From an uncultured Verrucomicrobiales bacterium (GTDB lineage: Bacteria; Verrucomicrobiota; Verrucomicrobiia; JADLBR01): a stretch of 64,000 nt of DNA. The position numbers and the translations under genes are program-made. Numbering within the stretch: position 1 is the first letter of the stretch; each line of letters starts with the position of its first letter. Below the pieces are notes generated by a model, which had not been told where the DNA came from, searched no databases, and saw only the letters and a list, made by a program, of their open reading frames with translations. The stretch is from assembly GCA_964651705.1 (NCBI GenBank), contig CAZYWZ010000014.1, positions 9,743-73,742 of the forward strand. Reading direction: 5' to 3'. Shown in pieces: positions 1-64,000 of the stretch.

Positions 1-178
1 GCGATTCCTTGAGCGATACCGCGTGCGGCTTGCGGTGGAAGACGCCCAGGTCGAGCGCCAGCATCGCCAGCACAAACAGGGTGAAGCCTATCCAGATCCA
101 GGGTGTTCCAATCGTTTCCATGGGGCATGCGGGAGGCGTGCCGCGCCACATCGTGGACGGCAATCAGGTCGATGCGGA

Positions 179-2125
179 TCAGGAGGCCGGGATGAGCCTC
201 TCGTAATCCTCAAGCTTCCCGCCATCCAGGCAGCAGGTGATGATCTGTCTTCCAAGCGGATCGAGGTCGGGGTCGCAAAAATCCTCGAGGCACTTGTGGA
301 AAAACGCCCGGAGGATCTCCGCGCCCTGGTCGTAGGCAACTTCTCCCACCTCCGGCTGCGTGTCCACCTGGAGAAACCAGCGTGTGATCATGCGTCCTTC
401 CACCTGCAGCTGATGCAGCGTGTGGCCGAGCAGCGGGCAACGCGCGGGTCGCAGCTGGTCGGGGCGGAACTTCGCCACGCCGCGCCGGGCGAGATATTCG
501 CGCGCGATCCACTGGGGCATGAAGCCCACCCGCCAGGCGCCCACGTGCTGGTTGGGGCAAAGGATGTGGCGCATCCGGGTGTTCTCCGCGAACTGCCGGA
601 GCAGCAGGTTGGCTTGATCCACGCGCCGACCCGTCGCGAACGGCCAGTAGGAGCCAACGCCTTCGCTGGTCATGCCCTCGGTCTCCACGATGCTCGGATT
701 GGCGTGGCCGCGCGGTGAGACCAGTCGCCACAGCCAGGCCAGCGATGGCGGCAGAATGTGAAAGACGCCCATGATGCCGTAGGTGGGTTTCTCCTTGGTG
801 CAGGGGGGAGTGCGCACGCCGAAACTGCGGATGTCCACCGTGACCGCCCCCTCCACCACGCCGGGAAAGACCTTGCGCGGGATGATGAGGCGAGGATTCG
901 GACAGGGTCTGCCAGGCGCATCCTCGATGTGCTCCCAGACCAGCGCCCGGCTGCCTGGGACGGCATCAATGCTGAGAAACAGCAGCGGCACGGGCGGTTC
1001 GGCGGCCAGCTTCTCCAGGTGCACGTCGGTGCCGTAGTGCTCGAGATGATTGACGCGGACGAACCAGGCATTCTCCGCGTCGGTCAGCGTGAGCTTGCCT
1101 TTGCCGTCCTGCAACGAAGGGTGACACAGGGCCATGTCATCCGTCACGGCGTGCAGCTCGCAGCTGCGCGGGATTTCCAGGTAACGTTTCTCGCCGGTGA
1201 CCAGATTCTCGCCCAGCAGGAGGCGTCCATCCGGCTCGCGATGCGCCTGCTCCAGCATCTCGCTCTTGCCGCCACCGCTCGCGCCCTCGTGCATGATGGT
1301 CACGACGTTGTCGTAGGGCGTGATGACCTGGACGGTGGAGCAATGGTTCGTGACCCAACCCTCGCGTTCGCCCAGCCCGAGGAGGACGCCGTAGATCCCT
1401 TTCTTGGCGCTTGGCCCAGGGTAGAGGTTGTAAGAGAACAGTTCGTGCAGGCCGTTGCGGCGATTGTGCACGACCACCTGTTTGCCATCGAAGTGCGTGT
1501 GGCGGAAGACCGGCGCCACGTATATGATCGCGCGCGGCACGAAGCTCGGCGGGATCTCGTCGTAGGGGATGATGCCCTGCAACATGGCCAGGCCGAGCGC
1601 GAAGAAGCCGGCGTTGGCGGGTGCGATCACGAGGGCGTCCATGCCCAGGCCCGCGCCCCCGGCCACGAAGCCGAACATCGCGAGCTCCTGGCCCCTGAGC
1701 CACTCGAAGGTCTGCAGCCGCAGCGGCGCGAATTCCGCCCCGAAGCGCGGCAGGAAGGCGTCCTTGTCGGTGGGCAGGTCGTCGCCGATCACCATGCAGT
1801 CCGGGTCGCGGCGGCGCATGTAGGGCTCGATGTAGTTGGCGGCGACGCCATTGCGCACGCGGGCGACGGTGGCTTCGAGCACTCTTCCCTTGCCCGGCAC
1901 GTCGTAGGCGACTTCGGAGAAATCCGATTTGGGCCCACCGCAGGCCAGGTCGACGAGTTCATCCGTCGTGCTTGCGATGGAAAGCCGCTTGCAGTGGGTG
2001 AGGATCTCGGCGGCTTCGCCGGGGGGATGATATTTTTGCCAGTTCATCGTGGTGGATATTCCGTCAGGTTCTCGTTGGGGAGCGGTATGCAATTCATCGT
2101 CCTCGGCCGGCGGGGCGGCGGTCAC
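179..2125 (-). CDS. HprK-like P-loop domain protein, DUF4914-like, function unknown
   Basis: 648-aa ORF. Walker A GASGGGKSE matches the HPr kinase/phosphorylase C-terminal P-loop (GxSGxGKSE) and is followed by a VTDDMA motif. Its start overlaps the hpf stop by 4 nt (2122-2125). An alternative start MNWQKY lies at 2047. Confidence 0.6.
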   Translation of the reverse strand: MTAAPPAEDDELHTAPQREPDGISTTMNWQKYHPPGEAAEILTHCKRLSIASTTDELVDLACGGPKSDFSEVAYDVPGKGRVLEATVARVRNGVAANYIEPYMRRRDPDCMVIGDDLPTDKDAFLPRFGAEFAPLRLQTFEWLRGQELAMFGFVAGGAGLGMDALVIAPANAGFFALGLAMLQGIIPYDEIPPSFVPRAIIYVAPVFRHTHFDGKQVVVHNRRNGLHELFSYNLYPGPSAKKGIYGVLLGLGEREGWVTNHCSTVQVITPYDNVVTIMHEGASGGGKSEMLEQAHREPDGRLLLGENLVTGEKRYLEIPRSCELHAVTDDMALCHPSLQDGKGKLTLTDAENAWFVRVNHLEHYGTDVHLEKLAAEPPVPLLFLSIDAVPGSRALVWEHIEDAPGRPCPNPRLIIPRKVFPGVVEGAVTVDIRSFGVRTPPCTKEKPTYGIMGVFHILPPSLAWLWRLVSPRGHANPSIVETEGMTSEGVGSYWPFATGRRVDQANLLLRQFAENTRMRHILCPNQHVGAWRVGFMPQWIAREYLARRGVAKFRPDQLRPARCPLLGHTLHQLQVEGRMITRWFLQVDTQPEVGEVAYDQGAEILRAFFHKCLEDFCDPDLDPLGRQIITCCLDGGKLEDYERLIPAS

Positions 2126-2463
2126 TTCGTCCTGCGACCGGTTGGGCGGCGGGTGCTCGCCTGGCCTCTCTGGCGGGAGGCCTTCCGGCTCCGGCGTTGC
2201 TCGATCTGTTCCCGGAGGCGGGCCACCACCTTTTGCCAGGCGGCTGGCCAGGTGTGGTCGCGGGCAGCGGCACGGACGTCTGGGCCAGATACCGCCAGCA
2301 TGGCCACCGCCTCGAAGGCCGGCGTCATCTCGCGCTCGTGTCGCAGCCCGACCTGGGCGGAGGCCACGTCCAACAGGCGGTCGAGGGTCCGCAGATCGGC
2401 CTCCACCTGCCGCCGCAACCCGTCGTCGTCTCTCATCCCTCGGATCTGAAATTGGATGTCCAT
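2122..2463 (-). CDS. hpf: ribosome hibernation promoting factor / RaiA(YfiA)-like, short form
   Basis: 113 aa from the internal Met (MDIQFQIRG...). N-terminal beta-alpha pattern and C-terminal WQKVVARLREQIEQRR resemble the HPF/YfiA family. The ORF-track start at 2577 gives a 38-aa Arg-rich extension that I reject. Confidence 0.5.
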   Translation of the reverse strand: MDIQFQIRGMRDDDGLRRQVEADLRTLDRLLDVASAQVGLRHEREMTPAFEAVAMLAVSGPDVRAAARDHTWPAAWQKVVARLREQIEQRRSRKASRQRGQASTRRPTGRRTK

Positions 2464-2577
2464 GAAATCGGCTGGCTCAGGTTTGGTGCTCCTTCTCGGG
2501 CGCGGTATTCTCGGGGTGACCTCGTTGTCCCGAGTGCACCACCGCCCCATTCTGGCGCGCTGGGCCAGTTTAGCCAA

Positions 2578-2592
2578 ATACGATTAAGGTAT
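2578..2592. promoter_or_regulatory. dyad ATACgattaagGTAT (T-N11-A LysR-type box) in the hpf/nhaR divergent promoter
   Basis: AT-rich 50-nt divergent intergenic region. A perfect 4-nt inverted repeat with 7-nt spacer sits 36 nt upstream of the nhaR-like ATG. A second TAATACGAT half-site is at ~2612-2620. Confidence 0.3.
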
Positions 2593-2627
2593 TGTAACTT
2601 TAGCTAGAACCTAATACGATATGCGGC

Positions 2628-3518
2628 ATGGAATTCTTGAATTACCATCATCTGCGGTATTTCTGGGTCGCGGCCAAAGAGGGCGGGCTAACCCGCGCCG
2701 CCGCCAAGCTGCACGTCTCGCAGCCGAGCATCTGCACGCAGATCCAGGCCCTCGAGGGCTCGCTGGGCGAAAAATTGTTGCGGCGGACATCGCGCGGCCT
2801 GGCCCTGACCGAGGCTGGCCAGACGGTGTTCAGCTTTGCCGAGGGGATCTTCTCCCTCGGCGAGGATCTCCTGAGCACCATGAAGCAGCGCCCCACCACG
2901 CGTCCCTTGCGCGTCCACATCGGCATCGCCGATTCGGTGCCGAAGCTTCTCACCTACGGGATGCTCAAGCCGATTTTCCGCCTCCCCCAATCCGTCCAAG
3001 CTTCCTGCCGTGAGGGAAAAGTGCCCGACCTGCTCGCCCAGCTGGCGACCTATCGCCTCGATATCGTGCTGTCGGACGAGCCGGCGCCCGCCTCGGGAAA
3101 CCTCAAGACGTTCAACCATCTCTTGGTGGAATGCGGCGTCTCCTTCTGCGCCGAACCGAAACTGGCGGCTCGCCTCAGGCGCCGCTTTCCCGCCTCCCTG
3201 CATGACGCCCCGGCGCTGTTGCCCAGCGCGAGCGCGGCCCTGAGACGGTCATTGGAAAAATGGTTTCAGGAGCATCGGATTTCACCCCGCCTGATTGCGG
3301 AGTTTGACGATGCCGCCCTGATGAAAGTGGCCGCCTCCGATGGCCTGGGGTTTTTCGCGGTTCCCAGCCTGGTTGCCAACGAGGCGGTGACCCGCTACGG
3401 CCTCAAAATCATCGGGCACGCCCCCCGTTGCAGCCAGAAGTTCTATGCCATCAGCGCGGAGCGGCGGCTCACCCACCCGGCGGTGGTGGCCATCACGGCC
3501 CATGCGCAGGACGGATAG
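2628..3518 (+). CDS. nhaR: LysR-family transcriptional regulator, NhaR-like
   Basis: N-terminal HTH MEFLNYHHLRYFWVAAKEGGLTRAAAKLHVSQPS aligns to NhaR NYNHLYYFW. C-terminal EFDDAALMKVAA and YAISAERRLTHPAV match NhaR EFDDAALMKAFG / HAIFAERMIQHPAV. Confidence 0.8.
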   Translation: MEFLNYHHLRYFWVAAKEGGLTRAAAKLHVSQPSICTQIQALEGSLGEKLLRRTSRGLALTEAGQTVFSFAEGIFSLGEDLLSTMKQRPTTRPLRVHIGIADSVPKLLTYGMLKPIFRLPQSVQASCREGKVPDLLAQLATYRLDIVLSDEPAPASGNLKTFNHLLVECGVSFCAEPKLAARLRRRFPASLHDAPALLPSASAALRRSLEKWFQEHRISPRLIAEFDDAALMKVAASDGLGFFAVPSLVANEAVTRYGLKIIGHAPRCSQKFYAISAERRLTHPAVVAITAHAQDG

Positions 3519-3682
3519 GAATCCCATCGGGAGGCGCCGCGGGCGGCCGCGGGCCTTTTGCCACGCCTTCCACGCCTGGACCTTTCCGCGGCCGGCGAGC
3601 CCGCGGCTGTAGGCCATCCACTAGTCGGTCTGCCCGCAGGCGAGCAGGTAGGCCTTCAGGCGTTTCCGGTGGCGCGCGGGCT

Positions 3683-3744
3683 GCCGCGTGAACGCGGCAC
3701 TACGAGCGGGGAAAGGTTTGTAGTGACGCCTTCAGGCGTTCCGG
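3683..3744 (+). repeat. REP element, family R1, left copy (two hairpins GCCGCGtgaaCGCGGC and ACGCCttcaGGCGT)
   Basis: 62-nt sequence repeated at 4421-4482 with ~90% identity in the same orientation. The two copies flank the RAYT gene. Confidence 0.8.
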
Positions 3745-3793
3745 CGGCAGGGTTTCGGCTGTTTTCTTGTTGGCGATATGGCAGGGTTGAGGC

Positions 3794-4414
3794 GTGCGGG
3801 ATAGGGGATATCGGTGGCGAGGCATGTCCTCCGGAGAACGGGCGGAAGTGGTAGCGTTGCGAAAGGCTCGCCGGTGGCCATGGCATGCGCCCCCACACGG
3901 GAGCTTCAAGAACGGGGGGCACTTTCATTTAACGGCGGCCTGTTTCGAGCACCGGGCGCACATCGGGCACTCCATCGAACGAATGGAGGATTTTGCGGGC
4001 GGGCTGTTGCGTGCCGTGGCCGAAGGCGGAGGGCAGGCGTTGGCCTGGTGCGTGCTGCCGAACCATTATCACGCGCTGGTCGATGCCGGTGTGCTGCGGC
4101 ATCTGCTTGACGCGCTGGGCCGATTGCATGGTCGCAGCGCTTGCGCCTGGAATCGGGAGGAGGGAATGCCGGGCCGCAAGGTTTTCTTCCGCGTGGCGGA
4201 TCGGGCGATGCGCTCGGAGCGGCACTTTCTGGCGACGCTGAACTACGTGCACCACAACCCGGTCCGCCACGGCTATGTCGCGCGCTGGACGGATTGGCCG
4301 TGGTCGAGCGCATCGGAGTATTTTTCGCGCGTGGGGTGGTCGGAGGCTGAGCGTCGTTGGCGGGAGTATCCCATCGGCGATTATGGCAGGGGCTGGGACG
4401 ACGCCGACCTGTGA
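3794..4414 (+). CDS. REP-associated tyrosine transposase (RAYT, IS200/IS605-like Y1 HUH enzyme)
   Basis: HuH motif LPNHYHALV, C-terminal catalytic-Tyr region LNYVHHNPVRHGYV, and an N-terminal WPWH..GG.FHLT block typical of RAYTs. Flanked by REP R1 copies. Confidence 0.8.
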   Translation: MRDRGYRWRGMSSGERAEVVALRKARRWPWHAPPHGSFKNGGHFHLTAACFEHRAHIGHSIERMEDFAGGLLRAVAEGGGQALAWCVLPNHYHALVDAGVLRHLLDALGRLHGRSACAWNREEGMPGRKVFFRVADRAMRSERHFLATLNYVHHNPVRHGYVARWTDWPWSSASEYFSRVGWSEAERRWREYPIGDYGRGWDDADL

Positions 4415-4420
4415 GGGCAT

Positions 4421-4482
4421 GCCGCGTGAACGCGGCACTACGAGCGGGGGAAGGTTCGTCGCGACACCTTCAGGCGTTCTGG
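4421..4482 (+). repeat. REP element, family R1, right copy
   Basis: Direct repeat of 3683-3744 starting 7 nt after the RAYT stop. Confidence 0.8.
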
Positions 4483-4501
4483 GCGAAGGCGCTGCGCGAG
4501 G

Positions 4502-6628
4502 CTACTCAGTTCTTCTGCTTCTGATCTCGTACATGCGGTATCCGACCTCGCGGATGCCGGCTATGGTCTCGGGGTAGGGGGTGTCACAGACGTCCAGGAA
4601 TCCGTTCTGGAGGTTCTCGCCGTCGAAGCGGCCGGTGGTGGGCTGCTCGCCGAATTGGTGCCAGTGGGCGCCGATGATGTTCGGGTGGCGGAGGGCCGAG
4701 GCGATGTAGGTCGCGTAGGCCCTGCCCCGCGCCTCCTGATTTTCGACTTGGATGAGGCTGGGGTGGAACATGCCGCGGTCGAGCGCGCCGAAGTGGAACT
4801 CGCCGATCATGACCGGCTTGTCCACGCCCTCGGGCAATTTGAAATCATCGAGCGTATGGCGGTACAAATTGTAGCTGATGACGTCGCAGTATTTCGCGCC
4901 GATCTGGACGGCGGCCTTCGTCGAGCCCGCGAAGCGGCAACCCATGTACAGCGTGTTGGGCGCGGCGGCCTTGAACTCGTCGCGGATGTTCTTGAAGTAC
5001 GCCTCGGTCACGGCGGCGCTGAATTCGACGCAGTCCCCCTTGGACCCCGGCGGCGGCTTCTCCTGCGATGCGAGGAGCGCTTCCCAGTCGGCGTGGAGCG
5101 ATCCCCACGCCGCGTTGAGCTTGTCGACCGCGCCGTACTTGTCCTTCAGCCGGTTGACGAATTCGATCTTCGCGGGCTGGGCCGCGGGCGATGCAAGCGT
5201 CCACTCGGCCAGCGAGGTCTCGCCGCCCCAGCTGATCTCGTTGTCGACGAAGAACCCGAAGCACCATGGGTCGTCGAGTTCCTCCTTGCGGGCCAGCAGT
5301 TGCTTTCGGAGGTTCGCGCGGAACTCGGGGTGGAAGGGATCCTTGAACTTCCACCAGCCGAGGTGGGCGCCCTCGATGTCCGGGGATCGCATCTCGAATC
5401 GGTCGCAATAGGGGGTGCGGCGCTGGAGGCAGATGGCCTTGTCGGAGCTGTTGGCGATGGTGTTCATGCCCCAGCTCCTCAGGCGCCTGTGGGCCATGTC
5501 GGCGTAGCGCGCGATCCAATCGGGGCCGTATTTGCGGAAGGCGTTCGCCGACGAGAAATCGTAGGTCCGCTGGATCCCGCGGGCCTCGTAGTAGGGCCAC
5601 AGGAGCGCGTCGCGGGTCGTGTAGAACATGGCGAATGGGGAGTCCGGCGACGGGAGGTCGGTGAAATAAAATTCTCGTTCGTCCAAGGGTGTCACGGCCG
5701 AAGACGAGGTGACGCGCACCGGGCCGTGCGACCACCAGAGGCAACCCTCGGGATCCACCATCCACCATTTGCCATCGATCTTCTCGACGCGGAAGCGGCC
5801 GGTCGCCTCCCGCTTCGGTCCCTTGGCCCAGCCGCCATATTTGTTCCACCCGTCCGGGCCGGGATGCGAGGCGAGGTCGGCGCGCTCGGCGTCGATGGCC
5901 CTCTTCAGATCCTCGTCCGAGTGCGTCTTGCCGGGCCATTCATTATGCTTGAACTGTCCGTACACATCGATGAATGGGAAGAACTCGTCGGCCGAGAGTC
6001 GCATCCACGCAGGCACTTCCGGCCACCGGTAGCCGCCGAGGTAAGGAGGCGGATTCGGCTCGGTGTGCGCCACGATCCGCTTCACGCCCCAGAGCCAGTC
6101 CAGCTTGGGCTCCTTGATATAGACCGCCACGCCGACGACCTCTGCCGGATCGAGGTCGGCGACGACCCCGGTGGTGGCGAATGGCCCGCGCTTCATTCCC
6201 GCCAGTTTGCTCGTGATCTCTCGGCCATGGGGCAACGGGGGTGGGAGCGCGATGGTGTAGCCCGCAGGAGTCTTGCCCCGGATCTTCACCCGATCGATGA
6301 AGACGCCCAGGGACTTCCCGGGATCCGCGTCGGGATTGTCGAGGCGAATCGTCAGGGGCAACTCGCCCTTCCTGTCTAGGTTCGCCAGTTCGAGCGTGAG
6401 GCGGTTGCACCGGGACAGATCCCATGATCCCCGGATGATCACGCCGGGGTAGCCGGTGTCTCCCTTGGTCGCGACCTCCAGCAGGCCGTCCTGCAAATCG
6501 AATTTTCCGCCCGAGTGCGACGCCACCGACGCGATGGGGGTTTGCGCGGCATCGAAGAGCACGATCTCATCGGCCTGCGCGGTTCCCGCAGCCAAGAGCA
6601 GCACCATCCAGCAGTTCGTTTCTTTCAT
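4502..6628 (-). CDS. secreted clan GH-A (TIM-barrel) glycoside hydrolase, GH50/GH42-like, with N-terminal beta-sandwich domain
   Basis: Signal peptide MKETNCWMVLLLAAGTAQA. FFVDNEISWGG (NE acid/base-like) and VMIGEFHFG (nucleophile-like) motifs. 708 aa. Confidence 0.6.
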   Translation of the reverse strand: MKETNCWMVLLLAAGTAQADEIVLFDAAQTPIASVASHSGGKFDLQDGLLEVATKGDTGYPGVIIRGSWDLSRCNRLTLELANLDRKGELPLTIRLDNPDADPGKSLGVFIDRVKIRGKTPAGYTIALPPPLPHGREITSKLAGMKRGPFATTGVVADLDPAEVVGVAVYIKEPKLDWLWGVKRIVAHTEPNPPPYLGGYRWPEVPAWMRLSADEFFPFIDVYGQFKHNEWPGKTHSDEDLKRAIDAERADLASHPGPDGWNKYGGWAKGPKREATGRFRVEKIDGKWWMVDPEGCLWWSHGPVRVTSSSAVTPLDEREFYFTDLPSPDSPFAMFYTTRDALLWPYYEARGIQRTYDFSSANAFRKYGPDWIARYADMAHRRLRSWGMNTIANSSDKAICLQRRTPYCDRFEMRSPDIEGAHLGWWKFKDPFHPEFRANLRKQLLARKEELDDPWCFGFFVDNEISWGGETSLAEWTLASPAAQPAKIEFVNRLKDKYGAVDKLNAAWGSLHADWEALLASQEKPPPGSKGDCVEFSAAVTEAYFKNIRDEFKAAAPNTLYMGCRFAGSTKAAVQIGAKYCDVISYNLYRHTLDDFKLPEGVDKPVMIGEFHFGALDRGMFHPSLIQVENQEARGRAYATYIASALRHPNIIGAHWHQFGEQPTTGRFDGENLQNGFLDVCDTPYPETIAGIREVGYRMYEIRSRRTE

Positions 6629-6669
6629 CTTCTGTCTCCGGTCTTCATTTTATTTTGCCATGCGAAGGG

Positions 6670-8946
6670 CTACGGCGCCTCCAGCGGCGGCGGGGGATGC
6701 ACCGGGTGGGCCGCCGGCCAGGTGGCGCGGGACTCGTTTTGGCGCAACCCGATCTGCTCGAAAGGGATTCTCTCGAACCCGATATTCCAGGCGGGCGAGT
6801 CCCCCCGAAGCTGGAAGTTGCCGGCCTTTTCATTGACGAACCTGGGGTCCACATCGACCAGGTTGTCTTCCAGTCGCACCAGATCGAGGACCTTCGCTTC
6901 GATGTGTTGCCACCACGTCGCTTCGATGGGTTTGCCTTGAGACATGCGGCGCAGATACTCGCCCTGTCCCTGCCAGAAGATGTTGCGGCGAACGATGTTG
7001 CCTTTGGGCTTTGCGGGCTCATCGTCCAGCATCGTCGCAAGCTTCGGATAACGCGTGCTGAAAGGTGGCTCTTTGAAGCGAACGCCGCAAAGCTCCCCTG
7101 TCTCTCGGGCCGTCTTGAGTCGCGGCTCCACGGCATACGCCGCCCAGCCCAAGGCGCGCGCATCCAGATGAAAGGCCCGCGGGCAATCCACGAAGACGTT
7201 GTTTTCGACGAGATTATCACGCCCTCCGCCGATAAAGACCGCCTGCATGACCTGAGAAAAGACATTGTTTCGCACCGTGGCGCCGGAAAACTCGTCGTCC
7301 AGATAGATGCCCCTGCACCAGCCGCCATCCTTGCCGCTGATATGGTGCAGGTAGTTGTATTGAAATACGTTGCCGCGCAAGCACCAGCTGCGCCCGGCGT
7401 AGATCGCGCCGCAGTCGTGCGATTCATTGCAGACATTGTGGATCTCGTTGTATTCAAACAGATGCTCCTGGCCGCCGAACAGGATTGCGGCGTGGGGGGC
7501 GTCGTGGATCAGGTTGTGTGACGCGCGGAGGCCCACGCCGCTCATGAAAATCCCCGGCCGATACATTCGATCCCAGCGGCCATAGTGATGGATGTGGTTG
7601 TTCTCGGCAAAATGGCCGCCCGGCTCGAGCGTCTTTCTGTCGCCTCCGATGAGGTAGATCCCGCCGCCGCCCATGCCGTGCATGTCGCAGCCGACGACAC
7701 CGTTCTCCTTGCCTTCGAAGATGGTGACGGCGTGGTTGCCCAGATTGCGGAACGTGCAGGCGACAAGGCGGCATCGTTGGCCGCCGGTAATGGTGATTGC
7801 CGTCCCGCGCGCGGCCTCCATCAGCAGGCCGTGAATCGTGACGTGCGACGCGTCTGTCATCGTGAAGAGGCCCGGCGCCATCGAGACCTCGACCCGCGCG
7901 CGTTCGATGGGCCCCGGAGGCCAGAGGTAGAGGATTCCCGCCGCGCGGTCGATATACCATTCGCCGGGCGCGTCGATTTCGCAGAGGAGATTGAATCCGC
8001 GGAACCACTGGCCCTTCCGGTAGCCGTAATAGTGGTACGGTGGCTCGACGGAGATGATCCGCTTCTCTGGATCGATGGATGCGATCTTGTGGCGCTGTGT
8101 GGCCCAGTCGCGGAACCAGTATCCGCGGACCCACGCGTCCTTCTCGCCCAGCCACCGCCTGGGCCGGTCGCCCTCGTAGACGAACACACCCTCCTTGCAG
8201 CCCTTGGTGCCACGGACATCGATCTCCGTCTTGCCCAGCACCTCTTGAATCTTGATGAAGTCGTCGTTCGGCCAGCGCGACAGCGTCATCGGCTGGTCGT
8301 TGAAGAAGACCTCCAGTCGCGGCTTGACTGTCTTGCCCGCACTGGCGTGTGCGCTCCCAATCATGTCCTCGGCCTGATTGTCGACCTTTGCCAGCCACAA
8401 CTGGAGCTCCGCCGCGGCGTCCAGGCCGAGGTCGCCATATTCTGTCACGCCCAGCGCGCGCAGATCGGCTTGAAACACCTTGCCGCGCGCAGGCGGATCC
8501 AGACGGCTGAGGGTGGCTGGCTCGGTGACGGGGCTCCATCCACCCACGATTCGCCCTCCACTGATGTGGACCGCGTCGCCCCGTCTCGCGCGATAGATGA
8601 TGGGGGAGTCAGCGGTTCCGGAATCTTCCGCAGTCAGTGCGACGGGCTTCGAGAGCTCATATCTGCCGGCCAGAATCTCCACGACGATGCCGCCTCTCGG
8701 CAGGCCGCCATTCGCCTTGATCCGGCGGATTTCATCGCGGGCGCGCTCGATCGTGGCGAACGGCCCGTCGGTCTTTCCGGTGTTCGGTTCCGCCGCATTG
8801 CCGGACCACGCGTCGTCGCCATCCGCGGCCACGTAAATGATCGCGCCTGGATGTTCCTCGGGCGCCGCATCTCGGTCGGCGGGCGCACAGGCGGCGATCG
8901 CCGCCAGCAGGGTTGCAGACAATGCCGTTCGCAGATCGTCCCTCAT
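6670..8946 (-). CDS. secreted right-handed parallel beta-helix repeat protein (pectin-lyase fold), putative polysaccharide lyase/hydrolase
   Basis: Lipoprotein-like signal (LLAAIAAC). Repeated NxxxHD/NN[VI]F beta-helix turns. Paralog of 23856-26252 with shared blocks NHIHHYG/NHIHHLG and HDAPHAAILFGG/HDAPYSGIIGGG. Confidence 0.65.
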   Translation of the reverse strand: MRDDLRTALSATLLAAIAACAPADRDAAPEEHPGAIIYVAADGDDAWSGNAAEPNTGKTDGPFATIERARDEIRRIKANGGLPRGGIVVEILAGRYELSKPVALTAEDSGTADSPIIYRARRGDAVHISGGRIVGGWSPVTEPATLSRLDPPARGKVFQADLRALGVTEYGDLGLDAAAELQLWLAKVDNQAEDMIGSAHASAGKTVKPRLEVFFNDQPMTLSRWPNDDFIKIQEVLGKTEIDVRGTKGCKEGVFVYEGDRPRRWLGEKDAWVRGYWFRDWATQRHKIASIDPEKRIISVEPPYHYYGYRKGQWFRGFNLLCEIDAPGEWYIDRAAGILYLWPPGPIERARVEVSMAPGLFTMTDASHVTIHGLLMEAARGTAITITGGQRCRLVACTFRNLGNHAVTIFEGKENGVVGCDMHGMGGGGIYLIGGDRKTLEPGGHFAENNHIHHYGRWDRMYRPGIFMSGVGLRASHNLIHDAPHAAILFGGQEHLFEYNEIHNVCNESHDCGAIYAGRSWCLRGNVFQYNYLHHISGKDGGWCRGIYLDDEFSGATVRNNVFSQVMQAVFIGGGRDNLVENNVFVDCPRAFHLDARALGWAAYAVEPRLKTARETGELCGVRFKEPPFSTRYPKLATMLDDEPAKPKGNIVRRNIFWQGQGEYLRRMSQGKPIEATWWQHIEAKVLDLVRLEDNLVDVDPRFVNEKAGNFQLRGDSPAWNIGFERIPFEQIGLRQNESRATWPAAHPVHPPPPLEAP

Positions 8947-8971
8947 GTTCTCCTTTTCCTCTCTGGTGGTG

Positions 8972-11200
8972 TCATGATCCGTCGTGAGTAGGGCGCGGTG
9001 GTCTCCGCTTCCAGATGACCAGCCGGACGCTCTGGGCGGGAAGGGCGGCTAACGCCTCGACGTCTCCATGTTCCGGATCCGACGCGGACACCAGGTCGGC
9101 ATCGGGCGCGCTCAGCGAAAACGGCGCTGCCTTTTCGCCGGGGTTCCAGACCAATACCGCGAGCCGGTCGCCTGCCGCGAAACCTTTGGCGACGAGTCCC
9201 TCGCCGCGGAAGGCAAAACCTTCTTCGTCAACGAATCGCCCGTGCCAGAGCAGGTCGGCGTTGGCGCGCTGGAATTCGATCATCTGCCTGAGGTATCGGG
9301 TCGCCTCTTCCGGGGGGACGGATTGCATCAGCGCGATGTTGGGTTTGCTGATGACCTCGGCGTATTCCTCGGCATCGGGCACGATGTCTTCCCTCAGATA
9401 GCGCACGTCCGGCGCATAGCGCGACTCGATCTCGAAGCGGAAGCCGTAGGCGCACGTGTAGTTGGCCATCGCGCGACCCATCATCGGGGTGGGCATCCGG
9501 ATCGTGCTCATCGCCTCGGGGAACGTGTACCGGAACATCTCGGGGAATGCCGGTGCGGCGGAGGCGCCGCTGAGGCGCGTCAGGATCTCTCCCGGCGACG
9601 CCTCGAAGGTGCCAAAGGTGCAGCCGTGGAACATCGCGATCGAATCCAGGACGCTGTCGTGCAGCCCTTCGGTCATCACGATGAAGTCGGGATCGATCGC
9701 CCGCATGTGGTCCGCGATCCTCCGTATGAAGCGGACCCGGTCGGACGCGTAGACCATCGATGGGACGGGGTGCCCATGCCCCTGGGCGTAGCACGGCATC
9801 GGTTCGTAGATGCCGAGCTGGTCGTAGAGAATGCCGTCGGCCCCGAGGTCATCGGCCTGGACGGCAAGCTCCAGCATGCGGTCATACCATCCCTGTGTCA
9901 TCAGGCAGCCGAGGCCGAAATGGCGCGGGGGCGCGTTCCGGTATTTGTGGTAAGTCAATTGCGTGGGCGCACCATCGCGCCCGATGACGGTCAGGTCCTT
10001 GCCGCGCGTCTCCCAGAATTCCGTCCCGATCTCCTGGAGTTGGCCGTTTGCGTACAGGATCGTTTTCTTGCCACGATGTCGCGCCTCCTTGAGCGCCTTG
10101 CGGAGCGCGTCCGCACCGCCCATCTCGGGGTCGGGTATGTAGTCGGGGTAGAGGTGGTCGTGGCCGCCGTGGGCCCAGCCGAACAGCCCGAGGATATCAA
10201 GGCCTCTTGCGTCGGCCACATCACAGAGTTTCCCCAACGAGTGGTAGTCCCAGAGAACCTCGCCGTTCTGCTGCTTGAGAATGCAGAGCAGCCAGCCCGA
10301 GGCGTCCCGGGCCCAGGCCGGCGGATCGATCGGTCGCGCGACCGTGTCGGCCCAGGCGCGGTAGTGACGGGCCGCCGCGTGCCACGTCCCCTCGTAGGGC
10401 AATATCAAGGTCGGCGGCAGAGACCAGCGCCCGCCTGTCGGGCAGAAGATCTGGTGTTTCAGCGCCATGCCAAAGGTGTTGTCCGACGGGTCGTGGCGAA
10501 CACGGAGCGATTTTGCGCTGTGCGTCGCGTCGTGGCAGCCCAGATAGAGGCCGCCCTGTTTTCCGGCGAACGCGCACCACTGCATGGTCCCGCGGCGGCT
10601 GGGGTAGTCGGCCGAGATTTCGAAACCGCGACCCCACGCTTTCCAGGGCGCAGTTTTGCCCGCGGTGGGCGCGCGATCGAGCCGGCGACCGAATCCCTCG
10701 GGCAATAGCACGGGGTGCGCGGCCAGATCGGCCTGGATGCCATGGAGCACCGGCCCGGTGAAGCCGCAGACGACCCACCCTTTCTCGTCATTTCGGATTT
10801 CTCCCGTGATCTCGAACGCGTCGCCAGTGGGGCGGATGTCGATCGTGACCCCGATGTCCCATGTCCTCTTCCCGTCGCCGAGCGTGCCGCAGGTCAATCG
10901 GATGCCCTCCGCCATCGCGGCGCGCGTCACGGGTTGCCCCTGGTCCGTCAGGACGATCGGTTCGGCCCCCACGGGGGGTGGGGTATCTGGCTGGACCAGC
11001 ACCGCCCACAGCGGGTCGCCCTTGGCCCGGATGGCGGGGCACGCGGCGATCGCGGGCGCGAGGCCGATGCCTTGGGCATCGGCCTGGAGTTCGCCCTTCG
11101 GCCCCTTGACCCGGATCGCCTCTCCACCCTCGGTGGGCATCGACAACAGAAACCATCCCAATCCCACCACCATAGCTGTGTTTTTCGCGATCATTTGCAT
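8972..11200 (-). CDS. secreted hypothetical protein, possible glycoside-hydrolase-like TIM barrel
   Basis: 742 aa, signal peptide MQMIAKNTAMVVGLGWFLLS. Consistent codon usage within the operon. No family recognised with certainty. Confidence 0.5.
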   Translation of the reverse strand: MQMIAKNTAMVVGLGWFLLSMPTEGGEAIRVKGPKGELQADAQGIGLAPAIAACPAIRAKGDPLWAVLVQPDTPPPVGAEPIVLTDQGQPVTRAAMAEGIRLTCGTLGDGKRTWDIGVTIDIRPTGDAFEITGEIRNDEKGWVVCGFTGPVLHGIQADLAAHPVLLPEGFGRRLDRAPTAGKTAPWKAWGRGFEISADYPSRRGTMQWCAFAGKQGGLYLGCHDATHSAKSLRVRHDPSDNTFGMALKHQIFCPTGGRWSLPPTLILPYEGTWHAAARHYRAWADTVARPIDPPAWARDASGWLLCILKQQNGEVLWDYHSLGKLCDVADARGLDILGLFGWAHGGHDHLYPDYIPDPEMGGADALRKALKEARHRGKKTILYANGQLQEIGTEFWETRGKDLTVIGRDGAPTQLTYHKYRNAPPRHFGLGCLMTQGWYDRMLELAVQADDLGADGILYDQLGIYEPMPCYAQGHGHPVPSMVYASDRVRFIRRIADHMRAIDPDFIVMTEGLHDSVLDSIAMFHGCTFGTFEASPGEILTRLSGASAAPAFPEMFRYTFPEAMSTIRMPTPMMGRAMANYTCAYGFRFEIESRYAPDVRYLREDIVPDAEEYAEVISKPNIALMQSVPPEEATRYLRQMIEFQRANADLLWHGRFVDEEGFAFRGEGLVAKGFAAGDRLAVLVWNPGEKAAPFSLSAPDADLVSASDPEHGDVEALAALPAQSVRLVIWKRRPPRPTHDGS

Positions 11201-11227
11201 CCTTTCCGCATCAACAACCGGAGGCGT

Positions 11228-14200
11228 TTACTCCTTGAGCAATCCCATCCGCACCGCCCGCCAATAGGCGGCCTGGGTGTAAAAATGGCCGTAGAGAACG
11301 ACCTTCGTGTAGTCGACTTGGCCGATCATCTGCCGCACCAGCCCGAGCTGTTCTGACGACAGGGAGGGTTCGGGGAGGAGGAGCAGCGTGAGCGCCGCCT
11401 CGGCGGGTTCCCGGATCGTGCGCTCTTCCGAGATGATGGCGTCCGGCCGTGTGGGCACCTGATAGCCCCCGGAATTGCGGAGTGGCCAAGTGCGCCAATC
11501 CAGATGGATCGGCCCGGCCGCGGGGGGCCGATATTTCAGGCACCTGTCCAGGAACCCCTGGGAGCGTCCGGCCACCAGCCGCATCGCCTCGAGCCACTGC
11601 CGCTTCAATTCCGGGGAGTCCTCCAATTGATAGAGGGCTTCCAGCGAAACCTGCTCTTGCAGGAGGGCGTAGGGTACCTTCGTCGAAGCCCCCTTGGATT
11701 TCTCGGCCGCCTCGGGGCTGTATCGCCGGGCGAGTTTTTTCCAATGCCCGTCGCCGGTCATGTCCGCGCCGATCGCGTAGATCATCGGCAGGCGCGCGAT
11801 CTCGTGCGCCTCGTTCTCCCACATCTTGTCCACGATGCTATCGAAGGCGCCGGTCTCCTTCCCGATGCGGTAGCCGTTCGCCGCCACCACGTTGCGCTCG
11901 AGCCGGCGGCAGACCGCGGCGATGATCTCGCGCATCGCGGCCTTCTCTTCCGGTTGCGAGAGCGGCGAGTGGTAGTAGCGCCAGAGTCCGTAGGCGAACC
12001 ACGTGTATTGGTCGCGCGAGCTTTCGCAGTAGTGCGATTTCCCGTCGGCGGGGCTAACGCCGCGGATCACGAATCCCTTGGAAGGGCTCAGGGTTCCCAG
12101 CAGTTGCAAACCGGCGAAGACCTTGGCCGCGGATGGGCGAAGGCCGTAATCCCCGGTGGCGTCGAACCGGTCGCAGATCATCGATATCATCAACCCGCCG
12201 CTGATGGCGCAGTCCTCCATGCCGGTGCCCCAGCCGTTGGGATTGGGATATTGCCGGGCTGCCTCGTCGGGTGTCGGGAGACAGGCCAGCCGTTTCCCGG
12301 GATCGTGGCTGGAGACGTAGTCATAGAACAGGTCCGTGCGGTCGTCGTAGAAGCGGTCCCACGCGGCGCGCCATGCTTCCTCGACCTTGGCGCGGAGTTG
12401 CGCGTCGGTGAGATCGCGAGGCGTGGCGGGTGAGGCCTGCGGGGGGGGAGCCGCCTTGGATCGCGCGCCATCGACGATGTCAGCTTCTGCCTGGAAGCGC
12501 GCCTTGAGGATGAAGGAATCGCCTTCCTCGGCAACCGATGGCACGGCTGTCCTGTTGATGGAGCCAATTTCGATCAGCCGTTTCGGCACGATCACGGTCT
12601 TGTGGTGCGCCTTTTCGGGGTCGCCCGCGACGAGGGTCAGCTTCGTCATCCTCCCGCCCCCGACAACCGCGGTGGCGATCAGGCCGCCGTGGCACGCAAG
12701 CTTGAAGGAGTAATCCTTCCACGCCGCGGGCACGGCGGGCGCGATGCGGATCTCGTCCCCGCGGCTCTGCACGAGCATCTGGTTTAGCGCGTAGACCACG
12801 TTCCCCGATGCCGTCGCGAACCACGGGTGCATGGAGACTTCCTTCTCGTTGATCTCGAACATCTCCCCGAAGCAGCCCGCGCCGGATGCCGCCTCTTCGA
12901 GCAGCCGGGCCGGTTCGGTTTCATCTCCGAGCATGGCGAGCGCAGCCGCCATCCACCCCGCGTACCACGCGCAGATTGACTCGCCCACCGGATACATGTT
13001 TCCCGACGCCCGGCCGTTGGCGACAAAGTGATGGGCGGCGTTGCGTTGGAGTTCATCGTTTGCGTCAAAAAGCGGATACGGAAAGAGTCCGCCCAGCGAG
13101 GCGATGCTCTCCTCCTTGCACCCCGCGTAGGGCACATAGCGACCACCATCGTGCGGCAGCGATTCTCGCAGCTTTGCTGCGGCGCGCCTCCACGCCGGGG
13201 CCTCGGCGTCGTCGGTTTCGAGCAATGTCGCGGCGCGCGCGGCGGCCTCGAGGGTGAAGATGGCGCCACAGGATGTCATGAAAGGGTTCTGCCGCGCGGG
13301 GCCGAGGCGTTCGAGGTCGGTGCATTTGCCGATGAACATCCCGCCCTGCGGGGTCTCGTAGACCATATTGGCGAGGAAGAACCTCGCGCACTCTTTGATC
13401 ACCGGGTAGCCCGTTCCCCGGAGGTAGGATGTATCGCCCGTGTAGAGGTAATGGAGCCAGGCCGATAGCGCGATGTTCGACATGTGGAATACATGCTCCA
13501 TCCAGAAGCCGGGAGGCGTTCCCTCGGTGCCGTCTTCCAATGCCTCCCACGGATAGCGGGCGCCGTAGGTCCCCGGCTTGCCGTAGTGGCTCGCCCGGTA
13601 GAGCGCCTTCTCAAGCCCGGCGAATCGAAATTCGGGGCAACGGCGGGCGATGTCGCGGTGATTGCTGCTGATCAGGGCCTGGTAGCAGAACATCTCGTCC
13701 CACCCGAAGAACTTGCCCGCCCAATGCGTGGGGAAGATGCCGACCGGGAACGACCATTTCGTTGCGTTGGCCCGCAGGTGGTACTGCGCGGTGCAATAGA
13801 CGTTCTCCAGGCGCCGGTCGGGGATCCGCACGTGAGACTCGGCCCAGTATTTTTGCCACTCTTGCCGGTGCGAGGCCCGCATGCCGTCGAATCCCTCCTG
13901 TCGCACTCGGGATCTCAGGTGTGCCGCGCGATCCAGGTAATCGTCGCCGTCCATGGAATCCGCGAAGAGGAGGAAGAAGGTCATCTCGGTTGGGGCCGCG
14001 GCATCGAGCGCCACCTCCGCCGAGAGCCTGGCGGTCTGCCCGTCGATGGCGGCGGTGACCGGCGCGTCGGCGAAGACGGATATGATGCCGTCATAGGTGC
14101 GGTGCCCATCCACCCGGTATCGGAAATCCACGCGCTGGGGGTCGTCGCCCGGATCGGCCTTGCAGGTCGTTCGGGGCGCAACACGGTTGTCGTTCCCCGG

Positions 14201-14716
14201 CGGGGTAAACTGGTATCGGAAGGTGAGGCGGGCCGAAGTGATCGCCGGATCTTTCGCGGAGATCCGTTTTCTCACGACCACGAGGTCGTGCGACAGGTGC
14301 GTGAATACGATCGTCTCGACCGTCAGCGCCTCGCCAAAATCGTTGCGGCAGGAAACCTCGGCCTCGCGGGTGTTCAGGGTCTGCGTCCAATGGGTGGGCG
14401 TCTCTTGAGCCTTTCCACCGAAGGACAACTCATGGGCGAAGTGACCGAAGGGGACCATCTGGTCATGTCCTGGCCCAAATCGGCGCCCCTCCCACCAGAT
14501 CGCCGGCGTCATCTTGGCATAGCGGCGTTGGGCCTGGCCGCCCTGATAGTCGACGAGCATGCAGAGGCTGCCGTTGCTGACCAGCGGTGGCACATAGCCC
14601 GGCGGCAGTGCCTCGCCGCTGCCGCTAACCGCGTTCTCAAAGCTGTCGCCGACCGCAGACGCCGTTTGCACTGCCAGGCCGCACAATCCTAGCAACCAGA
14701 CAAGTCTCGTTCTCAT
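11228..14716 (-). CDS. large secreted putative glycoside hydrolase, six-hairpin/alpha-toroid-like
   Basis: 1162 aa, signal peptide MRTRLVWLLGLCGLAVQTASA. Aromatic-rich blocks typical of (alpha/alpha)6 glycosidases. Family not assigned. Confidence 0.5.
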   Translation of the reverse strand: MRTRLVWLLGLCGLAVQTASAVGDSFENAVSGSGEALPPGYVPPLVSNGSLCMLVDYQGGQAQRRYAKMTPAIWWEGRRFGPGHDQMVPFGHFAHELSFGGKAQETPTHWTQTLNTREAEVSCRNDFGEALTVETIVFTHLSHDLVVVRKRISAKDPAITSARLTFRYQFTPPGNDNRVAPRTTCKADPGDDPQRVDFRYRVDGHRTYDGIISVFADAPVTAAIDGQTARLSAEVALDAAAPTEMTFFLLFADSMDGDDYLDRAAHLRSRVRQEGFDGMRASHRQEWQKYWAESHVRIPDRRLENVYCTAQYHLRANATKWSFPVGIFPTHWAGKFFGWDEMFCYQALISSNHRDIARRCPEFRFAGLEKALYRASHYGKPGTYGARYPWEALEDGTEGTPPGFWMEHVFHMSNIALSAWLHYLYTGDTSYLRGTGYPVIKECARFFLANMVYETPQGGMFIGKCTDLERLGPARQNPFMTSCGAIFTLEAAARAATLLETDDAEAPAWRRAAAKLRESLPHDGGRYVPYAGCKEESIASLGGLFPYPLFDANDELQRNAAHHFVANGRASGNMYPVGESICAWYAGWMAAALAMLGDETEPARLLEEAASGAGCFGEMFEINEKEVSMHPWFATASGNVVYALNQMLVQSRGDEIRIAPAVPAAWKDYSFKLACHGGLIATAVVGGGRMTKLTLVAGDPEKAHHKTVIVPKRLIEIGSINRTAVPSVAEEGDSFILKARFQAEADIVDGARSKAAPPPQASPATPRDLTDAQLRAKVEEAWRAAWDRFYDDRTDLFYDYVSSHDPGKRLACLPTPDEAARQYPNPNGWGTGMEDCAISGGLMISMICDRFDATGDYGLRPSAAKVFAGLQLLGTLSPSKGFVIRGVSPADGKSHYCESSRDQYTWFAYGLWRYYHSPLSQPEEKAAMREIIAAVCRRLERNVVAANGYRIGKETGAFDSIVDKMWENEAHEIARLPMIYAIGADMTGDGHWKKLARRYSPEAAEKSKGASTKVPYALLQEQVSLEALYQLEDSPELKRQWLEAMRLVAGRSQGFLDRCLKYRPPAAGPIHLDWRTWPLRNSGGYQVPTRPDAIISEERTIREPAEAALTLLLLPEPSLSSEQLGLVRQMIGQVDYTKVVLYGHFYTQAAYWRAVRMGLLKE

Positions 14717-14723
14717 GACTGCA

Positions 14724-16805
14724 TTACCGTGTCTCTCCAGAGAGTGCCGGCAGCCATTCGTCGCTCACGCGAAGTGGCTCGCCGACCTTGATCCCCTCGC
14801 GCGCGGCGGCGTCCCCCGCGATCAGAAACGAACGCGGGGGCAGTTCGATGCCGGCGACCGAGCGCGGCTCGTTCGCAAAGTTCACGGTGACGGAGGCGCC
14901 ATTCGCGAAGGAGCTGCGCTGGAGCAGCCCGTCTTTCGTCAGGCGCTCGTGGTTCACCATCTCGGCATAGCCGACCGCGCGGCGCCAGCGGCACACCGTG
15001 TCGTAGCACGCCTTGAAGCGCTCGCGGTTGTTCGCGAAGAGTTCCTGCTGGGGTTCCCACAGCACCCACGTCGGCATGGCCGCGTGGAGGAGCGCCAAGA
15101 GATCCTTCTGTTCCCAGAGGGTGGGCATCCGGTGGCTGTTGTCGCCCCAGCGCCATGTCGTCTCGCAGCAGTCCCCGTAGACGAGTTGGAACAGCGGCAC
15201 GCGCCTCCAGGGATTGGTGCCGTACTCCTCGTAGCGGGGCTCGGAGGGAATTGAGACAAACGGCATCGCGTGGATCGCCTTCGGATTGGCGAAGAAGGCC
15301 GAGGTGCTCATGACCCCCTCGAAATAGTCGGCCACGGGAACGGCCCAGTCCCTCCCTTGCTCAGAACCCGCCACCAGGCCGAGATTCCGCGTCAGGTGTT
15401 CCAACTGTCGGACGCGCGTCTCCCGGTCGGCGGTGCGGGTGAGCGGATGGTCCGGATCCCAGCACTCGTAGAGTCGCGTGGCCGTCACGCAGTCGAGGAA
15501 ATAGGCCGTGAAAGGGGAATCGGCCAACCGCCGAGGCATCTTTTCGCGGAGGACGCGCAGGCCGGAGGTCCAGCAGATCACGAAGCTAGGATGCTTCTCT
15601 CCCGTTTTGGGATCGGTGTAGGGGCACCATCCGATCTGGTTGGAGCCATCGGTGGTCTTGATGACATCCCCCGGGAACGAGAAGCCTTCGCAACGCTCCC
15701 ACTTGGCCGGTGGCGTGCCGGGCTCGTAAAGATCGGTGTAGATATCGTAGTGCGACGACAGGTAACCCATGTCGTTGATTTGGCGGACGTGGTCCTTCGT
15801 GAAGCCGGATACGACGGCCCGTTCGATGCCGAGCGCCTTCAGCGCTTTGATATTCTCGATGTTCCGGCAGTAGATATTCACCGCGCCCACCAGGCGGTCG
15901 ATGGACGGGCGCTCCTCGCGTTTTTCGGCCAGCGTTCTCACGAGCCCCTGTCCTCGCGCATGTGCGCGGTAGCGTTTGGCGAGGGCGACATACCCACCCC
16001 GGTCGGCGAAGTGATAAAGGAGTTGGCGTGTGTAGCCGAGTTTCCCTTTCTGCGGTTGGAACCACGGCTGGAGCGCGATCACTTCCCGGCCCGTGCCGCG
16101 CACCTTGCGCCCCCGATGGGACGCGTCATCGGGAGTGGTGAAGATGCCAACGAATCCTTGGCCCGACGCGAGGTCCGTTGCCCCAAACCATGGCATCGAC
16201 ATGAAGCCGCCCGGCGTCTTGCCGTCCCATTCGAGTTCATTGACGCGGAAGAGGAGGCCGGCGTTCTGCGGGATGACGAGTACTCCTTCGGGTTCATCCA
16301 AGACGAACGGCGCGGGCAGGGAGATCTCGCCGAATGCGATGGCGGGGTCTCCCGTGATCTCGTACGACACGTCGGCCCCTGTCTTCGGGAGGGTCACGCG
16401 CGCCGTCAGAGGCAGGGGGGCATTCGTGCCCTCCGCATACGACATGCGGATCTCGACGCCGACGTCCGGGGCATCCTGTGGACGGATGGCCGACACCGTG
16501 ACGCGCACCGCCTCCGCGGCCTGGCGCCAGAGTCGGCCGCAGCGCTTGTCCAACACATCCCATGTGGCATTCGATTCGACGACGCTCACGCGGAGCGCTT
16601 CATTCTCGAATACCCACGCGCCATTGGCGCGGACGGGCTGCCCGTGTCCCGGGGTGTCCAAAAGCGCGACGGCGACCAGGCCGATTGACAGCGCGGCGCC
16701 GAACCCCCCCGCGGTGTTCGCCCGACGCCGGAGCCGGGCGGGGGGCCGGCGGAAGCCCGATCGCCCCTCGCGATTTCTGTTCCCGCTCGTCTCGATTTGC
16801 ATCAT
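14724..16805 (-). CDS. putative glycoside-hydrolase-like protein, paralog of 26249-28351
   Basis: Shares YHF...GY.A.AKRYR block with the 26249 gene. N-terminal TM/signal AALSIGLVAVALL. The ORF extends to 16850, but a start at MMQIETS (16805) avoids overlap with the upstream gene. Confidence 0.55.
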   Translation of the reverse strand: MMQIETSGNRNREGRSGFRRPPARLRRRANTAGGFGAALSIGLVAVALLDTPGHGQPVRANGAWVFENEALRVSVVESNATWDVLDKRCGRLWRQAAEAVRVTVSAIRPQDAPDVGVEIRMSYAEGTNAPLPLTARVTLPKTGADVSYEITGDPAIAFGEISLPAPFVLDEPEGVLVIPQNAGLLFRVNELEWDGKTPGGFMSMPWFGATDLASGQGFVGIFTTPDDASHRGRKVRGTGREVIALQPWFQPQKGKLGYTRQLLYHFADRGGYVALAKRYRAHARGQGLVRTLAEKREERPSIDRLVGAVNIYCRNIENIKALKALGIERAVVSGFTKDHVRQINDMGYLSSHYDIYTDLYEPGTPPAKWERCEGFSFPGDVIKTTDGSNQIGWCPYTDPKTGEKHPSFVICWTSGLRVLREKMPRRLADSPFTAYFLDCVTATRLYECWDPDHPLTRTADRETRVRQLEHLTRNLGLVAGSEQGRDWAVPVADYFEGVMSTSAFFANPKAIHAMPFVSIPSEPRYEEYGTNPWRRVPLFQLVYGDCCETTWRWGDNSHRMPTLWEQKDLLALLHAAMPTWVLWEPQQELFANNRERFKACYDTVCRWRRAVGYAEMVNHERLTKDGLLQRSSFANGASVTVNFANEPRSVAGIELPPRSFLIAGDAAAREGIKVGEPLRVSDEWLPALSGETR

Positions 16806-16834
16806 CCCCGTGATTTCTTGTTGGCCCGCATCCG

Positions 16835-19297
16835 TCAGAACAGCAGCCACTCGGGCGAAGCCAGGAGGCCGACATCGGGGTGGTGTTCAGGAGGCGGCAC
16901 CCAGAACTTCTTGTTCCATGCGCCCGCGGGGTTCTTCCAGTCGCCAAAGAGGGGTGCCACCGAGGTCCATGTCGTGATTTTCAGTGTGGCCTTCTTGCCC
17001 TTGGCTTCCGGCGGCACGGCCCATTCGAATGGGGCCCAGGCGCGCTCGCCCAAGGCCCTGCCATCCAGTTCGACGGCCGTGTATAGCCCGCCCGTTTCGA
17101 GCCGCAGCCGGACGTCGCCGCCGTGGGCCGGAACCGCGACCTCGGTCTCGTAACTCACGGTGCCCGCGAAATCGGCCAACCCCTGCTTCCACAGCGCGCC
17201 CGGACCAACCCGCCCTGGAAGCGCCGTGACGGCGTCGCCCTCGACGGCGAAGTCTCCCGCTAGCCAGGCAACCGGGAGGAAGTAGTTGGTGTCGCCACCG
17301 CCCGATGCGATGCTGAAGGCGTGCTCGCCCGCCGCCAGACGGAAGGGGGCGGATTGGAGGTAAAGCTCGTTGAGGCCCTGGCGCAGCGAGTCGCAGGGAT
17401 GTTTTGCCGTCAGGGGGTTCCCGTCCATGGCCACGACGTTCGGTCCCGGGTGATTGCGCACGACGAGGCGGGCGGCCGCGATCGGATGTTCGACGTCGAT
17501 CCGGGCCACGCCGTTCGTCCCAAAGGCCAGCCGGAGCGTGTTGCGCGCGCCGAGCGCGATCCCAAAGGACGCGCCCTCCGCCACCGGACGGATCGCCCTG
17601 GGCGTGGTCGGCACCGATCCCTCGCCATCGAACAGGAACACGCCGCGGGCCGGCAAATCGAAAGGGATGGGTTCCTTGCCGCGGCGCATCAGTCGCATCC
17701 GTCCGTGCTTCCTTGCCGTGAGTCCGAGCACGGCGACAGCGCCATCCTCGTATTGCCGAAGCAGGAGGTTCTCATCTGCCCCGCCGTCGGCCGTCTCGAC
17801 CCGCGCCTCTGGCGGAGCAATCGTCTTGGCGAATGCGGCGGCCTCATCGGGCGAGGGAAAGACGCGGCCGGATGTCTCCTCCTTCAAAGTCGTGCCATCG
17901 AAGCCGAACACCAGCGGCTTATCGCAAGGCTCGTCTTCTTCGTAGAGGTCGTAGGTGAGCTGGTGCGCAGAAAAGCGACGGAGCGTGGCGAGGAGGGCGG
18001 GATGCGTCTTGCGTTGGGCCGCCAGGCGCGCGGCCTCGCGCTGCGGGTAGCGGATCGCGATGTTGCACCGGGCCCGTTTGTTCGCGTAGCGCGCGGCCGT
18101 CCGCGCCTCGGCGCCCAGCAGGCGGAACGCGGGGAACCAGGGCTGCATTCGGGTGAGGGGGTTGAAGTAGCCGGCCTTCTCGACATTGCCCCGGGCGTCG
18201 AGGGGCGCGATCGCCAGCACGTAGCGGTCCACCTGGTGCATCGCGCACAGCCAGATCATCTGGCGCTGCGTGGCGTGTGTCATGTCGCTCGGGCCCAGCG
18301 CGAAGAGTTCGGCCAAACCCCCGTTCCCCCGCCGCCCGATCGCGTGCTGCGCCACCGCGAGGGTGAGCCACTCGATCGTTTCCGGGTCCAGGCGCGTCCC
18401 GATCTCATCGATGCCGGGGAGCGTCAGGCCCGTCAGCGCGTGGAGCGGATCGCCGTTGTAGAGGGCGGAGTTGCGCGTGTCGTTTTCGGAGATCATGTGC
18501 CCCGTCGCGAGGACGCCCGCGCGCTCGCACCACGCGCGGATCGGATCGAAGTAGGCCTTGCGGAAGCGTGCCCCGAGCAAGCCATAGTACGCGGCCCAGA
18601 CATCGTCCCGGGCGGGGTCGTCGAGATACGCCTGGATGTCCCGGCGCAGGTCGTGGCCCGTGGCGGCCCGGTATTCGTCCTCCGCGCCATCGAAATGGCG
18701 GAACACCAGGGACGGTTTGCCTTCGGGCTTTACCGGCACGGGGTGCGCGGGCTCGTCGGTAAAGATCCCGACGACGGTCGATCCCAGATAGGGGCCGAGG
18801 CGGCGCTCGTATTCCTTGTGGGTCAGCTCGATGAACCGCCCCATGGCCTTGAAGCTGTAGTTGTCTACCCAGCCGGGGGAGTGAACGACCTTCCAGTCGA
18901 ACGAGCCGTCGGCCCGCTTATAGACCGCGAACTCGCGGGACTCGAAATCCGGGCTCTCCGCGGGCACGCGGCCCTTGCAGGAACCGCTGGGCCAGTTGTA
19001 CTCGTCGTAGAGCCAGATCGCCATGTCCAGCCGTTGGGCGTGCTTGCAGAACCACTCGCACAGCTGGAGCCACTCCTCGCCCATGTACTCCAGTTCCAGT
19101 CCGCTCCGCGCGTAGATCAGGTATTGGTCGATCCCCACGGCCTTGTAGGCCTCGAGGGTCTCCCGGACGGTCGCCTCGTCGGGCCTTCCCGTGATGGCGC
19201 CCATCGGGATCAGCGGGCACCGCGGCTCGGCCGCCGTCGTTGCGAGGGCCCAGCCAGTCGCCAGCACAAACCATGTTGCCGTCGTCTTCATTCTCAT
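16835..19297 (-). CDS. secreted putative glycoside hydrolase with C-terminal GH2-type sugar-binding-like jelly-roll
   Basis: Signal MRMKTTATWFVLATGWALATTAA. 820 aa. ATGA overlap with the downstream gene at 19294-19297. The ORF-track N-terminal extension to 19555 is Arg-rich and rejected. Confidence 0.55.
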   Translation of the reverse strand: MRMKTTATWFVLATGWALATTAAEPRCPLIPMGAITGRPDEATVRETLEAYKAVGIDQYLIYARSGLELEYMGEEWLQLCEWFCKHAQRLDMAIWLYDEYNWPSGSCKGRVPAESPDFESREFAVYKRADGSFDWKVVHSPGWVDNYSFKAMGRFIELTHKEYERRLGPYLGSTVVGIFTDEPAHPVPVKPEGKPSLVFRHFDGAEDEYRAATGHDLRRDIQAYLDDPARDDVWAAYYGLLGARFRKAYFDPIRAWCERAGVLATGHMISENDTRNSALYNGDPLHALTGLTLPGIDEIGTRLDPETIEWLTLAVAQHAIGRRGNGGLAELFALGPSDMTHATQRQMIWLCAMHQVDRYVLAIAPLDARGNVEKAGYFNPLTRMQPWFPAFRLLGAEARTAARYANKRARCNIAIRYPQREAARLAAQRKTHPALLATLRRFSAHQLTYDLYEEDEPCDKPLVFGFDGTTLKEETSGRVFPSPDEAAAFAKTIAPPEARVETADGGADENLLLRQYEDGAVAVLGLTARKHGRMRLMRRGKEPIPFDLPARGVFLFDGEGSVPTTPRAIRPVAEGASFGIALGARNTLRLAFGTNGVARIDVEHPIAAARLVVRNHPGPNVVAMDGNPLTAKHPCDSLRQGLNELYLQSAPFRLAAGEHAFSIASGGGDTNYFLPVAWLAGDFAVEGDAVTALPGRVGPGALWKQGLADFAGTVSYETEVAVPAHGGDVRLRLETGGLYTAVELDGRALGERAWAPFEWAVPPEAKGKKATLKITTWTSVAPLFGDWKNPAGAWNKKFWVPPPEHHPDVGLLASPEWLLF

Positions 19298-20496
19298 TTG
19301 TCGCCGACGAGAACTTTGCGGAGCGCTTCGATCCTGGCGGCACCTTCCCCGTCTGGCGGCGGCAGGGCCGGCGCTAGCCAGCCGCCCTCGTCGAACTCGT
19401 TCCACGCGTAGATCAGCACCAGCTCGGCGCCGTCCGGCCCCGGATGCTTCTTGAACCACTCGACGCCGCGCCCGACGTGGGCCGCGATTTCCTGCGGGGT
19501 GCCCCGCCGGTAATAATACTGGTCGGCATCCGGCTTCAGGTGGAACGACTCCCATGAGACGGGGTTCATCACGCGGGTCCGACGGTCCCAGCCGGTCATG
19601 CAGATGGGGACCGCCGGCGTGCCCGTCTCCTCGCAGGATGCCCAGAATGCCTCCGCGTGCGCCGCCAGATCGGCGAACGGTGCCGCCTTCGCCCTTCCGT
19701 CCGACTTGGCGTAGGCGCTGAGCGCATCACCCCCGAACATGTCGCAGTACCTCTTCGCGGCCTTTGGCGAACCATCGCAGAATACCAGGTAGGGTTTTCC
19801 GAGGCCGCACGCCGCGACCTCGTTCGCAAAGGATGGCCAGGGGCCGGCGAGGACCTTGTTCGCCAGGGCGTCGTTGAAGAACCCCATGAACAAGACCGGC
19901 CGGTTTCCCCGCACCTTCAGGTAATTCGGTTCCCTGACCACGCGCAGCAGGTGCGCCCAATAGGCGCGCTCCGCGCCCTCGTCCGGCAGCCGTCCGTACG
20001 CCGGCCACATCGGCACGAAGAGCGAGAAGCGGATCTTGTCGCGGTTCCTGCACGCGAGGAACGTCTTCAGCGTGTAACTCAGCGGCGAGGCCTCAGGATA
20101 GGCGGTGAACGCCCAATAGTCCAATCCCCCGTGGACGGCATGCTCGATCTCCCGCTCGATGATCTCGGGGCGGTCGCCGTTGAAGGATTGGGCCGTTCCG
20201 TCCGCGTTTAGCGTCGTGAAGAACGGCCAGCGGTAGCGCCACGGTTCGGCGGCCAGCGATCGCTGCGTCTCCCTGCCCGGATCCTGACTCACCTTTCGGT
20301 TGCGGGTGGGATCGAATCCGGGAAACTCGACCGAGGCCGGTGGCCGTGCCGATGCGGGCAGCGTCCCATACCACGCGTCCCATCGGATGGCGCCGACCAG
20401 GGGCCGCGCCTCGTTGGTCTTTTCTGCGGCGCAAAGCGCGAAGGGCACCATTGGGTTGAGCCCCAGCACGAGGATCAGTGTCTTTGCGGCATTCAT
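19294..20496 (-). CDS. secreted (beta/alpha)8 glycosidase candidate, GH99/GH71-like, paralog of 21900-23033
   Basis: Signal MNAAKTLILVLGLN. Conserved C-terminal IYAWNEFDEGGWL (E-x-x-E) shared with the paralog (IYAWNEIGEGGWL). Confidence 0.5.
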   Translation of the reverse strand: MNAAKTLILVLGLNPMVPFALCAAEKTNEARPLVGAIRWDAWYGTLPASARPPASVEFPGFDPTRNRKVSQDPGRETQRSLAAEPWRYRWPFFTTLNADGTAQSFNGDRPEIIEREIEHAVHGGLDYWAFTAYPEASPLSYTLKTFLACRNRDKIRFSLFVPMWPAYGRLPDEGAERAYWAHLLRVVREPNYLKVRGNRPVLFMGFFNDALANKVLAGPWPSFANEVAACGLGKPYLVFCDGSPKAAKRYCDMFGGDALSAYAKSDGRAKAAPFADLAAHAEAFWASCEETGTPAVPICMTGWDRRTRVMNPVSWESFHLKPDADQYYYRRGTPQEIAAHVGRGVEWFKKHPGPDGAELVLIYAWNEFDEGGWLAPALPPPDGEGAARIEALRKVLVGDK

Positions 20497-20515
20497 CGTG
20501 CGGCCCGCCTTCGGT

Positions 20516-21874
20516 CTAGGGATGCGCGGCGGGCGTGATCGCGTAGGCGTGCGGGATCGGGGCGCGGCTGGCCAGCGCCTCTTTCTCAAGGGCGGCCACC
20601 TGTTTGAGAAGTTCGCCGTACTGCGACCACTTCTTGATATAGGTGAGCGCCGAGGCCGCGCTGTATTCCGTCTTGTCTTTGAAACTGTCGTAGTGCGCCT
20701 GCACCGCGGCCGGATCGTCGGGATCGATCTTGTAGTGGCTCTGCATCCAGCGGCGCGTGTTCATCAGCCGGCAGGCCTGTGCCTCCGCATCCCGCCGCTG
20801 GGCGTTGAATCGGGCGACTGCCTTCGCCTGTTTGAACTGCGGCGTCGCCTCCTTGAGGGCGAGATTGATCCCGCCCTCCAACTCGCTCGCGGAGTGGCGA
20901 CCCACCACCGCTCCATCGATCTTCAGCTCGTAGGTGCCGGCCGTCAGGCCTCGGACCGATAGGATCTCCTGATTGAGATCTCTCTCGATTGGCAGCAGTT
21001 CGAGCGCCATCTTGGCCGCTGGGTCGACAGGAAACGGCAGCGCCTTCGCCAGCACCGTGAACGTGATGCCCCCGTCCTTCTTCGCCACGGATATGACCTC
21101 GGCGTTGGCGCAGCCTGCCGCGGCATCCAACGCGACTTTGGAGACGACGGGCGGCGCGCCCTGTGCCTTCAGAAACAGCCATGCCATCATCAGGTGTCCC
21201 GGCGCGCCCGGATGCACGCGGTCGGCCCCGACGATGGTCCACCCCGGGTCCTTCTTCTGTCGTTCCAGGTTGAGCGTCGTCATCGGCCCGTGGAAATCCA
21301 CGACCGTGCCGTTGTTACTTGCGGCCAGTTCTCGCACGAACTCCGCGCAGCGGCCCAGGCCGTCGTTGCAGCCGGGCTGGTTGTTGTCTTTGTCGAGTTG
21401 CACGGTCTGGTCGAACGGCGACGGCGTGATGAAGAACAGCTTCGGATCGCCGGCTTCGGTCCGGATGCGGCTGACGACGGTGGCCATGTTCGTCCTGTAG
21501 CTGTTGATGGCGTTCTCCTGGATTGCCCTCTTCTTGTCGTCCGGATTGGCGATATACGATCCGCGGCTCACGTCGTTCATGCCAAACATGATCGTGACTG
21601 CGGTCGGTCGCTTCTCGATGACATCCTCCTGCAAGCGCTTCAGCGACCCGCCCGCCGTATCGCCGGGACGTCCCGCGTTGACGAATCGGATCGTCCGATC
21701 GGGAAAGCGCGTCAGGTAATAGTCGGAGATCATGGTCTGATAGCTTCCGGCGGCGGTGATGCTGTCCCCGAGGAGCACCACCGTCTCGCCGTCCTTGAAC
21801 ATCTCGGCGGGCGCGGTGGTTCCGGGCATCCACGCGCCGATCAGAAGGGCCGCCGCCTTTATGGATATCTTCAT
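20516..21874 (-). CDS. SGNH/GDSL hydrolase (carbohydrate esterase) with C-terminal extension
   Basis: Block I LLGDSIT, block III FGMND, block V DRVHP. Signal peptide MKISIKAAALLIGAWMP. Confidence 0.75.
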   Translation of the reverse strand: MKISIKAAALLIGAWMPGTTAPAEMFKDGETVVLLGDSITAAGSYQTMISDYYLTRFPDRTIRFVNAGRPGDTAGGSLKRLQEDVIEKRPTAVTIMFGMNDVSRGSYIANPDDKKRAIQENAINSYRTNMATVVSRIRTEAGDPKLFFITPSPFDQTVQLDKDNNQPGCNDGLGRCAEFVRELAASNNGTVVDFHGPMTTLNLERQKKDPGWTIVGADRVHPGAPGHLMMAWLFLKAQGAPPVVSKVALDAAAGCANAEVISVAKKDGGITFTVLAKALPFPVDPAAKMALELLPIERDLNQEILSVRGLTAGTYELKIDGAVVGRHSASELEGGINLALKEATPQFKQAKAVARFNAQRRDAEAQACRLMNTRRWMQSHYKIDPDDPAAVQAHYDSFKDKTEYSAASALTYIKKWSQYGELLKQVAALEKEALASRAPIPHAYAITPAAHP

Positions 21875-21899
21875 CGCAAACCTCCGCCCGATTCCTCTT

Positions 21900-23033
21900 T
21901 CACTTGCCAAGCACGGCCCGCCGGATCGCCTTGAGGTATGCACCGTCGGGGTCGTCCTTGCAGGGCACGAGCCAGCCGCCCTCGCCGATCTCGTTCCACG
22001 CGTAGATCAGCGCGAGCCGGTCCTTCGTGGTCTGGCTCGGGTTCGCGTCCATCCAGTCCGCCATCTGGATCATGTAGCGCTCGAGCTCCTCCGGCGTGCC
22101 CCGGGCAAAATGGGGGGAGACGCCAGAACCTTGCCCCAGTCCTTCCCCGTTCTTGGCCTCCCAGGGGCGCCGGTCCCAGCCTTGGGTTGCCACCGGGATG
22201 TAGGGTAGGGGCGGTCGGTCGGTGCGATGCCACACGGACACGTTCCAATCCACGAGCAACTTAAACGGGTAGATGTCCTCTAGGTTGAGGCCTTCGCGCG
22301 GCTTGGTGTTGTAGGCGGTCACGATCTGATATCCCTCTTCGGCCGTGACGTTGCCGCAGCCCGCCGCCCACACGCCCGGAAAGCCGGCCTTCTTGGCCGC
22401 CTCCTGGAGGTAGGCTAGCCCGGCCTTGTCGGCGCCCTTGGGCGAGAAGATCATGATCACGGGCCTGCCCTCGGACCGCAGGTAGCGGGGATGCTTGAAA
22501 TAGTTCGCGATCCAGTAGTCGGCGGCCTGCCGCCATGCGTCCGGGCCCACGATTTCGGCACCGCGGTGATTCGCGACCAGCAGGGAAAACTCCATCCGGT
22601 CATTGTTCTTCGCTCCCATGAATAGGCGCATCGGCAGATGCTTCGAGTCCTCCTCGATGCCGCCGACATTGATGGGCGCCTTATTGTCGTGCCAATACCA
22701 GCAGAACGAGAAGTGCGCGATGCCGTGGTCCGCGGCCAACGCGATCTGGCGCTCCATCAGCTCGGGGGTATCGTCGCGCCATCCCCAGACCGGCGTGCGG
22801 CCCGAGAACTCGGTCGCCAGTTTCTTGGTGAAATGGGTCGGCATTCCGCGGGCCCACGCGTTTGAGACGGAGCCGTCGTCGTAGGGGCTCTTGCCCGACC
22901 AGCCGGCGAAATAGTAGGCGCCCAGTTTCATCCGGGGCTTTGTCCCCGGCGGTTCGGCGCCCCATGTTTGTGCCGACAGGACCAGGAACGCGGCCCACAG
23001 GATCGCCTGGGTGTGATTCATGGTGCATTTCAT
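21900..23033 (-). CDS. secreted (beta/alpha)8 glycosidase candidate, GH99/GH71-like, paralog of 19294-20496
   Basis: Signal MKCTMNHTQAILWAAFLVLSAQTWG. C-terminal LALIYAWNEIGEGGWLVP. The ORF-track start at 23342 is rejected as an Arg-rich extension. Confidence 0.5.
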   Translation of the reverse strand: MKCTMNHTQAILWAAFLVLSAQTWGAEPPGTKPRMKLGAYYFAGWSGKSPYDDGSVSNAWARGMPTHFTKKLATEFSGRTPVWGWRDDTPELMERQIALAADHGIAHFSFCWYWHDNKAPINVGGIEEDSKHLPMRLFMGAKNNDRMEFSLLVANHRGAEIVGPDAWRQAADYWIANYFKHPRYLRSEGRPVIMIFSPKGADKAGLAYLQEAAKKAGFPGVWAAGCGNVTAEEGYQIVTAYNTKPREGLNLEDIYPFKLLVDWNVSVWHRTDRPPLPYIPVATQGWDRRPWEAKNGEGLGQGSGVSPHFARGTPEELERYMIQMADWMDANPSQTTKDRLALIYAWNEIGEGGWLVPCKDDPDGAYLKAIRRAVLGK

Positions 23034-23061
23034 CGGGGTGCTCCTTCGGGTGTGTTGCATT

Positions 23062-23778
23062 TCATCTCTCGTCCTTCCGTTGTTTCCGGTTGGCGATGCC
23101 TTCCAGAATCGCGTTCGCGATGGCCCGCATCCCCGTATCGCCAGGATGCGCGGCGACGCCCTTGTGCGAAAAATCGCGCTCGGCGCGGGCATAGTTGGCC
23201 TCGTCTTTGGCGAGCGCGCCGATATCGACGAACGTGCCCCCGACCTCCTGGCAGGCCATTTTGAGCGCCTCGTCCTTCGCGGGATTCGCCCAGAAGCAAC
23301 TGCGCACGACGATGGTTGGCTTGCGGTTTGCGGTGATCGCATGCAGGAGTTTTACCACCGCTTGACCGAACTGTGCCTTGGATGCCGCATCGGTCGGCGC
23401 CGCCGCGTTTTCGCCGATCGCCAGGATGATCAGATCCGAGTTAAAGGCGGCGGCGTCCTCCAGTTGTGCGGCCGCGTCATATGTGGTGTATTCTCGCTCG
23501 AACGCCGCGATGTTCTTGACCAGCGTCTCCGGATCGGGGCCGCCTTTCTGCGTCAATCCCCGGGTGACGAGATGCACGTAGTCCTTGTCCTCCGAGCTGG
23601 CGGCCATGCCCCAGTTCCCGGACCAGCCGATATCCTGCTTGGGGGCGTGACGGGTGATGCTGTTACCGAGGAAGAGGATCTTCCGAAACGCGGGCGGCTC
23701 TTTTGGGGGCGCCTGGTCCGCCGCGGCCGCGGCGAGCGCCGATGCGATCACGAGCGCCGTCGTCGATATGTATCTCAT
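23062..23778 (-). CDS. SGNH/GDSL hydrolase (acetyl-esterase-like)
   Basis: FLGNSIT block I and a GDxGM-like catalytic block. 238 aa with signal peptide. Confidence 0.75.
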   Translation of the reverse strand: MRYISTTALVIASALAAAAADQAPPKEPPAFRKILFLGNSITRHAPKQDIGWSGNWGMAASSEDKDYVHLVTRGLTQKGGPDPETLVKNIAAFEREYTTYDAAAQLEDAAAFNSDLIILAIGENAAAPTDAASKAQFGQAVVKLLHAITANRKPTIVVRSCFWANPAKDEALKMACQEVGGTFVDIGALAKDEANYARAERDFSHKGVAAHPGDTGMRAIANAILEGIANRKQRKDER

Positions 23779-23855
23779 GGTCTTCGCCTCATTTCGCTTC
23801 TGAAGGAGTTGGCAAGGATTCTCGCGCCAGAGACCTTTGCGTGCGGATCAGGGAG

Positions 23856-26252
23856 TCACTTCAACTCGATCATCCCGGCCTCATCGAGCCTCCAATTTTC
23901 CCCAAGCGTCCCCTCCCAGCAGTGCCATTCGCCGAACTCGCTATAGAAGGCGGCCATGTTGAAAGCGGCCCGGCGGTCTGTTGCCGGATTCAGGCCGAGG
24001 GCGGCGAACGGGATGGCCCATTCGCCGCGCCAGCCCTTGCCGAAGAGGCCGCCGGGGCCGGGGATGGACCCGGCGGCGAACCGCGTCGCCTTGCCCACTC
24101 GCTCGGCGGCGTCGGCGGGCGCGCCGGCATCCGTGCCGCTCTGGAGCGCGCCGCACGGGTAACCGCGCACGATAAACGTCGCGGGTTTCCCGTCGGGGGT
24201 CTTTCCCGCGATGCAGATCTCGACGCCGTCGTCCTTGCCCCAGACCGAGTTGGTGCTGACCTTGGCGGGGCCAAACATGGTGACGTTGGCGGCCACGTAG
24301 AGGCAGGTGTCGTCGTACGCAAACTTCGCCATGGCGGGAGCGCCACCGACGCTGAAGCGGGATGGTTCCCGGTCCAGCGTCTGGAGTTTCCCCGGCCATT
24401 CGCCAGTCTTCATCTCGCCGTCGATCGCCGGCGCGGCATCCGCGCGCTCGGCCACGGCGGGGCCCTTCTTGCGCGCCGGCGTGGGTTCTGGCGGCATCGC
24501 GTCGCTGATGGTGAATGGCTCTGGCGCGCCATTCGTTTTGCCGCCGTAGTAGATCACGTTGTTCTTCCATGCGCGGATGCCGTTCGCCTGGCGGACGTTG
24601 AGCTTGCCTGGCACGAACAGCGTATTGCCCTCGAAGGTGCAGCCCACGGATCGCTGGAACGAGACCGTCATGTCGCCATCGGCGATGAAGACGTTGTCGC
24701 GCACGGTGATGTTGCGCGTGATGTGATTGTGGGTGGGCATCGGAACCCCCACGGCCACGTTGCGCTCTATGACGCAGTCCCGAGCGCCCTCGTCGAGGTA
24801 GTAGGCCGAGGCCCCGAAACCGCTGCCCGCCTGCACGACATCCCGGACGACGTTTCCCCGGATGGTGCAGGCATTCATGTTGCCGTAGATCGCCGCGCCG
24901 TCATGCATCTCGCGCATCACGCGGTAGATCAGGTTCTCCTCGATGAGGTTGCCCGTGGATCCGCCCCCGCCGATGATCCCGGAGTAGGGCGCGTCGTGGA
25001 TCTCGTTTCGGAGGATGCGCAGCCTGTTTCCGGTGAGCATGGACGCGGCGGCGCCGGGGTAGTACACGCCCAGGTGATGGATGTGGTTCCGGGCGATGAG
25101 CGTCTCCTCGCCCTGGATCTTTGCGCCGCACGCGCCGATGTGATGGATCCGGCAGCCGGTGAGGCGGCAGTTGAAAAGCTGATCCCCCCGGAAGCCGACG
25201 CCGCCGACGTTGCGGATCTCGAGATCCTCGAACGCGCAGTTCTTTCCGGAGACCACGTGGATGGCGCCGTCGAATGCGGTGGCGCCGAAGCTCGCGGGCT
25301 TGAGCGGCGCGGTGGTCGCCTGCACGCCCAGGCCGCGAATCGTCATGCCCTCGACGGGTTTGTCGCGAGAGCCGGTGATGCCGATGACCCTTTGGGTGGC
25401 TGGCGCGACGATCTTGATCTTGGCCATGTCCTCGCCCTGGAGCGGCCAATAGACGAGGCGGCCGGCCGTGCGGTCGAGGTACCACTGGCCCGGGCGGGTC
25501 ATTCCCTCACGCGTGTTGTAGATCACGTACTTCCTCCGGTTCAAGGCCCCGGGTGGCCAGGCGGGCTCGGAGGAGAGGATCAGCGCGTGCCGTTGGAGAT
25601 CGTTGCTGGAGACCCCGACGAGCGATTCGGCCCACATGTGGTACAGGCGGACCTCGGCGTTTCTCACGTCGAGCGTGGGCGGGATGTCCTTTGGGTCGTA
25701 GGGCATCGTGGTGAGTTCCTCGTGCGTCGGCTTGCGCTCCCAATGTCCCGCTACGGCGGGCAGGAGGGGCAGGTTCCAGGTGCCTAGGTTCTCGAACGCG
25801 TTGGTCGCCGGGAAGCGGGCGCGCTCGGCGAGTCGGCCGTCGACGACCAGGGCGCGAAAATCCCATGTCCCCTCCTTGACGCCGGGCAAGTCCGCGCACC
25901 ACAGGGCGCCGCCGCAGCGCTTCCAGCCCGTCACGCGGCGGCCACCGTACAGCGTGGCGCCGTTGGTGGTCGCCGACTCGATGGTCAGGCCGTTGTCGCG
26001 GGCGTCGAACTCGACGGGCCGATGAAGGAAATACTCGCCTGGCATCACGGCGATGCGATGGGGTCCCGTGCCGGCCTTCCTCGCCGCATCGCGCGCCGCC
26101 TCCAGCGTCGCGAACGGTTGCTGCTCGGTTCCGGCGTTCGTGTCGTCGCCCCCGGGGGCGACATGGAAGGTGGCGGAATCCGCCGGCTCAATGAAGGCCA
26201 GCGCGACGGCGGCCAAGATCGCCGCATGGTTGGTGTGGATCGCCTGATTCAT
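23856..26252 (-). CDS. secreted right-handed parallel beta-helix repeat protein with C-terminal extra domain, paralog of 6670-8946
   Basis: Start MNQAIHTNHAAILAAVALAF at 26252 overlaps the upstream stop (ATGA, 26249-26252). Beta-helix repeats RNHIHHLG, NEIHDAPYSG, NLIEENLIY. The ORF-track N-terminal 337 codons (to 27263) are rejected. Confidence 0.65.
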   Translation of the reverse strand: MNQAIHTNHAAILAAVALAFIEPADSATFHVAPGGDDTNAGTEQQPFATLEAARDAARKAGTGPHRIAVMPGEYFLHRPVEFDARDNGLTIESATTNGATLYGGRRVTGWKRCGGALWCADLPGVKEGTWDFRALVVDGRLAERARFPATNAFENLGTWNLPLLPAVAGHWERKPTHEELTTMPYDPKDIPPTLDVRNAEVRLYHMWAESLVGVSSNDLQRHALILSSEPAWPPGALNRRKYVIYNTREGMTRPGQWYLDRTAGRLVYWPLQGEDMAKIKIVAPATQRVIGITGSRDKPVEGMTIRGLGVQATTAPLKPASFGATAFDGAIHVVSGKNCAFEDLEIRNVGGVGFRGDQLFNCRLTGCRIHHIGACGAKIQGEETLIARNHIHHLGVYYPGAAASMLTGNRLRILRNEIHDAPYSGIIGGGGSTGNLIEENLIYRVMREMHDGAAIYGNMNACTIRGNVVRDVVQAGSGFGASAYYLDEGARDCVIERNVAVGVPMPTHNHITRNITVRDNVFIADGDMTVSFQRSVGCTFEGNTLFVPGKLNVRQANGIRAWKNNVIYYGGKTNGAPEPFTISDAMPPEPTPARKKGPAVAERADAAPAIDGEMKTGEWPGKLQTLDREPSRFSVGGAPAMAKFAYDDTCLYVAANVTMFGPAKVSTNSVWGKDDGVEICIAGKTPDGKPATFIVRGYPCGALQSGTDAGAPADAAERVGKATRFAAGSIPGPGGLFGKGWRGEWAIPFAALGLNPATDRRAAFNMAAFYSEFGEWHCWEGTLGENWRLDEAGMIELK

Positions 26253-28351
26253 TGGGGCGACTCCAGCAGCAGGTAGTTTCGGGGCGGGACGGCGACGCCG
26301 GCAGGCAGCGCGAATGGCTCCTCGCGATAGTTGACCAGCACCCGCTGGCCGTTGGCGTAGGTGGTCTCGACGACGCCCTCTTCTATCTGGCGGTGGCTCT
26401 CGAGAAATTCCATCTGGAGATGCCCGAGGCGTCCGACATCGTCGTATACGCGTCGCAGGCCCGCCACGGTCTCCTTCAGTTGCCCGGGGTCGTCGTAGCG
26501 GTAGTCGTTTTTGCCGAGCCAGTTCTTGGCGGCGTCGAGGAGGAAGTGGCCGTAGAAATACGCCAGTGGCGCCGCGCCGTACTCGATGCCGCGCAGGTAG
26601 GCGTCCTCGCCCGGGCGGCTGTTCACGGATTCGGTGGATAGCGTGTACAGCATGACGCCGTGGTAGACGGTCTCGTAAAGCGGAACGCGCGCGTCCACGT
26701 AGGGTCGATTCGTCAGGGGCAGCCACTTGTCGCAATCGACGTAGAGGAGGCGGTCGAGCGCTGGCGCGGCGAAGTCCAGCGAGCCCTCGGACTGTGAGCC
26801 GCCGAACGTCTTTTGCGCGAGCGCGAGGATGCGGGTGGTGGCTTTGGCATCTTGGCCTCGGGTCTGTGGGTGGGCCGGGTCGTAACAGGGGCGTGGACCG
26901 AGGATCGAGAGCACGTCGGAGTAGTGGAGGCCATTGAATCCGAGCGCGCGGATGCGGGGCATGTCGCGTTTGGCGAAGAGGTCCAACGCGCGCGCGAGGC
27001 AGATGTTGTAGCTCTGTCCGCCGCCCCAGGCGCCGCCCTTTTGCGGCGAACCATCGCGCTCCTTGCGCAGATATTCCTCGCTCCAGTCCTCGGAGATGCG
27101 GTACGCGCCGTAGTAGCAGTCGTGAGCGACCATCTGGTAGCCGAGGGATTGCCCGTGGCGGATGGTCGTGCGCAGCGCGTCCTCGCCTCCCAGCGCGGGC
27201 TCGACGGGGAAGACCTGCGGGTAGCGGCCGTCGTGGCCGCCGCGGTTCCAGCCGACGAGGCAAAATTCGGCGCGCGCGATCCCCTGCCGGTGGAACTCAT
27301 CGAGGATGTCGCGCACGCGGCGGAAATCGCAGAAGACGCGAACGGGCGGTTCGGTCTCGGGCGTCTGCTCTTTGATCTCATGGGGAACTGGTTTGACGCC
27401 GAGCCGTATGCGGACCTCGATGGCGCGCGCCGAATATGCCAGGGCCGTGGACCCCGCCGCGCGCTCGCGCAGGGGCCGGATGCCGCGATGCGCGAAGTTG
27501 TATTGACGGTAGCGTTTGCCGATGGCGGGCCACCCTGCCTCGGGGGCGGGGAGAAAATGGTAGTCCACCGCGATGTCGTCCGGCAGGCGGGCCTCCTCGC
27601 GGAAAGAGCGGAGCGTGAACGCCGGATCGATCCCGTACTGGTGCCGTGGGCCCACGTTTGTCGCGACGCAAAACCGCGCGTCGAACTGCCCGCCCGTGAT
27701 GATCCCGGCGAGGGCGCCGCCGCCGCGCACGATGCCGAACAGCGGCATCGGGCACTGGCAGGAACTCTGGTACACCGACACCCAGTGTTCGCCGGGCCGC
27801 TTGTCCCGAAAATGGCACAGCGCGCCCGACTGCTGCGCGATGACCAGGTAGCCGTCATCTCCCTCCGATGCCGCGCCGAAACGCGGCAGCAGCCGCAGTG
27901 TCTTCAGTCGCGCCTGGCCGGTCTCTTGCATGCTGTCGGCGGGGGCGCGGGCGGTCAGCGTGTCGTTGGTGGCGGTCAGCCTCAGGTCCAAGAAGAAGCC
28001 GAGGTCCGCGTGTTGGCATCCGAGCCGGAATCCGCCTTCGATCGCGCGGCGCTCGATCGTCCAGCCCTCGTCCGGGATCAGGCCGAGCGAGCGCTCTTTG
28101 CCCGCGGCGTCCCAGAAGGTGACCTCGGCGAGGCGATCGCACCTCCAGGCCAGCGGGTCGTCGCTTCGTTGGACGGAAATGGCGCCGCTGTCCGGGGCGA
28201 CATCCCACGCCAGGCTACCGGCGGCGCCTGTGTGGGGCGGCCCCGCAAACGATGCCAGGGCCATGGCGAGCCACGGCAGGCATGCGCGCGCCGTCACGAG
28301 ATGGGATTTTGGGGTGCGTCTGGCCGGGGACCGGTTGGGGTGCCGGGCCAT
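26249..28351 (-). CDS. putative glycoside-hydrolase-like protein, paralog of 14724-16805
   Basis: Shared YHFLPAPEAGWPAIGKRYR block. Start chosen at MARHPNRS..LPWLAMALASFAG (signal-like). The ORF extends to 28432. Confidence 0.55.
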   Translation of the reverse strand: MARHPNRSPARRTPKSHLVTARACLPWLAMALASFAGPPHTGAAGSLAWDVAPDSGAISVQRSDDPLAWRCDRLAEVTFWDAAGKERSLGLIPDEGWTIERRAIEGGFRLGCQHADLGFFLDLRLTATNDTLTARAPADSMQETGQARLKTLRLLPRFGAASEGDDGYLVIAQQSGALCHFRDKRPGEHWVSVYQSSCQCPMPLFGIVRGGGALAGIITGGQFDARFCVATNVGPRHQYGIDPAFTLRSFREEARLPDDIAVDYHFLPAPEAGWPAIGKRYRQYNFAHRGIRPLRERAAGSTALAYSARAIEVRIRLGVKPVPHEIKEQTPETEPPVRVFCDFRRVRDILDEFHRQGIARAEFCLVGWNRGGHDGRYPQVFPVEPALGGEDALRTTIRHGQSLGYQMVAHDCYYGAYRISEDWSEEYLRKERDGSPQKGGAWGGGQSYNICLARALDLFAKRDMPRIRALGFNGLHYSDVLSILGPRPCYDPAHPQTRGQDAKATTRILALAQKTFGGSQSEGSLDFAAPALDRLLYVDCDKWLPLTNRPYVDARVPLYETVYHGVMLYTLSTESVNSRPGEDAYLRGIEYGAAPLAYFYGHFLLDAAKNWLGKNDYRYDDPGQLKETVAGLRRVYDDVGRLGHLQMEFLESHRQIEEGVVETTYANGQRVLVNYREEPFALPAGVAVPPRNYLLLESPQ

Positions 28352-28421
28352 CGGATCCACGGTCGGACGACCGCGGTTGCGATCTGGAGTGTTCGTGCGG
28401 CATCCCTCGGATACTTTCGGG

Positions 28422-29816
28422 TCAGTTTCCATGTTCGGTTATCCGGTCGTTTCGAAACGTCCACGCCAGCGCCGCGAGGATGGCGAGCGCCCCGATGAGG
28501 TAGGCGGCGGACAGGCCGGCAAAACCCAGGGACAGGCCGCGGACCTGCCCGAGCGATTGGGCGCCCAGGCCGATGAGCCATGGGGAGAGCGACCCGGCGA
28601 GGAACGCGACCATCACCATGACGGAGACAGCAGACGCGCGGAAGCGGGGTTCGATGACATCGAACAGCGAGGCGTGGGTGTTGCTCTCATAGAGGCCGCG
28701 GAACAGGCCGAAGGCCGACATCGCGAGCAGGGTGGCGCCGAGGTCGGATGCGAGGCCCATCACGGCGATGGCGGGTGCGCCCAGCGCCATCGAGATGGCC
28801 TGCATCCTGAGACGTGACGCGGGCCAGCGCGCCGCCCACCGGTCGGAGAGATGGCCGCCGACGATGACGCCCACGAGCGCCAGCAGGTGGTGGAAAAACA
28901 TCGCATAACCGCCCGACACCGTGAGCGAGAGCGAGAATTTCTCTTTGAGGAACACCGGGGCCCAGACGACGTAGGCGTTGTTGACGGTGACGATGGCGGT
29001 GAAGCCGATGGTCAGGAGGATTGCGGTGGGCACCCGGAACAGTTTTCCCAGCGCCTCGAATGGGTGCAGCCAGCGCGTGCCGGCGGCGGCAGGCATTCCT
29101 GCCTGCGCCGGCGGCCCTGAGCCGACCTTGGCAGACAGGAATGTCTGCCTCACGGGCGCCCCGTTGTCCCGAGAACGCGGCGCGTCTTTGAGTCGGAACA
29201 CAAAGACGGCGCCGAGGAAGATGCCGCAGCCCCCGAAGGCGTAGAACGCCGAGCGCCAGCCCCAGCGCTCGGCGATCCAGCCGCCCAGGAAGCCGCTGGC
29301 CATCACGCCGACGTAGAGGGCCGCCTGATGGATCGACATGGCGAGGGCGCGGGTCTCCCGATGGTAGGTCCCCAGCAGGGAATAGGCCGCCGGGGCGTAG
29401 AAGGACTCCCCGCCCGCGGTCGCGACGCTGCGCAGCAGGATGAGGCTCACGATCCCGCCCGCAAATCCCGTGAATAGCGTCGCCGAACTCCAGAAGATGA
29501 GGGCGCCGGTGATGAGCCACTTGCGGCTCAGGATGTCGCCGAGGTACCCGGCGAAAGGCATCAGCACCGCAAGGGTCGCGAACAGGACCGTTCCCACGAG
29601 CCCCACCTGGGGATCGCTCAGCCCGAGATCGGCGCGGATGTCGGCGAGCACGACCCCGAAGATCGCGCGGTCGCCCTGGTGGAAAAAGAAGGCGAGGCAG
29701 AGGAGCGCGAGGAGCTCCCATTTGTAGCGCTGGGCTGGGGGAGAGTGATTCAAGGAAGATGGACAGATTGTAGGCCGGCTGTGCCGGCCGGCAATCTTGA
29801 GTGCGGCGGCTGACAC
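28422..29816 (-). CDS. MFS transporter (sugar acid / oligosaccharide type)
   Basis: 12 predicted TM segments. MFS motifs GDRAIFG and LGDILSRKW (D-R/K-x-G-R-[KR]-like). Confidence 0.8.
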   Translation of the reverse strand: MSAAALKIAGRHSRPTICPSSLNHSPPAQRYKWELLALLCLAFFFHQGDRAIFGVVLADIRADLGLSDPQVGLVGTVLFATLAVLMPFAGYLGDILSRKWLITGALIFWSSATLFTGFAGGIVSLILLRSVATAGGESFYAPAAYSLLGTYHRETRALAMSIHQAALYVGVMASGFLGGWIAERWGWRSAFYAFGGCGIFLGAVFVFRLKDAPRSRDNGAPVRQTFLSAKVGSGPPAQAGMPAAAGTRWLHPFEALGKLFRVPTAILLTIGFTAIVTVNNAYVVWAPVFLKEKFSLSLTVSGGYAMFFHHLLALVGVIVGGHLSDRWAARWPASRLRMQAISMALGAPAIAVMGLASDLGATLLAMSAFGLFRGLYESNTHASLFDVIEPRFRASAVSVMVMVAFLAGSLSPWLIGLGAQSLGQVRGLSLGFAGLSAAYLIGALAILAALAWTFRNDRITEHGN

Positions 29817-29822
29817 AGCCGC
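29804..29822 (-). terminator. hairpin GGCGGCTGtgtcAGCCGCC downstream of the SDR gene (no U-tract)
   Basis: 7-bp perfect stem between the SDR stop and the MFS start. GC-rich organisms often lack a poly-U tail. Confidence 0.25.
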
Positions 29823-29851
29823 CCTACAAACATAGCATGCGCTTTCATCGC

Positions 29852-30628
29852 CTAGACCTCGGCATCCGGCGGGACGAGTTGCACCGAGCAGCCGCCATCG
29901 ACGACGAGCCGCGCCCCGGTGATCCGGGCGGCGTCGTCCGACGCCATGAAGAGGACGGCCCCGGCGATGTCATCGGCCGATGACTCGCGGCCCAGCGGGA
30001 CGTTGGCGCGGCGGCGGGCGACCTGCGCGTCGTCGAGCGCATCCCAGCGATCCGTGTGGATGTAGCCGGGCGCGACGGTGTTGACGCGGATGCCGTGGGG
30101 ACCGAGCTCGATGGCCATGGCGCGCGTCAGGGCATCGACGCCACCCTTGGAGGCGCAGTAGGCGCTCCGGTTTCGGATGGGGCGCTCGGAGACGTTCGAG
30201 CCGACGTTGACGATCGCGCCGCCGGTCCCCTGAGCGATCATCATGCGGGCGGCCAGTTGGGCGCAGTGGAACAGGCCGATCAGGTTGACGCGGAGGGTCT
30301 TTTCCAGCAGATCCAGCGGGGTGTCGACGAAGGAGGGGCCGATGGCTTGCGCGACGGCGTTGTTGACGAGAATGTCCAGGCCGCCGCATTCGCTTCGGAC
30401 GAGGTCAAACATCGCCTGGATCTGCGCGGGGTCGGAGAGGTCCGCGGGCGCCTCGATGAGGCGCGCGCCGGCAGCGGATCGGATCGCGGCGGCGGCGGCG
30501 GCCGCGCCCTTGGCGGTGGAGCCGTTGATCGCGACGGTGGCGCCCGCCTCGGCGAAGCGGCGGGCGATGCCCAGGCCCGTGTTGCGGGAGGCGCCGGTGA
30601 CTAGGATGCGTTTGCCCCCGAAGTTCAT
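29852..30628 (-). CDS. short-chain dehydrogenase/reductase (KduD/UxuB-like 2-keto-3-deoxy-sugar-acid reductase candidate)
   Basis: TGASRNTGLG Rossmann motif, NNAV, S..YCASK (Y-x3-K) catalytic motif. Confidence 0.8.
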   Translation of the reverse strand: MNFGGKRILVTGASRNTGLGIARRFAEAGATVAINGSTAKGAAAAAAAIRSAAGARLIEAPADLSDPAQIQAMFDLVRSECGGLDILVNNAVAQAIGPSFVDTPLDLLEKTLRVNLIGLFHCAQLAARMMIAQGTGGAIVNVGSNVSERPIRNRSAYCASKGGVDALTRAMAIELGPHGIRVNTVAPGYIHTDRWDALDDAQVARRRANVPLGRESSADDIAGAVLFMASDDAARITGARLVVDGGCSVQLVPPDAEV

Positions 30629-30695
30629 GCTGAATCGAAACTTCTGGGTGTAGCCACGGTCGTGAGACCGTGGACGTGCTGGCCGAGCGCCCGGA

Positions 30696-30720
30696 CCCAT
30701 CTGTTACCAGATGGGCTACA
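30696..30720. repeat. hairpin motif CCCATCTGttacCAGATGGGCTACA, family R5, copy 1
   Basis: 8-bp perfect stem and 4-nt loop. Also at 36800-36824 and 38528-38551 in the same orientation, each upstream of a minus-strand gene start. Confidence 0.7.
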
Positions 30721-30737
30721 TTCTTGATCGCCTAGAA

Positions 30738-31919
30738 TCATGCTTTCGTTCCTCCGGTTCCAAAATACGACGTCGCATCGGGTGGGCGGATCTGCGTGAG
30801 CGCGCCGGTGTAGTGGCGGAGGTCGCGCGGCACGTAGGGATGTTTCGCGATCTCGCCCTCCCGGATGTCGATGCCGAGGCCCGGGGCATCCGGGATGAGC
30901 ATGTGGCCGTTCTCGAGGCGCGCGGCCTCGGTGCTGACCTCGCGGCGGTGCGCCACGTCGGAGGACATCGTTTCCAGAAGGAAGAAATTGGGCGTGCAGG
31001 CGGCGAGTTGCAGGGTCGCGGCGTTGGCGACGGGTCCGGAGGGGTTGTGGGGGCAGACGGGGATGTGGTGGGCCTCGGCCATCGCGGCGATCTTCCGGAC
31101 CTCGCCGATGCCGCCGGCGTGGCTCACGTCCGGTTGGATGTAATCGGCGCACCCGAGCCGGAGGTAATTGCGGTAGTCCCAGCGGCTGTAGAGGCGCTCG
31201 CCCCCGGCGATCGGCACCTTCACCCGGCGTTTGATCTCGGCCAGCGCCTCCGGGTTATCGGGGGGGATCGGTTCCTCGAACCAGGTGATATCGAAGTCCT
31301 CCAGCGCGTGGGCGATGCGGACTGCGGTCGGCACGTTGAAGCGGCCGTGGCCCTCGATGAGGATGTCCACCTCGGGACCCGCGGCCGAGGCCACGGCGGC
31401 GATGCATTCCAGCGCCCCGCGCAACTCGCGCTTTCCGATGTCCCTGTACGCGCTGCCGAAGGGATCCCACTTCAGCCCGCGGAAGCCTTGCGCCACGGCG
31501 GCCCTGGCTTTCTCCGCGAACTCGTCCGGCGTCACGGCCGGCGCAAACCATCCGTTGGCATAGCAGGGCACGCGGTCGCGCACCCGGCCCCCGAGCAACT
31601 GCCACACCGGAACCCCGAGCGCCTTGCCCTTGATGTCCCAGAGGGCCATCTCGACCCCGGCCAGCGCGCTCATCAGGACGGGGCCGCCCCGCCAGTACGC
31701 ATCGCGATACGCGTCGTGCCAGAAGGCCTCGATGTCGTGCGGATCGCGGCCCACGAGATAGCGTCCCAATTCGCGGCAGGCTTGCGCCACGGTCTGCTCG
31801 CGCATCTCCAGCGTGGCTTCGCCAACGCCGTGAAGGCCGCCGTCGGTGTCGACCCTGACGAAGACCCAGTTCGTCCGGTACGCGTGGCAGAGGAAGGTCT
31901 GGATGCCGGTGACTTTCAT
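30738..31919 (-). CDS. enolase-superfamily D-galactonate / D-mannonate dehydratase family (DgoD/ManD)
   Basis: AYWRGGPVLMSALAGVEMALWDIKGKALGVPVWQLLGG matches the DgoD/ManD capping-domain block. LSHAGGI barrel motif. 393 aa. Confidence 0.8.
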   Translation of the reverse strand: MKVTGIQTFLCHAYRTNWVFVRVDTDGGLHGVGEATLEMREQTVAQACRELGRYLVGRDPHDIEAFWHDAYRDAYWRGGPVLMSALAGVEMALWDIKGKALGVPVWQLLGGRVRDRVPCYANGWFAPAVTPDEFAEKARAAVAQGFRGLKWDPFGSAYRDIGKRELRGALECIAAVASAAGPEVDILIEGHGRFNVPTAVRIAHALEDFDITWFEEPIPPDNPEALAEIKRRVKVPIAGGERLYSRWDYRNYLRLGCADYIQPDVSHAGGIGEVRKIAAMAEAHHIPVCPHNPSGPVANAATLQLAACTPNFFLLETMSSDVAHRREVSTEAARLENGHMLIPDAPGLGIDIREGEIAKHPYVPRDLRHYTGALTQIRPPDATSYFGTGGTKA

Positions 31920-31931
31920 GGGAGATTATTG

Positions 31932-32002
31932 AACCACGGATGGACACGGATGGGCGCGGATGGCGCGGCGGAATTGGTGTCCATCGGAGTCCATTCGTGG
32001 TT
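31932..32002. promoter_or_regulatory. candidate operator: three CGGATGG direct repeats at 10-bp spacing plus inverted copies (dyad AACCACGGATGGAC / GTCCATTCGTGGTT)
   Basis: Lies 15-85 nt upstream of the dgoD/manD start, the first gene of the 27-kb operon. The 10-bp periodicity puts repeats on one helix face. Confidence 0.35.
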
Positions 32003-32092
32003 GAGGGTGGGCCCGTGCCACCCGGAGGCCAACTGGCAAATTGCGTCAGTGATTTGCGAAACTGCGACATCCCGCGCCGCGGGGCCGGCGCC

Positions 32093-32150
32093 CGTAACGC
32101 GGACACTCCTGTCCGCGATCCATGGGCGGACAGGAGTGTCCGCCCTACGG
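32093..32150 (+). repeat. REP doublet, family R2 (GCGGACActccTGTCCGC / GCGGACAggagTGTCCGC), left
   Basis: Two 7-bp-stem hairpins in inverted orientation. Repeated at 32945-33039 (three hairpin units). The two sites flank RAYT 2. Confidence 0.8.
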
Positions 32151-32255
32151 CATTTGGGCTTGCCGGGTCGGGAGGGATTCGCGATAGGGTTCTCTCCGGG
32201 TATGGAGAAGGGTCGGGGAAATTCGTATCCTTTTGAATTCAAGGCTCGGGATGGG

Positions 32256-32918
32256 ATGGGGTGCGGCCCGCGCCCCCGGATCCCATTCATCGGCCTGAAC
32301 CAAGATGGGCAAATCCGCATCACATGTCGGCGATTGCCGCATTGGACTCAGGCGGGCGTGTCGTACTTTGTGACGTATCGTCTAGCCGATTCCGTACCAT
32401 TGAAACTATTGCGCCGATGGCGTGAAGAGAGGGATATTTGGTTGCGCTGGCACCCTGAGCCTTGGACCAGAAAGGTGCAGGAGGATTATGAAGAGCGATT
32501 CACCGAACGCATGGAGCGATGGGTGGATGCGGGAGTGGGCGCGTGTCAACTGCGCCGTCCCGAGATTCGAGCGATAGCCGAAAGGCACCTATTGCACGGC
32601 GATGGATCGAGGCACGATGTGGATTCGTATGTGATCATGCCAAACCACGTGCATGCGATCCTGACCCCGAGGGCGGGCAACGACCTGTTCGGGCTCCTCC
32701 AGGGCATCAAGGGCGTGAGCGCGCGCAACATCAACCGGCTCCTTGGCCGTATCGGCGCGAGGCTCTGGATGGAGGACGCGTATAACAGGATCGTGCGTGA
32801 CGCGAGAGAACTATGGGCGTTCCGCCAATACATCGCACTGAACCCGGTTAAGGCCCGGCTGCGTCCGAATGAATATACCCTGGTGTTCGCGGACGTGCTG
32901 GAGGCCAGCGGACCGTAG
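32256..32918 (+). CDS. REP-associated tyrosine transposase (RAYT) of a second, different group
   Basis: N-terminal RITCRRLPHWTQAGVSYFVTYRL, HuH motif IMPNHVHAIL, catalytic Tyr region AFRQYIALNPVKA. 220 aa. Only the C-terminal part of ORF-track 30711-32918 is taken; the rest is antisense to dgoD. Confidence 0.8.
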   Translation: MGCGPRPRIPFIGLNQDGQIRITCRRLPHWTQAGVSYFVTYRLADSVPLKLLRRWREERDIWLRWHPEPWTRKVQEDYEERFTERMERWVDAGVGACQLRRPEIRAIAERHLLHGDGSRHDVDSYVIMPNHVHAILTPRAGNDLFGLLQGIKGVSARNINRLLGRIGARLWMEDAYNRIVRDARELWAFRQYIALNPVKARLRPNEYTLVFADVLEASGP

Positions 32919-32944
32919 CGGTGACTCTTTTGTGGGACGGGGGC

Positions 32945-33039
32945 GTAACGCGGACACTCCTGTCCGCGATCCATGGGCGGACAGGAGTGTCCGCCCTACG
33001 GCGTTCGGGTTGGGGCGGACAGGAGTGTCCGCCCTACGA
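32945..33039 (+). repeat. REP triplet, family R2, right
   Basis: Starts ~27 nt after the RAYT 2 stop. Near-identical to 32093-32150 plus one extra hairpin unit. Confidence 0.8.
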
Positions 33040-33071
33040 TATGGCTATTGCGGGCGCGTTTGGCGGTTGGC

Positions 33072-34262
33072 ATGATGTGTGCGATGGCTTCGAAAATGCG
33101 TCGGGGTCGAGGGTCCTCGGGTGGCGCGGCGGTGGGCCGGAGGCCCTCGGTGGCGGTGTGCATCGACACGCGGGACGGGCCGGGGCGCGAGCGGTTGCTG
33201 GGGGTGTACCGTTTTGCGGTGGAGCGGGGCTGGCGGCTGTACCTGTTGCGTGGGGAGGACCGGGCGGTGTTGGCGCGGTTGCGGCGGCTGCGGCTGGACG
33301 GGGCGATCGTGTACGACAAGCCTGCTTCGATCCACCGGGTGCTGGTGGCGCGGGGCGTGCCGTGCGTGGAGACGGGGGCGAGGAATCTGGGGATCGATGA
33401 CGCGGCGGTCTTCGTGGATGACGACGCGTTGGCCAAGCTGGCGGTGGGGCACCTTTCGGGGCTGGGGCTGGCTGGGCTGGCGTATTGCGGGCTGGGGCGC
33501 CGTTGGCCGTCGGCGCGGCGCGCGGAGCATTTCTGCAAACACGCCGGGGGCGCCGGCTATCTGGCGAGCGTTTTTGAGGAGTCGGTGCCGGAGGGCGAGG
33601 CGGATCTGGATCGGCTGACGCAGTGGCTGCGCAAGTTGCCGAAGCCCGTGGGGGTGCTCGCCTACGACGACAAGATGGCGGAGCGGGTGCTGGCGGCCTG
33701 CGCTTGGGGCGGCATTGCGGTGCCGGGGGAGGTGGCGGTGGTGGGCATCGGCAATGACGAGCTGATGTGCCAGTTGGCGCACCCGTCGCTATCGAGCGTG
33801 GCATTGCCGACGGCGGAGATCGGGCGCCGGGCCGCCGAGCTGCTGGATCGTCGGCTGCGGGGAAGGGGCCGTTGGCGGATGAGGGAGGCGCTGGCGCCGC
33901 GCGAGGTGATCGCGCGGGCATCGACGGACCGTTTCCCCACGGTGGACCCGGTGGTCTGCGCGGCCATCGAGGTTATCGTGGGGCGGGACTCTGGTCCCCT
34001 GGGAACCGATCAGGTGGCCGGGGCGATCGGCGTGTCGCGGCGGACGCTGGAGCGCCGCTTCCGCGAGGTCATGCGGCAGACGGTGCATGACTTTCTGGTG
34101 GGGCGGCGCATGCGCCGCGCGGCCGAACTGCTGCGGCTGCACCCGAGCCCGCTTTCGGATATCGCGTCCCGGTGTGGCTATGGGGCGCTGTCGGCATTCA
34201 TCCGCGCGTTCCGGGCGGCCATGGGCTGCCATCCGCGGGCCTATCGGGAGCGGTACCGGTGA
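33072..34262 (+). CDS. XylR-type AraC-family transcriptional regulator (periplasmic-binding-protein-like sensor domain plus AraC HTH)
   Basis: C-terminal RRTLERRFREVMRQTVHDFL...IASRCGYGALSAFIRAFRAAMGCHPRAYR is an AraC/XylS HTH. N-terminal domain VGVLAYDDKMAERVLAACAWGGIAVPGEVAVVGIGNDEL is LacI/PBP-like. Start after the REP. Confidence 0.75.
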   Translation: MMCAMASKMRRGRGSSGGAAVGRRPSVAVCIDTRDGPGRERLLGVYRFAVERGWRLYLLRGEDRAVLARLRRLRLDGAIVYDKPASIHRVLVARGVPCVETGARNLGIDDAAVFVDDDALAKLAVGHLSGLGLAGLAYCGLGRRWPSARRAEHFCKHAGGAGYLASVFEESVPEGEADLDRLTQWLRKLPKPVGVLAYDDKMAERVLAACAWGGIAVPGEVAVVGIGNDELMCQLAHPSLSSVALPTAEIGRRAAELLDRRLRGRGRWRMREALAPREVIARASTDRFPTVDPVVCAAIEVIVGRDSGPLGTDQVAGAIGVSRRTLERRFREVMRQTVHDFLVGRRMRRAAELLRLHPSPLSDIASRCGYGALSAFIRAFRAAMGCHPRAYRERYR

Positions 34263-34538
34263 GGTCGGTTCCCGTGGGCGGAGGAACTTCCGTGGCCACG
34301 TTTCCCTCTACGTGGACGACGTGGAGATTTCCGATCAGGCGCTTTGATCCTCCTCACTGTTTCGTGGGAGAATCGTGAGAGGGACGCCGGCCTCGGCGTC
34401 CGCGCGCCACCAGCATGCGGGGACCTCGACCCACCCGGCCCGCGAGGCCGCGGGCCCTCCCAAACATTGCTTAACTTAGCGCCATCCGTGTCCGGCCCCG
34501 ACATCGATGTCGGGGTTGGCCGACGGCCCTGGTCGCGC

Positions 34539-34567
34539 GGGCCAAACGCTAGCGCGTTCGGCTACGG
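34539..34567. repeat. motif GGGCCAAACGCtagcGCGTTCGGCTACGG, family R4
   Basis: Hairpin AACGCnnnnGCGTT. Second copy at 53092-53122 (GGGCCAAACGCcttggggCGTTCGGCTGCGG). Both are at gene 3-prime ends. Confidence 0.5.
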
Positions 34568-34855
34568 ATTTTGCCGCTGGCTGCGGTGGGCCAGGCGGAG
34601 ATGCTGGGCGGGGGGCGCCGGGCGGCGGGCGACGGTGCGTCGGCGTTGGCGCATGGCGGCCTGAGCCATCTGGGCATCTCCGGCCGTGACCTCGCGGGTG
34701 CCGAGGGAGGAGGCGCATCCGGTGCAGAGGTAGTCGTAGATCTCCTTGTCGGGGAGCACCAGCAACAATCGCTCGCGGACCTCGCGGGGCCCGCCGCATT
34801 TGGGGCAGTACAGTTGCGCGGCGCGGAGGTGCTCGAATTGCTGCATGGCGATCAT
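34562..34855 (-). CDS. small zinc-ribbon protein (CPKC-x22-CTGC), function unknown
   Basis: 97 aa. Its start ATG overlaps the adk stop (ATGA at 34852-34855). MIAMQQFEHLRAAQLYCPKCGG...YLCTGCASS. Confidence 0.5.
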   Translation of the reverse strand: MIAMQQFEHLRAAQLYCPKCGGPREVRERLLLVLPDKEIYDYLCTGCASSLGTREVTAGDAQMAQAAMRQRRRTVARRPAPPAQHLRLAHRSQRQNP

Positions 34856-35445
34856 CCTCCCCGCTCGACTCGCTCGAAGCAATCCAGGATCGAGCGGAGG
34901 ACCTGGAATGGTTTTCGGGATGCGTCGATGGGCACGACGCGGTCCCGGTAGTGATCGAGCACGGGCTTGGTCTCCTCGTCGAAGATGCGGAAGCGGCGCT
35001 GTATGATCTCGTCGTTGATATCGTCGAGGCGGTTCTCGTGGAGGGAGCGCTGGCGGATGCGGTCGGCGAGTTTTCTCCGGTCGGGGCAATCGAGGTGGCA
35101 GACCATCAGGATGTCGGCCTCGGATTCCATGAGTTTGGCCTGGTGGACGTTGCGCGGGATGCCGTCGAGGACGAGGAGGTGCTCGGCGGGGCGGAGTTCG
35201 CCCATGATGGCGAGGTTGCGGAGGTGCTGGTGCCAGAGGCGGATGGTGATGTCGTCGGGGACGAGCTGGCCCTTGGAGGAATGGGCGATGAACTCGCGGC
35301 CCAACTCGGATCGGGGATCGAGGGAGCGGAACACCTCGCCGCAGGCGACGTGGAAGAAGCCGGGGACGTGGCCCAGGATCTTGCCGACGGTGCCCTTGCC
35401 GGCGCCGGGGGAGCCGATCAGAAGTATCGATTTATATCGCGTCAC
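34852..35445 (-). CDS. adk: adenylate kinase (short-LID type)
   Basis: P-loop LLIGSPGAGKGT, NMP-binding LDGIPR, R-x-DD motif HENRLDDINDEIIQRRFR. 197 aa. Confidence 0.75.
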   Translation of the reverse strand: MTRYKSILLIGSPGAGKGTVGKILGHVPGFFHVACGEVFRSLDPRSELGREFIAHSSKGQLVPDDITIRLWHQHLRNLAIMGELRPAEHLLVLDGIPRNVHQAKLMESEADILMVCHLDCPDRRKLADRIRQRSLHENRLDDINDEIIQRRFRIFDEETKPVLDHYRDRVVPIDASRKPFQVLRSILDCFERVERGG

Positions 35446-35450
35446 CAGCG

Positions 35451-36779
35451 CTAATGTTTGGCGCGTCTATACGCTTGCGCAAGCAGGGAGATGGGGTGGA
35501 CGACGGGGCGGTCGGGGCGGGGGGAGGCGGCGATGCCGGTTTCCAGCTGGATGGTGCAGCCGGGGTTGGAGGTGACGACCGTCTCGGCGCCGGTGTTATC
35601 GATGTGGCCCAGTTTGCGATTCAGGAGTTTACCGGACATCACGGGCTGGGTGATATTGTACACTCCTGCGCTGCCGCAGCACCAGGTGCTCTCGTGGAGT
35701 TCGACGAGGTCCAGCCCGGGTATGGCGCGGAGGATCTCGCGGGGCTGCTGGGTGATCTTCTGGCCATGGCAGAGGTGGCAGGCCTCGTGGTAGGTGACCT
35801 TGCCGGGGCCACCGTTGCCGCAGCAGGTGGGCGGCGCGGCGGGCTTCTTGAAGCCGATCTCCACGAGGAACTCGTGGATATCACGGGCCTTCCGGTCCCA
35901 CGCCTCGGCGCGGGAGCGGTATCTGGGGTCGTCGTGCAAGAGGTGGCCGTAGTGTTTGAGGTGCGAGCCGCAGCCGGCGGCATTGATGATGATCGCGTCG
36001 AGTGTCTCCGGCCCGAAGGCGTCGATGTTGCGGCGGGCCAATTTCTTCGCCATTTCCCACTCGCCGTTGTGGCCGTGGAGCGAGCCGCAGCAGGCCTGGC
36101 CGCGGGGCGTGAAGACCTCGCATCCGTTTTCCAGCAGCACATCGACGGTATCGCGGTTGACGTGGGAGAAGACGAAATCGGCGACGCAGCCGGTGATCAT
36201 GCCGACGCGGCGCCTGACCTCGCCCTCGGGGCGCTCGGTCTCGCGGATGAGGTCGAAGGAGAACTTGGCCTGGACCTTGGGCGTGAGCGGCTCCAGTTCC
36301 CGGAACCGTTTCGGGGCGAGGGCCATGAGGCCGAATTTCCGGACGACCCATTGGAGGCCGGTGATTTGGTAGAGCCACATGAGGCGGCCGATCAGGCGCA
36401 GCAGCGGCGGGTGGCAGAAGGCCATCTCGATGAGCGACCACCGGATCAGGCGTCGGAAGGGGTTGTCGGAGACGCGGGTGCGCTCGACCTCGGCGCGGCC
36501 CATTTCGAACAGTTCGGCGTAATTCACGCCCGCCGGGCAGGCGGTCATGCAGGCGAGGCAACCGAGGCAGAAGGACATCTCCCTGGCGAACCCGCGCGAG
36601 ACGTCGAGCCGGCCGTCGGCGACCGCGCGCATCAGGGCGATGCGGCCGCGGGGGCTGGAGCGCTCCATGAGGGTCGCGTCGTAGGTGGGGCACGTCGGCA
36701 GGCACATGCCGCAGTGCATGCACTGCTGGAGGACCGAATAGTCGAGGTCCTTGAGGTAGCTGGAGGGGGAGGGGCTCAT
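35451..36779 (-). CDS. glcF: glycolate oxidase iron-sulfur subunit GlcF-like (2x4Fe-4S ferredoxin plus two CCG domains)
   Basis: CMHCGMCLPTCPTY and CLGCLACMTACPAG ferredoxin motifs. CCG motifs GCVADFVF...ACCG and HEACHLCHG...WCCGSAG. Confidence 0.8.
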   Translation of the reverse strand: MSPSPSSYLKDLDYSVLQQCMHCGMCLPTCPTYDATLMERSSPRGRIALMRAVADGRLDVSRGFAREMSFCLGCLACMTACPAGVNYAELFEMGRAEVERTRVSDNPFRRLIRWSLIEMAFCHPPLLRLIGRLMWLYQITGLQWVVRKFGLMALAPKRFRELEPLTPKVQAKFSFDLIRETERPEGEVRRRVGMITGCVADFVFSHVNRDTVDVLLENGCEVFTPRGQACCGSLHGHNGEWEMAKKLARRNIDAFGPETLDAIIINAAGCGSHLKHYGHLLHDDPRYRSRAEAWDRKARDIHEFLVEIGFKKPAAPPTCCGNGGPGKVTYHEACHLCHGQKITQQPREILRAIPGLDLVELHESTWCCGSAGVYNITQPVMSGKLLNRKLGHIDNTGAETVVTSNPGCTIQLETGIAASPRPDRPVVHPISLLAQAYRRAKH

Positions 36780-36799
36780 CGGATTCTCTCGCGGCGGGG

Positions 36800-36824
36800 C
36801 CCATCTGTTACCAGATGGGCTACA
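36800..36824. repeat. hairpin motif CCCATCTGttacCAGATGGGCTACA, family R5, copy 2 (glcD-glcF intercistronic)
   Basis: Identical to copy 1. 21 nt upstream of the glcF start. Confidence 0.7.
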
Positions 36825-36854
36825 TCGGGATCTTTCGCATCGGCGCGCATGGTG

Positions 36855-38219
36855 CTAGAACATCTTTCCGGGGTTGAGTATCCCGTTGGGGTCCATGGCC
36901 GCCTTGATGCGTTTGTGCAGGCCGATGCTGGCCTCGCCGAGCTGGCCGGGCAGGAACGGTTTCTTCGCGATGCCGACGCCGTGTTCGCCGGTGATCGTGC
37001 CACCGAGCCCGATGGCGCAGTCGAAGATTTCCTTCATGGCGGCCTCGACCTTTTCGATCTCCTCCCTGTTGCGCTCGTTGGTGAGGAAGGTGGGGTGGAG
37101 GTTGCCGTCGCCCATGTGGCCGAAGGTACCTATCTTGAGGCCGTACTTCTTCGAGATGTCCTGGATGAAGGCGACCATCTTGGCCAATTCGCTGCGGGGG
37201 ACCGTGGCGTCCTCCAGGATGACGGTCGGGGCGATGCGGGCCAGCGCGGAGAAGGCGGTGCGTCGGGCGGCGGCCAGGGTGGCGGATTCGATCGCGTCGG
37301 CGGCGATGCGCACGTCGCGCGCGCCGTTCTTGCGGGCGATCTCTGCCATGGCGGCGGCCTCCTCCTCGACGACGGCGGGGTGGCCATCGGTTTCCATCAA
37401 CAGGATCGCCTCGGCGTCCCGCGGCAGCCCGATCTTCGCGTAGTCCTCGACGCAGTTGATCGTGACCGAGTCCAGGAACTCCAGCGTGCAGGGGATGATC
37501 TTCGCCGCGATGATCGCGGAGATCGTCTCGGCGGCATCGGTCATCTTGCCGTAGGTGGCCAGCAGCGTCCGCTTGGCCTTCGGTTTCGGGATCAGGCGCA
37601 GCAGGACCTCGGTGATCACCCCCAGCGTCCCCTCGGAGCCGATGAAGAGATCCTTGATCGTGTAGCCCGCGACGTCCTTCACGCACTTGTTGCCCGTGTC
37701 CAGGACCGTGCCGTCCGCCAGGACGACCTTCAGTCCCATCACGTAGTTCCGGGTGATGCCGTACTTCAGGCCCCGCAGGCCGCCGGAGTTGTACGCGACG
37801 TTGCCGCCGATCGTGGAGATCTTCATCGAGCCGGGATCCGGCGGGTAGAACAGCCCCGCCTTGTCTGCGGCGTCGCTGATGGCCTGCGTCAGCGCCCCGC
37901 ACTCGACCCGCATGGTCAGGTTGCGCGCGTCCACCTCCAGGATCCGGTTCATCTTCACCGTGCACAGCACGATCGAACCCGCCGACGGCACGCTCCCCCC
38001 GGAAAGCCCCGTCCCGGAGCCGCGCGGCACCACCGCGATCTTTCTCTCGTCCGCCAGCCGCAGCACCGACGCCACCTGATCCGTCGATTCCACCATCACG
38101 ACGCACAGCGGGCGCTCGTTCAGCATCGCCGTCCCGTCGTACGCGTAGACCGCCAGCTCCTCCTCCTGGGTCAGCACGTTCCCCTCGCCCACGATCCGCT
38201 TCAGTGCCTCTATCGCCAT
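36855..38219 (-). CDS. glcD: FAD-linked glycolate oxidase / D-2-hydroxyacid dehydrogenase subunit GlcD
   Basis: VVPRGSGTGLSGGSVP FAD-binding motif, GYTIKDLFIGSEGTLGVITEV, DAEAILLMETDG. 454 aa. Confidence 0.85.
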   Translation of the reverse strand: MAIEALKRIVGEGNVLTQEEELAVYAYDGTAMLNERPLCVVMVESTDQVASVLRLADERKIAVVPRGSGTGLSGGSVPSAGSIVLCTVKMNRILEVDARNLTMRVECGALTQAISDAADKAGLFYPPDPGSMKISTIGGNVAYNSGGLRGLKYGITRNYVMGLKVVLADGTVLDTGNKCVKDVAGYTIKDLFIGSEGTLGVITEVLLRLIPKPKAKRTLLATYGKMTDAAETISAIIAAKIIPCTLEFLDSVTINCVEDYAKIGLPRDAEAILLMETDGHPAVVEEEAAAMAEIARKNGARDVRIAADAIESATLAAARRTAFSALARIAPTVILEDATVPRSELAKMVAFIQDISKKYGLKIGTFGHMGDGNLHPTFLTNERNREEIEKVEAAMKEIFDCAIGLGGTITGEHGVGIAKKPFLPGQLGEASIGLHKRIKAAMDPNGILNPGKMF

Positions 38220-38331
38220 GGTGAACCTTTCTTGTGAAGGGGCTCATTTATGCGTGAGGTCGATCAAAAAGGCAAGTGCGGGTGTGGCGCCTGTGGCGGG
38301 GCGTACACGGTCTGGCGATCGCGGTTGCGAA

Positions 38332-38494
38332 TTTTCGAGCTAGATCCCGTGTCCCGCCCGCGGGGCACCACCGGGGGTGAAAATGTAGGGCGCGAAATCC
38401 CTTTCGCGCCACGGGCAACCGGCAGGGCCCTCGTGGCGCGGATGGGAATCCGCGCCCTACAGGCCGATCCCGTGGCCGATTTTCGAGTCAGGTC
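38332..38494. repeat. composite REP/MITE-like element: 50-nt conserved head, GTAGGGCGCGAAATCCCTTTCGCGCCAC palindrome doublet (family R3), GATTTTCGAGTC tail
   Basis: Same three-part architecture at 53125-53268. Doublet units at 38385-38412 and 38433-38460 are mutual reverse complements. Followed by further hairpins CCCGCCCgatGGGCGGG and R5 copy 3 (38528-38551). Confidence 0.7.
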
Positions 38495-38604
38495 ACATCC
38501 CGCCCGATGGGCGGGACCATCGGGGAACCCATCTGTGACCAGATGGGCTACGTTTTTGGATTCTCGAATCGGCGGGGAGGGTGGCGGGTATTCCCTGGCG
38601 GGGA

Positions 38605-39621
38605 TCAATCCACCTGTTTGAACTGGCCGCCCTTGGACTGTTTGGCGAGGTCGCGGAGGGAGGAGCCAGCCTGGGGTGCGCCGAGGGCGATGGTGTTGAC
38701 CTTGATGTTCTTGGCCTTCTCGGCGAGGAGTTTAACGCCCTTTTCGGCCTCGGCCTTGCCCTCGGCGCCGTCGGTCATGAAGAAGATGACGTCGGGCGGG
38801 GGTTTCATGGCGAGCGCGACGCCGAGCGCGGGGACCCAATCGGTGCCCCAGACAAGTTCCTGTTTTTCGATCTCGCGGAGGCTGCGTCGCTTGTTGTTTT
38901 CGGTGGCCGCGATCCACTTGGCCTTGGGCACGTCATCGGGGTCCTTGGTGTGCCAGTTGTTGTTGTCCTTGTGGGCCCACCGTTTCTCTTTGACGTCCTC
39001 GCCGGCGAGCCAGACGGGTCCGGCGAAGAAGACGAGGGCGTAATTGGCCTCGGGGCTGAGGCCCTTGACGGCCCTGGAGAGTTCCTCGCGCATGAGGGCC
39101 TCGCGGGTCTTGCCGCCCTTGGCCTTGCCCTTCATGGATTCGGAGAGGTCGACGACGAAGGCGATGTACTGGCCGGTGGCCTTGAGGCCGAAGAACTCGA
39201 CGCCCATCATGCCCGCGGCGGAATTGCCGCGGCCTCCCATCATGGAGGTCACGTCAGAGACCTGATCGGAGACGAGGCTTGTGGGGTCGAACTCGAGCAT
39301 GTCGACGGGGACCTTTGGGATGTCGGGCAGCGCGAACTTGGCCTCGCGGACCGAGGCGATTTTCTGGTCGATGACGGGGCGGGGGGCGGCGGCCTCGAGT
39401 TCCTGTATGGTGACCTTCGGGTCGATGATCTTCGGGGGGATCTTGACGGGGCGGGAGACGAAGGTGGCCTCCGGCGGCGGGAAGAAGCGGGCGATGATCC
39501 AGTATAGCGCGCCGACGCCGATGATCGCGTGGACGACGATGCTGAGCGTGATGGCGGCGGCGACGATCTTGCGCCGTTTGCCCTTCGCTGTGTCTTTCAG
39601 CTCTTCGACGTTGACGGACAT
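38605..39621 (-). CDS. TonB-like membrane anchor (TM with S-x3-H, Pro-rich spacer) fused to a C-terminal von Willebrand factor A domain
   Basis: N-terminal KRRKIVAAAITLSIVVHAIIGVGALYWII (TonB-type S-x3-H signal-anchor), then PPPEATFVSRPVKIPPKIIDPKV proline-rich segment, then vWA-like IAFVVDLSESM...VIFFMTDGAEG (MIDAS-like D-x-S-x-S...T...D). Last gene of the exbB-exbD-exbD operon. Confidence 0.65.
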   Translation of the reverse strand: MSVNVEELKDTAKGKRRKIVAAAITLSIVVHAIIGVGALYWIIARFFPPPEATFVSRPVKIPPKIIDPKVTIQELEAAAPRPVIDQKIASVREAKFALPDIPKVPVDMLEFDPTSLVSDQVSDVTSMMGGRGNSAAGMMGVEFFGLKATGQYIAFVVDLSESMKGKAKGGKTREALMREELSRAVKGLSPEANYALVFFAGPVWLAGEDVKEKRWAHKDNNNWHTKDPDDVPKAKWIAATENNKRRSLREIEKQELVWGTDWVPALGVALAMKPPPDVIFFMTDGAEGKAEAEKGVKLLAEKAKNIKVNTIALGAPQAGSSLRDLAKQSKGGQFKQVD

Positions 39622-39653
39622 CGCGGAAACAACTCCCTTTCCCGCGCGCGGCG

Positions 39654-40103
39654 CTAGAAGGTTTCCTCCTCGAGGGCCCCGCCGAAGGTGACGCCTTGGA
39701 TGCCGGCGGCGGCGCAGGTGTTCATGACATCGATGACGCGCTGGTGGGGGACGGTGTCGTCGCCGTAGATGGTGACCAGCGCGTCGACCTTGTTGGCCTC
39801 GGCGGTCTTTCGGAAGCGCTCGAGGATGCCGCGGAGCTTGGGCAGTTCGGTGTTGTCCGGCGAGTCGACGGCGAGCTCGTTAAGGAAGACCTGGCCGTTC
39901 TCCCGGATGGTGATCCGCTGCTCGTCGGGAATGGTGAGGGCGCTCTCCTGGGAGACGGTGCCTGGGAGGGTGATGCCGACGTCGCTTTCCGGTTTGATGG
40001 GCTTGGCGGTGACCATGAAGAAGACGAGGAGCAGGAAGACCATGTCGATGAGGGGGCCCATCTGCATCTCGATGGTCTGCATGTCTCGGCGGCGGATCTT
40101 CAT
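39654..40103 (-). CDS. exbD: biopolymer transport protein ExbD/TolR (copy 2)
   Basis: MKIRRRDMQTIEMQMGPLIDMVFLLLVFFMV matches the ExbD/TolR N-terminal TM signature. 149 aa. Confidence 0.8.
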   Translation of the reverse strand: MKIRRRDMQTIEMQMGPLIDMVFLLLVFFMVTAKPIKPESDVGITLPGTVSQESALTIPDEQRITIRENGQVFLNELAVDSPDNTELPKLRGILERFRKTAEANKVDALVTIYGDDTVPHQRVIDVMNTCAAAGIQGVTFGGALEEETF

Positions 40104-40107
40104 GGCG

Positions 40108-40521
40108 TCACCGGCTGCTCCTGTAGGTGCCGAAGATGACCTCGATGGCGCCGGCCTCGGCGCAGGTCTGCATGATGCGGCGGATCTCCTTGAGGTGGGT
40201 GGTCTTGTCGGCGCGGACGTAGATGCGGAGGCCCGGCTGATCCTTGATGCGCCGCAGCAGGTGGGCCTTGAGGCCCGGGATGTCGGTGGGCCGCTCGCCA
40301 ATGAAGAGAGCGCCCTCGCTGTCGATGTTGATGATCTCCCGGCCCTTCCAATCGTCTGGGGTCTTGGCGGCCGAGGCGATGGGCAGTTTGACGTCGAGCT
40401 TGAGTTTCTCCTTGGTGATCTTCGTGGTGAGCATGAAGAAGATCAGGAGGAGGAAGACCATGTCGATCATGGGCGTCAGGGGGAACGCCACGTCGTCGGG
40501 CTCTCGTCGCTTGGCTCGCAC
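40108..40521 (-). CDS. exbD: biopolymer transport protein ExbD/TolR (copy 1)
   Basis: MRAKRREPDDVAFPLTPMIDMVFLLLIFFMLT. 137 aa. Confidence 0.8.
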   Translation of the reverse strand: MRAKRREPDDVAFPLTPMIDMVFLLLIFFMLTTKITKEKLKLDVKLPIASAAKTPDDWKGREIINIDSEGALFIGERPTDIPGLKAHLLRRIKDQPGLRIYVRADKTTHLKEIRRIMQTCAEAGAIEVIFGTYRSSR

Positions 40522-40561
40522 TTTGTTTGGGTTCTGGGTTCGCGGTTCTCTGTTCTGGGCT

Positions 40562-41377
40562 TCAGGGCGAGGGTGGCGCCTGCGGTGTTTCGGGTGGGGA
40601 GGCCGCGGACTTCTCGGCGGTGGCGAGTGAGACCTCGCCGGTGAAGAGGTCGAAACAGAGGCTGACGGCCTTCTCGATGTCGGTGAGGGCGCCCTGGAGG
40701 ATGTTGCGGAAGAAGAAGAAGCAGAACATGGCGGGGATGCCGACGATGAGGCCTCCGGCGGTGGTGATCATGGCCTCGCCGATGCCGCCCGCGAGGTCGG
40801 CGGGCTCGCTGCGGCCGGCGGCGAGTTCGCTGAAGGACTCGATCATGCCGAAGACGGTGCCGAGCAGTCCGAGCATGGGGGCGATGGTGGCGAAGAGGTT
40901 GAGGTAGTTGATCCAGAGCATGTAGCGGGTTTCCTCGTGGGCGATGGTCTCGGAGGCCGTCTCCTCCATGGCCTTCTTGTTGTAGAGGTCGCGGTTGAAA
41001 TCCACCTTCACCAGCGCGGCGAGGATCGTGGTGGTGAATGGGCTGGGGTTGGCGCGGCAGAACTGGAACGCGCCATCGACGTCGCGCTCGGACAACAGCT
41101 TGTTGGTTTGCGCGACGACCTCGGCGGGGAGCATCTTGCGACGGTTGATCTGGATGATGCAGTAGGCGGCGACGGCGATGGTGCCCAGGGATGCGGCGGC
41201 GATGAAGTGCATGAGGGGCCCGCCTATGAGGTAGAGGTCCCAGAGGGTTTGCTCGGTGGGGGCGGGGGGCGCCTTCGCGGCCGGCTCGGCCTGAGGTGCC
41301 GGTTGGGCGAGGGCGGCGGCCGCGGCGACCGCGAGGAGGCAGGCCATCACGGCGTGGCTGGGTGCTTTGATCTTCAT
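40562..41377 (-). CDS. exbB: MotA/TolQ/ExbB proton-channel protein with cleavable signal peptide and N-terminal periplasmic extension
   Basis: Signal MKIKAPSHAVMACLLAVAAAAALA. C-terminal TM bundle with LGLLGTVFGMIESF and GEAMITTAGGLIVGIPAMF motifs. Confidence 0.8.
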   Translation of the reverse strand: MKIKAPSHAVMACLLAVAAAAALAQPAPQAEPAAKAPPAPTEQTLWDLYLIGGPLMHFIAAASLGTIAVAAYCIIQINRRKMLPAEVVAQTNKLLSERDVDGAFQFCRANPSPFTTTILAALVKVDFNRDLYNKKAMEETASETIAHEETRYMLWINYLNLFATIAPMLGLLGTVFGMIESFSELAAGRSEPADLAGGIGEAMITTAGGLIVGIPAMFCFFFFRNILQGALTDIEKAVSLCFDLFTGEVSLATAEKSAASPPETPQAPPSP

Positions 41378-41427
41378 ATGCGCTGATTTCCTATTCTGGG
41401 TTCCGGGATGAGATTGGGGGTTCTGCT

Positions 41428-42360
41428 CTAGCGGTCCAGTTTGTTCAAGAGTTCCCTGGCGCGCTCGAGCCATTCGGGGTCGGGAAAATAGTCGATGATC
41501 TCGCGGAGCCGGGTCCGGGCGTCATCCTTCTTGTCGAGGTGCCGATAGATCTCGGCGGCGCGGTAGAGTCCGCGCGCGGTGGCGGAGGTGAACTCGGGGT
41601 GCATGGCTGCCGGGAGGAGGAAACCGTTGAGGGCCGCGTCGATGTGGTCCTGGCGCTCAGCCATCTGCTTTGGCATCTGTTCCCACTTGGGCCACTCGGT
41701 CTCCATCTGGCGGACGGAGGCCCATGCGATCTCGGCCCGGGCCAGGGTGGCCTCGAGCATTGCCTCGACGTGGGGGCCGGTTGTGGCGGCGCCGGGGTCG
41801 TCGATTTCCTTGGCCAGGGCCTGCGCTTTCTCGAGTTGGCCGATTTGGGCGTAGATCGTGAGGCGCTGCAGCCTGGCCCCAGTCTTCCGTGCCGGGTCCC
41901 ACGCCTTGGCCTCGATTTGCTGGAGGATGTCGAGGGCCGGTTTGGCGGCGGCCTCGTCGCGGGGCGTGGCGTGGATTCGGGCGAGTGCGGCGCCGGCGTC
42001 GGCGGCGGGGGACTCGGGGAGGGCGAGGTAGGGGCGGAGTTCCTTCCAGAGCGATTCGAGGCGGGCGCGCCGGTTGTCAGAGGGCGAGGCGATGGCCGAC
42101 CTCTCTTGCTCGTCCATCGCGAACTCGACTTTCTCGACGCGTTCCATGGGGTAGGGCACCCGGGCGGTGCCCGCGCCGATGGTGGAATTGAGCGTGATGC
42201 TCTGGCCGTCGTAGGCGACGATCTCCCCCTCTTGGGTGGAGCCGTCCTTGAGGTAGGCGGTGACCTGGCGGGCGGCGGGGAGGGGCGCGGCCCCGAGGCA
42301 CAGCGAGAACAAGAGGATGCCGTTGGGAATGCGGGCGCGGGCTGGGTGGCGGCGGTTCAT
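41428..42360 (-). CDS. secreted protein with N-terminal beta-rich domain and C-terminal TPR-like helical repeats
   Basis: Signal-like N-terminus ILLFSLCLGAAPLPA. 4-nt overlap with the upstream TPR gene (42357-42360). Helical repeats with A/L/E-rich periodicity. Confidence 0.55.
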   Translation of the reverse strand: MNRRHPARARIPNGILLFSLCLGAAPLPAARQVTAYLKDGSTQEGEIVAYDGQSITLNSTIGAGTARVPYPMERVEKVEFAMDEQERSAIASPSDNRRARLESLWKELRPYLALPESPAADAGAALARIHATPRDEAAAKPALDILQQIEAKAWDPARKTGARLQRLTIYAQIGQLEKAQALAKEIDDPGAATTGPHVEAMLEATLARAEIAWASVRQMETEWPKWEQMPKQMAERQDHIDAALNGFLLPAAMHPEFTSATARGLYRAAEIYRHLDKKDDARTRLREIIDYFPDPEWLERARELLNKLDR

Positions 42361-45209
42361 GTCGTGGGTGCGGCGGCCGGTGCGGGACCGAGCTCGCGGA
42401 GGCGTTTGGTCGCCTTCTTGTGGGCATCGAATTCCTTGAGCGTCTCGTTGTCGATCATTTCCTGATAGGTGTTGCGCGCCTCGGTCTGCATGCCGAGTTT
42501 CTCGAAGGCCTGGCCGCTCTCCCAGTAGGCATCGGCGACGAGATCGGTCCAGCGCCCATGCATGACATAGAGCCGCTGGAAGTAGGCGATGGCCTTCCTG
42601 GGGTCATTGCGCCTCATCTGGAGGCGGCCCAGCTCCAGCAGAGCCTCGGCGATGGGCCTGCCACGGAGGCCCTGTATCTCCAAGATGCGGTTCAGTTCGC
42701 CCGCGGCGCGCTCAAATTCTTGCCCGTCCGCGTAGATGGCGGCGCGGGTGCGGAGGACCTCGACGAGCAGGGGCGTGGAAGTGGAGACCGCCTCGAACTC
42801 CTCGAACTGTTTGAGCGCCTCATTGTTCTTGTTCTCGGCCCGTGCGATCAGGCCCAGGCCGAGATAGGCGCGGTCGCGGAACATGGAGCGCGGGTGCCAG
42901 GTGAGGATGGTCTTGTACAATTCTCGGGCCTTTCGCTTGCGGCCGGCGCGGCGCTCGGAATCGGCGATCTCGATCAGGACGAGGGCTGGCAGGGCCTTTG
43001 GGTCGACGTCGTTGGCGACGCGGGCCAGCTCGGCGTCTGCGGCCTTCGGGTTCTGCGGGCGGAGGAGGGCCGAGCGGAGCCAGAGGCAGCGCGCGAAGAG
43101 GGTGTGTTTCCCTTGCTTTTCGGCCCCTGCGGCCATCTCGCGCAATTTTCCAAAGAGGGCCTCGCGCTGCTCGGGGCCGGCGTAGTACTTCCCGAGCGTC
43201 AGGAGCATGGACTCGATGGCCTCGGCCTCGGGGTTGTTGCCGTGGCGGGCGATGGCGTCCCAATAGAGTTCCCGGGCGTTTTCGGACTCGCCGCGGATCC
43301 GCTTGAGGTTGGCCAGGTTCTGGATCGCCTCGGGGGCGCGGCCGCTGTCGGGGAATTCGTCGATGAACTTCTGGAGGTGGGTTTCAAGTTCGGGGGTTCG
43401 CTCGAGGGTCTGGAGCGCCTTGGCGATGCGGAAGACGGCGTGCTCGTAGAGGCGGGGGATGCGGGTGGTGACCTTGCGGAAGACCTCGAGACCCTGCGGC
43501 ACCTCGCCGATGGCGTAGAGCGAATCGCCGAGTGCGTTGCGCGCCTCGTCGGCCACCTGGGATTCGGGGTTCGCGTCGAGAAATTCTTTCAGCTCGGGGA
43601 CGGCCTCGGCGAATCGTTCCGAATTGAACAGGCAGTGCGCCTTGCGATACGCCGCATCGACGGCGAACTCGCCGTTGGGGTGTTTGGCGAGGTAGGCGAT
43701 GAAGCCCTCGCGGGCCTCGGGGTACGCCTTCTTATAATAGTGGCCCATCGCGCGCCAATACCGGGCCTGCTCGGCATATTCGCCCCCGGGGTTGGCCTCG
43801 AGGTATTTGCCGAGCATGCGGATGGCGTCATCCTGCTGGTCGGCCATCATGTAGGCATAGCCGGATAGGAACAGGCAACGCGCCGCCTGCGCGAAGTCCG
43901 TGAATTCCGTGCCGGTGCGCTCGAAGGTGGCGCCCGCACCCTTGAATCGCATGAGGCGCATCTCGGCCTCGCCGCGGAGGTAGAGCGCGGAGGGGAGCAA
44001 CCCGCGGGCGTCGGGGAACTTCTTCTCGAAGGCCTTGGCCTCTTCGATGAGCCTCGGCCAAGATTCCATGTCCGCGAGGCAGGCGAGCATCATGTAGTGG
44101 GATTGCTTGAGCAACTCGCTCTCGGGCATCTTGGCGACCAGGTCGCCTAGCGCGAGATAGGCCTCCCGGCTCCGGTCGAGGGCGTCGAAGCACTGGGCGA
44201 TCCGTGCCCCCCGTGCGGTGTCATAGTCGGGGATCTTCTTCAATTGCTCGATCTCGGCCTTGATGCGCGCGGCGAGGGCGTCGAGGGACATCAGGTCGTA
44301 CGGGTCGGCGTCTCCGCGGGCCTTGAGGCGCGCGATGCGGTAGTCGAGTTGCGCGAGTCGTTCCTGTTGGCGGGCGAGGATGCGTTCCAGGGTCCAGACG
44401 CGCTGAAAGACCTGAAGCGCCTTGCGGGGCTGCTCTTTCTTAAACAGCTCGTTGCCAAGCTGGATCGAGAGCAAGTGGAACCCGGCGAGGGTCAGGTTGT
44501 CTCTGGATTCGGAGTCGAAGGCCATGACCATCGCCGTGGCGCCATCGAGGTCCTCGGCCTTCAGCAGGGCGTGGAGGCGGAGCGCGGTGGCCTGGGAGTT
44601 GATGGCGGGATCCAGCTTGCCCACCATGGGTTCCAAAAAATTGGCCAGCTCCTTGAACTTCTCATCGATTTCCAGCGAAAGTGCGATCACGAGCCGGGCG
44701 TAATCGAGGCGCGCCCCGGCGGGATATTTGGCGAGATAATCCTGCATGGCCTTGCGGGTGGCCTCCCCCTCTTTCTCCTGCAGGTGGCAGACGCCCTTCC
44801 AGAACAGCATCTCCTCGGCGGCGACGCCCTGGGAGTATTCCTTCAGGTAGCGATCAACCGGCCCGAGGGCTTCCTTCCATTTGCCCTGGTGGATGCGGCA
44901 GAGCGCCAGCATCCGCACGATCTCGTCGAGGCGCTCGACCTTCAGGCGCCCCGCCTTGATGTCCGCGAGCAGGCCCACGAGCTTCGTCTCCGCCGAGGCG
45001 TATTTCTTCCCGCGGAAGTCCATGATCGCGGCATTCAGGACCAGGGTCTTATCCTTCGGGGTCTGTTCTTCGACCATGGCGGGTTCCGGCTGCGGCGCAC
45101 CCTTGCCCTTCTTCTTCTTGCCCTTTTGCTGCGCGTGGGAGGAGAGTGGGCCGATGAAGAGGGCGCACAGAAGGAGCAGCGCGGTGCCGGTAGCTTGCCT
45201 TCGGCGCAT
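42357..45209 (-). CDS. large secreted tetratricopeptide-repeat (TPR) protein, CpoB/BatC-like scaffold
   Basis: About 950 aa. Signal MRRRQATGTALLLLCALFIGPLSSHA (start could also be 45227). Many W/Y-x-x-A-x-x-x-Y 34-residue repeats. Confidence 0.65.
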   Translation of the reverse strand: MRRRQATGTALLLLCALFIGPLSSHAQQKGKKKKGKGAPQPEPAMVEEQTPKDKTLVLNAAIMDFRGKKYASAETKLVGLLADIKAGRLKVERLDEIVRMLALCRIHQGKWKEALGPVDRYLKEYSQGVAAEEMLFWKGVCHLQEKEGEATRKAMQDYLAKYPAGARLDYARLVIALSLEIDEKFKELANFLEPMVGKLDPAINSQATALRLHALLKAEDLDGATAMVMAFDSESRDNLTLAGFHLLSIQLGNELFKKEQPRKALQVFQRVWTLERILARQQERLAQLDYRIARLKARGDADPYDLMSLDALAARIKAEIEQLKKIPDYDTARGARIAQCFDALDRSREAYLALGDLVAKMPESELLKQSHYMMLACLADMESWPRLIEEAKAFEKKFPDARGLLPSALYLRGEAEMRLMRFKGAGATFERTGTEFTDFAQAARCLFLSGYAYMMADQQDDAIRMLGKYLEANPGGEYAEQARYWRAMGHYYKKAYPEAREGFIAYLAKHPNGEFAVDAAYRKAHCLFNSERFAEAVPELKEFLDANPESQVADEARNALGDSLYAIGEVPQGLEVFRKVTTRIPRLYEHAVFRIAKALQTLERTPELETHLQKFIDEFPDSGRAPEAIQNLANLKRIRGESENARELYWDAIARHGNNPEAEAIESMLLTLGKYYAGPEQREALFGKLREMAAGAEKQGKHTLFARCLWLRSALLRPQNPKAADAELARVANDVDPKALPALVLIEIADSERRAGRKRKARELYKTILTWHPRSMFRDRAYLGLGLIARAENKNNEALKQFEEFEAVSTSTPLLVEVLRTRAAIYADGQEFERAAGELNRILEIQGLRGRPIAEALLELGRLQMRRNDPRKAIAYFQRLYVMHGRWTDLVADAYWESGQAFEKLGMQTEARNTYQEMIDNETLKEFDAHKKATKRLRELGPAPAAAPTT

Positions 45210-45459
45210 CCTGCTCCCTCGGATCATGATGCCAAAAGTTTCCAGATTGAACGTTGACGCACAAGGGGGAAAAGGGGTTTTGGGACGGTGGCCCTGAGCG
45301 ATCGGAGCGCGGGCGTTGGCCCAGGTGCGCGGGTCCCGGCTCCGCCGGGAGCCAAAGCGGTGTCGCCGCTGCGCTCTGCCACCGCAGTCCAAAAGTGGGT
45401 CGCCTCCCGCGCTGCCCTCGAGAGTGGGCGCGCAACCCCAACCAACATGAAGTTTCAGG

Positions 45460-46473
45460 TCAGAACTGCCGGAGGAAACGGAGGTCGTTCTGCTCGAAGA
45501 GGCGGATATCTGGGATGCCGTGGAGGATCATGACGATGCGTTCGACGCCGAGGCCGAAGGCGTAGCCGGTGAGGGCCTCGGGGTCGTAGCCGACGGCCTG
45601 GAAGACGGCGGGGTCGACCATGCCGCAGCCGGCGATCTCGAGCCAGTCTTTGCCCGCGCGGCCGAGGCTCTCGGAGGAGAGGTCGACCTCGAATGAGGGC
45701 TCGGTGAAGGGGAAGAAGTGGGGGCGGAAGCGCATGCGGGTGCCGGGGCCGAGGAGTTCGCGGAAGAAGAATTCCAAGGTGCCCTTGAGGTCGGCGAGGG
45801 AGACGCCGCGATCCACGCAGAGGCCCTCGATCTGGTGGAAGGAGGAGGAGTGGGTGGCGTCGATCTCGTCGCGGCGGTAGCAGCGGCCGGGGCAGATGAC
45901 GCGGACGGGCGGGGGCTGCGACCGCATGACGCGGATCTGGACCGGCGAGGTCTGGGTGCGCAGGAGGAAGCGCCCGTATTTCGGGTCCGCGGGGCGATCG
46001 AGGTAGAAGGTGTCCTGCTCGTTGCGGGCGGGGTGGTCGGGCGGGGTGTTGAGGGCGTCGAAGTTGTGCCATTCCGTTTCCACATCCGGCCCTTCGGCGA
46101 TGGCGAAGCCGAGGCGGCGGAAGATGGAGACGATGCGGTCGGTGACCTGCGTGATGAGGTGGAGGTGGCCGTCGGGCACCGGCCGGCCGGGGAGGGTCAC
46201 GTCGATGCCGGCCTCGTCGGTGGCGGCCTCGAGCCGTTCCTTGGCCGCGTCGAACAGCGACTGGATGCGGGTCTTGAATTCGTTGAGGCGCTGGCCGACC
46301 TCGCGCTTCTTCTCGTTGGGCACCTCCTTGAGGCGCTCCATGAGGGCGGGTATGGTCCCCTTGCGGGAGAGGAATTTCAGGCGGGCCTCCTCGAGGGCCT
46401 TGGCGTCGGCGACGGCATCGAGGGCCCGCGTCGCCTCGCGCTCCAATTCGGGGATCTGTTCGAGAATGTTCAC
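45460..46473 (-). CDS. pheS: phenylalanine--tRNA ligase alpha subunit
   Basis: Class II aaRS motifs FRPHFFPFTEPSFEVD and GCGMVDPAVF..GYAFGLGVERIVMILHGIPDIR. GTG start with a GGAG RBS 6 nt upstream. 337 aa. Confidence 0.9.
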   Translation of the reverse strand: MNILEQIPELEREATRALDAVADAKALEEARLKFLSRKGTIPALMERLKEVPNEKKREVGQRLNEFKTRIQSLFDAAKERLEAATDEAGIDVTLPGRPVPDGHLHLITQVTDRIVSIFRRLGFAIAEGPDVETEWHNFDALNTPPDHPARNEQDTFYLDRPADPKYGRFLLRTQTSPVQIRVMRSQPPPVRVICPGRCYRRDEIDATHSSSFHQIEGLCVDRGVSLADLKGTLEFFFRELLGPGTRMRFRPHFFPFTEPSFEVDLSSESLGRAGKDWLEIAGCGMVDPAVFQAVGYDPEALTGYAFGLGVERIVMILHGIPDIRLFEQNDLRFLRQF

Positions 46474-46581
46474 GTCTGGCTCCAGAGGGGAATTTAATAA
46501 GTGGCGGAGGGCGGGGAGGGAAGCGCGAATCTGGGGGAATGCCGGCGGTTGGCACTGGCTTCACCGGTCGGTGTTTCCGAT

Positions 46582-46613
46582 GCGGGGCCGCGCGAGTTGT
46601 CGTTCCCGCCCCG
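46582..46613 (-). terminator. hairpin GCGGGGC-(loop 18 nt)-GCCCCGC immediately after the stop of the HExxH gene
   Basis: 7-bp G/C stem directly downstream (minus strand) of the TAG at 46614-46616. No U-tract, so could instead be part of the pheS leader. Confidence 0.25.
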
Positions 46614-49600
46614 CTATCGGTGGAGTTGGGACTGCGTCGACAACCGGGCGATCCCCCCGCGGCTGACCTGTTGCCATTCGAATACCCGATCGTACGTGAT
46701 GCTGGAGCGCCCCGCCGTCATCCGTGCCCTGAGGATCAGGGTATCGCCCAACTTGTTGCCGGGCGGCACCTCCTGCCCTCTGGTGAGCGGCATGTTCTCC
46801 GTGCCGGGAGACACCTCTACGATCGGGGCGAAGCTCGTGTCGAACACATTCCAAGCGGTTCCTGGTCGCTGAAAAGAGATCCATCCGGCGATCTCTCCCT
46901 GGCCGGTCTCGTCCGTGATCGAGGCGGTTATCTCCAGGGTCGCCCCGGGCTGCAGGATTTCCATGCCCGTCTTGCACGACCACGTCATGGTACCGGAGTG
47001 GACGCCCTTCAGTTCCCCAAGTGTCCATTCCTCGCGCGAGTGAAGCGAGCCGTCGGTCGCCGTTCCGCTCTGTTTCGAGTAATCCGCCAGATTGTACTCT
47101 TCGCTCTTGTGGGTCTTCCGGGCGATGGATTTCCAGTGGAATCCGGCGCCGCCGGATGTATCCGGGGAGGGGGTGGGCGGCGAGCCCCTGCCGCCAACCT
47201 GCGGGTTGGCTCCCTCGTCCGATATCCGCACGACGACGGATGCCGGATCCTTTATTCCCGTGTTGAAGGCGACGACGAAGATCATGTCTTCCGGGCCGAC
47301 ATCCAGGCGGGTCGCAAATCCCTCCTTTTCGAGGCGCAGCCTGGGCGCGGGCTGGCCGCCGGGTTTCAGTGCCCGCCTGTCGATATCTTTCTCGTCTTTC
47401 CACTCCGTGCTCAGCGGCAAGACATAGACATCGGCCACCGTGGCAGGATCCCTTCGGACGAGCTCGACCTTCAGGGTCCTGTTGGTGAGCGTGCCCGCGT
47501 CCGACTTGGCGGGTTCGGGTTTCACGGCCCACAGGCGGATGGCGTAGTATGCCGGCACGGCAAAGGTATGCTCGATTGGGGCCGCCGCGGCCCCGCCCTT
47601 TGCCGGGAGCGGATAGGGGTCGAATTTCTCGGCGCAGTCCCTTTGCGGGACCGCGGTCAAGAGGACGCTGTCTTTGCTGAAGAGCAAGAAACCGGCGAAG
47701 TCCCGGTAGATCGTTTGCAGGCTTTCGCCGGTCCGTTCCTTGAGAAAGCTCCCGAGATTGTCGATCACGGGGTCAAGGCTTGGCCTGGCATCGACGATGG
47801 TGTGGGCGGTGGATACGATGGTGGGGTCTTTCCGGTTGGCCACGGCCAAATGCATTTCCTTGAAAGGTGCCTTCTTTTGGTTGACCAGATAGTCGATGAA
47901 CCAGGCCTTGTCGTACTCCAGTTCCTTGAAATCCGGGTGCGGGGGCAGCCCGTAGTAATTTAGGGGGAAATCCAGCAGCTTGGGATAGACAGTTCCGTGG
48001 CCGACCAATTGCTTCGACTGGGTGACTAGGCGCCCGGCGACGAAGTCGGCGCAGGCCTCGGCCCACCAGAGGTACGTGCCCCCCGTCTGCGCGTACGGGT
48101 GGTCGAACCAGCGACGGCCGATGACCTTATGCTGGAAGGCGTGAAAGAGCTCGTGCGCCGCACGGAATTTCAGGTTGGTAGCGCTCCAGGAATCCTTGGT
48201 GTCTGACCGGAAGTGGATGCGGTCGTAGTCGGGCTCGAAACAGCCGGGCCCCCCGCCGGGGACAAGCTTCGCCATCCAACTGTCGATCTTGACCACGATC
48301 GGGGTATCTGGCGGCTCCAGCCCAAGATCCGTCACGTAATACGCCATGGCCTCGTCGAGCGCGGCGCCCAGATCCCACACGAACAGCGGGATGCCGGGCC
48401 GTTCGCCGACGGGTATAGGTGGTCCCACGCGGTTGTTGCCCCACGCCAGATCACCCACGTGCGGGCTATTCGCCAGCGCGTCAGAGTCGCACAGGACGCG
48501 GAAGGCGGCGCTCATGCGGGGACGATTGAGCGTCCACTCGTACGCGGTGTGCGGGATGGTCCCGTTCATCTGGAAGTAGGAATTCGCAGCCCATTTGAGA
48601 TACCTTCCACCCTCCCTAACCGCGCCGCTCACCCCCTCGGTGATCCATTTGACGGGGCACAGGTGCAGGGTGCGCGTGATAATGGCCCGGTCGCCCTCGT
48701 CCACCTCCACCGGCATGCGGATCCACTTGTGTGGGCCCTCGTCCCAACGCCAGCCGCTGATCTGGTCCGCGGGCGCCAGATGCGGATTGAGGTCCTTCGG
48801 ATCGTACTTAGCCCGGATGACAATGCCCTGGTCGAAAACATTGGTCTTTCCGACGGTGATGTCGGCGGTGGCGAGGGTGCGGAAGCAACTGTCAATGGGA
48901 CTGAAGTCGTCACGGCCGCTGGCCCTGGTGATGTGGATCGCATCGGCGTCAGTGACCGAGCCTCTCGGGACGAGCACCGTGATGTCACCTGCTGAGTGTG
49001 CGATGAAGGCGCCATCGGGCTCGTGGGGGCGCGGCCCCGGCCCGCTGCCGGGCGATACTTCGTGTCCGAGGACTTCGACGCGGGCCAGGTGCAGGTAATC
49101 CCGGCGGCGCAGGCCGAGTTTGACGTATCGGGCGGGCTCCGGGGTCGACAGGTGGATATCCCATGCCGCCCTCACGTCGTCGAGTCTGGCGACCTCGCGC
49201 CACGAGCGCCGATCGCCAGACAACCAGACGGTGAGGCCCCTGGCCCGCTCTCGCAACTGGCGTCGGCGGTTCTCGACCCTCAGCCCGGTGATGGTGCTCG
49301 GGCGACCAAGGTCGATCTCTATATACGGGCTGTCTTCAAGAGCGGTATGGAACGCGAACTCCTCGGCCAGTTCGGGCTGGTCAGGGAGGCGCGCCGTGTG
49401 GAGAGGGCCAACGCCCGTGAGGAGAACTGGCAGTGGGCGGTAATCGCGCGCGTAGTCGGAACTTGTGCGATAGGTGGCGCTGAGGGAAATGACCGTGTCC
49501 TTTTCCGGGCCCGAAGGCGGCAAAGATGCGGTCTCCCCGCATTGGCCCGACCGAGCGGGCATGAGCGTCGCGACGGCGACGATGGCCAGTGACACCACGC

Positions 49601-49634
49601 GGGATGGATGCCGGTGGGGTAACCATCCGCCCAT
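46614..49634 (-). CDS. large secreted protein with HExxH zinc-metallopeptidase-like motif (HELFHAFQH)
   Basis: Start MGGWLPHRHPSRVVSLAIVAVATLMPA (signal) preceded by an AT-rich TATACATTATAT box. ~1006 aa. The ORF track extends to 49748. Confidence 0.6.
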   Translation of the reverse strand: MGGWLPHRHPSRVVSLAIVAVATLMPARSGQCGETASLPPSGPEKDTVISLSATYRTSSDYARDYRPLPVLLTGVGPLHTARLPDQPELAEEFAFHTALEDSPYIEIDLGRPSTITGLRVENRRRQLRERARGLTVWLSGDRRSWREVARLDDVRAAWDIHLSTPEPARYVKLGLRRRDYLHLARVEVLGHEVSPGSGPGPRPHEPDGAFIAHSAGDITVLVPRGSVTDADAIHITRASGRDDFSPIDSCFRTLATADITVGKTNVFDQGIVIRAKYDPKDLNPHLAPADQISGWRWDEGPHKWIRMPVEVDEGDRAIITRTLHLCPVKWITEGVSGAVREGGRYLKWAANSYFQMNGTIPHTAYEWTLNRPRMSAAFRVLCDSDALANSPHVGDLAWGNNRVGPPIPVGERPGIPLFVWDLGAALDEAMAYYVTDLGLEPPDTPIVVKIDSWMAKLVPGGGPGCFEPDYDRIHFRSDTKDSWSATNLKFRAAHELFHAFQHKVIGRRWFDHPYAQTGGTYLWWAEACADFVAGRLVTQSKQLVGHGTVYPKLLDFPLNYYGLPPHPDFKELEYDKAWFIDYLVNQKKAPFKEMHLAVANRKDPTIVSTAHTIVDARPSLDPVIDNLGSFLKERTGESLQTIYRDFAGFLLFSKDSVLLTAVPQRDCAEKFDPYPLPAKGGAAAAPIEHTFAVPAYYAIRLWAVKPEPAKSDAGTLTNRTLKVELVRRDPATVADVYVLPLSTEWKDEKDIDRRALKPGGQPAPRLRLEKEGFATRLDVGPEDMIFVVAFNTGIKDPASVVVRISDEGANPQVGGRGSPPTPSPDTSGGAGFHWKSIARKTHKSEEYNLADYSKQSGTATDGSLHSREEWTLGELKGVHSGTMTWSCKTGMEILQPGATLEITASITDETGQGEIAGWISFQRPGTAWNVFDTSFAPIVEVSPGTENMPLTRGQEVPPGNKLGDTLILRARMTAGRSSITYDRVFEWQQVSRGGIARLSTQSQLHR

Positions 49635-49768
49635 GGATATAATGTATAGGCTGTCGCATGGGAGTCGAGTGGAATGCGGGCGATGGCGAGCGGTTGCCGC
49701 GGCGTGCGCCACCGGGGTTAAATTCGGATTGGGCGGTGGAACAGACATTCCTGTCTGCCCCCGGGAAT

Positions 49769-50001
49769 CCCGTGCCCCAAATCCTCGCGTAAGGATCGCT
49801 CCCCGAGTGACGTACCCTCAACGAACCGTATAGGACACAGGCACGTCACTTTGCCAAGTTTTGTAGGGCGCGGATTCCTATCCGCGCCACGCACGGTCCT
49901 GCCGGTTGCCCGTGGCGCGAAAGGGATTTCGCGCCCTACATTCCCAAGTGTTGCGCCTCCGGGTAGTGCCTTACGCGAGGATTTGGGTCCGTGCGCACGG
50001 G
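49769..50001. repeat. MITE-like palindromic element: ~26-nt terminal inverted repeats (CCCGTGCCCCAAATCCTCGCGTAAGG / CCTTACGCGAGGATTTGGG..CACGGG) enclosing an R3 palindrome doublet (49863-49939)
   Basis: The internal doublet is the reverse-complement arrangement of the 38385-38460 doublet. TIR arms match 23 of 26 positions with one 7-nt insertion. Confidence 0.6.
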
Positions 50002-50138
50002 CCTTGACGTGGGCTACCAGAGACGCCGGATGGCAGACAACTTGCCCGCCTTGGGCCGGGGCATTGTCTGCCTGGTGCGGATGGGCGACCGCTTGCGAGC
50101 TAGTGATTTGACATCGTGCCGTTGGCGGACTCACGCTC

Positions 50139-53030
50139 TTGGGCATGCGGCGAACCGAAGAACGGGTGCGGTCTTCGATCTGGGGTGGGTTATCGGTCTT
50201 GGCGTTAGTCGCGTCTGCGGCCGCGTCGTTCTCGGATGAGCCATTCGATCCGATCGCGGAGCTGCGGCGTCACGACGTGGTGTGGGATTCGCCGAGCCGA
50301 GACTGGAATGGGACGATGCCGATTGGCAACGGCGAGATCGGGGTGAACGCGTGGTGGGAAGAGGGCGGCGATCTGCGCCTGCTGATGGCGCGGACGGACG
50401 CGTGGGATGAGTGGGGGAGGCTGGTGAAGGTTGGCATGGTGCGGATCGGGTTGAGACCGAATCCGGTGGTTGAGGGGAAGACGTTCCGGCAGGCCTTGCG
50501 GCTGGCGGACGGGACGATCCAGTTTGTTTTGGACGGTGGGAGGATCGAGGTGCGGCTGTGGGTGGACGCGCATCGGCCCGTCATCATGGTTGAGATTTCC
50601 GGCGAGGGTGAGGTCGGGGCCACCGCGACCATCGAGAGCTGGCGCCAGGGACCGCGGACGATCCGGTACGACGGCAAGGGGTATTTCGGCGACCCGGAGT
50701 TCCGGCGGCCTGCGCCCTCGGAGATCGTCTCGTTGCCGGATGCGATCCTGTCATTGCGGCAATTGCCCGGCGATGGGCGGATCGGCTGGTTGCATGACAA
50801 CGGGGAGACGGACTGTTACGAGCGAAGCGCGCGGCTCCAGGGGCTCGAGGGGTATCCGGGGAAAGATCCTTTGGAGAATCGGGCCTTCGGCGGGGTGGTG
50901 TCTTGCGGGGGCGCGAGGCGCGTGGATGACGCCACGCTGGTGGCCGGGCCGGGGCGCACGCATTGTTTTGAGATCGCGGTGGTGACGCGGCATCCGAGTG
51001 CCGCCGACGCGTGGGTCGAGGCGGCGCTCGGCGCGCTGGAGGAGGCGGGTCGGGAGCCGGTCGGGGCGCGGCGCGCGGCGCACGAGCGCTGGTGGCGGGA
51101 CTTCTGGGGGCGAAGCTGGATCTTTGTTTCGGGCGAATTGGAGGCGAAGCCGGGGCCGATCGTACCGGGGAACGAATACCCGCTGCGGTTCGGGTCGGAC
51201 CAGTCGGGAGGGAGCCGGTTTCCGGGAGAGATTGGCCGCGTGAGCCTCTTCCCTCGCGCGCTGGGAGAGGCGGATCTGGCGGCGCTCATGGCCGCGGCTC
51301 ACGACCAGCCGCTGCCCGCGGGCATGGGAGCGGTCGCCGGCGCCATGGGCGCGGCCGAGCGTGTCCGCTGGGACGATGCGCTGGGCGAGGCGGGCGCGCT
51401 TGGGATCGAGGCCTGGGTGAAGATGGCCGCGGGCGATAGCCGGGGCGGCCGGATCGCGGACAAGATCAAGCCGGGCGGCGGCGATGGATTCCTGTTCGAC
51501 ACGCATCCCGGCAAGGGATTGCGTCTCATCATCGGGCGCCGCGTCCTCACGAAGCCCCTGATATTGCCGGTGGGGCGGTGGGTGCATCTGGCCGCGAGCG
51601 CAGAAGGCGGCGGCGGGCGATGGCGCCTGTTCGTGAATGGCGCCGAGGTCGCGGCGGATGGCTCGCCGGCATCGGACGAGAATGCGGCGCTCGCCGTCAC
51701 GCGCGGCTACATCTTGCAGCGGTGGATCACGGCGTGCGCCGGGCGCGGGGAGCTGCCGATCAAGTTTAACGGCTCCCTGTTCACGGTGCCAACCGACGAG
51801 GCGCCGGAGACGTGGAAGGGAGATCCCGACTACCGGCGCTGGGGCTCGGGCTACTGGTGGCAGAACACCCGCCTGCCGTACATCTCGGCCTGCGCGGCCG
51901 GCGACTTTGACCTGTTGCTGCCGCTGTTCCGCATGTATGCGGGCGAGACGCTGGAGGTGGCGAAGTATCGCAACCGGCACCACCTGAAGGCGCCCGGCGC
52001 CTTCCTCAACGAGTGCTCCTATTTCTGGGGACATGCGTTCAACGAGTGCTACGGGTTCGAGCGGGAGCCGGGCCTGCCCGCCGGGATCAACGAGAACGGG
52101 TATCACCGGTGGGAATTCACGGCCGGGTACGAGTTGCTCTGGATGATGCTGGATTATCACGATCACACCCGGGATGACACGTTCCTCGAAAGAACGCTGT
52201 TGCCCTTCTCCCGGGAGATCTTGGCGTTCTACGATGGGCATTACCCGACCGATGGCGATGGGCATATCGTCATCCATCCGGCCCAGGCGCTCGAGACGTG
52301 GTGGGACTGCACCAACCCGATGACCGATGTCGCGGGGCTCGCCGCGGTGTGCGAGCGGTTGCTCGAAATGCCGGGGAAGAAGGGCATTTCCGGCGTGTTG
52401 TTCCGGCGCGCCGCCGGCGGACTGCCGGATGATTTGGACGCCCTCGTGCGCCGGTTGCGCGCCAAGATGCCCCCGCTGCCCACGATCGAGCGGGACGGCG
52501 CACGGATGCTCGCGCCCGCAGGGCGGTTCGAGAACAAGCGCAACATCGAGAACCCCGAACTGTACGCCGTGTTCCCCTTCCGTCGCATCGCGGTGGGTCG
52601 CCCCGATCTGGAGTGGGGCGTCCGGGCCTTCCACGCCAGGACCGACAAGGGCGATTCCGGCTGGCGTCAGGATGATATCTTCGCGGCGTATCTTGGCCTC
52701 GCCGACGAGGCCGCGAGGCTGCTGGTCGGCCGCGCCCGCAAGCGGCATGCCGCGTCGCGTTTCCCCGCGTTCTGGGGGCCGAACTATGACTGGGTGCCGG
52801 ACCAGGACCACGGCGGCGTGCTGATGCGCGCGCTGCAGGCCATGCTGATGCAGACGGACGGTCGCGGGATCCATCTCTTGCCGGCATGGCCGAAGGGATG
52901 GGAAGCCCGGTTCAGACTCCATGCCCCGGACCGGACGACGGTCGAGGGTCGGATCGAGGGCGGGCGTGTCGTGGATCTCGCCGTGTCGCCCGCGGCGCGT
53001 CGCGCGGACGTTAGGGTGATGGGGCAGTGA
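50139..53030 (+). CDS. large secreted putative glycoside hydrolase with inserted concanavalin-A/LamG-like domain (DUF5703-like N-terminus)
   Basis: 963 aa. Signal SSIWGGLSVLALVASAAASF. Central segment GRVSLFPRALGEADLAALMAA...RLFVNGAEVAADG resembles a LamG insertion. C-terminal aromatic-rich catalytic-like region. Confidence 0.55.
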   Translation: MGMRRTEERVRSSIWGGLSVLALVASAAASFSDEPFDPIAELRRHDVVWDSPSRDWNGTMPIGNGEIGVNAWWEEGGDLRLLMARTDAWDEWGRLVKVGMVRIGLRPNPVVEGKTFRQALRLADGTIQFVLDGGRIEVRLWVDAHRPVIMVEISGEGEVGATATIESWRQGPRTIRYDGKGYFGDPEFRRPAPSEIVSLPDAILSLRQLPGDGRIGWLHDNGETDCYERSARLQGLEGYPGKDPLENRAFGGVVSCGGARRVDDATLVAGPGRTHCFEIAVVTRHPSAADAWVEAALGALEEAGREPVGARRAAHERWWRDFWGRSWIFVSGELEAKPGPIVPGNEYPLRFGSDQSGGSRFPGEIGRVSLFPRALGEADLAALMAAAHDQPLPAGMGAVAGAMGAAERVRWDDALGEAGALGIEAWVKMAAGDSRGGRIADKIKPGGGDGFLFDTHPGKGLRLIIGRRVLTKPLILPVGRWVHLAASAEGGGGRWRLFVNGAEVAADGSPASDENAALAVTRGYILQRWITACAGRGELPIKFNGSLFTVPTDEAPETWKGDPDYRRWGSGYWWQNTRLPYISACAAGDFDLLLPLFRMYAGETLEVAKYRNRHHLKAPGAFLNECSYFWGHAFNECYGFEREPGLPAGINENGYHRWEFTAGYELLWMMLDYHDHTRDDTFLERTLLPFSREILAFYDGHYPTDGDGHIVIHPAQALETWWDCTNPMTDVAGLAAVCERLLEMPGKKGISGVLFRRAAGGLPDDLDALVRRLRAKMPPLPTIERDGARMLAPAGRFENKRNIENPELYAVFPFRRIAVGRPDLEWGVRAFHARTDKGDSGWRQDDIFAAYLGLADEAARLLVGRARKRHAASRFPAFWGPNYDWVPDQDHGGVLMRALQAMLMQTDGRGIHLLPAWPKGWEARFRLHAPDRTTVEGRIEGGRVVDLAVSPAARRADVRVMGQ

Positions 53031-53091
53031 GATTTGCGCGGCGCGGCACGGCCGTGGCGCAGAGCCGGGGTGTGGTGGGCCCCGGTGGCGC

Positions 53092-53268
53092 GGGCCAAAC
53101 GCCTTGGGGCGTTCGGCTGCGGGAATCTTCGAGCTAGATCCCGTGCCCCGCGTGCGGGGCACCACCGGGGCGGAAAATGGTAGGCTGCGCCTTGGCGCAC
53201 GCTGCCGAATCGAATGTCCGCGTGCGCCAAGGCGCAGCCTACATCGCGACCCGATTTTCGAGTCGGGT
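53092..53268. repeat. composite REP/MITE-like element (R4 motif, R7 head TTCGAGCTAGATCCCGTGCCCCGCGTGCGGGGCACCACCGGGG, TAGGCTGCGCCTTGGCGCAC palindrome doublet, GATTTTCGAGTC tail)
   Basis: Same head and tail as 38332-38494. The core doublet is a sequence variant (53180-53200 and 53222-53242, mutual reverse complements). Confidence 0.65.
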
Positions 53269-53274
53269 CCCTGG

Positions 53275-53883
53275 TCACTCCCCGTCCTCCGCGCTTGGCA
53301 GGCGGATGTCCCATTTCAGCGCGGCCATGCGCAGGAGGAAGATCACGGTCAATCCGGCGGGCATCGTGACCTGCGCGGGGGCGCCCGCTTGGCCTAGGAG
53401 GAGGTACACCCACGCCCCGATGAATGCGCAGGTCGCGTGTAGCGGTGCCGAGCGGAACAGGCTGGGGATCTCGTTGCAGATGACGTCGGCTATGACGCCG
53501 CCGAAGGTGCCGGTGATCACCGCGAGGATCGAGGCGATCAGACGCGAGGTCCCGGACTCCAGCGCATAGGCCGCGCCGGTGATGCTGAAGAGCGCGAGCC
53601 CGAGCGCGTCGGGGATGGGCAGGAAACGCTCGAGGCGCCGCATCGCGCGCGGCATCAGGGACCCCGCGATGGCCAGCCCCAGCACGATGGCCGCGTAGTG
53701 ATGCTTGGCGATCCAGAACAGCGGGTGGCGATCGAGGAACACGTCCCGCAACGTGCCGCCGCCGAAGGCGATCGCCCCCGAGACCGCGAATAGGCCCACC
53801 GCGTCGAAACGCTTCCGGCAGCCGAGCAGGATGCCGTACATCGCGGAGGAGATGACCGCGAAGCACTCGATGGTGGTGAGCAT
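53275..53883 (-). CDS. UPF0126/TRIC-family membrane protein (YicG/YadS-like, two UPF0126 repeats)
   Basis: GGGTLRDVFL glycine-rich motif in repeat 1 and GTFGGVIADVI in repeat 2. 6-7 TM segments. Start MLTTIECFAV. Confidence 0.7.
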   Translation of the reverse strand: MLTTIECFAVISSAMYGILLGCRKRFDAVGLFAVSGAIAFGGGTLRDVFLDRHPLFWIAKHHYAAIVLGLAIAGSLMPRAMRRLERFLPIPDALGLALFSITGAAYALESGTSRLIASILAVITGTFGGVIADVICNEIPSLFRSAPLHATCAFIGAWVYLLLGQAGAPAQVTMPAGLTVIFLLRMAALKWDIRLPSAEDGE

Positions 53884-54037
53884 TCCGACGCCATGATACG
53901 ACCCGCGGGCGCGAGCGGGAGGAGATTCTCGTGCCGGCCGGCCGGGATGTCCGCTGTAGCGAAGGGCGCCCAGAGATAAGCGGGCATGTGACCATTCGCC
54001 CGAGAGCGTGTATATATTCTCACGAGGAACGCGCCCC

Positions 54038-55060
54038 ATGCGAAATCAGGACCCTCCCCCTAGCTCCCCTCATTCTCATTTTCTGCCGGTTGTCGCCCTT
54101 TTCATCATGGCGCCGGTCTTCTCCGAGCTGCTCTCGGGATACCTGCCGCCCGCGAAGTTCTTTCAGCTTCGGAGCCTCGCGCTGAACATCGCCTTCTATA
54201 GCAGCGGCGCGATTCTGATTCGCGAGCTGTTGGTCCGCTGGGAAAAGGGGTGGCCGACCCTGCTCTTGCTCGGCGCGGCCTACGCCCTGCTTGAGGAAGG
54301 ACTGATGACCAAAGCCTTCTTTGATCCGGAGTGGCATGAGGTGGGGATGCGCGCGGGCTATGGCCGGCTCGGGGGTGTCAATTGGATACTGGCCTTGCGC
54401 CTGATTATTTTCCATTCGGTCTTGAGCATCTCCATTCCGATCGTGATGGCCCATTTCATGTTCCCGAAGCGCAGCGCCGAACCCTGGATCAACAACTGGC
54501 TTTTCGCGTTTTTCTTGGTGCTCTTGGCGGCGGGCACGGGGCTTGGCTATTTCTTTGCGACGCCCTATCGCATTCCGCCTCTCCAACTTTGTCTTGGCTG
54601 GCTGGCTTTCTTTCTGCTGATCGCCCTTGCCAGACTGCTGCCCCGCGAGCCGTTCAAGCTTCGCGGGCGGCCAAGCGTCTCCCGCTGGTGGTTCTTTTTG
54701 ATAGGTCTTCTGGCGCCCATTGGCTTTGTGGTATTCGGATTCAAAGTTCCCTCGGATGGCAAGCTCCCCGCTTGGGCGGCGCTGCTTCTTTTGGCGGGCT
54801 TCGCGGGCTTCATCCTCTGGCTTGTCATGAAGCTTTCGGGCAATTGCGGGGCATGGAAGGCGCGCCAGCGCTTTGCTTTGGCTTCAGGCGTCGTGATGTT
54901 TTCCACCATATTGATGATTATGAACGAGCAGGACGATGGCTCGAAGCGGTTGGTCGGTCTGGCGGGCCTGATCTTTGTGATTATGATGGCCCGGCAGGCC
55001 CGCCGTGTGGAAAAATGGGAAGCAGTCGAATCCGGGGGCGGCCCACGATTCCCTTGTTGA
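54038..55060 (+). CDS. polytopic membrane protein, function unknown
   Basis: About 340 aa with 8 or more hydrophobic segments. Divergently oriented to the UPF0126 gene. Start could be 54008. Confidence 0.5.
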   Translation: MRNQDPPPSSPHSHFLPVVALFIMAPVFSELLSGYLPPAKFFQLRSLALNIAFYSSGAILIRELLVRWEKGWPTLLLLGAAYALLEEGLMTKAFFDPEWHEVGMRAGYGRLGGVNWILALRLIIFHSVLSISIPIVMAHFMFPKRSAEPWINNWLFAFFLVLLAAGTGLGYFFATPYRIPPLQLCLGWLAFFLLIALARLLPREPFKLRGRPSVSRWWFFLIGLLAPIGFVVFGFKVPSDGKLPAWAALLLLAGFAGFILWLVMKLSGNCGAWKARQRFALASGVVMFSTILMIMNEQDDGSKRLVGLAGLIFVIMMARQARRVEKWEAVESGGGPRFPC

Positions 55061-55091
55061 GGGCGCAGCCGCCCCGCTAAGATGTCCATCA

Positions 55092-56306
55092 ATGGATCTC
55101 GGGCAACCAGACTGGTTTCTCCTCGCGTTGGTCGGTGCGCTGGCGCTCCTGGCGGGGGCTGGGCTCGGGTGGGCGATCTGCTATGCTCGGCTGCACGGGC
55201 GGTTGGCGGTGGCCCGGGAGGAGAACGCCGTATTGCGCGAGCGGCAGTCATCGCTGGAGGAGGCTGGCGAGCGCATGAGGCTCGAGATGGAGGCGCTGGC
55301 GGGGCGGATCTTCCAGGATGCGACGACGGCATTTCGGCAGCAGAGCCAGGGGGATATCCAGGCGCTGCTGGTCCCGCTGCAGCGGCAGATCGGGGATTTC
55401 CGGCAGCGGCTCGATCAGGTGCACACCGCCGAGACCGATCAGGTGGGGCAATTGAAGAACAAGCTCGACACGATCGCGAAGCTCAACGAGCAGCTCAGCA
55501 GCGAGGCGCACCATCTGGCCTTGGCCCTGAAACAGGACCCGCAGGCCCAGGGCGCGTGGGGAGAGATGACCTTCGAGAACCTCCTGCAGGCCGCAGGATT
55601 CCAGCCGGGCGTGGACTACGAGACGCAGCCGGTTTTCGAGGTCGAGGGCCAGAGGCTTCGGCCGGATTTCGTGCTGAAGGTGCCCGCCGAGCGAGAGGGC
55701 GAGTCGCCGCGGCACCTGATCGTGGACTCGAAGGTGTCGCTGACGGATTATGAGAGGTTGTGCCGATTGGAGGGTGCCGGGCGCGAGGCCGCACTCCGCG
55801 CGCACTGCGACTCGATCCGGGGGCACATCGACGAGCTGTGGGACAAGGGCTACCACGATATTTCCGGGCTCAACGCGCTGGGGCGGGTGTTCATGTTCGT
55901 GCCGGTGGAGTCGGCGCTCGCGGTGGCCCTGCGCGCGATGCCCGAATTGCAGCCCTATGCGGCCAAGCGGAATGTCGTGCTGCTCTCGCCGTCGCTCGCG
56001 CTATCGGTCCTCACGGTGGTGGCGGGGCTCTGGCGCGCGGAGCGCCAGAGGCAGAACGTGGGCGAGATCATGGCGCAGGTCGGCCGCATGCTGGACAAGC
56101 TCTCGGATTTCGTCGCGGATCTCGACAAGGTCGGCGAGCGGCTCGCGCAGGCGGAAGAGAGCCTCGCGAGCGCGCGCGCGAGGCTCGCCACCGGCAAGGG
56201 GAACGTGCTGAACCGCGCGCGCAAGATCGTGAAGCTCGGCGTCTCCGCGAACAAGGAATTGCCGGCGCCCGCCGAGGGCGAGGGGGATGAGGAGGAAGAA
56301 GGCTGA
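55092..56306 (+). CDS. rmuC: DNA recombination protein RmuC
   Basis: N-terminal TM then long coiled coil. Conserved C-terminal PDFVLKVP...LIVDSKVSLTDYE...FMFVPVESAL...VVLLSPSLALSVL blocks characteristic of RmuC. Confidence 0.8.
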   Translation: MDLGQPDWFLLALVGALALLAGAGLGWAICYARLHGRLAVAREENAVLRERQSSLEEAGERMRLEMEALAGRIFQDATTAFRQQSQGDIQALLVPLQRQIGDFRQRLDQVHTAETDQVGQLKNKLDTIAKLNEQLSSEAHHLALALKQDPQAQGAWGEMTFENLLQAAGFQPGVDYETQPVFEVEGQRLRPDFVLKVPAEREGESPRHLIVDSKVSLTDYERLCRLEGAGREAALRAHCDSIRGHIDELWDKGYHDISGLNALGRVFMFVPVESALAVALRAMPELQPYAAKRNVVLLSPSLALSVLTVVAGLWRAERQRQNVGEIMAQVGRMLDKLSDFVADLDKVGERLAQAEESLASARARLATGKGNVLNRARKIVKLGVSANKELPAPAEGEGDEEEEG

Positions 56307-56369
56307 TCGGGCCCGCGGGGTCGTCAGGGTGAGGATGACCGGCTCGCGTCGGGACTGAGTTTTGGGGCT

Positions 56370-56420
56370 GTAGGGCGCGAAATCCCTTTCGCGCCACAAG
56401 CAACCGGCAGGACCGCGCGC
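56370..56420. repeat. single R3 palindrome unit GTAGGGCGCGAAATCCCTTTCGCGCCAC plus spacer, followed by further hairpins (GGCGGTTTGcaaCCGCC, GGGGCGCTTccAAAGCGCCCC)
   Basis: Located between rmuC and the sulfatase. The hairpins may also serve as the rmuC terminator. Confidence 0.6.
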
Positions 56421-56591
56421 AGCGCTCTGGGAGCGGTCTGAAGCTGCGCGGGCATCGGGCCATCAAGGAGCGGCGGTTTGCAACCGCCGGGGGCGCTTCC
56501 AAAGCGCCCCTCCTTGTGAGTGGATCGGTGGCCCATTCGCGGGCCCCGAAGCGGCATTGACCCGCGCGACCGTTGCACCTTGAATTTCATC

Positions 56592-57992
56592 ATGCGCCGT
56601 CTGCTATTCCCCCTCCTCTTCGCCGGGGCCGTTTCCGCCGCCATCGCCGCCGATCGCCCCAACATCCTGCTGATCCTGACCGACGACCAGGGCTGGTCCC
56701 AGATGTCGGGGCCGATGGACCCGGGGATCCCCGGGTCGCGCTCCGCGTATCTGGAGACCCCGAACATGGATCGGCTGGCGCGCGAGGGCATCCGTTTCAC
56801 GAGCGGCTATTCCCCGGCGCCGCTGTGCACGCCCACGCGGCGGAGCATCTTGTGCGGGACGACCGCGGCGCGCAGCGGGTCGGAATTCAAGAGCGCGTGG
56901 GTGCCCGCCGACCACATGACGATCCCGAAGGCCCTCAAACTGGCGTCCCCCGACTATCGTTGCGCGCACTTTGGCAAGTGGGGCGAAGACATGATCTCCA
57001 CGCCGGAGGAGTGCGGCTATGACGCGAGCGACGGCATGACCGGAAACAACACGGGCGGGATGCCATCGACGCTCGGCGTGGAGTCCCGCAGCCACGAGGC
57101 CGGCCCGTCGCACTTCATCGACAACGACGACCCGAAGCGCACCCGCACGGTCACCGATAGCGCGATCGCCTTCATGAGCGAGCAGGTCGGTGCAAAGCGG
57201 CCATTCTACGTGCAGGCGAGCTATTACGCGGTGCATCTCTCCGTCGTGTGCCGGGAGGCGAAACTGAAGAAGTACGAGTCTAAGGGCGTGCCGGACCGGG
57301 GGTACACGCAGGCGTGGGCCGCGATGATGGAGGACCTCGATGCCGGCGTCGGGCGATTGATGGGTGCCATCGAGGAATTGGGCGTCGCGGGAAACACCTA
57401 TGTCTTCTTCACCGCGGACAACGGGGGGCGAGACACCGTGCCCGGCGGCGACGCGGCGCGCGCCGCGACCAACCACCCCCTGACGGGTGCGAAGCATAGC
57501 CTTTACGAGGGCGGCATCCGCGTGCCTTTCCTGGCGCGCGGGCCGGGCATCCCCGGCGGCTCCGCGTGCCGGACGCCGGTGGCGGGATACGATTTTTTGC
57601 CCACGTTCTATGATCTCGCCGGGGGGACTGGGGAACTTTCCGGCGCGATGGATGGAACGAGCCTCCGCCCATTGCTGGAGGATCCCGCCGCGGGGACGAT
57701 CCGTCGCCCGCGGGGCGCGTTGTTCTTTCACCGCCCCAATCGGAAATTTTCCGCCATCCGCCAGGGGGATCACAAGCTGATGCTGTTCTGGACCGGGGAT
57801 GGCTCGGTCGCGTCGCGAGAACTGTATCGGCTCGAGCCTGACCCGGTCGAGGAGGGTCGCAACATCGCCGACAGGGAGCCGGCCAAGGCCGACGAGTTGC
57901 AGGAATTACTGCTCGGGCATCTGAAGTCCGTCAACGCGGAGACGCCCAACCCGTTGGGTCCGAAACCGAAGAAGTCGAGGAAGAAAAAATGA
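56592..57992 (+). CDS. sulfatase (formylglycine-dependent; arylsulfatase family)
   Basis: Signal MRRLLFPLLFAGAVSAAIA. ILTDDQGW and the CTPTRRSILCG motif (C-x-P-x-R FGly site). 466 aa. Confidence 0.85.
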   Translation: MRRLLFPLLFAGAVSAAIAADRPNILLILTDDQGWSQMSGPMDPGIPGSRSAYLETPNMDRLAREGIRFTSGYSPAPLCTPTRRSILCGTTAARSGSEFKSAWVPADHMTIPKALKLASPDYRCAHFGKWGEDMISTPEECGYDASDGMTGNNTGGMPSTLGVESRSHEAGPSHFIDNDDPKRTRTVTDSAIAFMSEQVGAKRPFYVQASYYAVHLSVVCREAKLKKYESKGVPDRGYTQAWAAMMEDLDAGVGRLMGAIEELGVAGNTYVFFTADNGGRDTVPGGDAARAATNHPLTGAKHSLYEGGIRVPFLARGPGIPGGSACRTPVAGYDFLPTFYDLAGGTGELSGAMDGTSLRPLLEDPAAGTIRRPRGALFFHRPNRKFSAIRQGDHKLMLFWTGDGSVASRELYRLEPDPVEEGRNIADREPAKADELQELLLGHLKSVNAETPNPLGPKPKKSRKKK

Positions 57993-59563
57993 ACCGCAAT
58001 GTTAGTCAGCCTGTTTTCCGCCATGTGACCGGGATGCCGGGGATCGGTGTTTCTGGCAAAGCCGGTGGCGCCTGTGGCGGGAAATGGTCGCCTCGGGCGG
58101 CGTCGGGCGCGGGTCGCGCGCGCTCCCCGCTGAGGCGGGGTTCCGTTGCGGCGGCGTGCGCCATCGGCGCGCTGGCGTGCGCGACCGCGATGGCGGACGA
58201 TGCGACGCTCCGGGCTGGCGCGGCGGTGGTCGACATCACGCCAAAGCAGTATCCCATCAACATGCCCGGAGGCTTCACGCCAAACCCGGCCGAGTCGGCG
58301 CACGACCCGTTGCGCGCCCGCGCGCTGGTGTTGGATGACGGGGCCACCGCGCTCGCGATGGTCGTGGTGGATAATCTGGGCCTGGCCCGGGAGGTGGCGG
58401 ACGAGGCAAAGGCCCTCGCCTCGGGGCGCTGCGGCATTCCCTCCGAGAGGATGCTCGTCTCGGCGACGCACACGCACAGCGGCCCGCCGTCCAATGCGCG
58501 GGAGGGCGACGCGGCCGCCGTGGCGTATCGCAAGGTCTTGGTCGAGGGGGTCGCGGAGTCCATCGTGCGGGCCCACGCGGCCCTTCGGCCGTCGGCCATC
58601 GCCGCCGCGGCCCATCCGTTGCCCGAAGAGGTATTCAATCGCCGCTGGTTCCTCAAGCCGGGCAAGATGCCCCCGAATCCCTTTGGCGGCCTGGATCAGG
58701 TGAAGATGAATCCCGGCACGAGCCCGGACGTCCTGGATCGGCCGGCGGGGCCGACGGATCCCGACGTGACGATTTTGTCGGTGCAGGAAGCCAAGGGCCA
58801 GAAGCCGCTTGCGCTATTCGCGAACTACTCGCTGCACTACGTGGGCAGACCGCCCAAGGGGATGATTTCGGCCGATTACTATGGCGAGTTTGCCCGGCTC
58901 GTGCCCTCGAGGTTGAATGCGGGGGAGGGTTTTGTCGCGGCGATGTCCAATGGCACCTCGGGCGATGTCAACAACGTCCCGTTCCTCGCCACCCGGCCCC
59001 CGCGCGAGCCCTTCGAGCAGATCCGCATCGTCGCGCAGAAGGCCGCGGATGCGGCTTGGCATGCCTGGAAGGGAATTGGCGAGCATCGGTCCGACGCGAG
59101 GCTCGGGATGGTCCAGCGCGAGATCACCCTCCGGGTGCGCCGGCCCACCGAGGAGCAGGTCGCCGAGGCGAAGAAGGTGCTGGCGGTCAAAGAGGAGGCC
59201 GAGCGCGCCAAACTGCCGAGGCTCGCGGACAATTACGCGAGGCGCGTGCTGGCGCTGGACAAGGGCGAGGAGACCGTTGCGATACTGCTGCAGGCGCTCC
59301 GCATCGGCGACTTCGCGGTGTGCGCCATTCCCTTCGAGACATTCGCGGAGACCGGCCTCGATCTGAAAAAGCGGAGCCCATTCCCGCAAACGATGGTCGT
59401 CAGCATCGCCAACGGTTCCAACGGCTACCTGCCGACGCCCCGCCAGCACGAGTGGGGCGGCTACGAGACGTGGATGGGCACTTGCCGGGTACAGGAGGAC
59501 GCATCGGTCATCATCACCGACAACCTGCTGGCGATGTTGGGGGAACTCAAGGGTGGTGGGTGA
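57989..59563 (+). CDS. neutral/alkaline ceramidase-like N-terminal domain protein, possibly Tat-secreted
   Basis: ATG overlaps the sulfatase stop (ATGA). RRGSVAAACAIGALACATAMA resembles a twin-arginine signal. The start may be MPGIG at 58034. Family resemblance is from memory and uncertain. Confidence 0.5.
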   Translation: MNRNVSQPVFRHVTGMPGIGVSGKAGGACGGKWSPRAASGAGRARSPLRRGSVAAACAIGALACATAMADDATLRAGAAVVDITPKQYPINMPGGFTPNPAESAHDPLRARALVLDDGATALAMVVVDNLGLAREVADEAKALASGRCGIPSERMLVSATHTHSGPPSNAREGDAAAVAYRKVLVEGVAESIVRAHAALRPSAIAAAAHPLPEEVFNRRWFLKPGKMPPNPFGGLDQVKMNPGTSPDVLDRPAGPTDPDVTILSVQEAKGQKPLALFANYSLHYVGRPPKGMISADYYGEFARLVPSRLNAGEGFVAAMSNGTSGDVNNVPFLATRPPREPFEQIRIVAQKAADAAWHAWKGIGEHRSDARLGMVQREITLRVRRPTEEQVAEAKKVLAVKEEAERAKLPRLADNYARRVLALDKGEETVAILLQALRIGDFAVCAIPFETFAETGLDLKKRSPFPQTMVVSIANGSNGYLPTPRQHEWGGYETWMGTCRVQEDASVIITDNLLAMLGELKGGG

Positions 59564-59661
59564 CGTTAGAGCCAACCATGAGGCGATGCCCTGGCGCGAA
59601 GAGTGAATCCTCGCGCAGGGACGCGGGGACGCGGGGAAGTTCTTGGTTTGGCCGATCGCGC

Positions 59662-59802
59662 CAAAGCGGTGCGGGGACGCACCGCACTCCAGAGCGCTGC
59701 GCGCGAAATCTCGCAAGATCCCATGACGGTTGCCGCGTCAGTCGACTTGGCGCCGTTTCGGCCGAAGGCCTTTGGAGTGCGGGTCGTCCCCGCACCGCTT
59801 TG
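59662..59802. repeat. 33-nt inverted repeats (CAAAGCGGTGCGGGGACGCACCGCACTCCAGAG / revcomp-like CTTTGGAGTGCGGGTCGTCCCCGCACCGCTTTG) separated by 75 nt
   Basis: Arms match 30 of 33 positions. Each arm also contains its own hairpin GCGGTGC..GCACCGC. Lies in the leader of the GH32 gene. Confidence 0.55.
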
Positions 59803-59829
59803 TCCGCGACGCGAGACCATGTCACATCG

Positions 59830-61767
59830 TTGCCGGGTCGCCTCGCGCTCGGCCTGCTCCTCTGCGGTCTCGCGAACGCGCCGTCGTCGGCCAACGCGCC
59901 TGCCGAAATCGTGATCGGCGATTTCGAGGGCGAGGGCTTTGGGGGTTGGAAGGCGGCGGGCGAGGCCTTCGCCGCGCCGTTTCACCCGGCGCCCGCGAAG
60001 CGCCCGGAGGGCCTGGAGGGTGAGCGCATGGCGTGGAGCGGCGCGTCAGGGGTGGCGGCGCAGGGAGAATTACTCTCACCCGAGTTCGTCGTCGAGCGCC
60101 GGTATATTAACTTCCTGATCCGCGGCCAGCGGGATTTCGCGCGCGTGCTCGGTGCGGAATTGGTCGTTGGCAATGCGGTGGTGCGCTCGGCCTGCGCGAC
60201 GGAGGACCGGGGTGGCGCGGGCCTGTATTGGAGGACGTGGGACGTTGACGATTTGCGCGGGCGGCCCGCCCGGATTCGGGTCAACGACCATTCGGGCCGG
60301 GGCGATGTGGCGGTGGATCAGTTCGTGCGGGACGAGAGGCCCCGCGGGGTACCCTGCGATGCGACGCGCTTTCTCCACGAGAGCCATCGCCCGCAATTCC
60401 ACTACACCGCGCCGGCCCACTGGCTGAACGATCCCAACGGCCTCTTTTATTACCGGGGGACGTGGCACCTGTTCCACCAGCATCGCAGCCCGGCCTTCGC
60501 GGGGACCGTCTGGGCGCATGCCTCGGGCCCCGACCTCATGCATTGGAGGCATCTCCCGATCGCGATCAGCGCGGATGGCGAGGACAGCCATTATTCGGGA
60601 TCCGGTTTGGTCGATTGGGATAACATCTCAGGGCTGAAGGCGGGAGAGCATCCGCCCATTCTCCTTTTCTATGGGCTCCGGCCGCCGGGCCCGGCGGAGT
60701 TGCCGCATCCGTCTCCGGACGACCGCCGCGCGACGCAATGCATGGCATTCAGCACGGATGGGGGGCAGACCTTCGCCAAGTTCGCCGGAAACCCGATCCT
60801 CAGCACCCCGGATTATCGGGACCGCGACCCGAAGGTCTTCTTCCACAAGCCGTCCCGGGCCTGGATCATGGTCCTCTCCCTCTCCCGCAATAACGCGGAC
60901 CGGGAGGCCGCGACCTTCGGCATCTTCCGATCGAAGGACCTCCGCGATTGGGAGCTGGCGCAAGAGGTGGGGCCCGGCGCTTGGTACTGGGAATGCCCCG
61001 ACATGTTTGAGATGGCGGTCGATGGCGATCCGGCAAAGACGAAATGGCTGCTGCTGCGGGGCAGCGGCGAATACATCCTCGGCGCCTTCGATGGCCGGCG
61101 CTTCGAGCCGGAGAGCGAGCCGATCCGCAATCGGTGGGGTGCGTCCTATTACGCGACGCAGACTTTCAGCGATGCGCCTGACGGGCGACGCGTCCAGATC
61201 GGCTGGATGAATACGGGCAAGGCCAGGGCCCCGAACAGTTATCCCGGCATGCCCTTCAACCAGCAGATGAGCATCCCTCGCGAACTGGTCCTCCGAGAAA
61301 CCCCGCAGGGCCCCCGCCTCTTCCGCGAACCGGTCGAGGAGATCGGCGGCCTCTATGCCAAGGCGCACCAGTTCGAGAGGCGCGAGCTGGCGCCGGGCGA
61401 GAATCCGCTGGAGGGCGTCTCCCATGACCTTCTGGACATCGAGGCCGAGATCGTCCTGGGCGCGGCGCGGGCCATCCGGCTGGCGCTCCGGGGCGAGCCC
61501 GTGGAGTACGACGTGAAGGAGCGGGCGCTCAAGGGCTTTGGGGTCTGCGCGCCCGTGGCGTGCCCGGATGGGCGACTGCACCTGCGGGTCTTGCTGGATC
61601 GCACCAGCATCGAGGTGTTCGGAAACCACGGTGAGGCCGACCTGTCCGGCGTCTTTTTCCCGCACCCGGAGAACCGCGGCATTTCCCTGTCGGCCGAGGG
61701 CGGCGCGGCGACCCTGGAACGGCTCGAGGTCCGAGAACTGCGATCCGTCTGGCCAGACGGCGAATGA
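59830..61767 (+). CDS. glycoside hydrolase family 32 (beta-fructofuranosidase / levanase / inulinase type), secreted
   Basis: WLNDPNG (nucleophile Asp), YRDRDPKVF (RDP), WECPDMF (EC acid/base). Proposed TTG start gives signal LPGRLALGLLLCGLANAPSSANA. The ORF-track start at 59056 is rejected as an overlap artifact. The start codon is uncertain. Confidence 0.75.
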   Translation: MPGRLALGLLLCGLANAPSSANAPAEIVIGDFEGEGFGGWKAAGEAFAAPFHPAPAKRPEGLEGERMAWSGASGVAAQGELLSPEFVVERRYINFLIRGQRDFARVLGAELVVGNAVVRSACATEDRGGAGLYWRTWDVDDLRGRPARIRVNDHSGRGDVAVDQFVRDERPRGVPCDATRFLHESHRPQFHYTAPAHWLNDPNGLFYYRGTWHLFHQHRSPAFAGTVWAHASGPDLMHWRHLPIAISADGEDSHYSGSGLVDWDNISGLKAGEHPPILLFYGLRPPGPAELPHPSPDDRRATQCMAFSTDGGQTFAKFAGNPILSTPDYRDRDPKVFFHKPSRAWIMVLSLSRNNADREAATFGIFRSKDLRDWELAQEVGPGAWYWECPDMFEMAVDGDPAKTKWLLLRGSGEYILGAFDGRRFEPESEPIRNRWGASYYATQTFSDAPDGRRVQIGWMNTGKARAPNSYPGMPFNQQMSIPRELVLRETPQGPRLFREPVEEIGGLYAKAHQFERRELAPGENPLEGVSHDLLDIEAEIVLGAARAIRLALRGEPVEYDVKERALKGFGVCAPVACPDGRLHLRVLLDRTSIEVFGNHGEADLSGVFFPHPENRGISLSAEGGAATLERLEVRELRSVWPDGE

Positions 61768-61783
61768 CGCCTACCTTTTCCCC

Positions 61784-63193
61784 ATGCGCCCATTCCTTTT
61801 CGCCGCATGTCTCCTGGGCTCCCTCGCGTCGCCGACCGTGCGCGCCGCGGACAAGCCCAACGTCCTATTCATCGCCGTCGATGACCTGAATCACTGGGTC
61901 CATCACCTCGGCCGCAACCCGCAATCCAAGACGCCGAACCTCGATCGCCTCGCCGCGCGGGGAGTGACGTTCACCCGCGCGTACTGCGCGGTGCCCGCCT
62001 GCAACCCGTCGCGCGCGGCACTCATGAGCGGCCGTCGGCCGTGGAAGACCTCCTGCTACACGAACAACGACTTCTGGACAAATCACATCGAGGAAGGGAT
62101 TGGCCTGAGCGCGCAGTTCCTGAAGGCCGGGTACCACGTCGCCGGCGCGGGGAAAATTTACCACAGCGACAGTTATTACCCCTCCGAGTGGACCGAGTAC
62201 ATGAGCAAGGAGGGATTTCTGGGGCACGGCGCCGGCGTCAAAAAGGACGAGGGCTTCCACGAGCCGCTGAAACATGACCTCAAGGACGAGGATCTCGGCG
62301 ACTGGCAGACGGCCGACTGGTGTATCGAGCGCCTGAAGAAGGAATGGGACAAGCCCTTCTTCCTGGCGTGCGGGTTTCACAAGCCGCACCTGCCCTTCGC
62401 CGTGCCGAGAAAGTACTACGAGATGTTTCCCCTGGAAACGATACAGCTGCCGCCCTACCGCGAGGACGACCTGGAGGACATCCCCCCCGCCGGCGTCAAG
62501 ATGGCCGCCCCGGAAAAGGACCACGCGAAATTTCAGGCCTCCGGCCGCTGGAAGGCGGCGATCCAGTCCTACCTCGCCACCTGCGCCTACCTCGACATGA
62601 ACCTGGGCCGGGTGCTCGACGCGCTGGACGCGAGCCCGCATCGCGACAACACCATCATCGTGCTCTGGGGCGACCACGGCTGGCATTTCGGCGAGAAACA
62701 CCATTGGAGGAAATTCGCCCTATGGGAGGAGGCCACCCGCGCGCCGCTCATGTGGGTCGTTCCCGGCGTGACCAAGGCGGGCGGCGCCTGCGACCGGACC
62801 GTCGATTTCATGTCGATCTATCCGACCCTGTGCGAATTGGCAGGGCTCCCGATCCCCGGACATGTCGAGGGGCGCAGCATCAAGGCCCTGCTCCAGGACC
62901 CGAAGGCGGCATGGGATCTGCCGGCAATTACGACCCACGGCTACAAGAACCACGCCGTCCGCACCGAAAAGTGGAGATATATCCAGTACGAGAATGGCGA
63001 CGAGGAACTCTACGACGAAACGAAAGACCTGTACGAGTGGACCAACCTCGCCGCGAAGCCAGAGTTCGCCGAGATGAAGGCCCAGTTGGCCGCCCACCTC
63101 CCCGACCACAACGCGCCAAAGCCCGAGGCCAAGAGCAAGAAGGAGAAACGCGAGGGCAAGGGGAAGCGCAAGGCCGACCCCGACGACGAGTGA
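61784..63193 (+). CDS. sulfatase (iduronate-2-sulfatase-like)
   Basis: Signal MRPFLFAACLLGSLASPTVRA. FIAVDDL, CAVPACNPSRAALMSGR (C-x-P-S-R FGly motif), GDHGW. Confidence 0.85.
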   Translation: MRPFLFAACLLGSLASPTVRAADKPNVLFIAVDDLNHWVHHLGRNPQSKTPNLDRLAARGVTFTRAYCAVPACNPSRAALMSGRRPWKTSCYTNNDFWTNHIEEGIGLSAQFLKAGYHVAGAGKIYHSDSYYPSEWTEYMSKEGFLGHGAGVKKDEGFHEPLKHDLKDEDLGDWQTADWCIERLKKEWDKPFFLACGFHKPHLPFAVPRKYYEMFPLETIQLPPYREDDLEDIPPAGVKMAAPEKDHAKFQASGRWKAAIQSYLATCAYLDMNLGRVLDALDASPHRDNTIIVLWGDHGWHFGEKHHWRKFALWEEATRAPLMWVVPGVTKAGGACDRTVDFMSIYPTLCELAGLPIPGHVEGRSIKALLQDPKAAWDLPAITTHGYKNHAVRTEKWRYIQYENGDEELYDETKDLYEWTNLAAKPEFAEMKAQLAAHLPDHNAPKPEAKSKKEKREGKGKRKADPDDE

Positions 63194-63278
63194 GGCCCCG
63201 GGGCCACGGCGGGGAGTCAGGAACGCTGATCTTCGCTAATCAACGCTGATCTCTTAAGGCACCGGAGAGAAATCAGCG
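63194..63278. terminator. convergent-gene terminator region: GGCCCCGGGGCC palindrome right after the sulfatase stop, then three CGCTGAT(C/T)T repeats forming a hairpin
   Basis: A 12-nt perfect palindrome at 63193-63204. AACGCTGATCT at 63222 and 63242, inverted AGAGAAATCAGCG at 63266. Sits between convergent genes. Confidence 0.3.
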
Positions 63279-63381
63279 ACGATGGTCTTCGGGGTCATGC
63301 CTCATGGGGTGGGATCGATGATCCGCCGCGTTCACCCGTGGAGGGATGTGGTGGCGTGGGCCCGGAATCGTCCCGAGTCCA

Positions 63382-64000
63382 TCAATGGAGCTGCACCTTG
63401 AGGCGGGCGAAGTGGGCGCTGGCGCTGAGCGTGACGCGCTCGAGATCGTTTGCGGCGAGCGCGCGGGAAAGTTCCGTGGCGTGCGCGTTGGACCCGGTGC
63501 TCCCGGAGATCGAGTAGGCGGGGCCGTCATGCCACGTGATGAGATCATCGCTGAATTGCGGGATGATCGTGACGCCATCGGCGATGAGCGATCGGTTGAA
63601 TACAAATTTCATGGCATCGCCGTCCATGGTGACGACCGGCGCGGGCCGGTTGCCCGTGGCATAGTCGATCAGATCGGGAATGGAGTTGTGATTGGAATCA
63701 TCCGTGGGCCCGGAACATCCGGCGTTGGCGGCCCACGACGGCCAGTCCCAGGCGGTGGTGAAAGTGGCGTCGGTGCCTTCGGTCGATCCGCTGGCGTTGC
63801 GTGCGGTGGCGCGGAAGTGGTAGGTGGTGTGGGGCGATAGGCCGCCTATGGCTTGTTCGGCGAGCACCGGGATCGTGCCGGACAGGGGCGACAGCGCGTT
63901 GGTGGTGCCATAGCTGGTGGTGGCACCGTGCACGAAGGTGGCGGTGGTCGGCAGATTGGAGGCGTTGAGTTTGGCCCGGAAGGTGGCGCCGGTGGACGTG
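63382..64000 (-). CDS. C-terminal part of a secreted protein with tandem fibronectin-III-like repeats (5-prime truncated by window edge)
   Basis: Repeating ...TTYHFRATARNASGSTEG... / ...ATFRAKLNASNLPTTATFVHGATTSYG... pattern. The reading frame stays open to position 64000. Confidence 0.45.
   Translation of the reverse strand, partial: TSTGATFRAKLNASNLPTTATFVHGATTSYGTTNALSPLSGTIPVLAEQAIGGLSPHTTYHFRATARNASGSTEGTDATFTTAWDWPSWAANAGCSGPTDDSNHNSIPDLIDYATGNRPAPVVTMDGDAMKFVFNRSLIADGVTIIPQFSDDLITWHDGPAYSISGSTGSNAHATELSRALAANDLERVTLSASAHFARLKVQLH

Follow-up and report, generated by a model that had tools for sequence, protein, structure and literature searches.

A six-gene locus with an ExbB/ExbD-type motor

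Six tightly packed genes were found on the minus strand between positions 45227 and 38605 of the window, as we call the whole 64-kb stretch of DNA analysed here (Table 1), all of them co-directional and located where the original prediction had placed them. They are separated by gaps of 4 to 50 nt, except that the start of the 310-aa gene overlaps the stop of the preceding TPR gene by 4 nt (42360 against 42357), which had also been described.

Table 1. Position of the six genes and of selected features at the locus (numbering of the window).
Feature	Position	Strand	Remarks
Gene 1, 956-aa secreted TPR protein	42357..45227	-	CpoB/YbgF-type and BamD-type TPR units
Gene 2, 310-aa secreted protein	41428..42360	-	Small beta domain, then TPR-like solenoid
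Gene 3, ExbB/TolQ-type proton channel, 271 aa	40562..41377	-	MotA_ExbB 5.8e-25; alternative ATG at 41473
Gene 4, ExbD1, 137 aa	40108..40521	-	ExbD 9.5e-25; TM aspartate in PMIDMVFLLL
Gene 5, ExbD2, 149 aa	39654..40103	-	ExbD 7.5e-23; TM aspartate in PLIDMVFLLL
Gene 6, putative force transducer of 338 aa (inner-membrane stalk, vWA head)	38605..39621	-	
TM helix codons of gene 6, about residues 19-45	39487..39567	-	S27-x3-H31-x3-G35-x2-A38 on a single helix face
E51-A52-T53-F54 codons of gene 6, post-helix motif, candidate motor/stator box	39460..39471	-	E51, A52 and F54 invariant
vWA domain codons of gene 6, residues 140-338	38608..39204	-	MIDAS D158-x-S160-x-S162, T260, D284
Terminator-like hairpin	38389..38410	-	About 195 nt past the last gene, between convergent genes; weak, from a consensus scan only

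The best solved relative of the gene 3 product is the long-form ExbB of Serratia (7ajq, 2.8e-11), and the Thr/Glu motifs GLLGTVFG and GIGEAMITTAGG are retained. Its N-terminus (MKIK-AVMACLLAVAAAAALA|QP) resembles a Sec signal peptide when judged by eye, in agreement with the signal peptide predicted before. The two ExbD proteins are different paralogues: for ExbD1 the best solved relatives are the ExbD proteins of Serratia and E. coli, its Asp aligning with the proton-binding Asp, and for ExbD2 it is E. coli TolR (4.5e-6), with the NCBIfam tolR model also matching (5.8e-16). One ExbB with two ExbD, as originally put forward, is a count of genes and not a stoichiometry. The motor proteins are homologous to those of both Ton and Tol-Pal systems and keep the functional residues of ExbB and ExbD, one difference from a Ton system being the two different ExbD genes.

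The 956-aa protein was matched by the Pfam families TPR_6 (1.4e-26) and YfiO (4.4e-15) and, in six stretches, by the NCBIfam model TIGR02795 tol_pal_ybgF with 138 bits (cut-off 90.1); one of its homologues is labelled 'TolA-binding protein' in a JGI source. For the 310-aa protein, which showed a weak TPR at its C-terminus, AF2 modelled an N-terminus resembling a signal peptide, then a beta domain of five strands (residues 32-80) and an alpha-solenoid. Its family profile matched CpoB (6g5s, residues 260-308, E 5.7e-5), and it is not a lipoprotein, because a conserved Cys is absent from the family. CpoB/YbgF-type TPR units are thus what both cotranscribed proteins have in common with Tol-Pal, but their size and architecture are far apart from those of CpoB, the 956-aa protein being about four times as long.

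A conserved stalk carrying a vWA head

In the 338-aa protein the basic stretch K15-R-R-K18 precedes the TM helix, and AF2 predicted a helix for residues 12-46 with pLDDT above 90. S27, H31, G35 and A38 are invariant in nine aligned relatives, and conservation of H31 is at least 90% among 59 representatives. From the SHLS face only the S and H are retained, the L and S positions being A38 and I42 in the window protein. The S27/H31 face resembles, at the level of motifs, the motor-docking face used by TonB and TolA, and the Ton system also has a single-pass partner with an S-x3-H helix and a periplasm-spanning linker. The classical TonB anchor that had been assigned to this protein is a likeness of motifs only. 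Among PDB chains of TonB and TolA, none was matched in sequence by the N-terminal 145 aa. Behind the helix, E51-A52-x-F54 aligns with 'DAAF' of the transducer from Tichowtungia, the stator box of which was placed at about residues 55-60 (PMC12204202). In the AF2 monomer residues 50-136 were of low confidence, and no strand was seen at the proposed motor box. The linker comprises about 93-95 residues and is moderately proline-rich (14% proline). Unlike the TonB spacer it has no EP/KP repeats, and rather than a proline spacer of low complexity we found a conserved, motif-rich stalk. As judged from the alignments, the stalk and not the poorly conserved head is the conserved part of the family, with the linker conserved best.

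Domain scans of the 338-aa protein (Pfam and NCBIfam, E<=0.1) led to vWA families only (VWA_3 5.8e-7 in Pfam), and TonB_C (PF03544), TonB_2 (PF13103) and TolA were not detected, in line with the predicted vWA domain in place of the TonB C-terminal domain. The cluster also differs from Tol-Pal in that TolA domain III, tolB and pal are all absent from it and its neighbours; neither tolB nor pal was seen in the window. AF2 gave a vWA fold with pLDDT above 90 across most of residues 140-338, for which the top Foldseek matches were the vWA domains of ITIH1, BatB and Cav alpha2delta. The MIDAS of the window head is complete, and D158, S160 and D284 do not vary within the family. T260 is retained only in the window protein and in that of locus L001, the latter being the only one to keep the threonine among the seven motor-linked homologues in the alignment; it is changed to R, K or G in seven of nine aligned relatives. 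Since most linked relatives lack this threonine, the proposal that proton-motive force is passed on to a MIDAS contact cannot hold generally.

Conservation of the operon and of its parts

The order of TPR, tolQ-like, two tolR-like and vWA genes is present in the window and in eight further loci. These eight are independent Verrucomicrobiota loci with the same six-gene order, unrelated flanks and roughly 27-47% identity, and as the order is repeated next to different flanks the arrangement is not due to chance. Down to about 30% identity the vWA gene was still linked to exbB-exbD-exbD in distant relatives, as the original prediction required. Homologues of the 956-aa protein (915-943 aa) occupy the first position in all eight syntenic loci, and homologues of the 310-aa protein (306-381 aa; phmmer 4e-34 to 6e-55) occur in every one of them. 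The 310-aa gene thus belongs to the operon throughout as its sixth gene, an addition to the published picture.

Linkage of stalk and motor is frequent, though not universal, since three relatives with the anchor His stand alone without an adjacent motor. It is confined to His-bearing anchors: a His-less Verrucomicrobiales paralogue was found at about 75 loci, none of which has an adjacent motor. The same stalk also occurs with PA14-like heads (weak matches of 25-29 bits), and in some relatives it is joined to cytoplasmic SAM or kinase domains. Separately, a Verrucomicrobiales locus (L026) with the order ExbB-ExbD-ExbD-TPR-TPR-TPR was observed, the TPR proteins of which are not phmmer-similar to those of the window.

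The presence of BatB vWA domains among the closest structures, the common occurrence of membrane-anchored vWA proteins and the His-less paralogues living without a motor might be explained by an ordinary Ton system with its TonB encoded elsewhere and a Bat-like membrane vWA protein located downstream by coincidence. This is highly improbable, as the vWA gene directly follows exbD2 in eight loci whose flanks differ, and the invariant Ser/His face together with the conserved post-helix motif was found only in the motor-linked lineage. Furthermore, neither MoxR nor DUF58 Bat partners are among the neighbours of the cluster, and no Plug or TonB_dep_Rec domains were detected in the scanned large ORFs of the window, which agrees with the earlier statement that no TonB-dependent receptor is nearby. 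The Bat aerotolerance operon (BatA-E) likewise combines membrane-anchored vWA and TPR proteins in one operon, but Bat operons are without an ExbB/ExbD motor, and BatB as a top structural match of the head is the only link to them. Bat anchors are also not known to carry a Ser/His face.

Relation to published vWA force transducers

Force transducers with a vWA domain were described from genomes of PVC bacteria in June 2025 (PMC12204202, Mol Biol Evol), with Tichowtungia aerotolerans as the seed organism and AF3 models that place docking of the transducer at the TonB/TolA site. BLASTP of the window stalk against residues 1-149 of Tichowtungia transducer 1 gave an E of 1e-13 and 32% identity for window residues 21-145, and the alignment spans SxxxH, the stator box, 'ASV..F.LPD' and 'FFG'. 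Both proteins consist of the same three parts: a Ser/His TM helix, a linker that is probably disordered and has a stator box, or in the window protein a candidate for one, and a vWA head. There are differences as well: at the Tichowtungia locus the transducer comes as two paralogues of about 475 aa, at the window locus as a single protein of 338 aa, the window head belongs to another vWA subtype, has its MIDAS complete and is closer to the unlinked Verrucomicrobiales paralogues, and one TPR gene is named in the text of PMC12204202, whereas the second secreted protein of 310 aa is constant here. The window operon belongs to this published kind, and the 'new functional module' of the original prediction can no longer be called new, as the same architecture and the idea of force transduction were already in print. 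Taken together, the locus is probably an operon for an envelope machine driven by proton-motive force, of the vWA force transducer kind.

In PMC12204202 a gliding- or adhesion-type role was suggested as a possibility. Here, this would mean an Agl-Glt-type motor for surface adhesion or gliding, in which a heteromeric ExbB-ExbD1-ExbD2 stator drives a periplasmic relay towards vWA-mediated adhesion. One TolQ-like and two different TolR-like genes, as for AglR with AglQ/AglS, periplasmic TPR proteins (GltC, D and E in Myxococcus) and a vWA protein (the adhesin CglB) are common to both systems, and the cytoplasmic SAM and kinase domains found on the stalk recall the FHA and GYF domains of GltG and GltJ. 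However, GltG and GltJ carry TonB-C-like domains where a vWA head sits on the stalk here, and CglB is a separate outer-membrane surface lipoprotein with a beta-propeller, whereas the present head is fused to the stalk and anchored in the inner membrane through a tether of about 95 residues. Neither GltG/GltJ-type transducers nor a CglB lipoprotein adhesin were found in the window or the syntenic loci, and the remaining Glt genes are absent: no GltA/B/H/K-like barrel genes, MglA or AglZ were seen near the cluster in any locus examined. Among the defining genes of the gliding machinery, only the count of one TolQ-like and two TolR-like genes is shared. Gliding is also not known as a trait of most Verrucomicrobiota, and an Agl-Glt-type motor is very unlikely.

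Proposed machine and its possible role

For the vWA force transducer machine we suggest that an ExbB pentamer would surround an ExbD1-ExbD2 heterodimer and that the stalk protein would dock outside the pentamer via S27/H31, its E51-A-x-F54 segment pairing with the periplasmic domain of ExbD. Proton flow might then pull the stalk, so that the vWA head would exert force on a partner across the periplasm. Likeliest as partners would be either the two cotranscribed TPR proteins or a protein with its gene elsewhere that sits in the outer membrane or associates with peptidoglycan.

The window is rich in glycoside hydrolases, sugar-responsive regulators and a sulfatase, and it could be asked whether the motor serves glycan capture and import, pulling a ligand-binding head so that polysaccharides or glycoproteins are drawn through the outer membrane into the periplasm. 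The PA14-like heads on the same stalk point in this direction, PA14 being a carbohydrate-binding fold, although their matches are weak; the presence of these heads agrees with ligand or glycan binding no less than with a Tol-like role. Periplasmic glycan accumulation has been reported for Verrucomicrobiota, and in Akkermansia muciniphila the mucin-transport genes mul1A/mul1B (Amuc_0544, Amuc_0543) lie beside ExbD (Amuc_0546) and ExbB (Amuc_0548). The likeness to MUL1 is, however, one of gene context only. The TPR proteins of L026 showed no phmmer similarity to those of the window. Moreover, the flanking glycan genes of the window are not conserved with the cluster in the syntenic loci compared, and the cluster has no linked gene for an outer-membrane channel and occurs in methanotrophic Methylacidiphilales. 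Glycan import is therefore an unlikely function, and it is just as doubtful that the machine does in Verrucomicrobiota what SusCD uptake energised by TonB does elsewhere.

We prefer a general, Tol-like function in the envelope to nutrient import, and tentatively propose outer-membrane tethering or constriction, coordinated by a CpoB-like TPR protein, as a possible function. This proposal is based on the TPR protein passing the NCBIfam CpoB/YbgF model and the gene 2 profile matching CpoB, on the presence of the cluster in the small genomes of Methylacidiphilales, and on its position among housekeeping genes in other genomes (MlaEFD at locus L001; ALAD and a H+-PPase at locus L004), a housekeeping-like distribution that it has in common with Tol-Pal. 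It would also agree with the origin of the vWA family, which was found while studying a species without discernible TolA or TonB, and with the PVC relatives listed as having tolB-pal without an annotatable TolA (PMC12204202).

To the published picture of vWA force transducers the present locus and its relatives add the constant 310-aa gene, the conserved stalk, the missing MIDAS threonine and the varied domains borne by the stalk.

Operon and genomic setting

The proposed six-gene ExbB-ExbD-ExbD/TPR/vWA operon is present, with six closely spaced genes on the minus strand whose domains were confirmed by Pfam and NCBIfam, and the 4-nt overlap described for its first two genes was found as well. 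Gene 1 matched many TPR families in both collections and scored 138 bits (cut-off 90.1) against the NCBIfam model tol_pal_ybgF (CpoB) over six stretches. The nearest solved relative of ExbB is the long-form Serratia ExbB, with the channel Thr and Glu motifs retained and an N-terminus that, judged by eye, is signal-peptide-like. Both ExbD proteins retain the transmembrane aspartate, and their nearest solved chains differ, being ExbD of Serratia and E. coli for ExbD1 and E. coli TolR for ExbD2. A terminator-like hairpin lies 3' of the last gene; a promoter scan upstream of gene 1 gave nothing useful.

The window has a G+C content of 65%, and glycoside hydrolases, a sulfatase, an MFS transporter and sugar-type regulators are found among its large ORFs, a profile typical of polysaccharide-degrading Verrucomicrobiota. 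The two ORFs immediately next to the operon matched no Pfam family at E<=0.001 and are not conserved beside it in other genomes. A search of the window for tRNA genes was negative.

Features of the window and of related loci
Feature	Position	Strand	Remarks
Window
Six-gene operon	45227-38605	-
Gene 1, 956-aa TPR protein		-	first gene
Gene 2, 310-aa protein		-	ATG overlaps gene 1 stop by 4 nt
ExbB		-	MotA_ExbB 5.8e-25 (Pfam/NCBIfam)
ExbD1		-	ExbD 9.5e-25 (Pfam/NCBIfam)
ExbD2		-	start 4 nt past ExbD1 end; ExbD 7.5e-23 (Pfam/NCBIfam)
ExbD1 and ExbD2 together	39654-40521	-
338-aa protein		-	last gene; vWA families (Pfam, NCBIfam)
Stalk region with variant-headed relatives	39187-39621	-	P0145, P0151, P0153, P0159
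927-aa ORF	35454-38237	+	immediate neighbour, convergent with operon
369-aa ORF	45455-46564	-	immediate neighbour, upstream of operon
Dense glycan-degradation gene set	4502-29816 and 46614-59563
Beta-helix protein	6670-8946
DUF6259	8972-11200
GH65/GH95-like protein	11228-14716
GH129-like protein	14724-16850
GDSL esterase	20516-21943
Beta-helix protein with GH141 insertion domain	23856-27263
DUF5696	26249-28432
MFS transporter	28422-29816
F5/8 type C protein	46614-49748
DUF5703 + Laminin_G_3 protein	50139-53030
Sulfatase	56520-57992
Ceramidase-like protein	57989-59563
DUF4914 protein	179-2125	-	full-length, 1036 bits; adjoins LysR-type regulator
LysR-type regulator	2628-3518
735-aa ORF	30711-32918	+	sole Pfam match a weak C-terminal IS200-like Y1 transposase domain (23.1 bits, at cut-off)
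Related loci
L001, second, divergent cluster before operon	1908-4414		ExbB, ExbD, META-domain protein, two small ORFs
L001, lipid-asymmetry genes after operon	11096-13371		MlaE, ABC ATPase, MlaD
L026, ExbB/ExbD cluster	5841-11604	-	ExbB, ExbD, ExbD, three secreted TPR proteins (403, 651, 329 aa)
L084, unlinked His-bearing relative	450-1517		LacI-type regulator follows
L085, unlinked His-bearing relative	646-1713
L086, unlinked His-bearing relative	5457-6085		divergent accB/accC-like genes precede
L091, PDDEXK_3 (putative nuclease) gene	9118-9513		between the two ExbD genes; operon otherwise intact

The 338-aa protein belongs to a published family of putative transducers

The 338-aa protein carries a basic stretch (K15-R-R-K18), S27-x3-H31 within its transmembrane helix, a linker of 93 residues with 14% proline and a vWA domain with a complete MIDAS motif (D158-L-S-E-S162, T260 and D284). 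Its AF2 model (mean pLDDT 78) is confident for the helix (residues 12-46) and for an alpha/beta domain from residue 140, and of low confidence at 50-136. As predicted, a vWA domain takes the place of the TonB C-terminal domain: no TonB or TolA domain was detected by Pfam (E<=0.1) or likewise by NCBIfam, and the best Foldseek matches of the head were vWA domains, namely ITIH1, Bacteroides BatB and calcium-channel alpha2delta. A PDB search with the N-terminal 145 residues led to chance-level matches only, with no TonB or TolA chain among them, so that the supposed TonB anchor is a resemblance at the level of motifs and not a detectable homology. By these scans and this search a canonical TonB/TolA identity was ruled out.

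The same kind of protein is the subject of 'Origin and Evolution of Bacterial Periplasmic Force Transducers' (Mol Biol Evol 2025; PMC12204202). The paper describes, from Proteobacteria, Planctomycetes, Verrucomicrobia, Bacteroidetes and Rhodothermaeota, proteins tethered to the inner membrane in which a disordered linker bearing a motor box joins an SHLS-type helix to a vWA head; in its AF3 models the histidine of this helix docks at the TonB/TolA site. When Tichowtungia seed sequences from the supplement of that paper were compared with the window protein, residues 21-145 aligned to Tichowtungia transducer 1 (E 1e-13, 32% identity), spanning SxxxH, the 'A-A/T-F' stator box, 'ASV..F.LPD' and 'FFG'. 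Judged by this stalk alignment, the locus is a member of the published vWA force-transducer family. It had been put forward as a new functional module; the family is already in print as a computationally defined, uncharacterised one, its function stated as unknown and no phenotypes reported (PMC12204202), and the present locus does not open the question. The interpretation as a PMF-driven force transducer is supported, the original prediction having reached the published hypothesis independently.

Conservation of the stalk and exchange of heads

The stalk is better conserved than any other part of the transducer: S27, H31, G35, A38, E51, A52 and F54 are invariant, and 'IPPKIIDPK', 'LDQKIASLR', 'FALPDIP', 'FDPS' and 'FFG' are conserved motifs. 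The heads split into two vWA subtypes. R, K or G takes the place of the MIDAS threonine in every aligned sequence but the window protein and that of its closest relative, so a metal-mediated contact at this motif cannot be a mechanism common to all. Of the suggestion that force is passed to such a contact, the complete motif of the window protein stands, but not its generality.

An exhaustive HMMER search of 1.84 billion proteins with the 145-residue stalk as query matched only 85 representative clusters. Pfam analysis of 59 of these representatives detected a vWA head in 16, a PA14-like head in 13 (P0145 with 28.9 bits, P0151 with 25.2 bits), a cytoplasmic SAM domain in five and a fusion of SAM and Ser/Thr-kinase domains to the stalk in one. 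The stalk is thus rare, and from the variety of domains found on it, it looks like a module whose ligand-binding head can be exchanged and which in some proteins also bears cytoplasmic signalling domains. Four relatives with PA14-like heads or SAM/kinase variants (P0145, P0151, P0153 and P0159) have in common the Ser/His helix, 'PPEATF', 'LDQKIASLR' and 'FALPD'.

Synteny and linkage to the motor

All relatives of the 338-aa protein come from Verrucomicrobiota; a metagenome scan yielded seven loci, and a genome scan mostly a Verrucomicrobiales paralogue lacking the anchor histidine. The gene order TPR (915-943 aa), 306-381 aa protein, ExbB, ExbD, ExbD and vWA recurs at eight independent loci, confirming the expected linkage of the vWA gene to exbB-exbD-exbD in related genomes: in a Verrucomicrobiota MAG (L001, 45% identity, the closest named relative), in Methylacidiphilales (L004, 31% identity), on four metagenome contigs (L087-L090), in GCA_964351865 (L091) and on a JGI contig (L092). 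The flanks of these loci differ and include MlaEFD, ALAD with an H+-PPase, an Na/H exchanger and transposases.

None of the syntenic loci lacks a homologue of gene 2 (phmmer 4e-34 to 6e-55), and this protein, the constant sixth member of the operon, is an addition of the present analysis. Its predicted model, of moderate quality (three sequences, pLDDT 75), has an N-terminus resembling a signal peptide, then a small beta domain of five strands and a solenoid of TPR type; structural matches were generic TPR proteins only. The last repeat of the protein resembles CpoB.

The paralogue family has a similar vWA head (FFAGPxW, LVWGTxW, IFFMTDG) and, with few exceptions, no histidine in its anchor. 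As it never adjoins exbBD in about 75 loci (L003 and L008-L083, from Verrucomicrobiales, Akkermansiaceae, Luteolibacter, Rubritalea, Roseibacillus and Haloferula), motor linkage tracks the Ser/His anchor, matching the force-transducer prediction. Three His-bearing relatives, all from one metagenome (Ga0224723), stand without a motor. In several genomes two tandem paralogue copies lie about 1.3 kb apart.

A further Verrucomicrobiales cluster (L026) resembles Amuc_0548 to Amuc_0543 of Akkermansia muciniphila in gene order. A transducer gene is absent from it, and phmmer detected no homology between its TPR proteins and those of the window.

Possible mechanism and role

In the mechanism that we envisage, an ExbB pentamer would surround an ExbD1/ExbD2 heterodimer, the stalk helix would dock at the pentamer rim via S27/H31 and the post-helix box would pair with ExbD, so that proton flow would pull the head, and whatever it holds, toward the inner membrane. 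We tentatively favour a general Tol-like envelope role, because both partner proteins are CpoB-like, the operon stands among housekeeping genes and is present in small-genome methanotrophs, and PVC lineages with tolB-pal or tolQ-tolR and without an identifiable TolA are catalogued in PMC12204202. Glycan capture by motor and head appears unlikely; it would agree with the existence of PA14-headed relatives, with the glycan-rich setting in the window and, by analogy, with the MUL1 mucin-uptake locus of A. muciniphila, for which annotation tables list ExbD (Amuc_0546) and ExbB (Amuc_0548) beside the mucin-transport genes mul1A (Amuc_0544) and mul1B (Amuc_0543). A search with the gene 1 TPR protein gave 13 matches, none of them from Akkermansia, and was dominated by generic TPR candidates. 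Gliding or adhesion of the Agl-Glt type is possible, with little support.

The locus is a clean and compact test case, with a single transducer, a complete MIDAS and six tightly coupled genes. The details it offers for testing are residues S27 and H31, the E51-A-x-F54 box, the 310-aa protein as constant partner and the swapping of vWA and PA14 heads.

Textbooks give two routes, Ton and Tol, by which inner-membrane energy reaches the outer membrane in diderm bacteria. A speculative and rather doubtful reading is that the stalk protein might be the 'TolA' that is missing in Verrucomicrobiota and their relatives among the PVC bacteria, its TolA/TonB head swapped for interchangeable ligand-binding heads (vWA here, PA14-like elsewhere). 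With the 310-aa protein and the giant TPR protein of CpoB type as partners, it might then form a third kind of PMF-driven envelope machine, either tethering or constricting the outer membrane or hauling glycans into the periplasm, with some versions wired to cytoplasmic SAM/kinase signalling. If true, such a third class of transducer with a different head would widen the Ton/Tol picture and could show by what means PVC bacteria, whose TolA is elusive, keep the outer membrane stable or put it to use.
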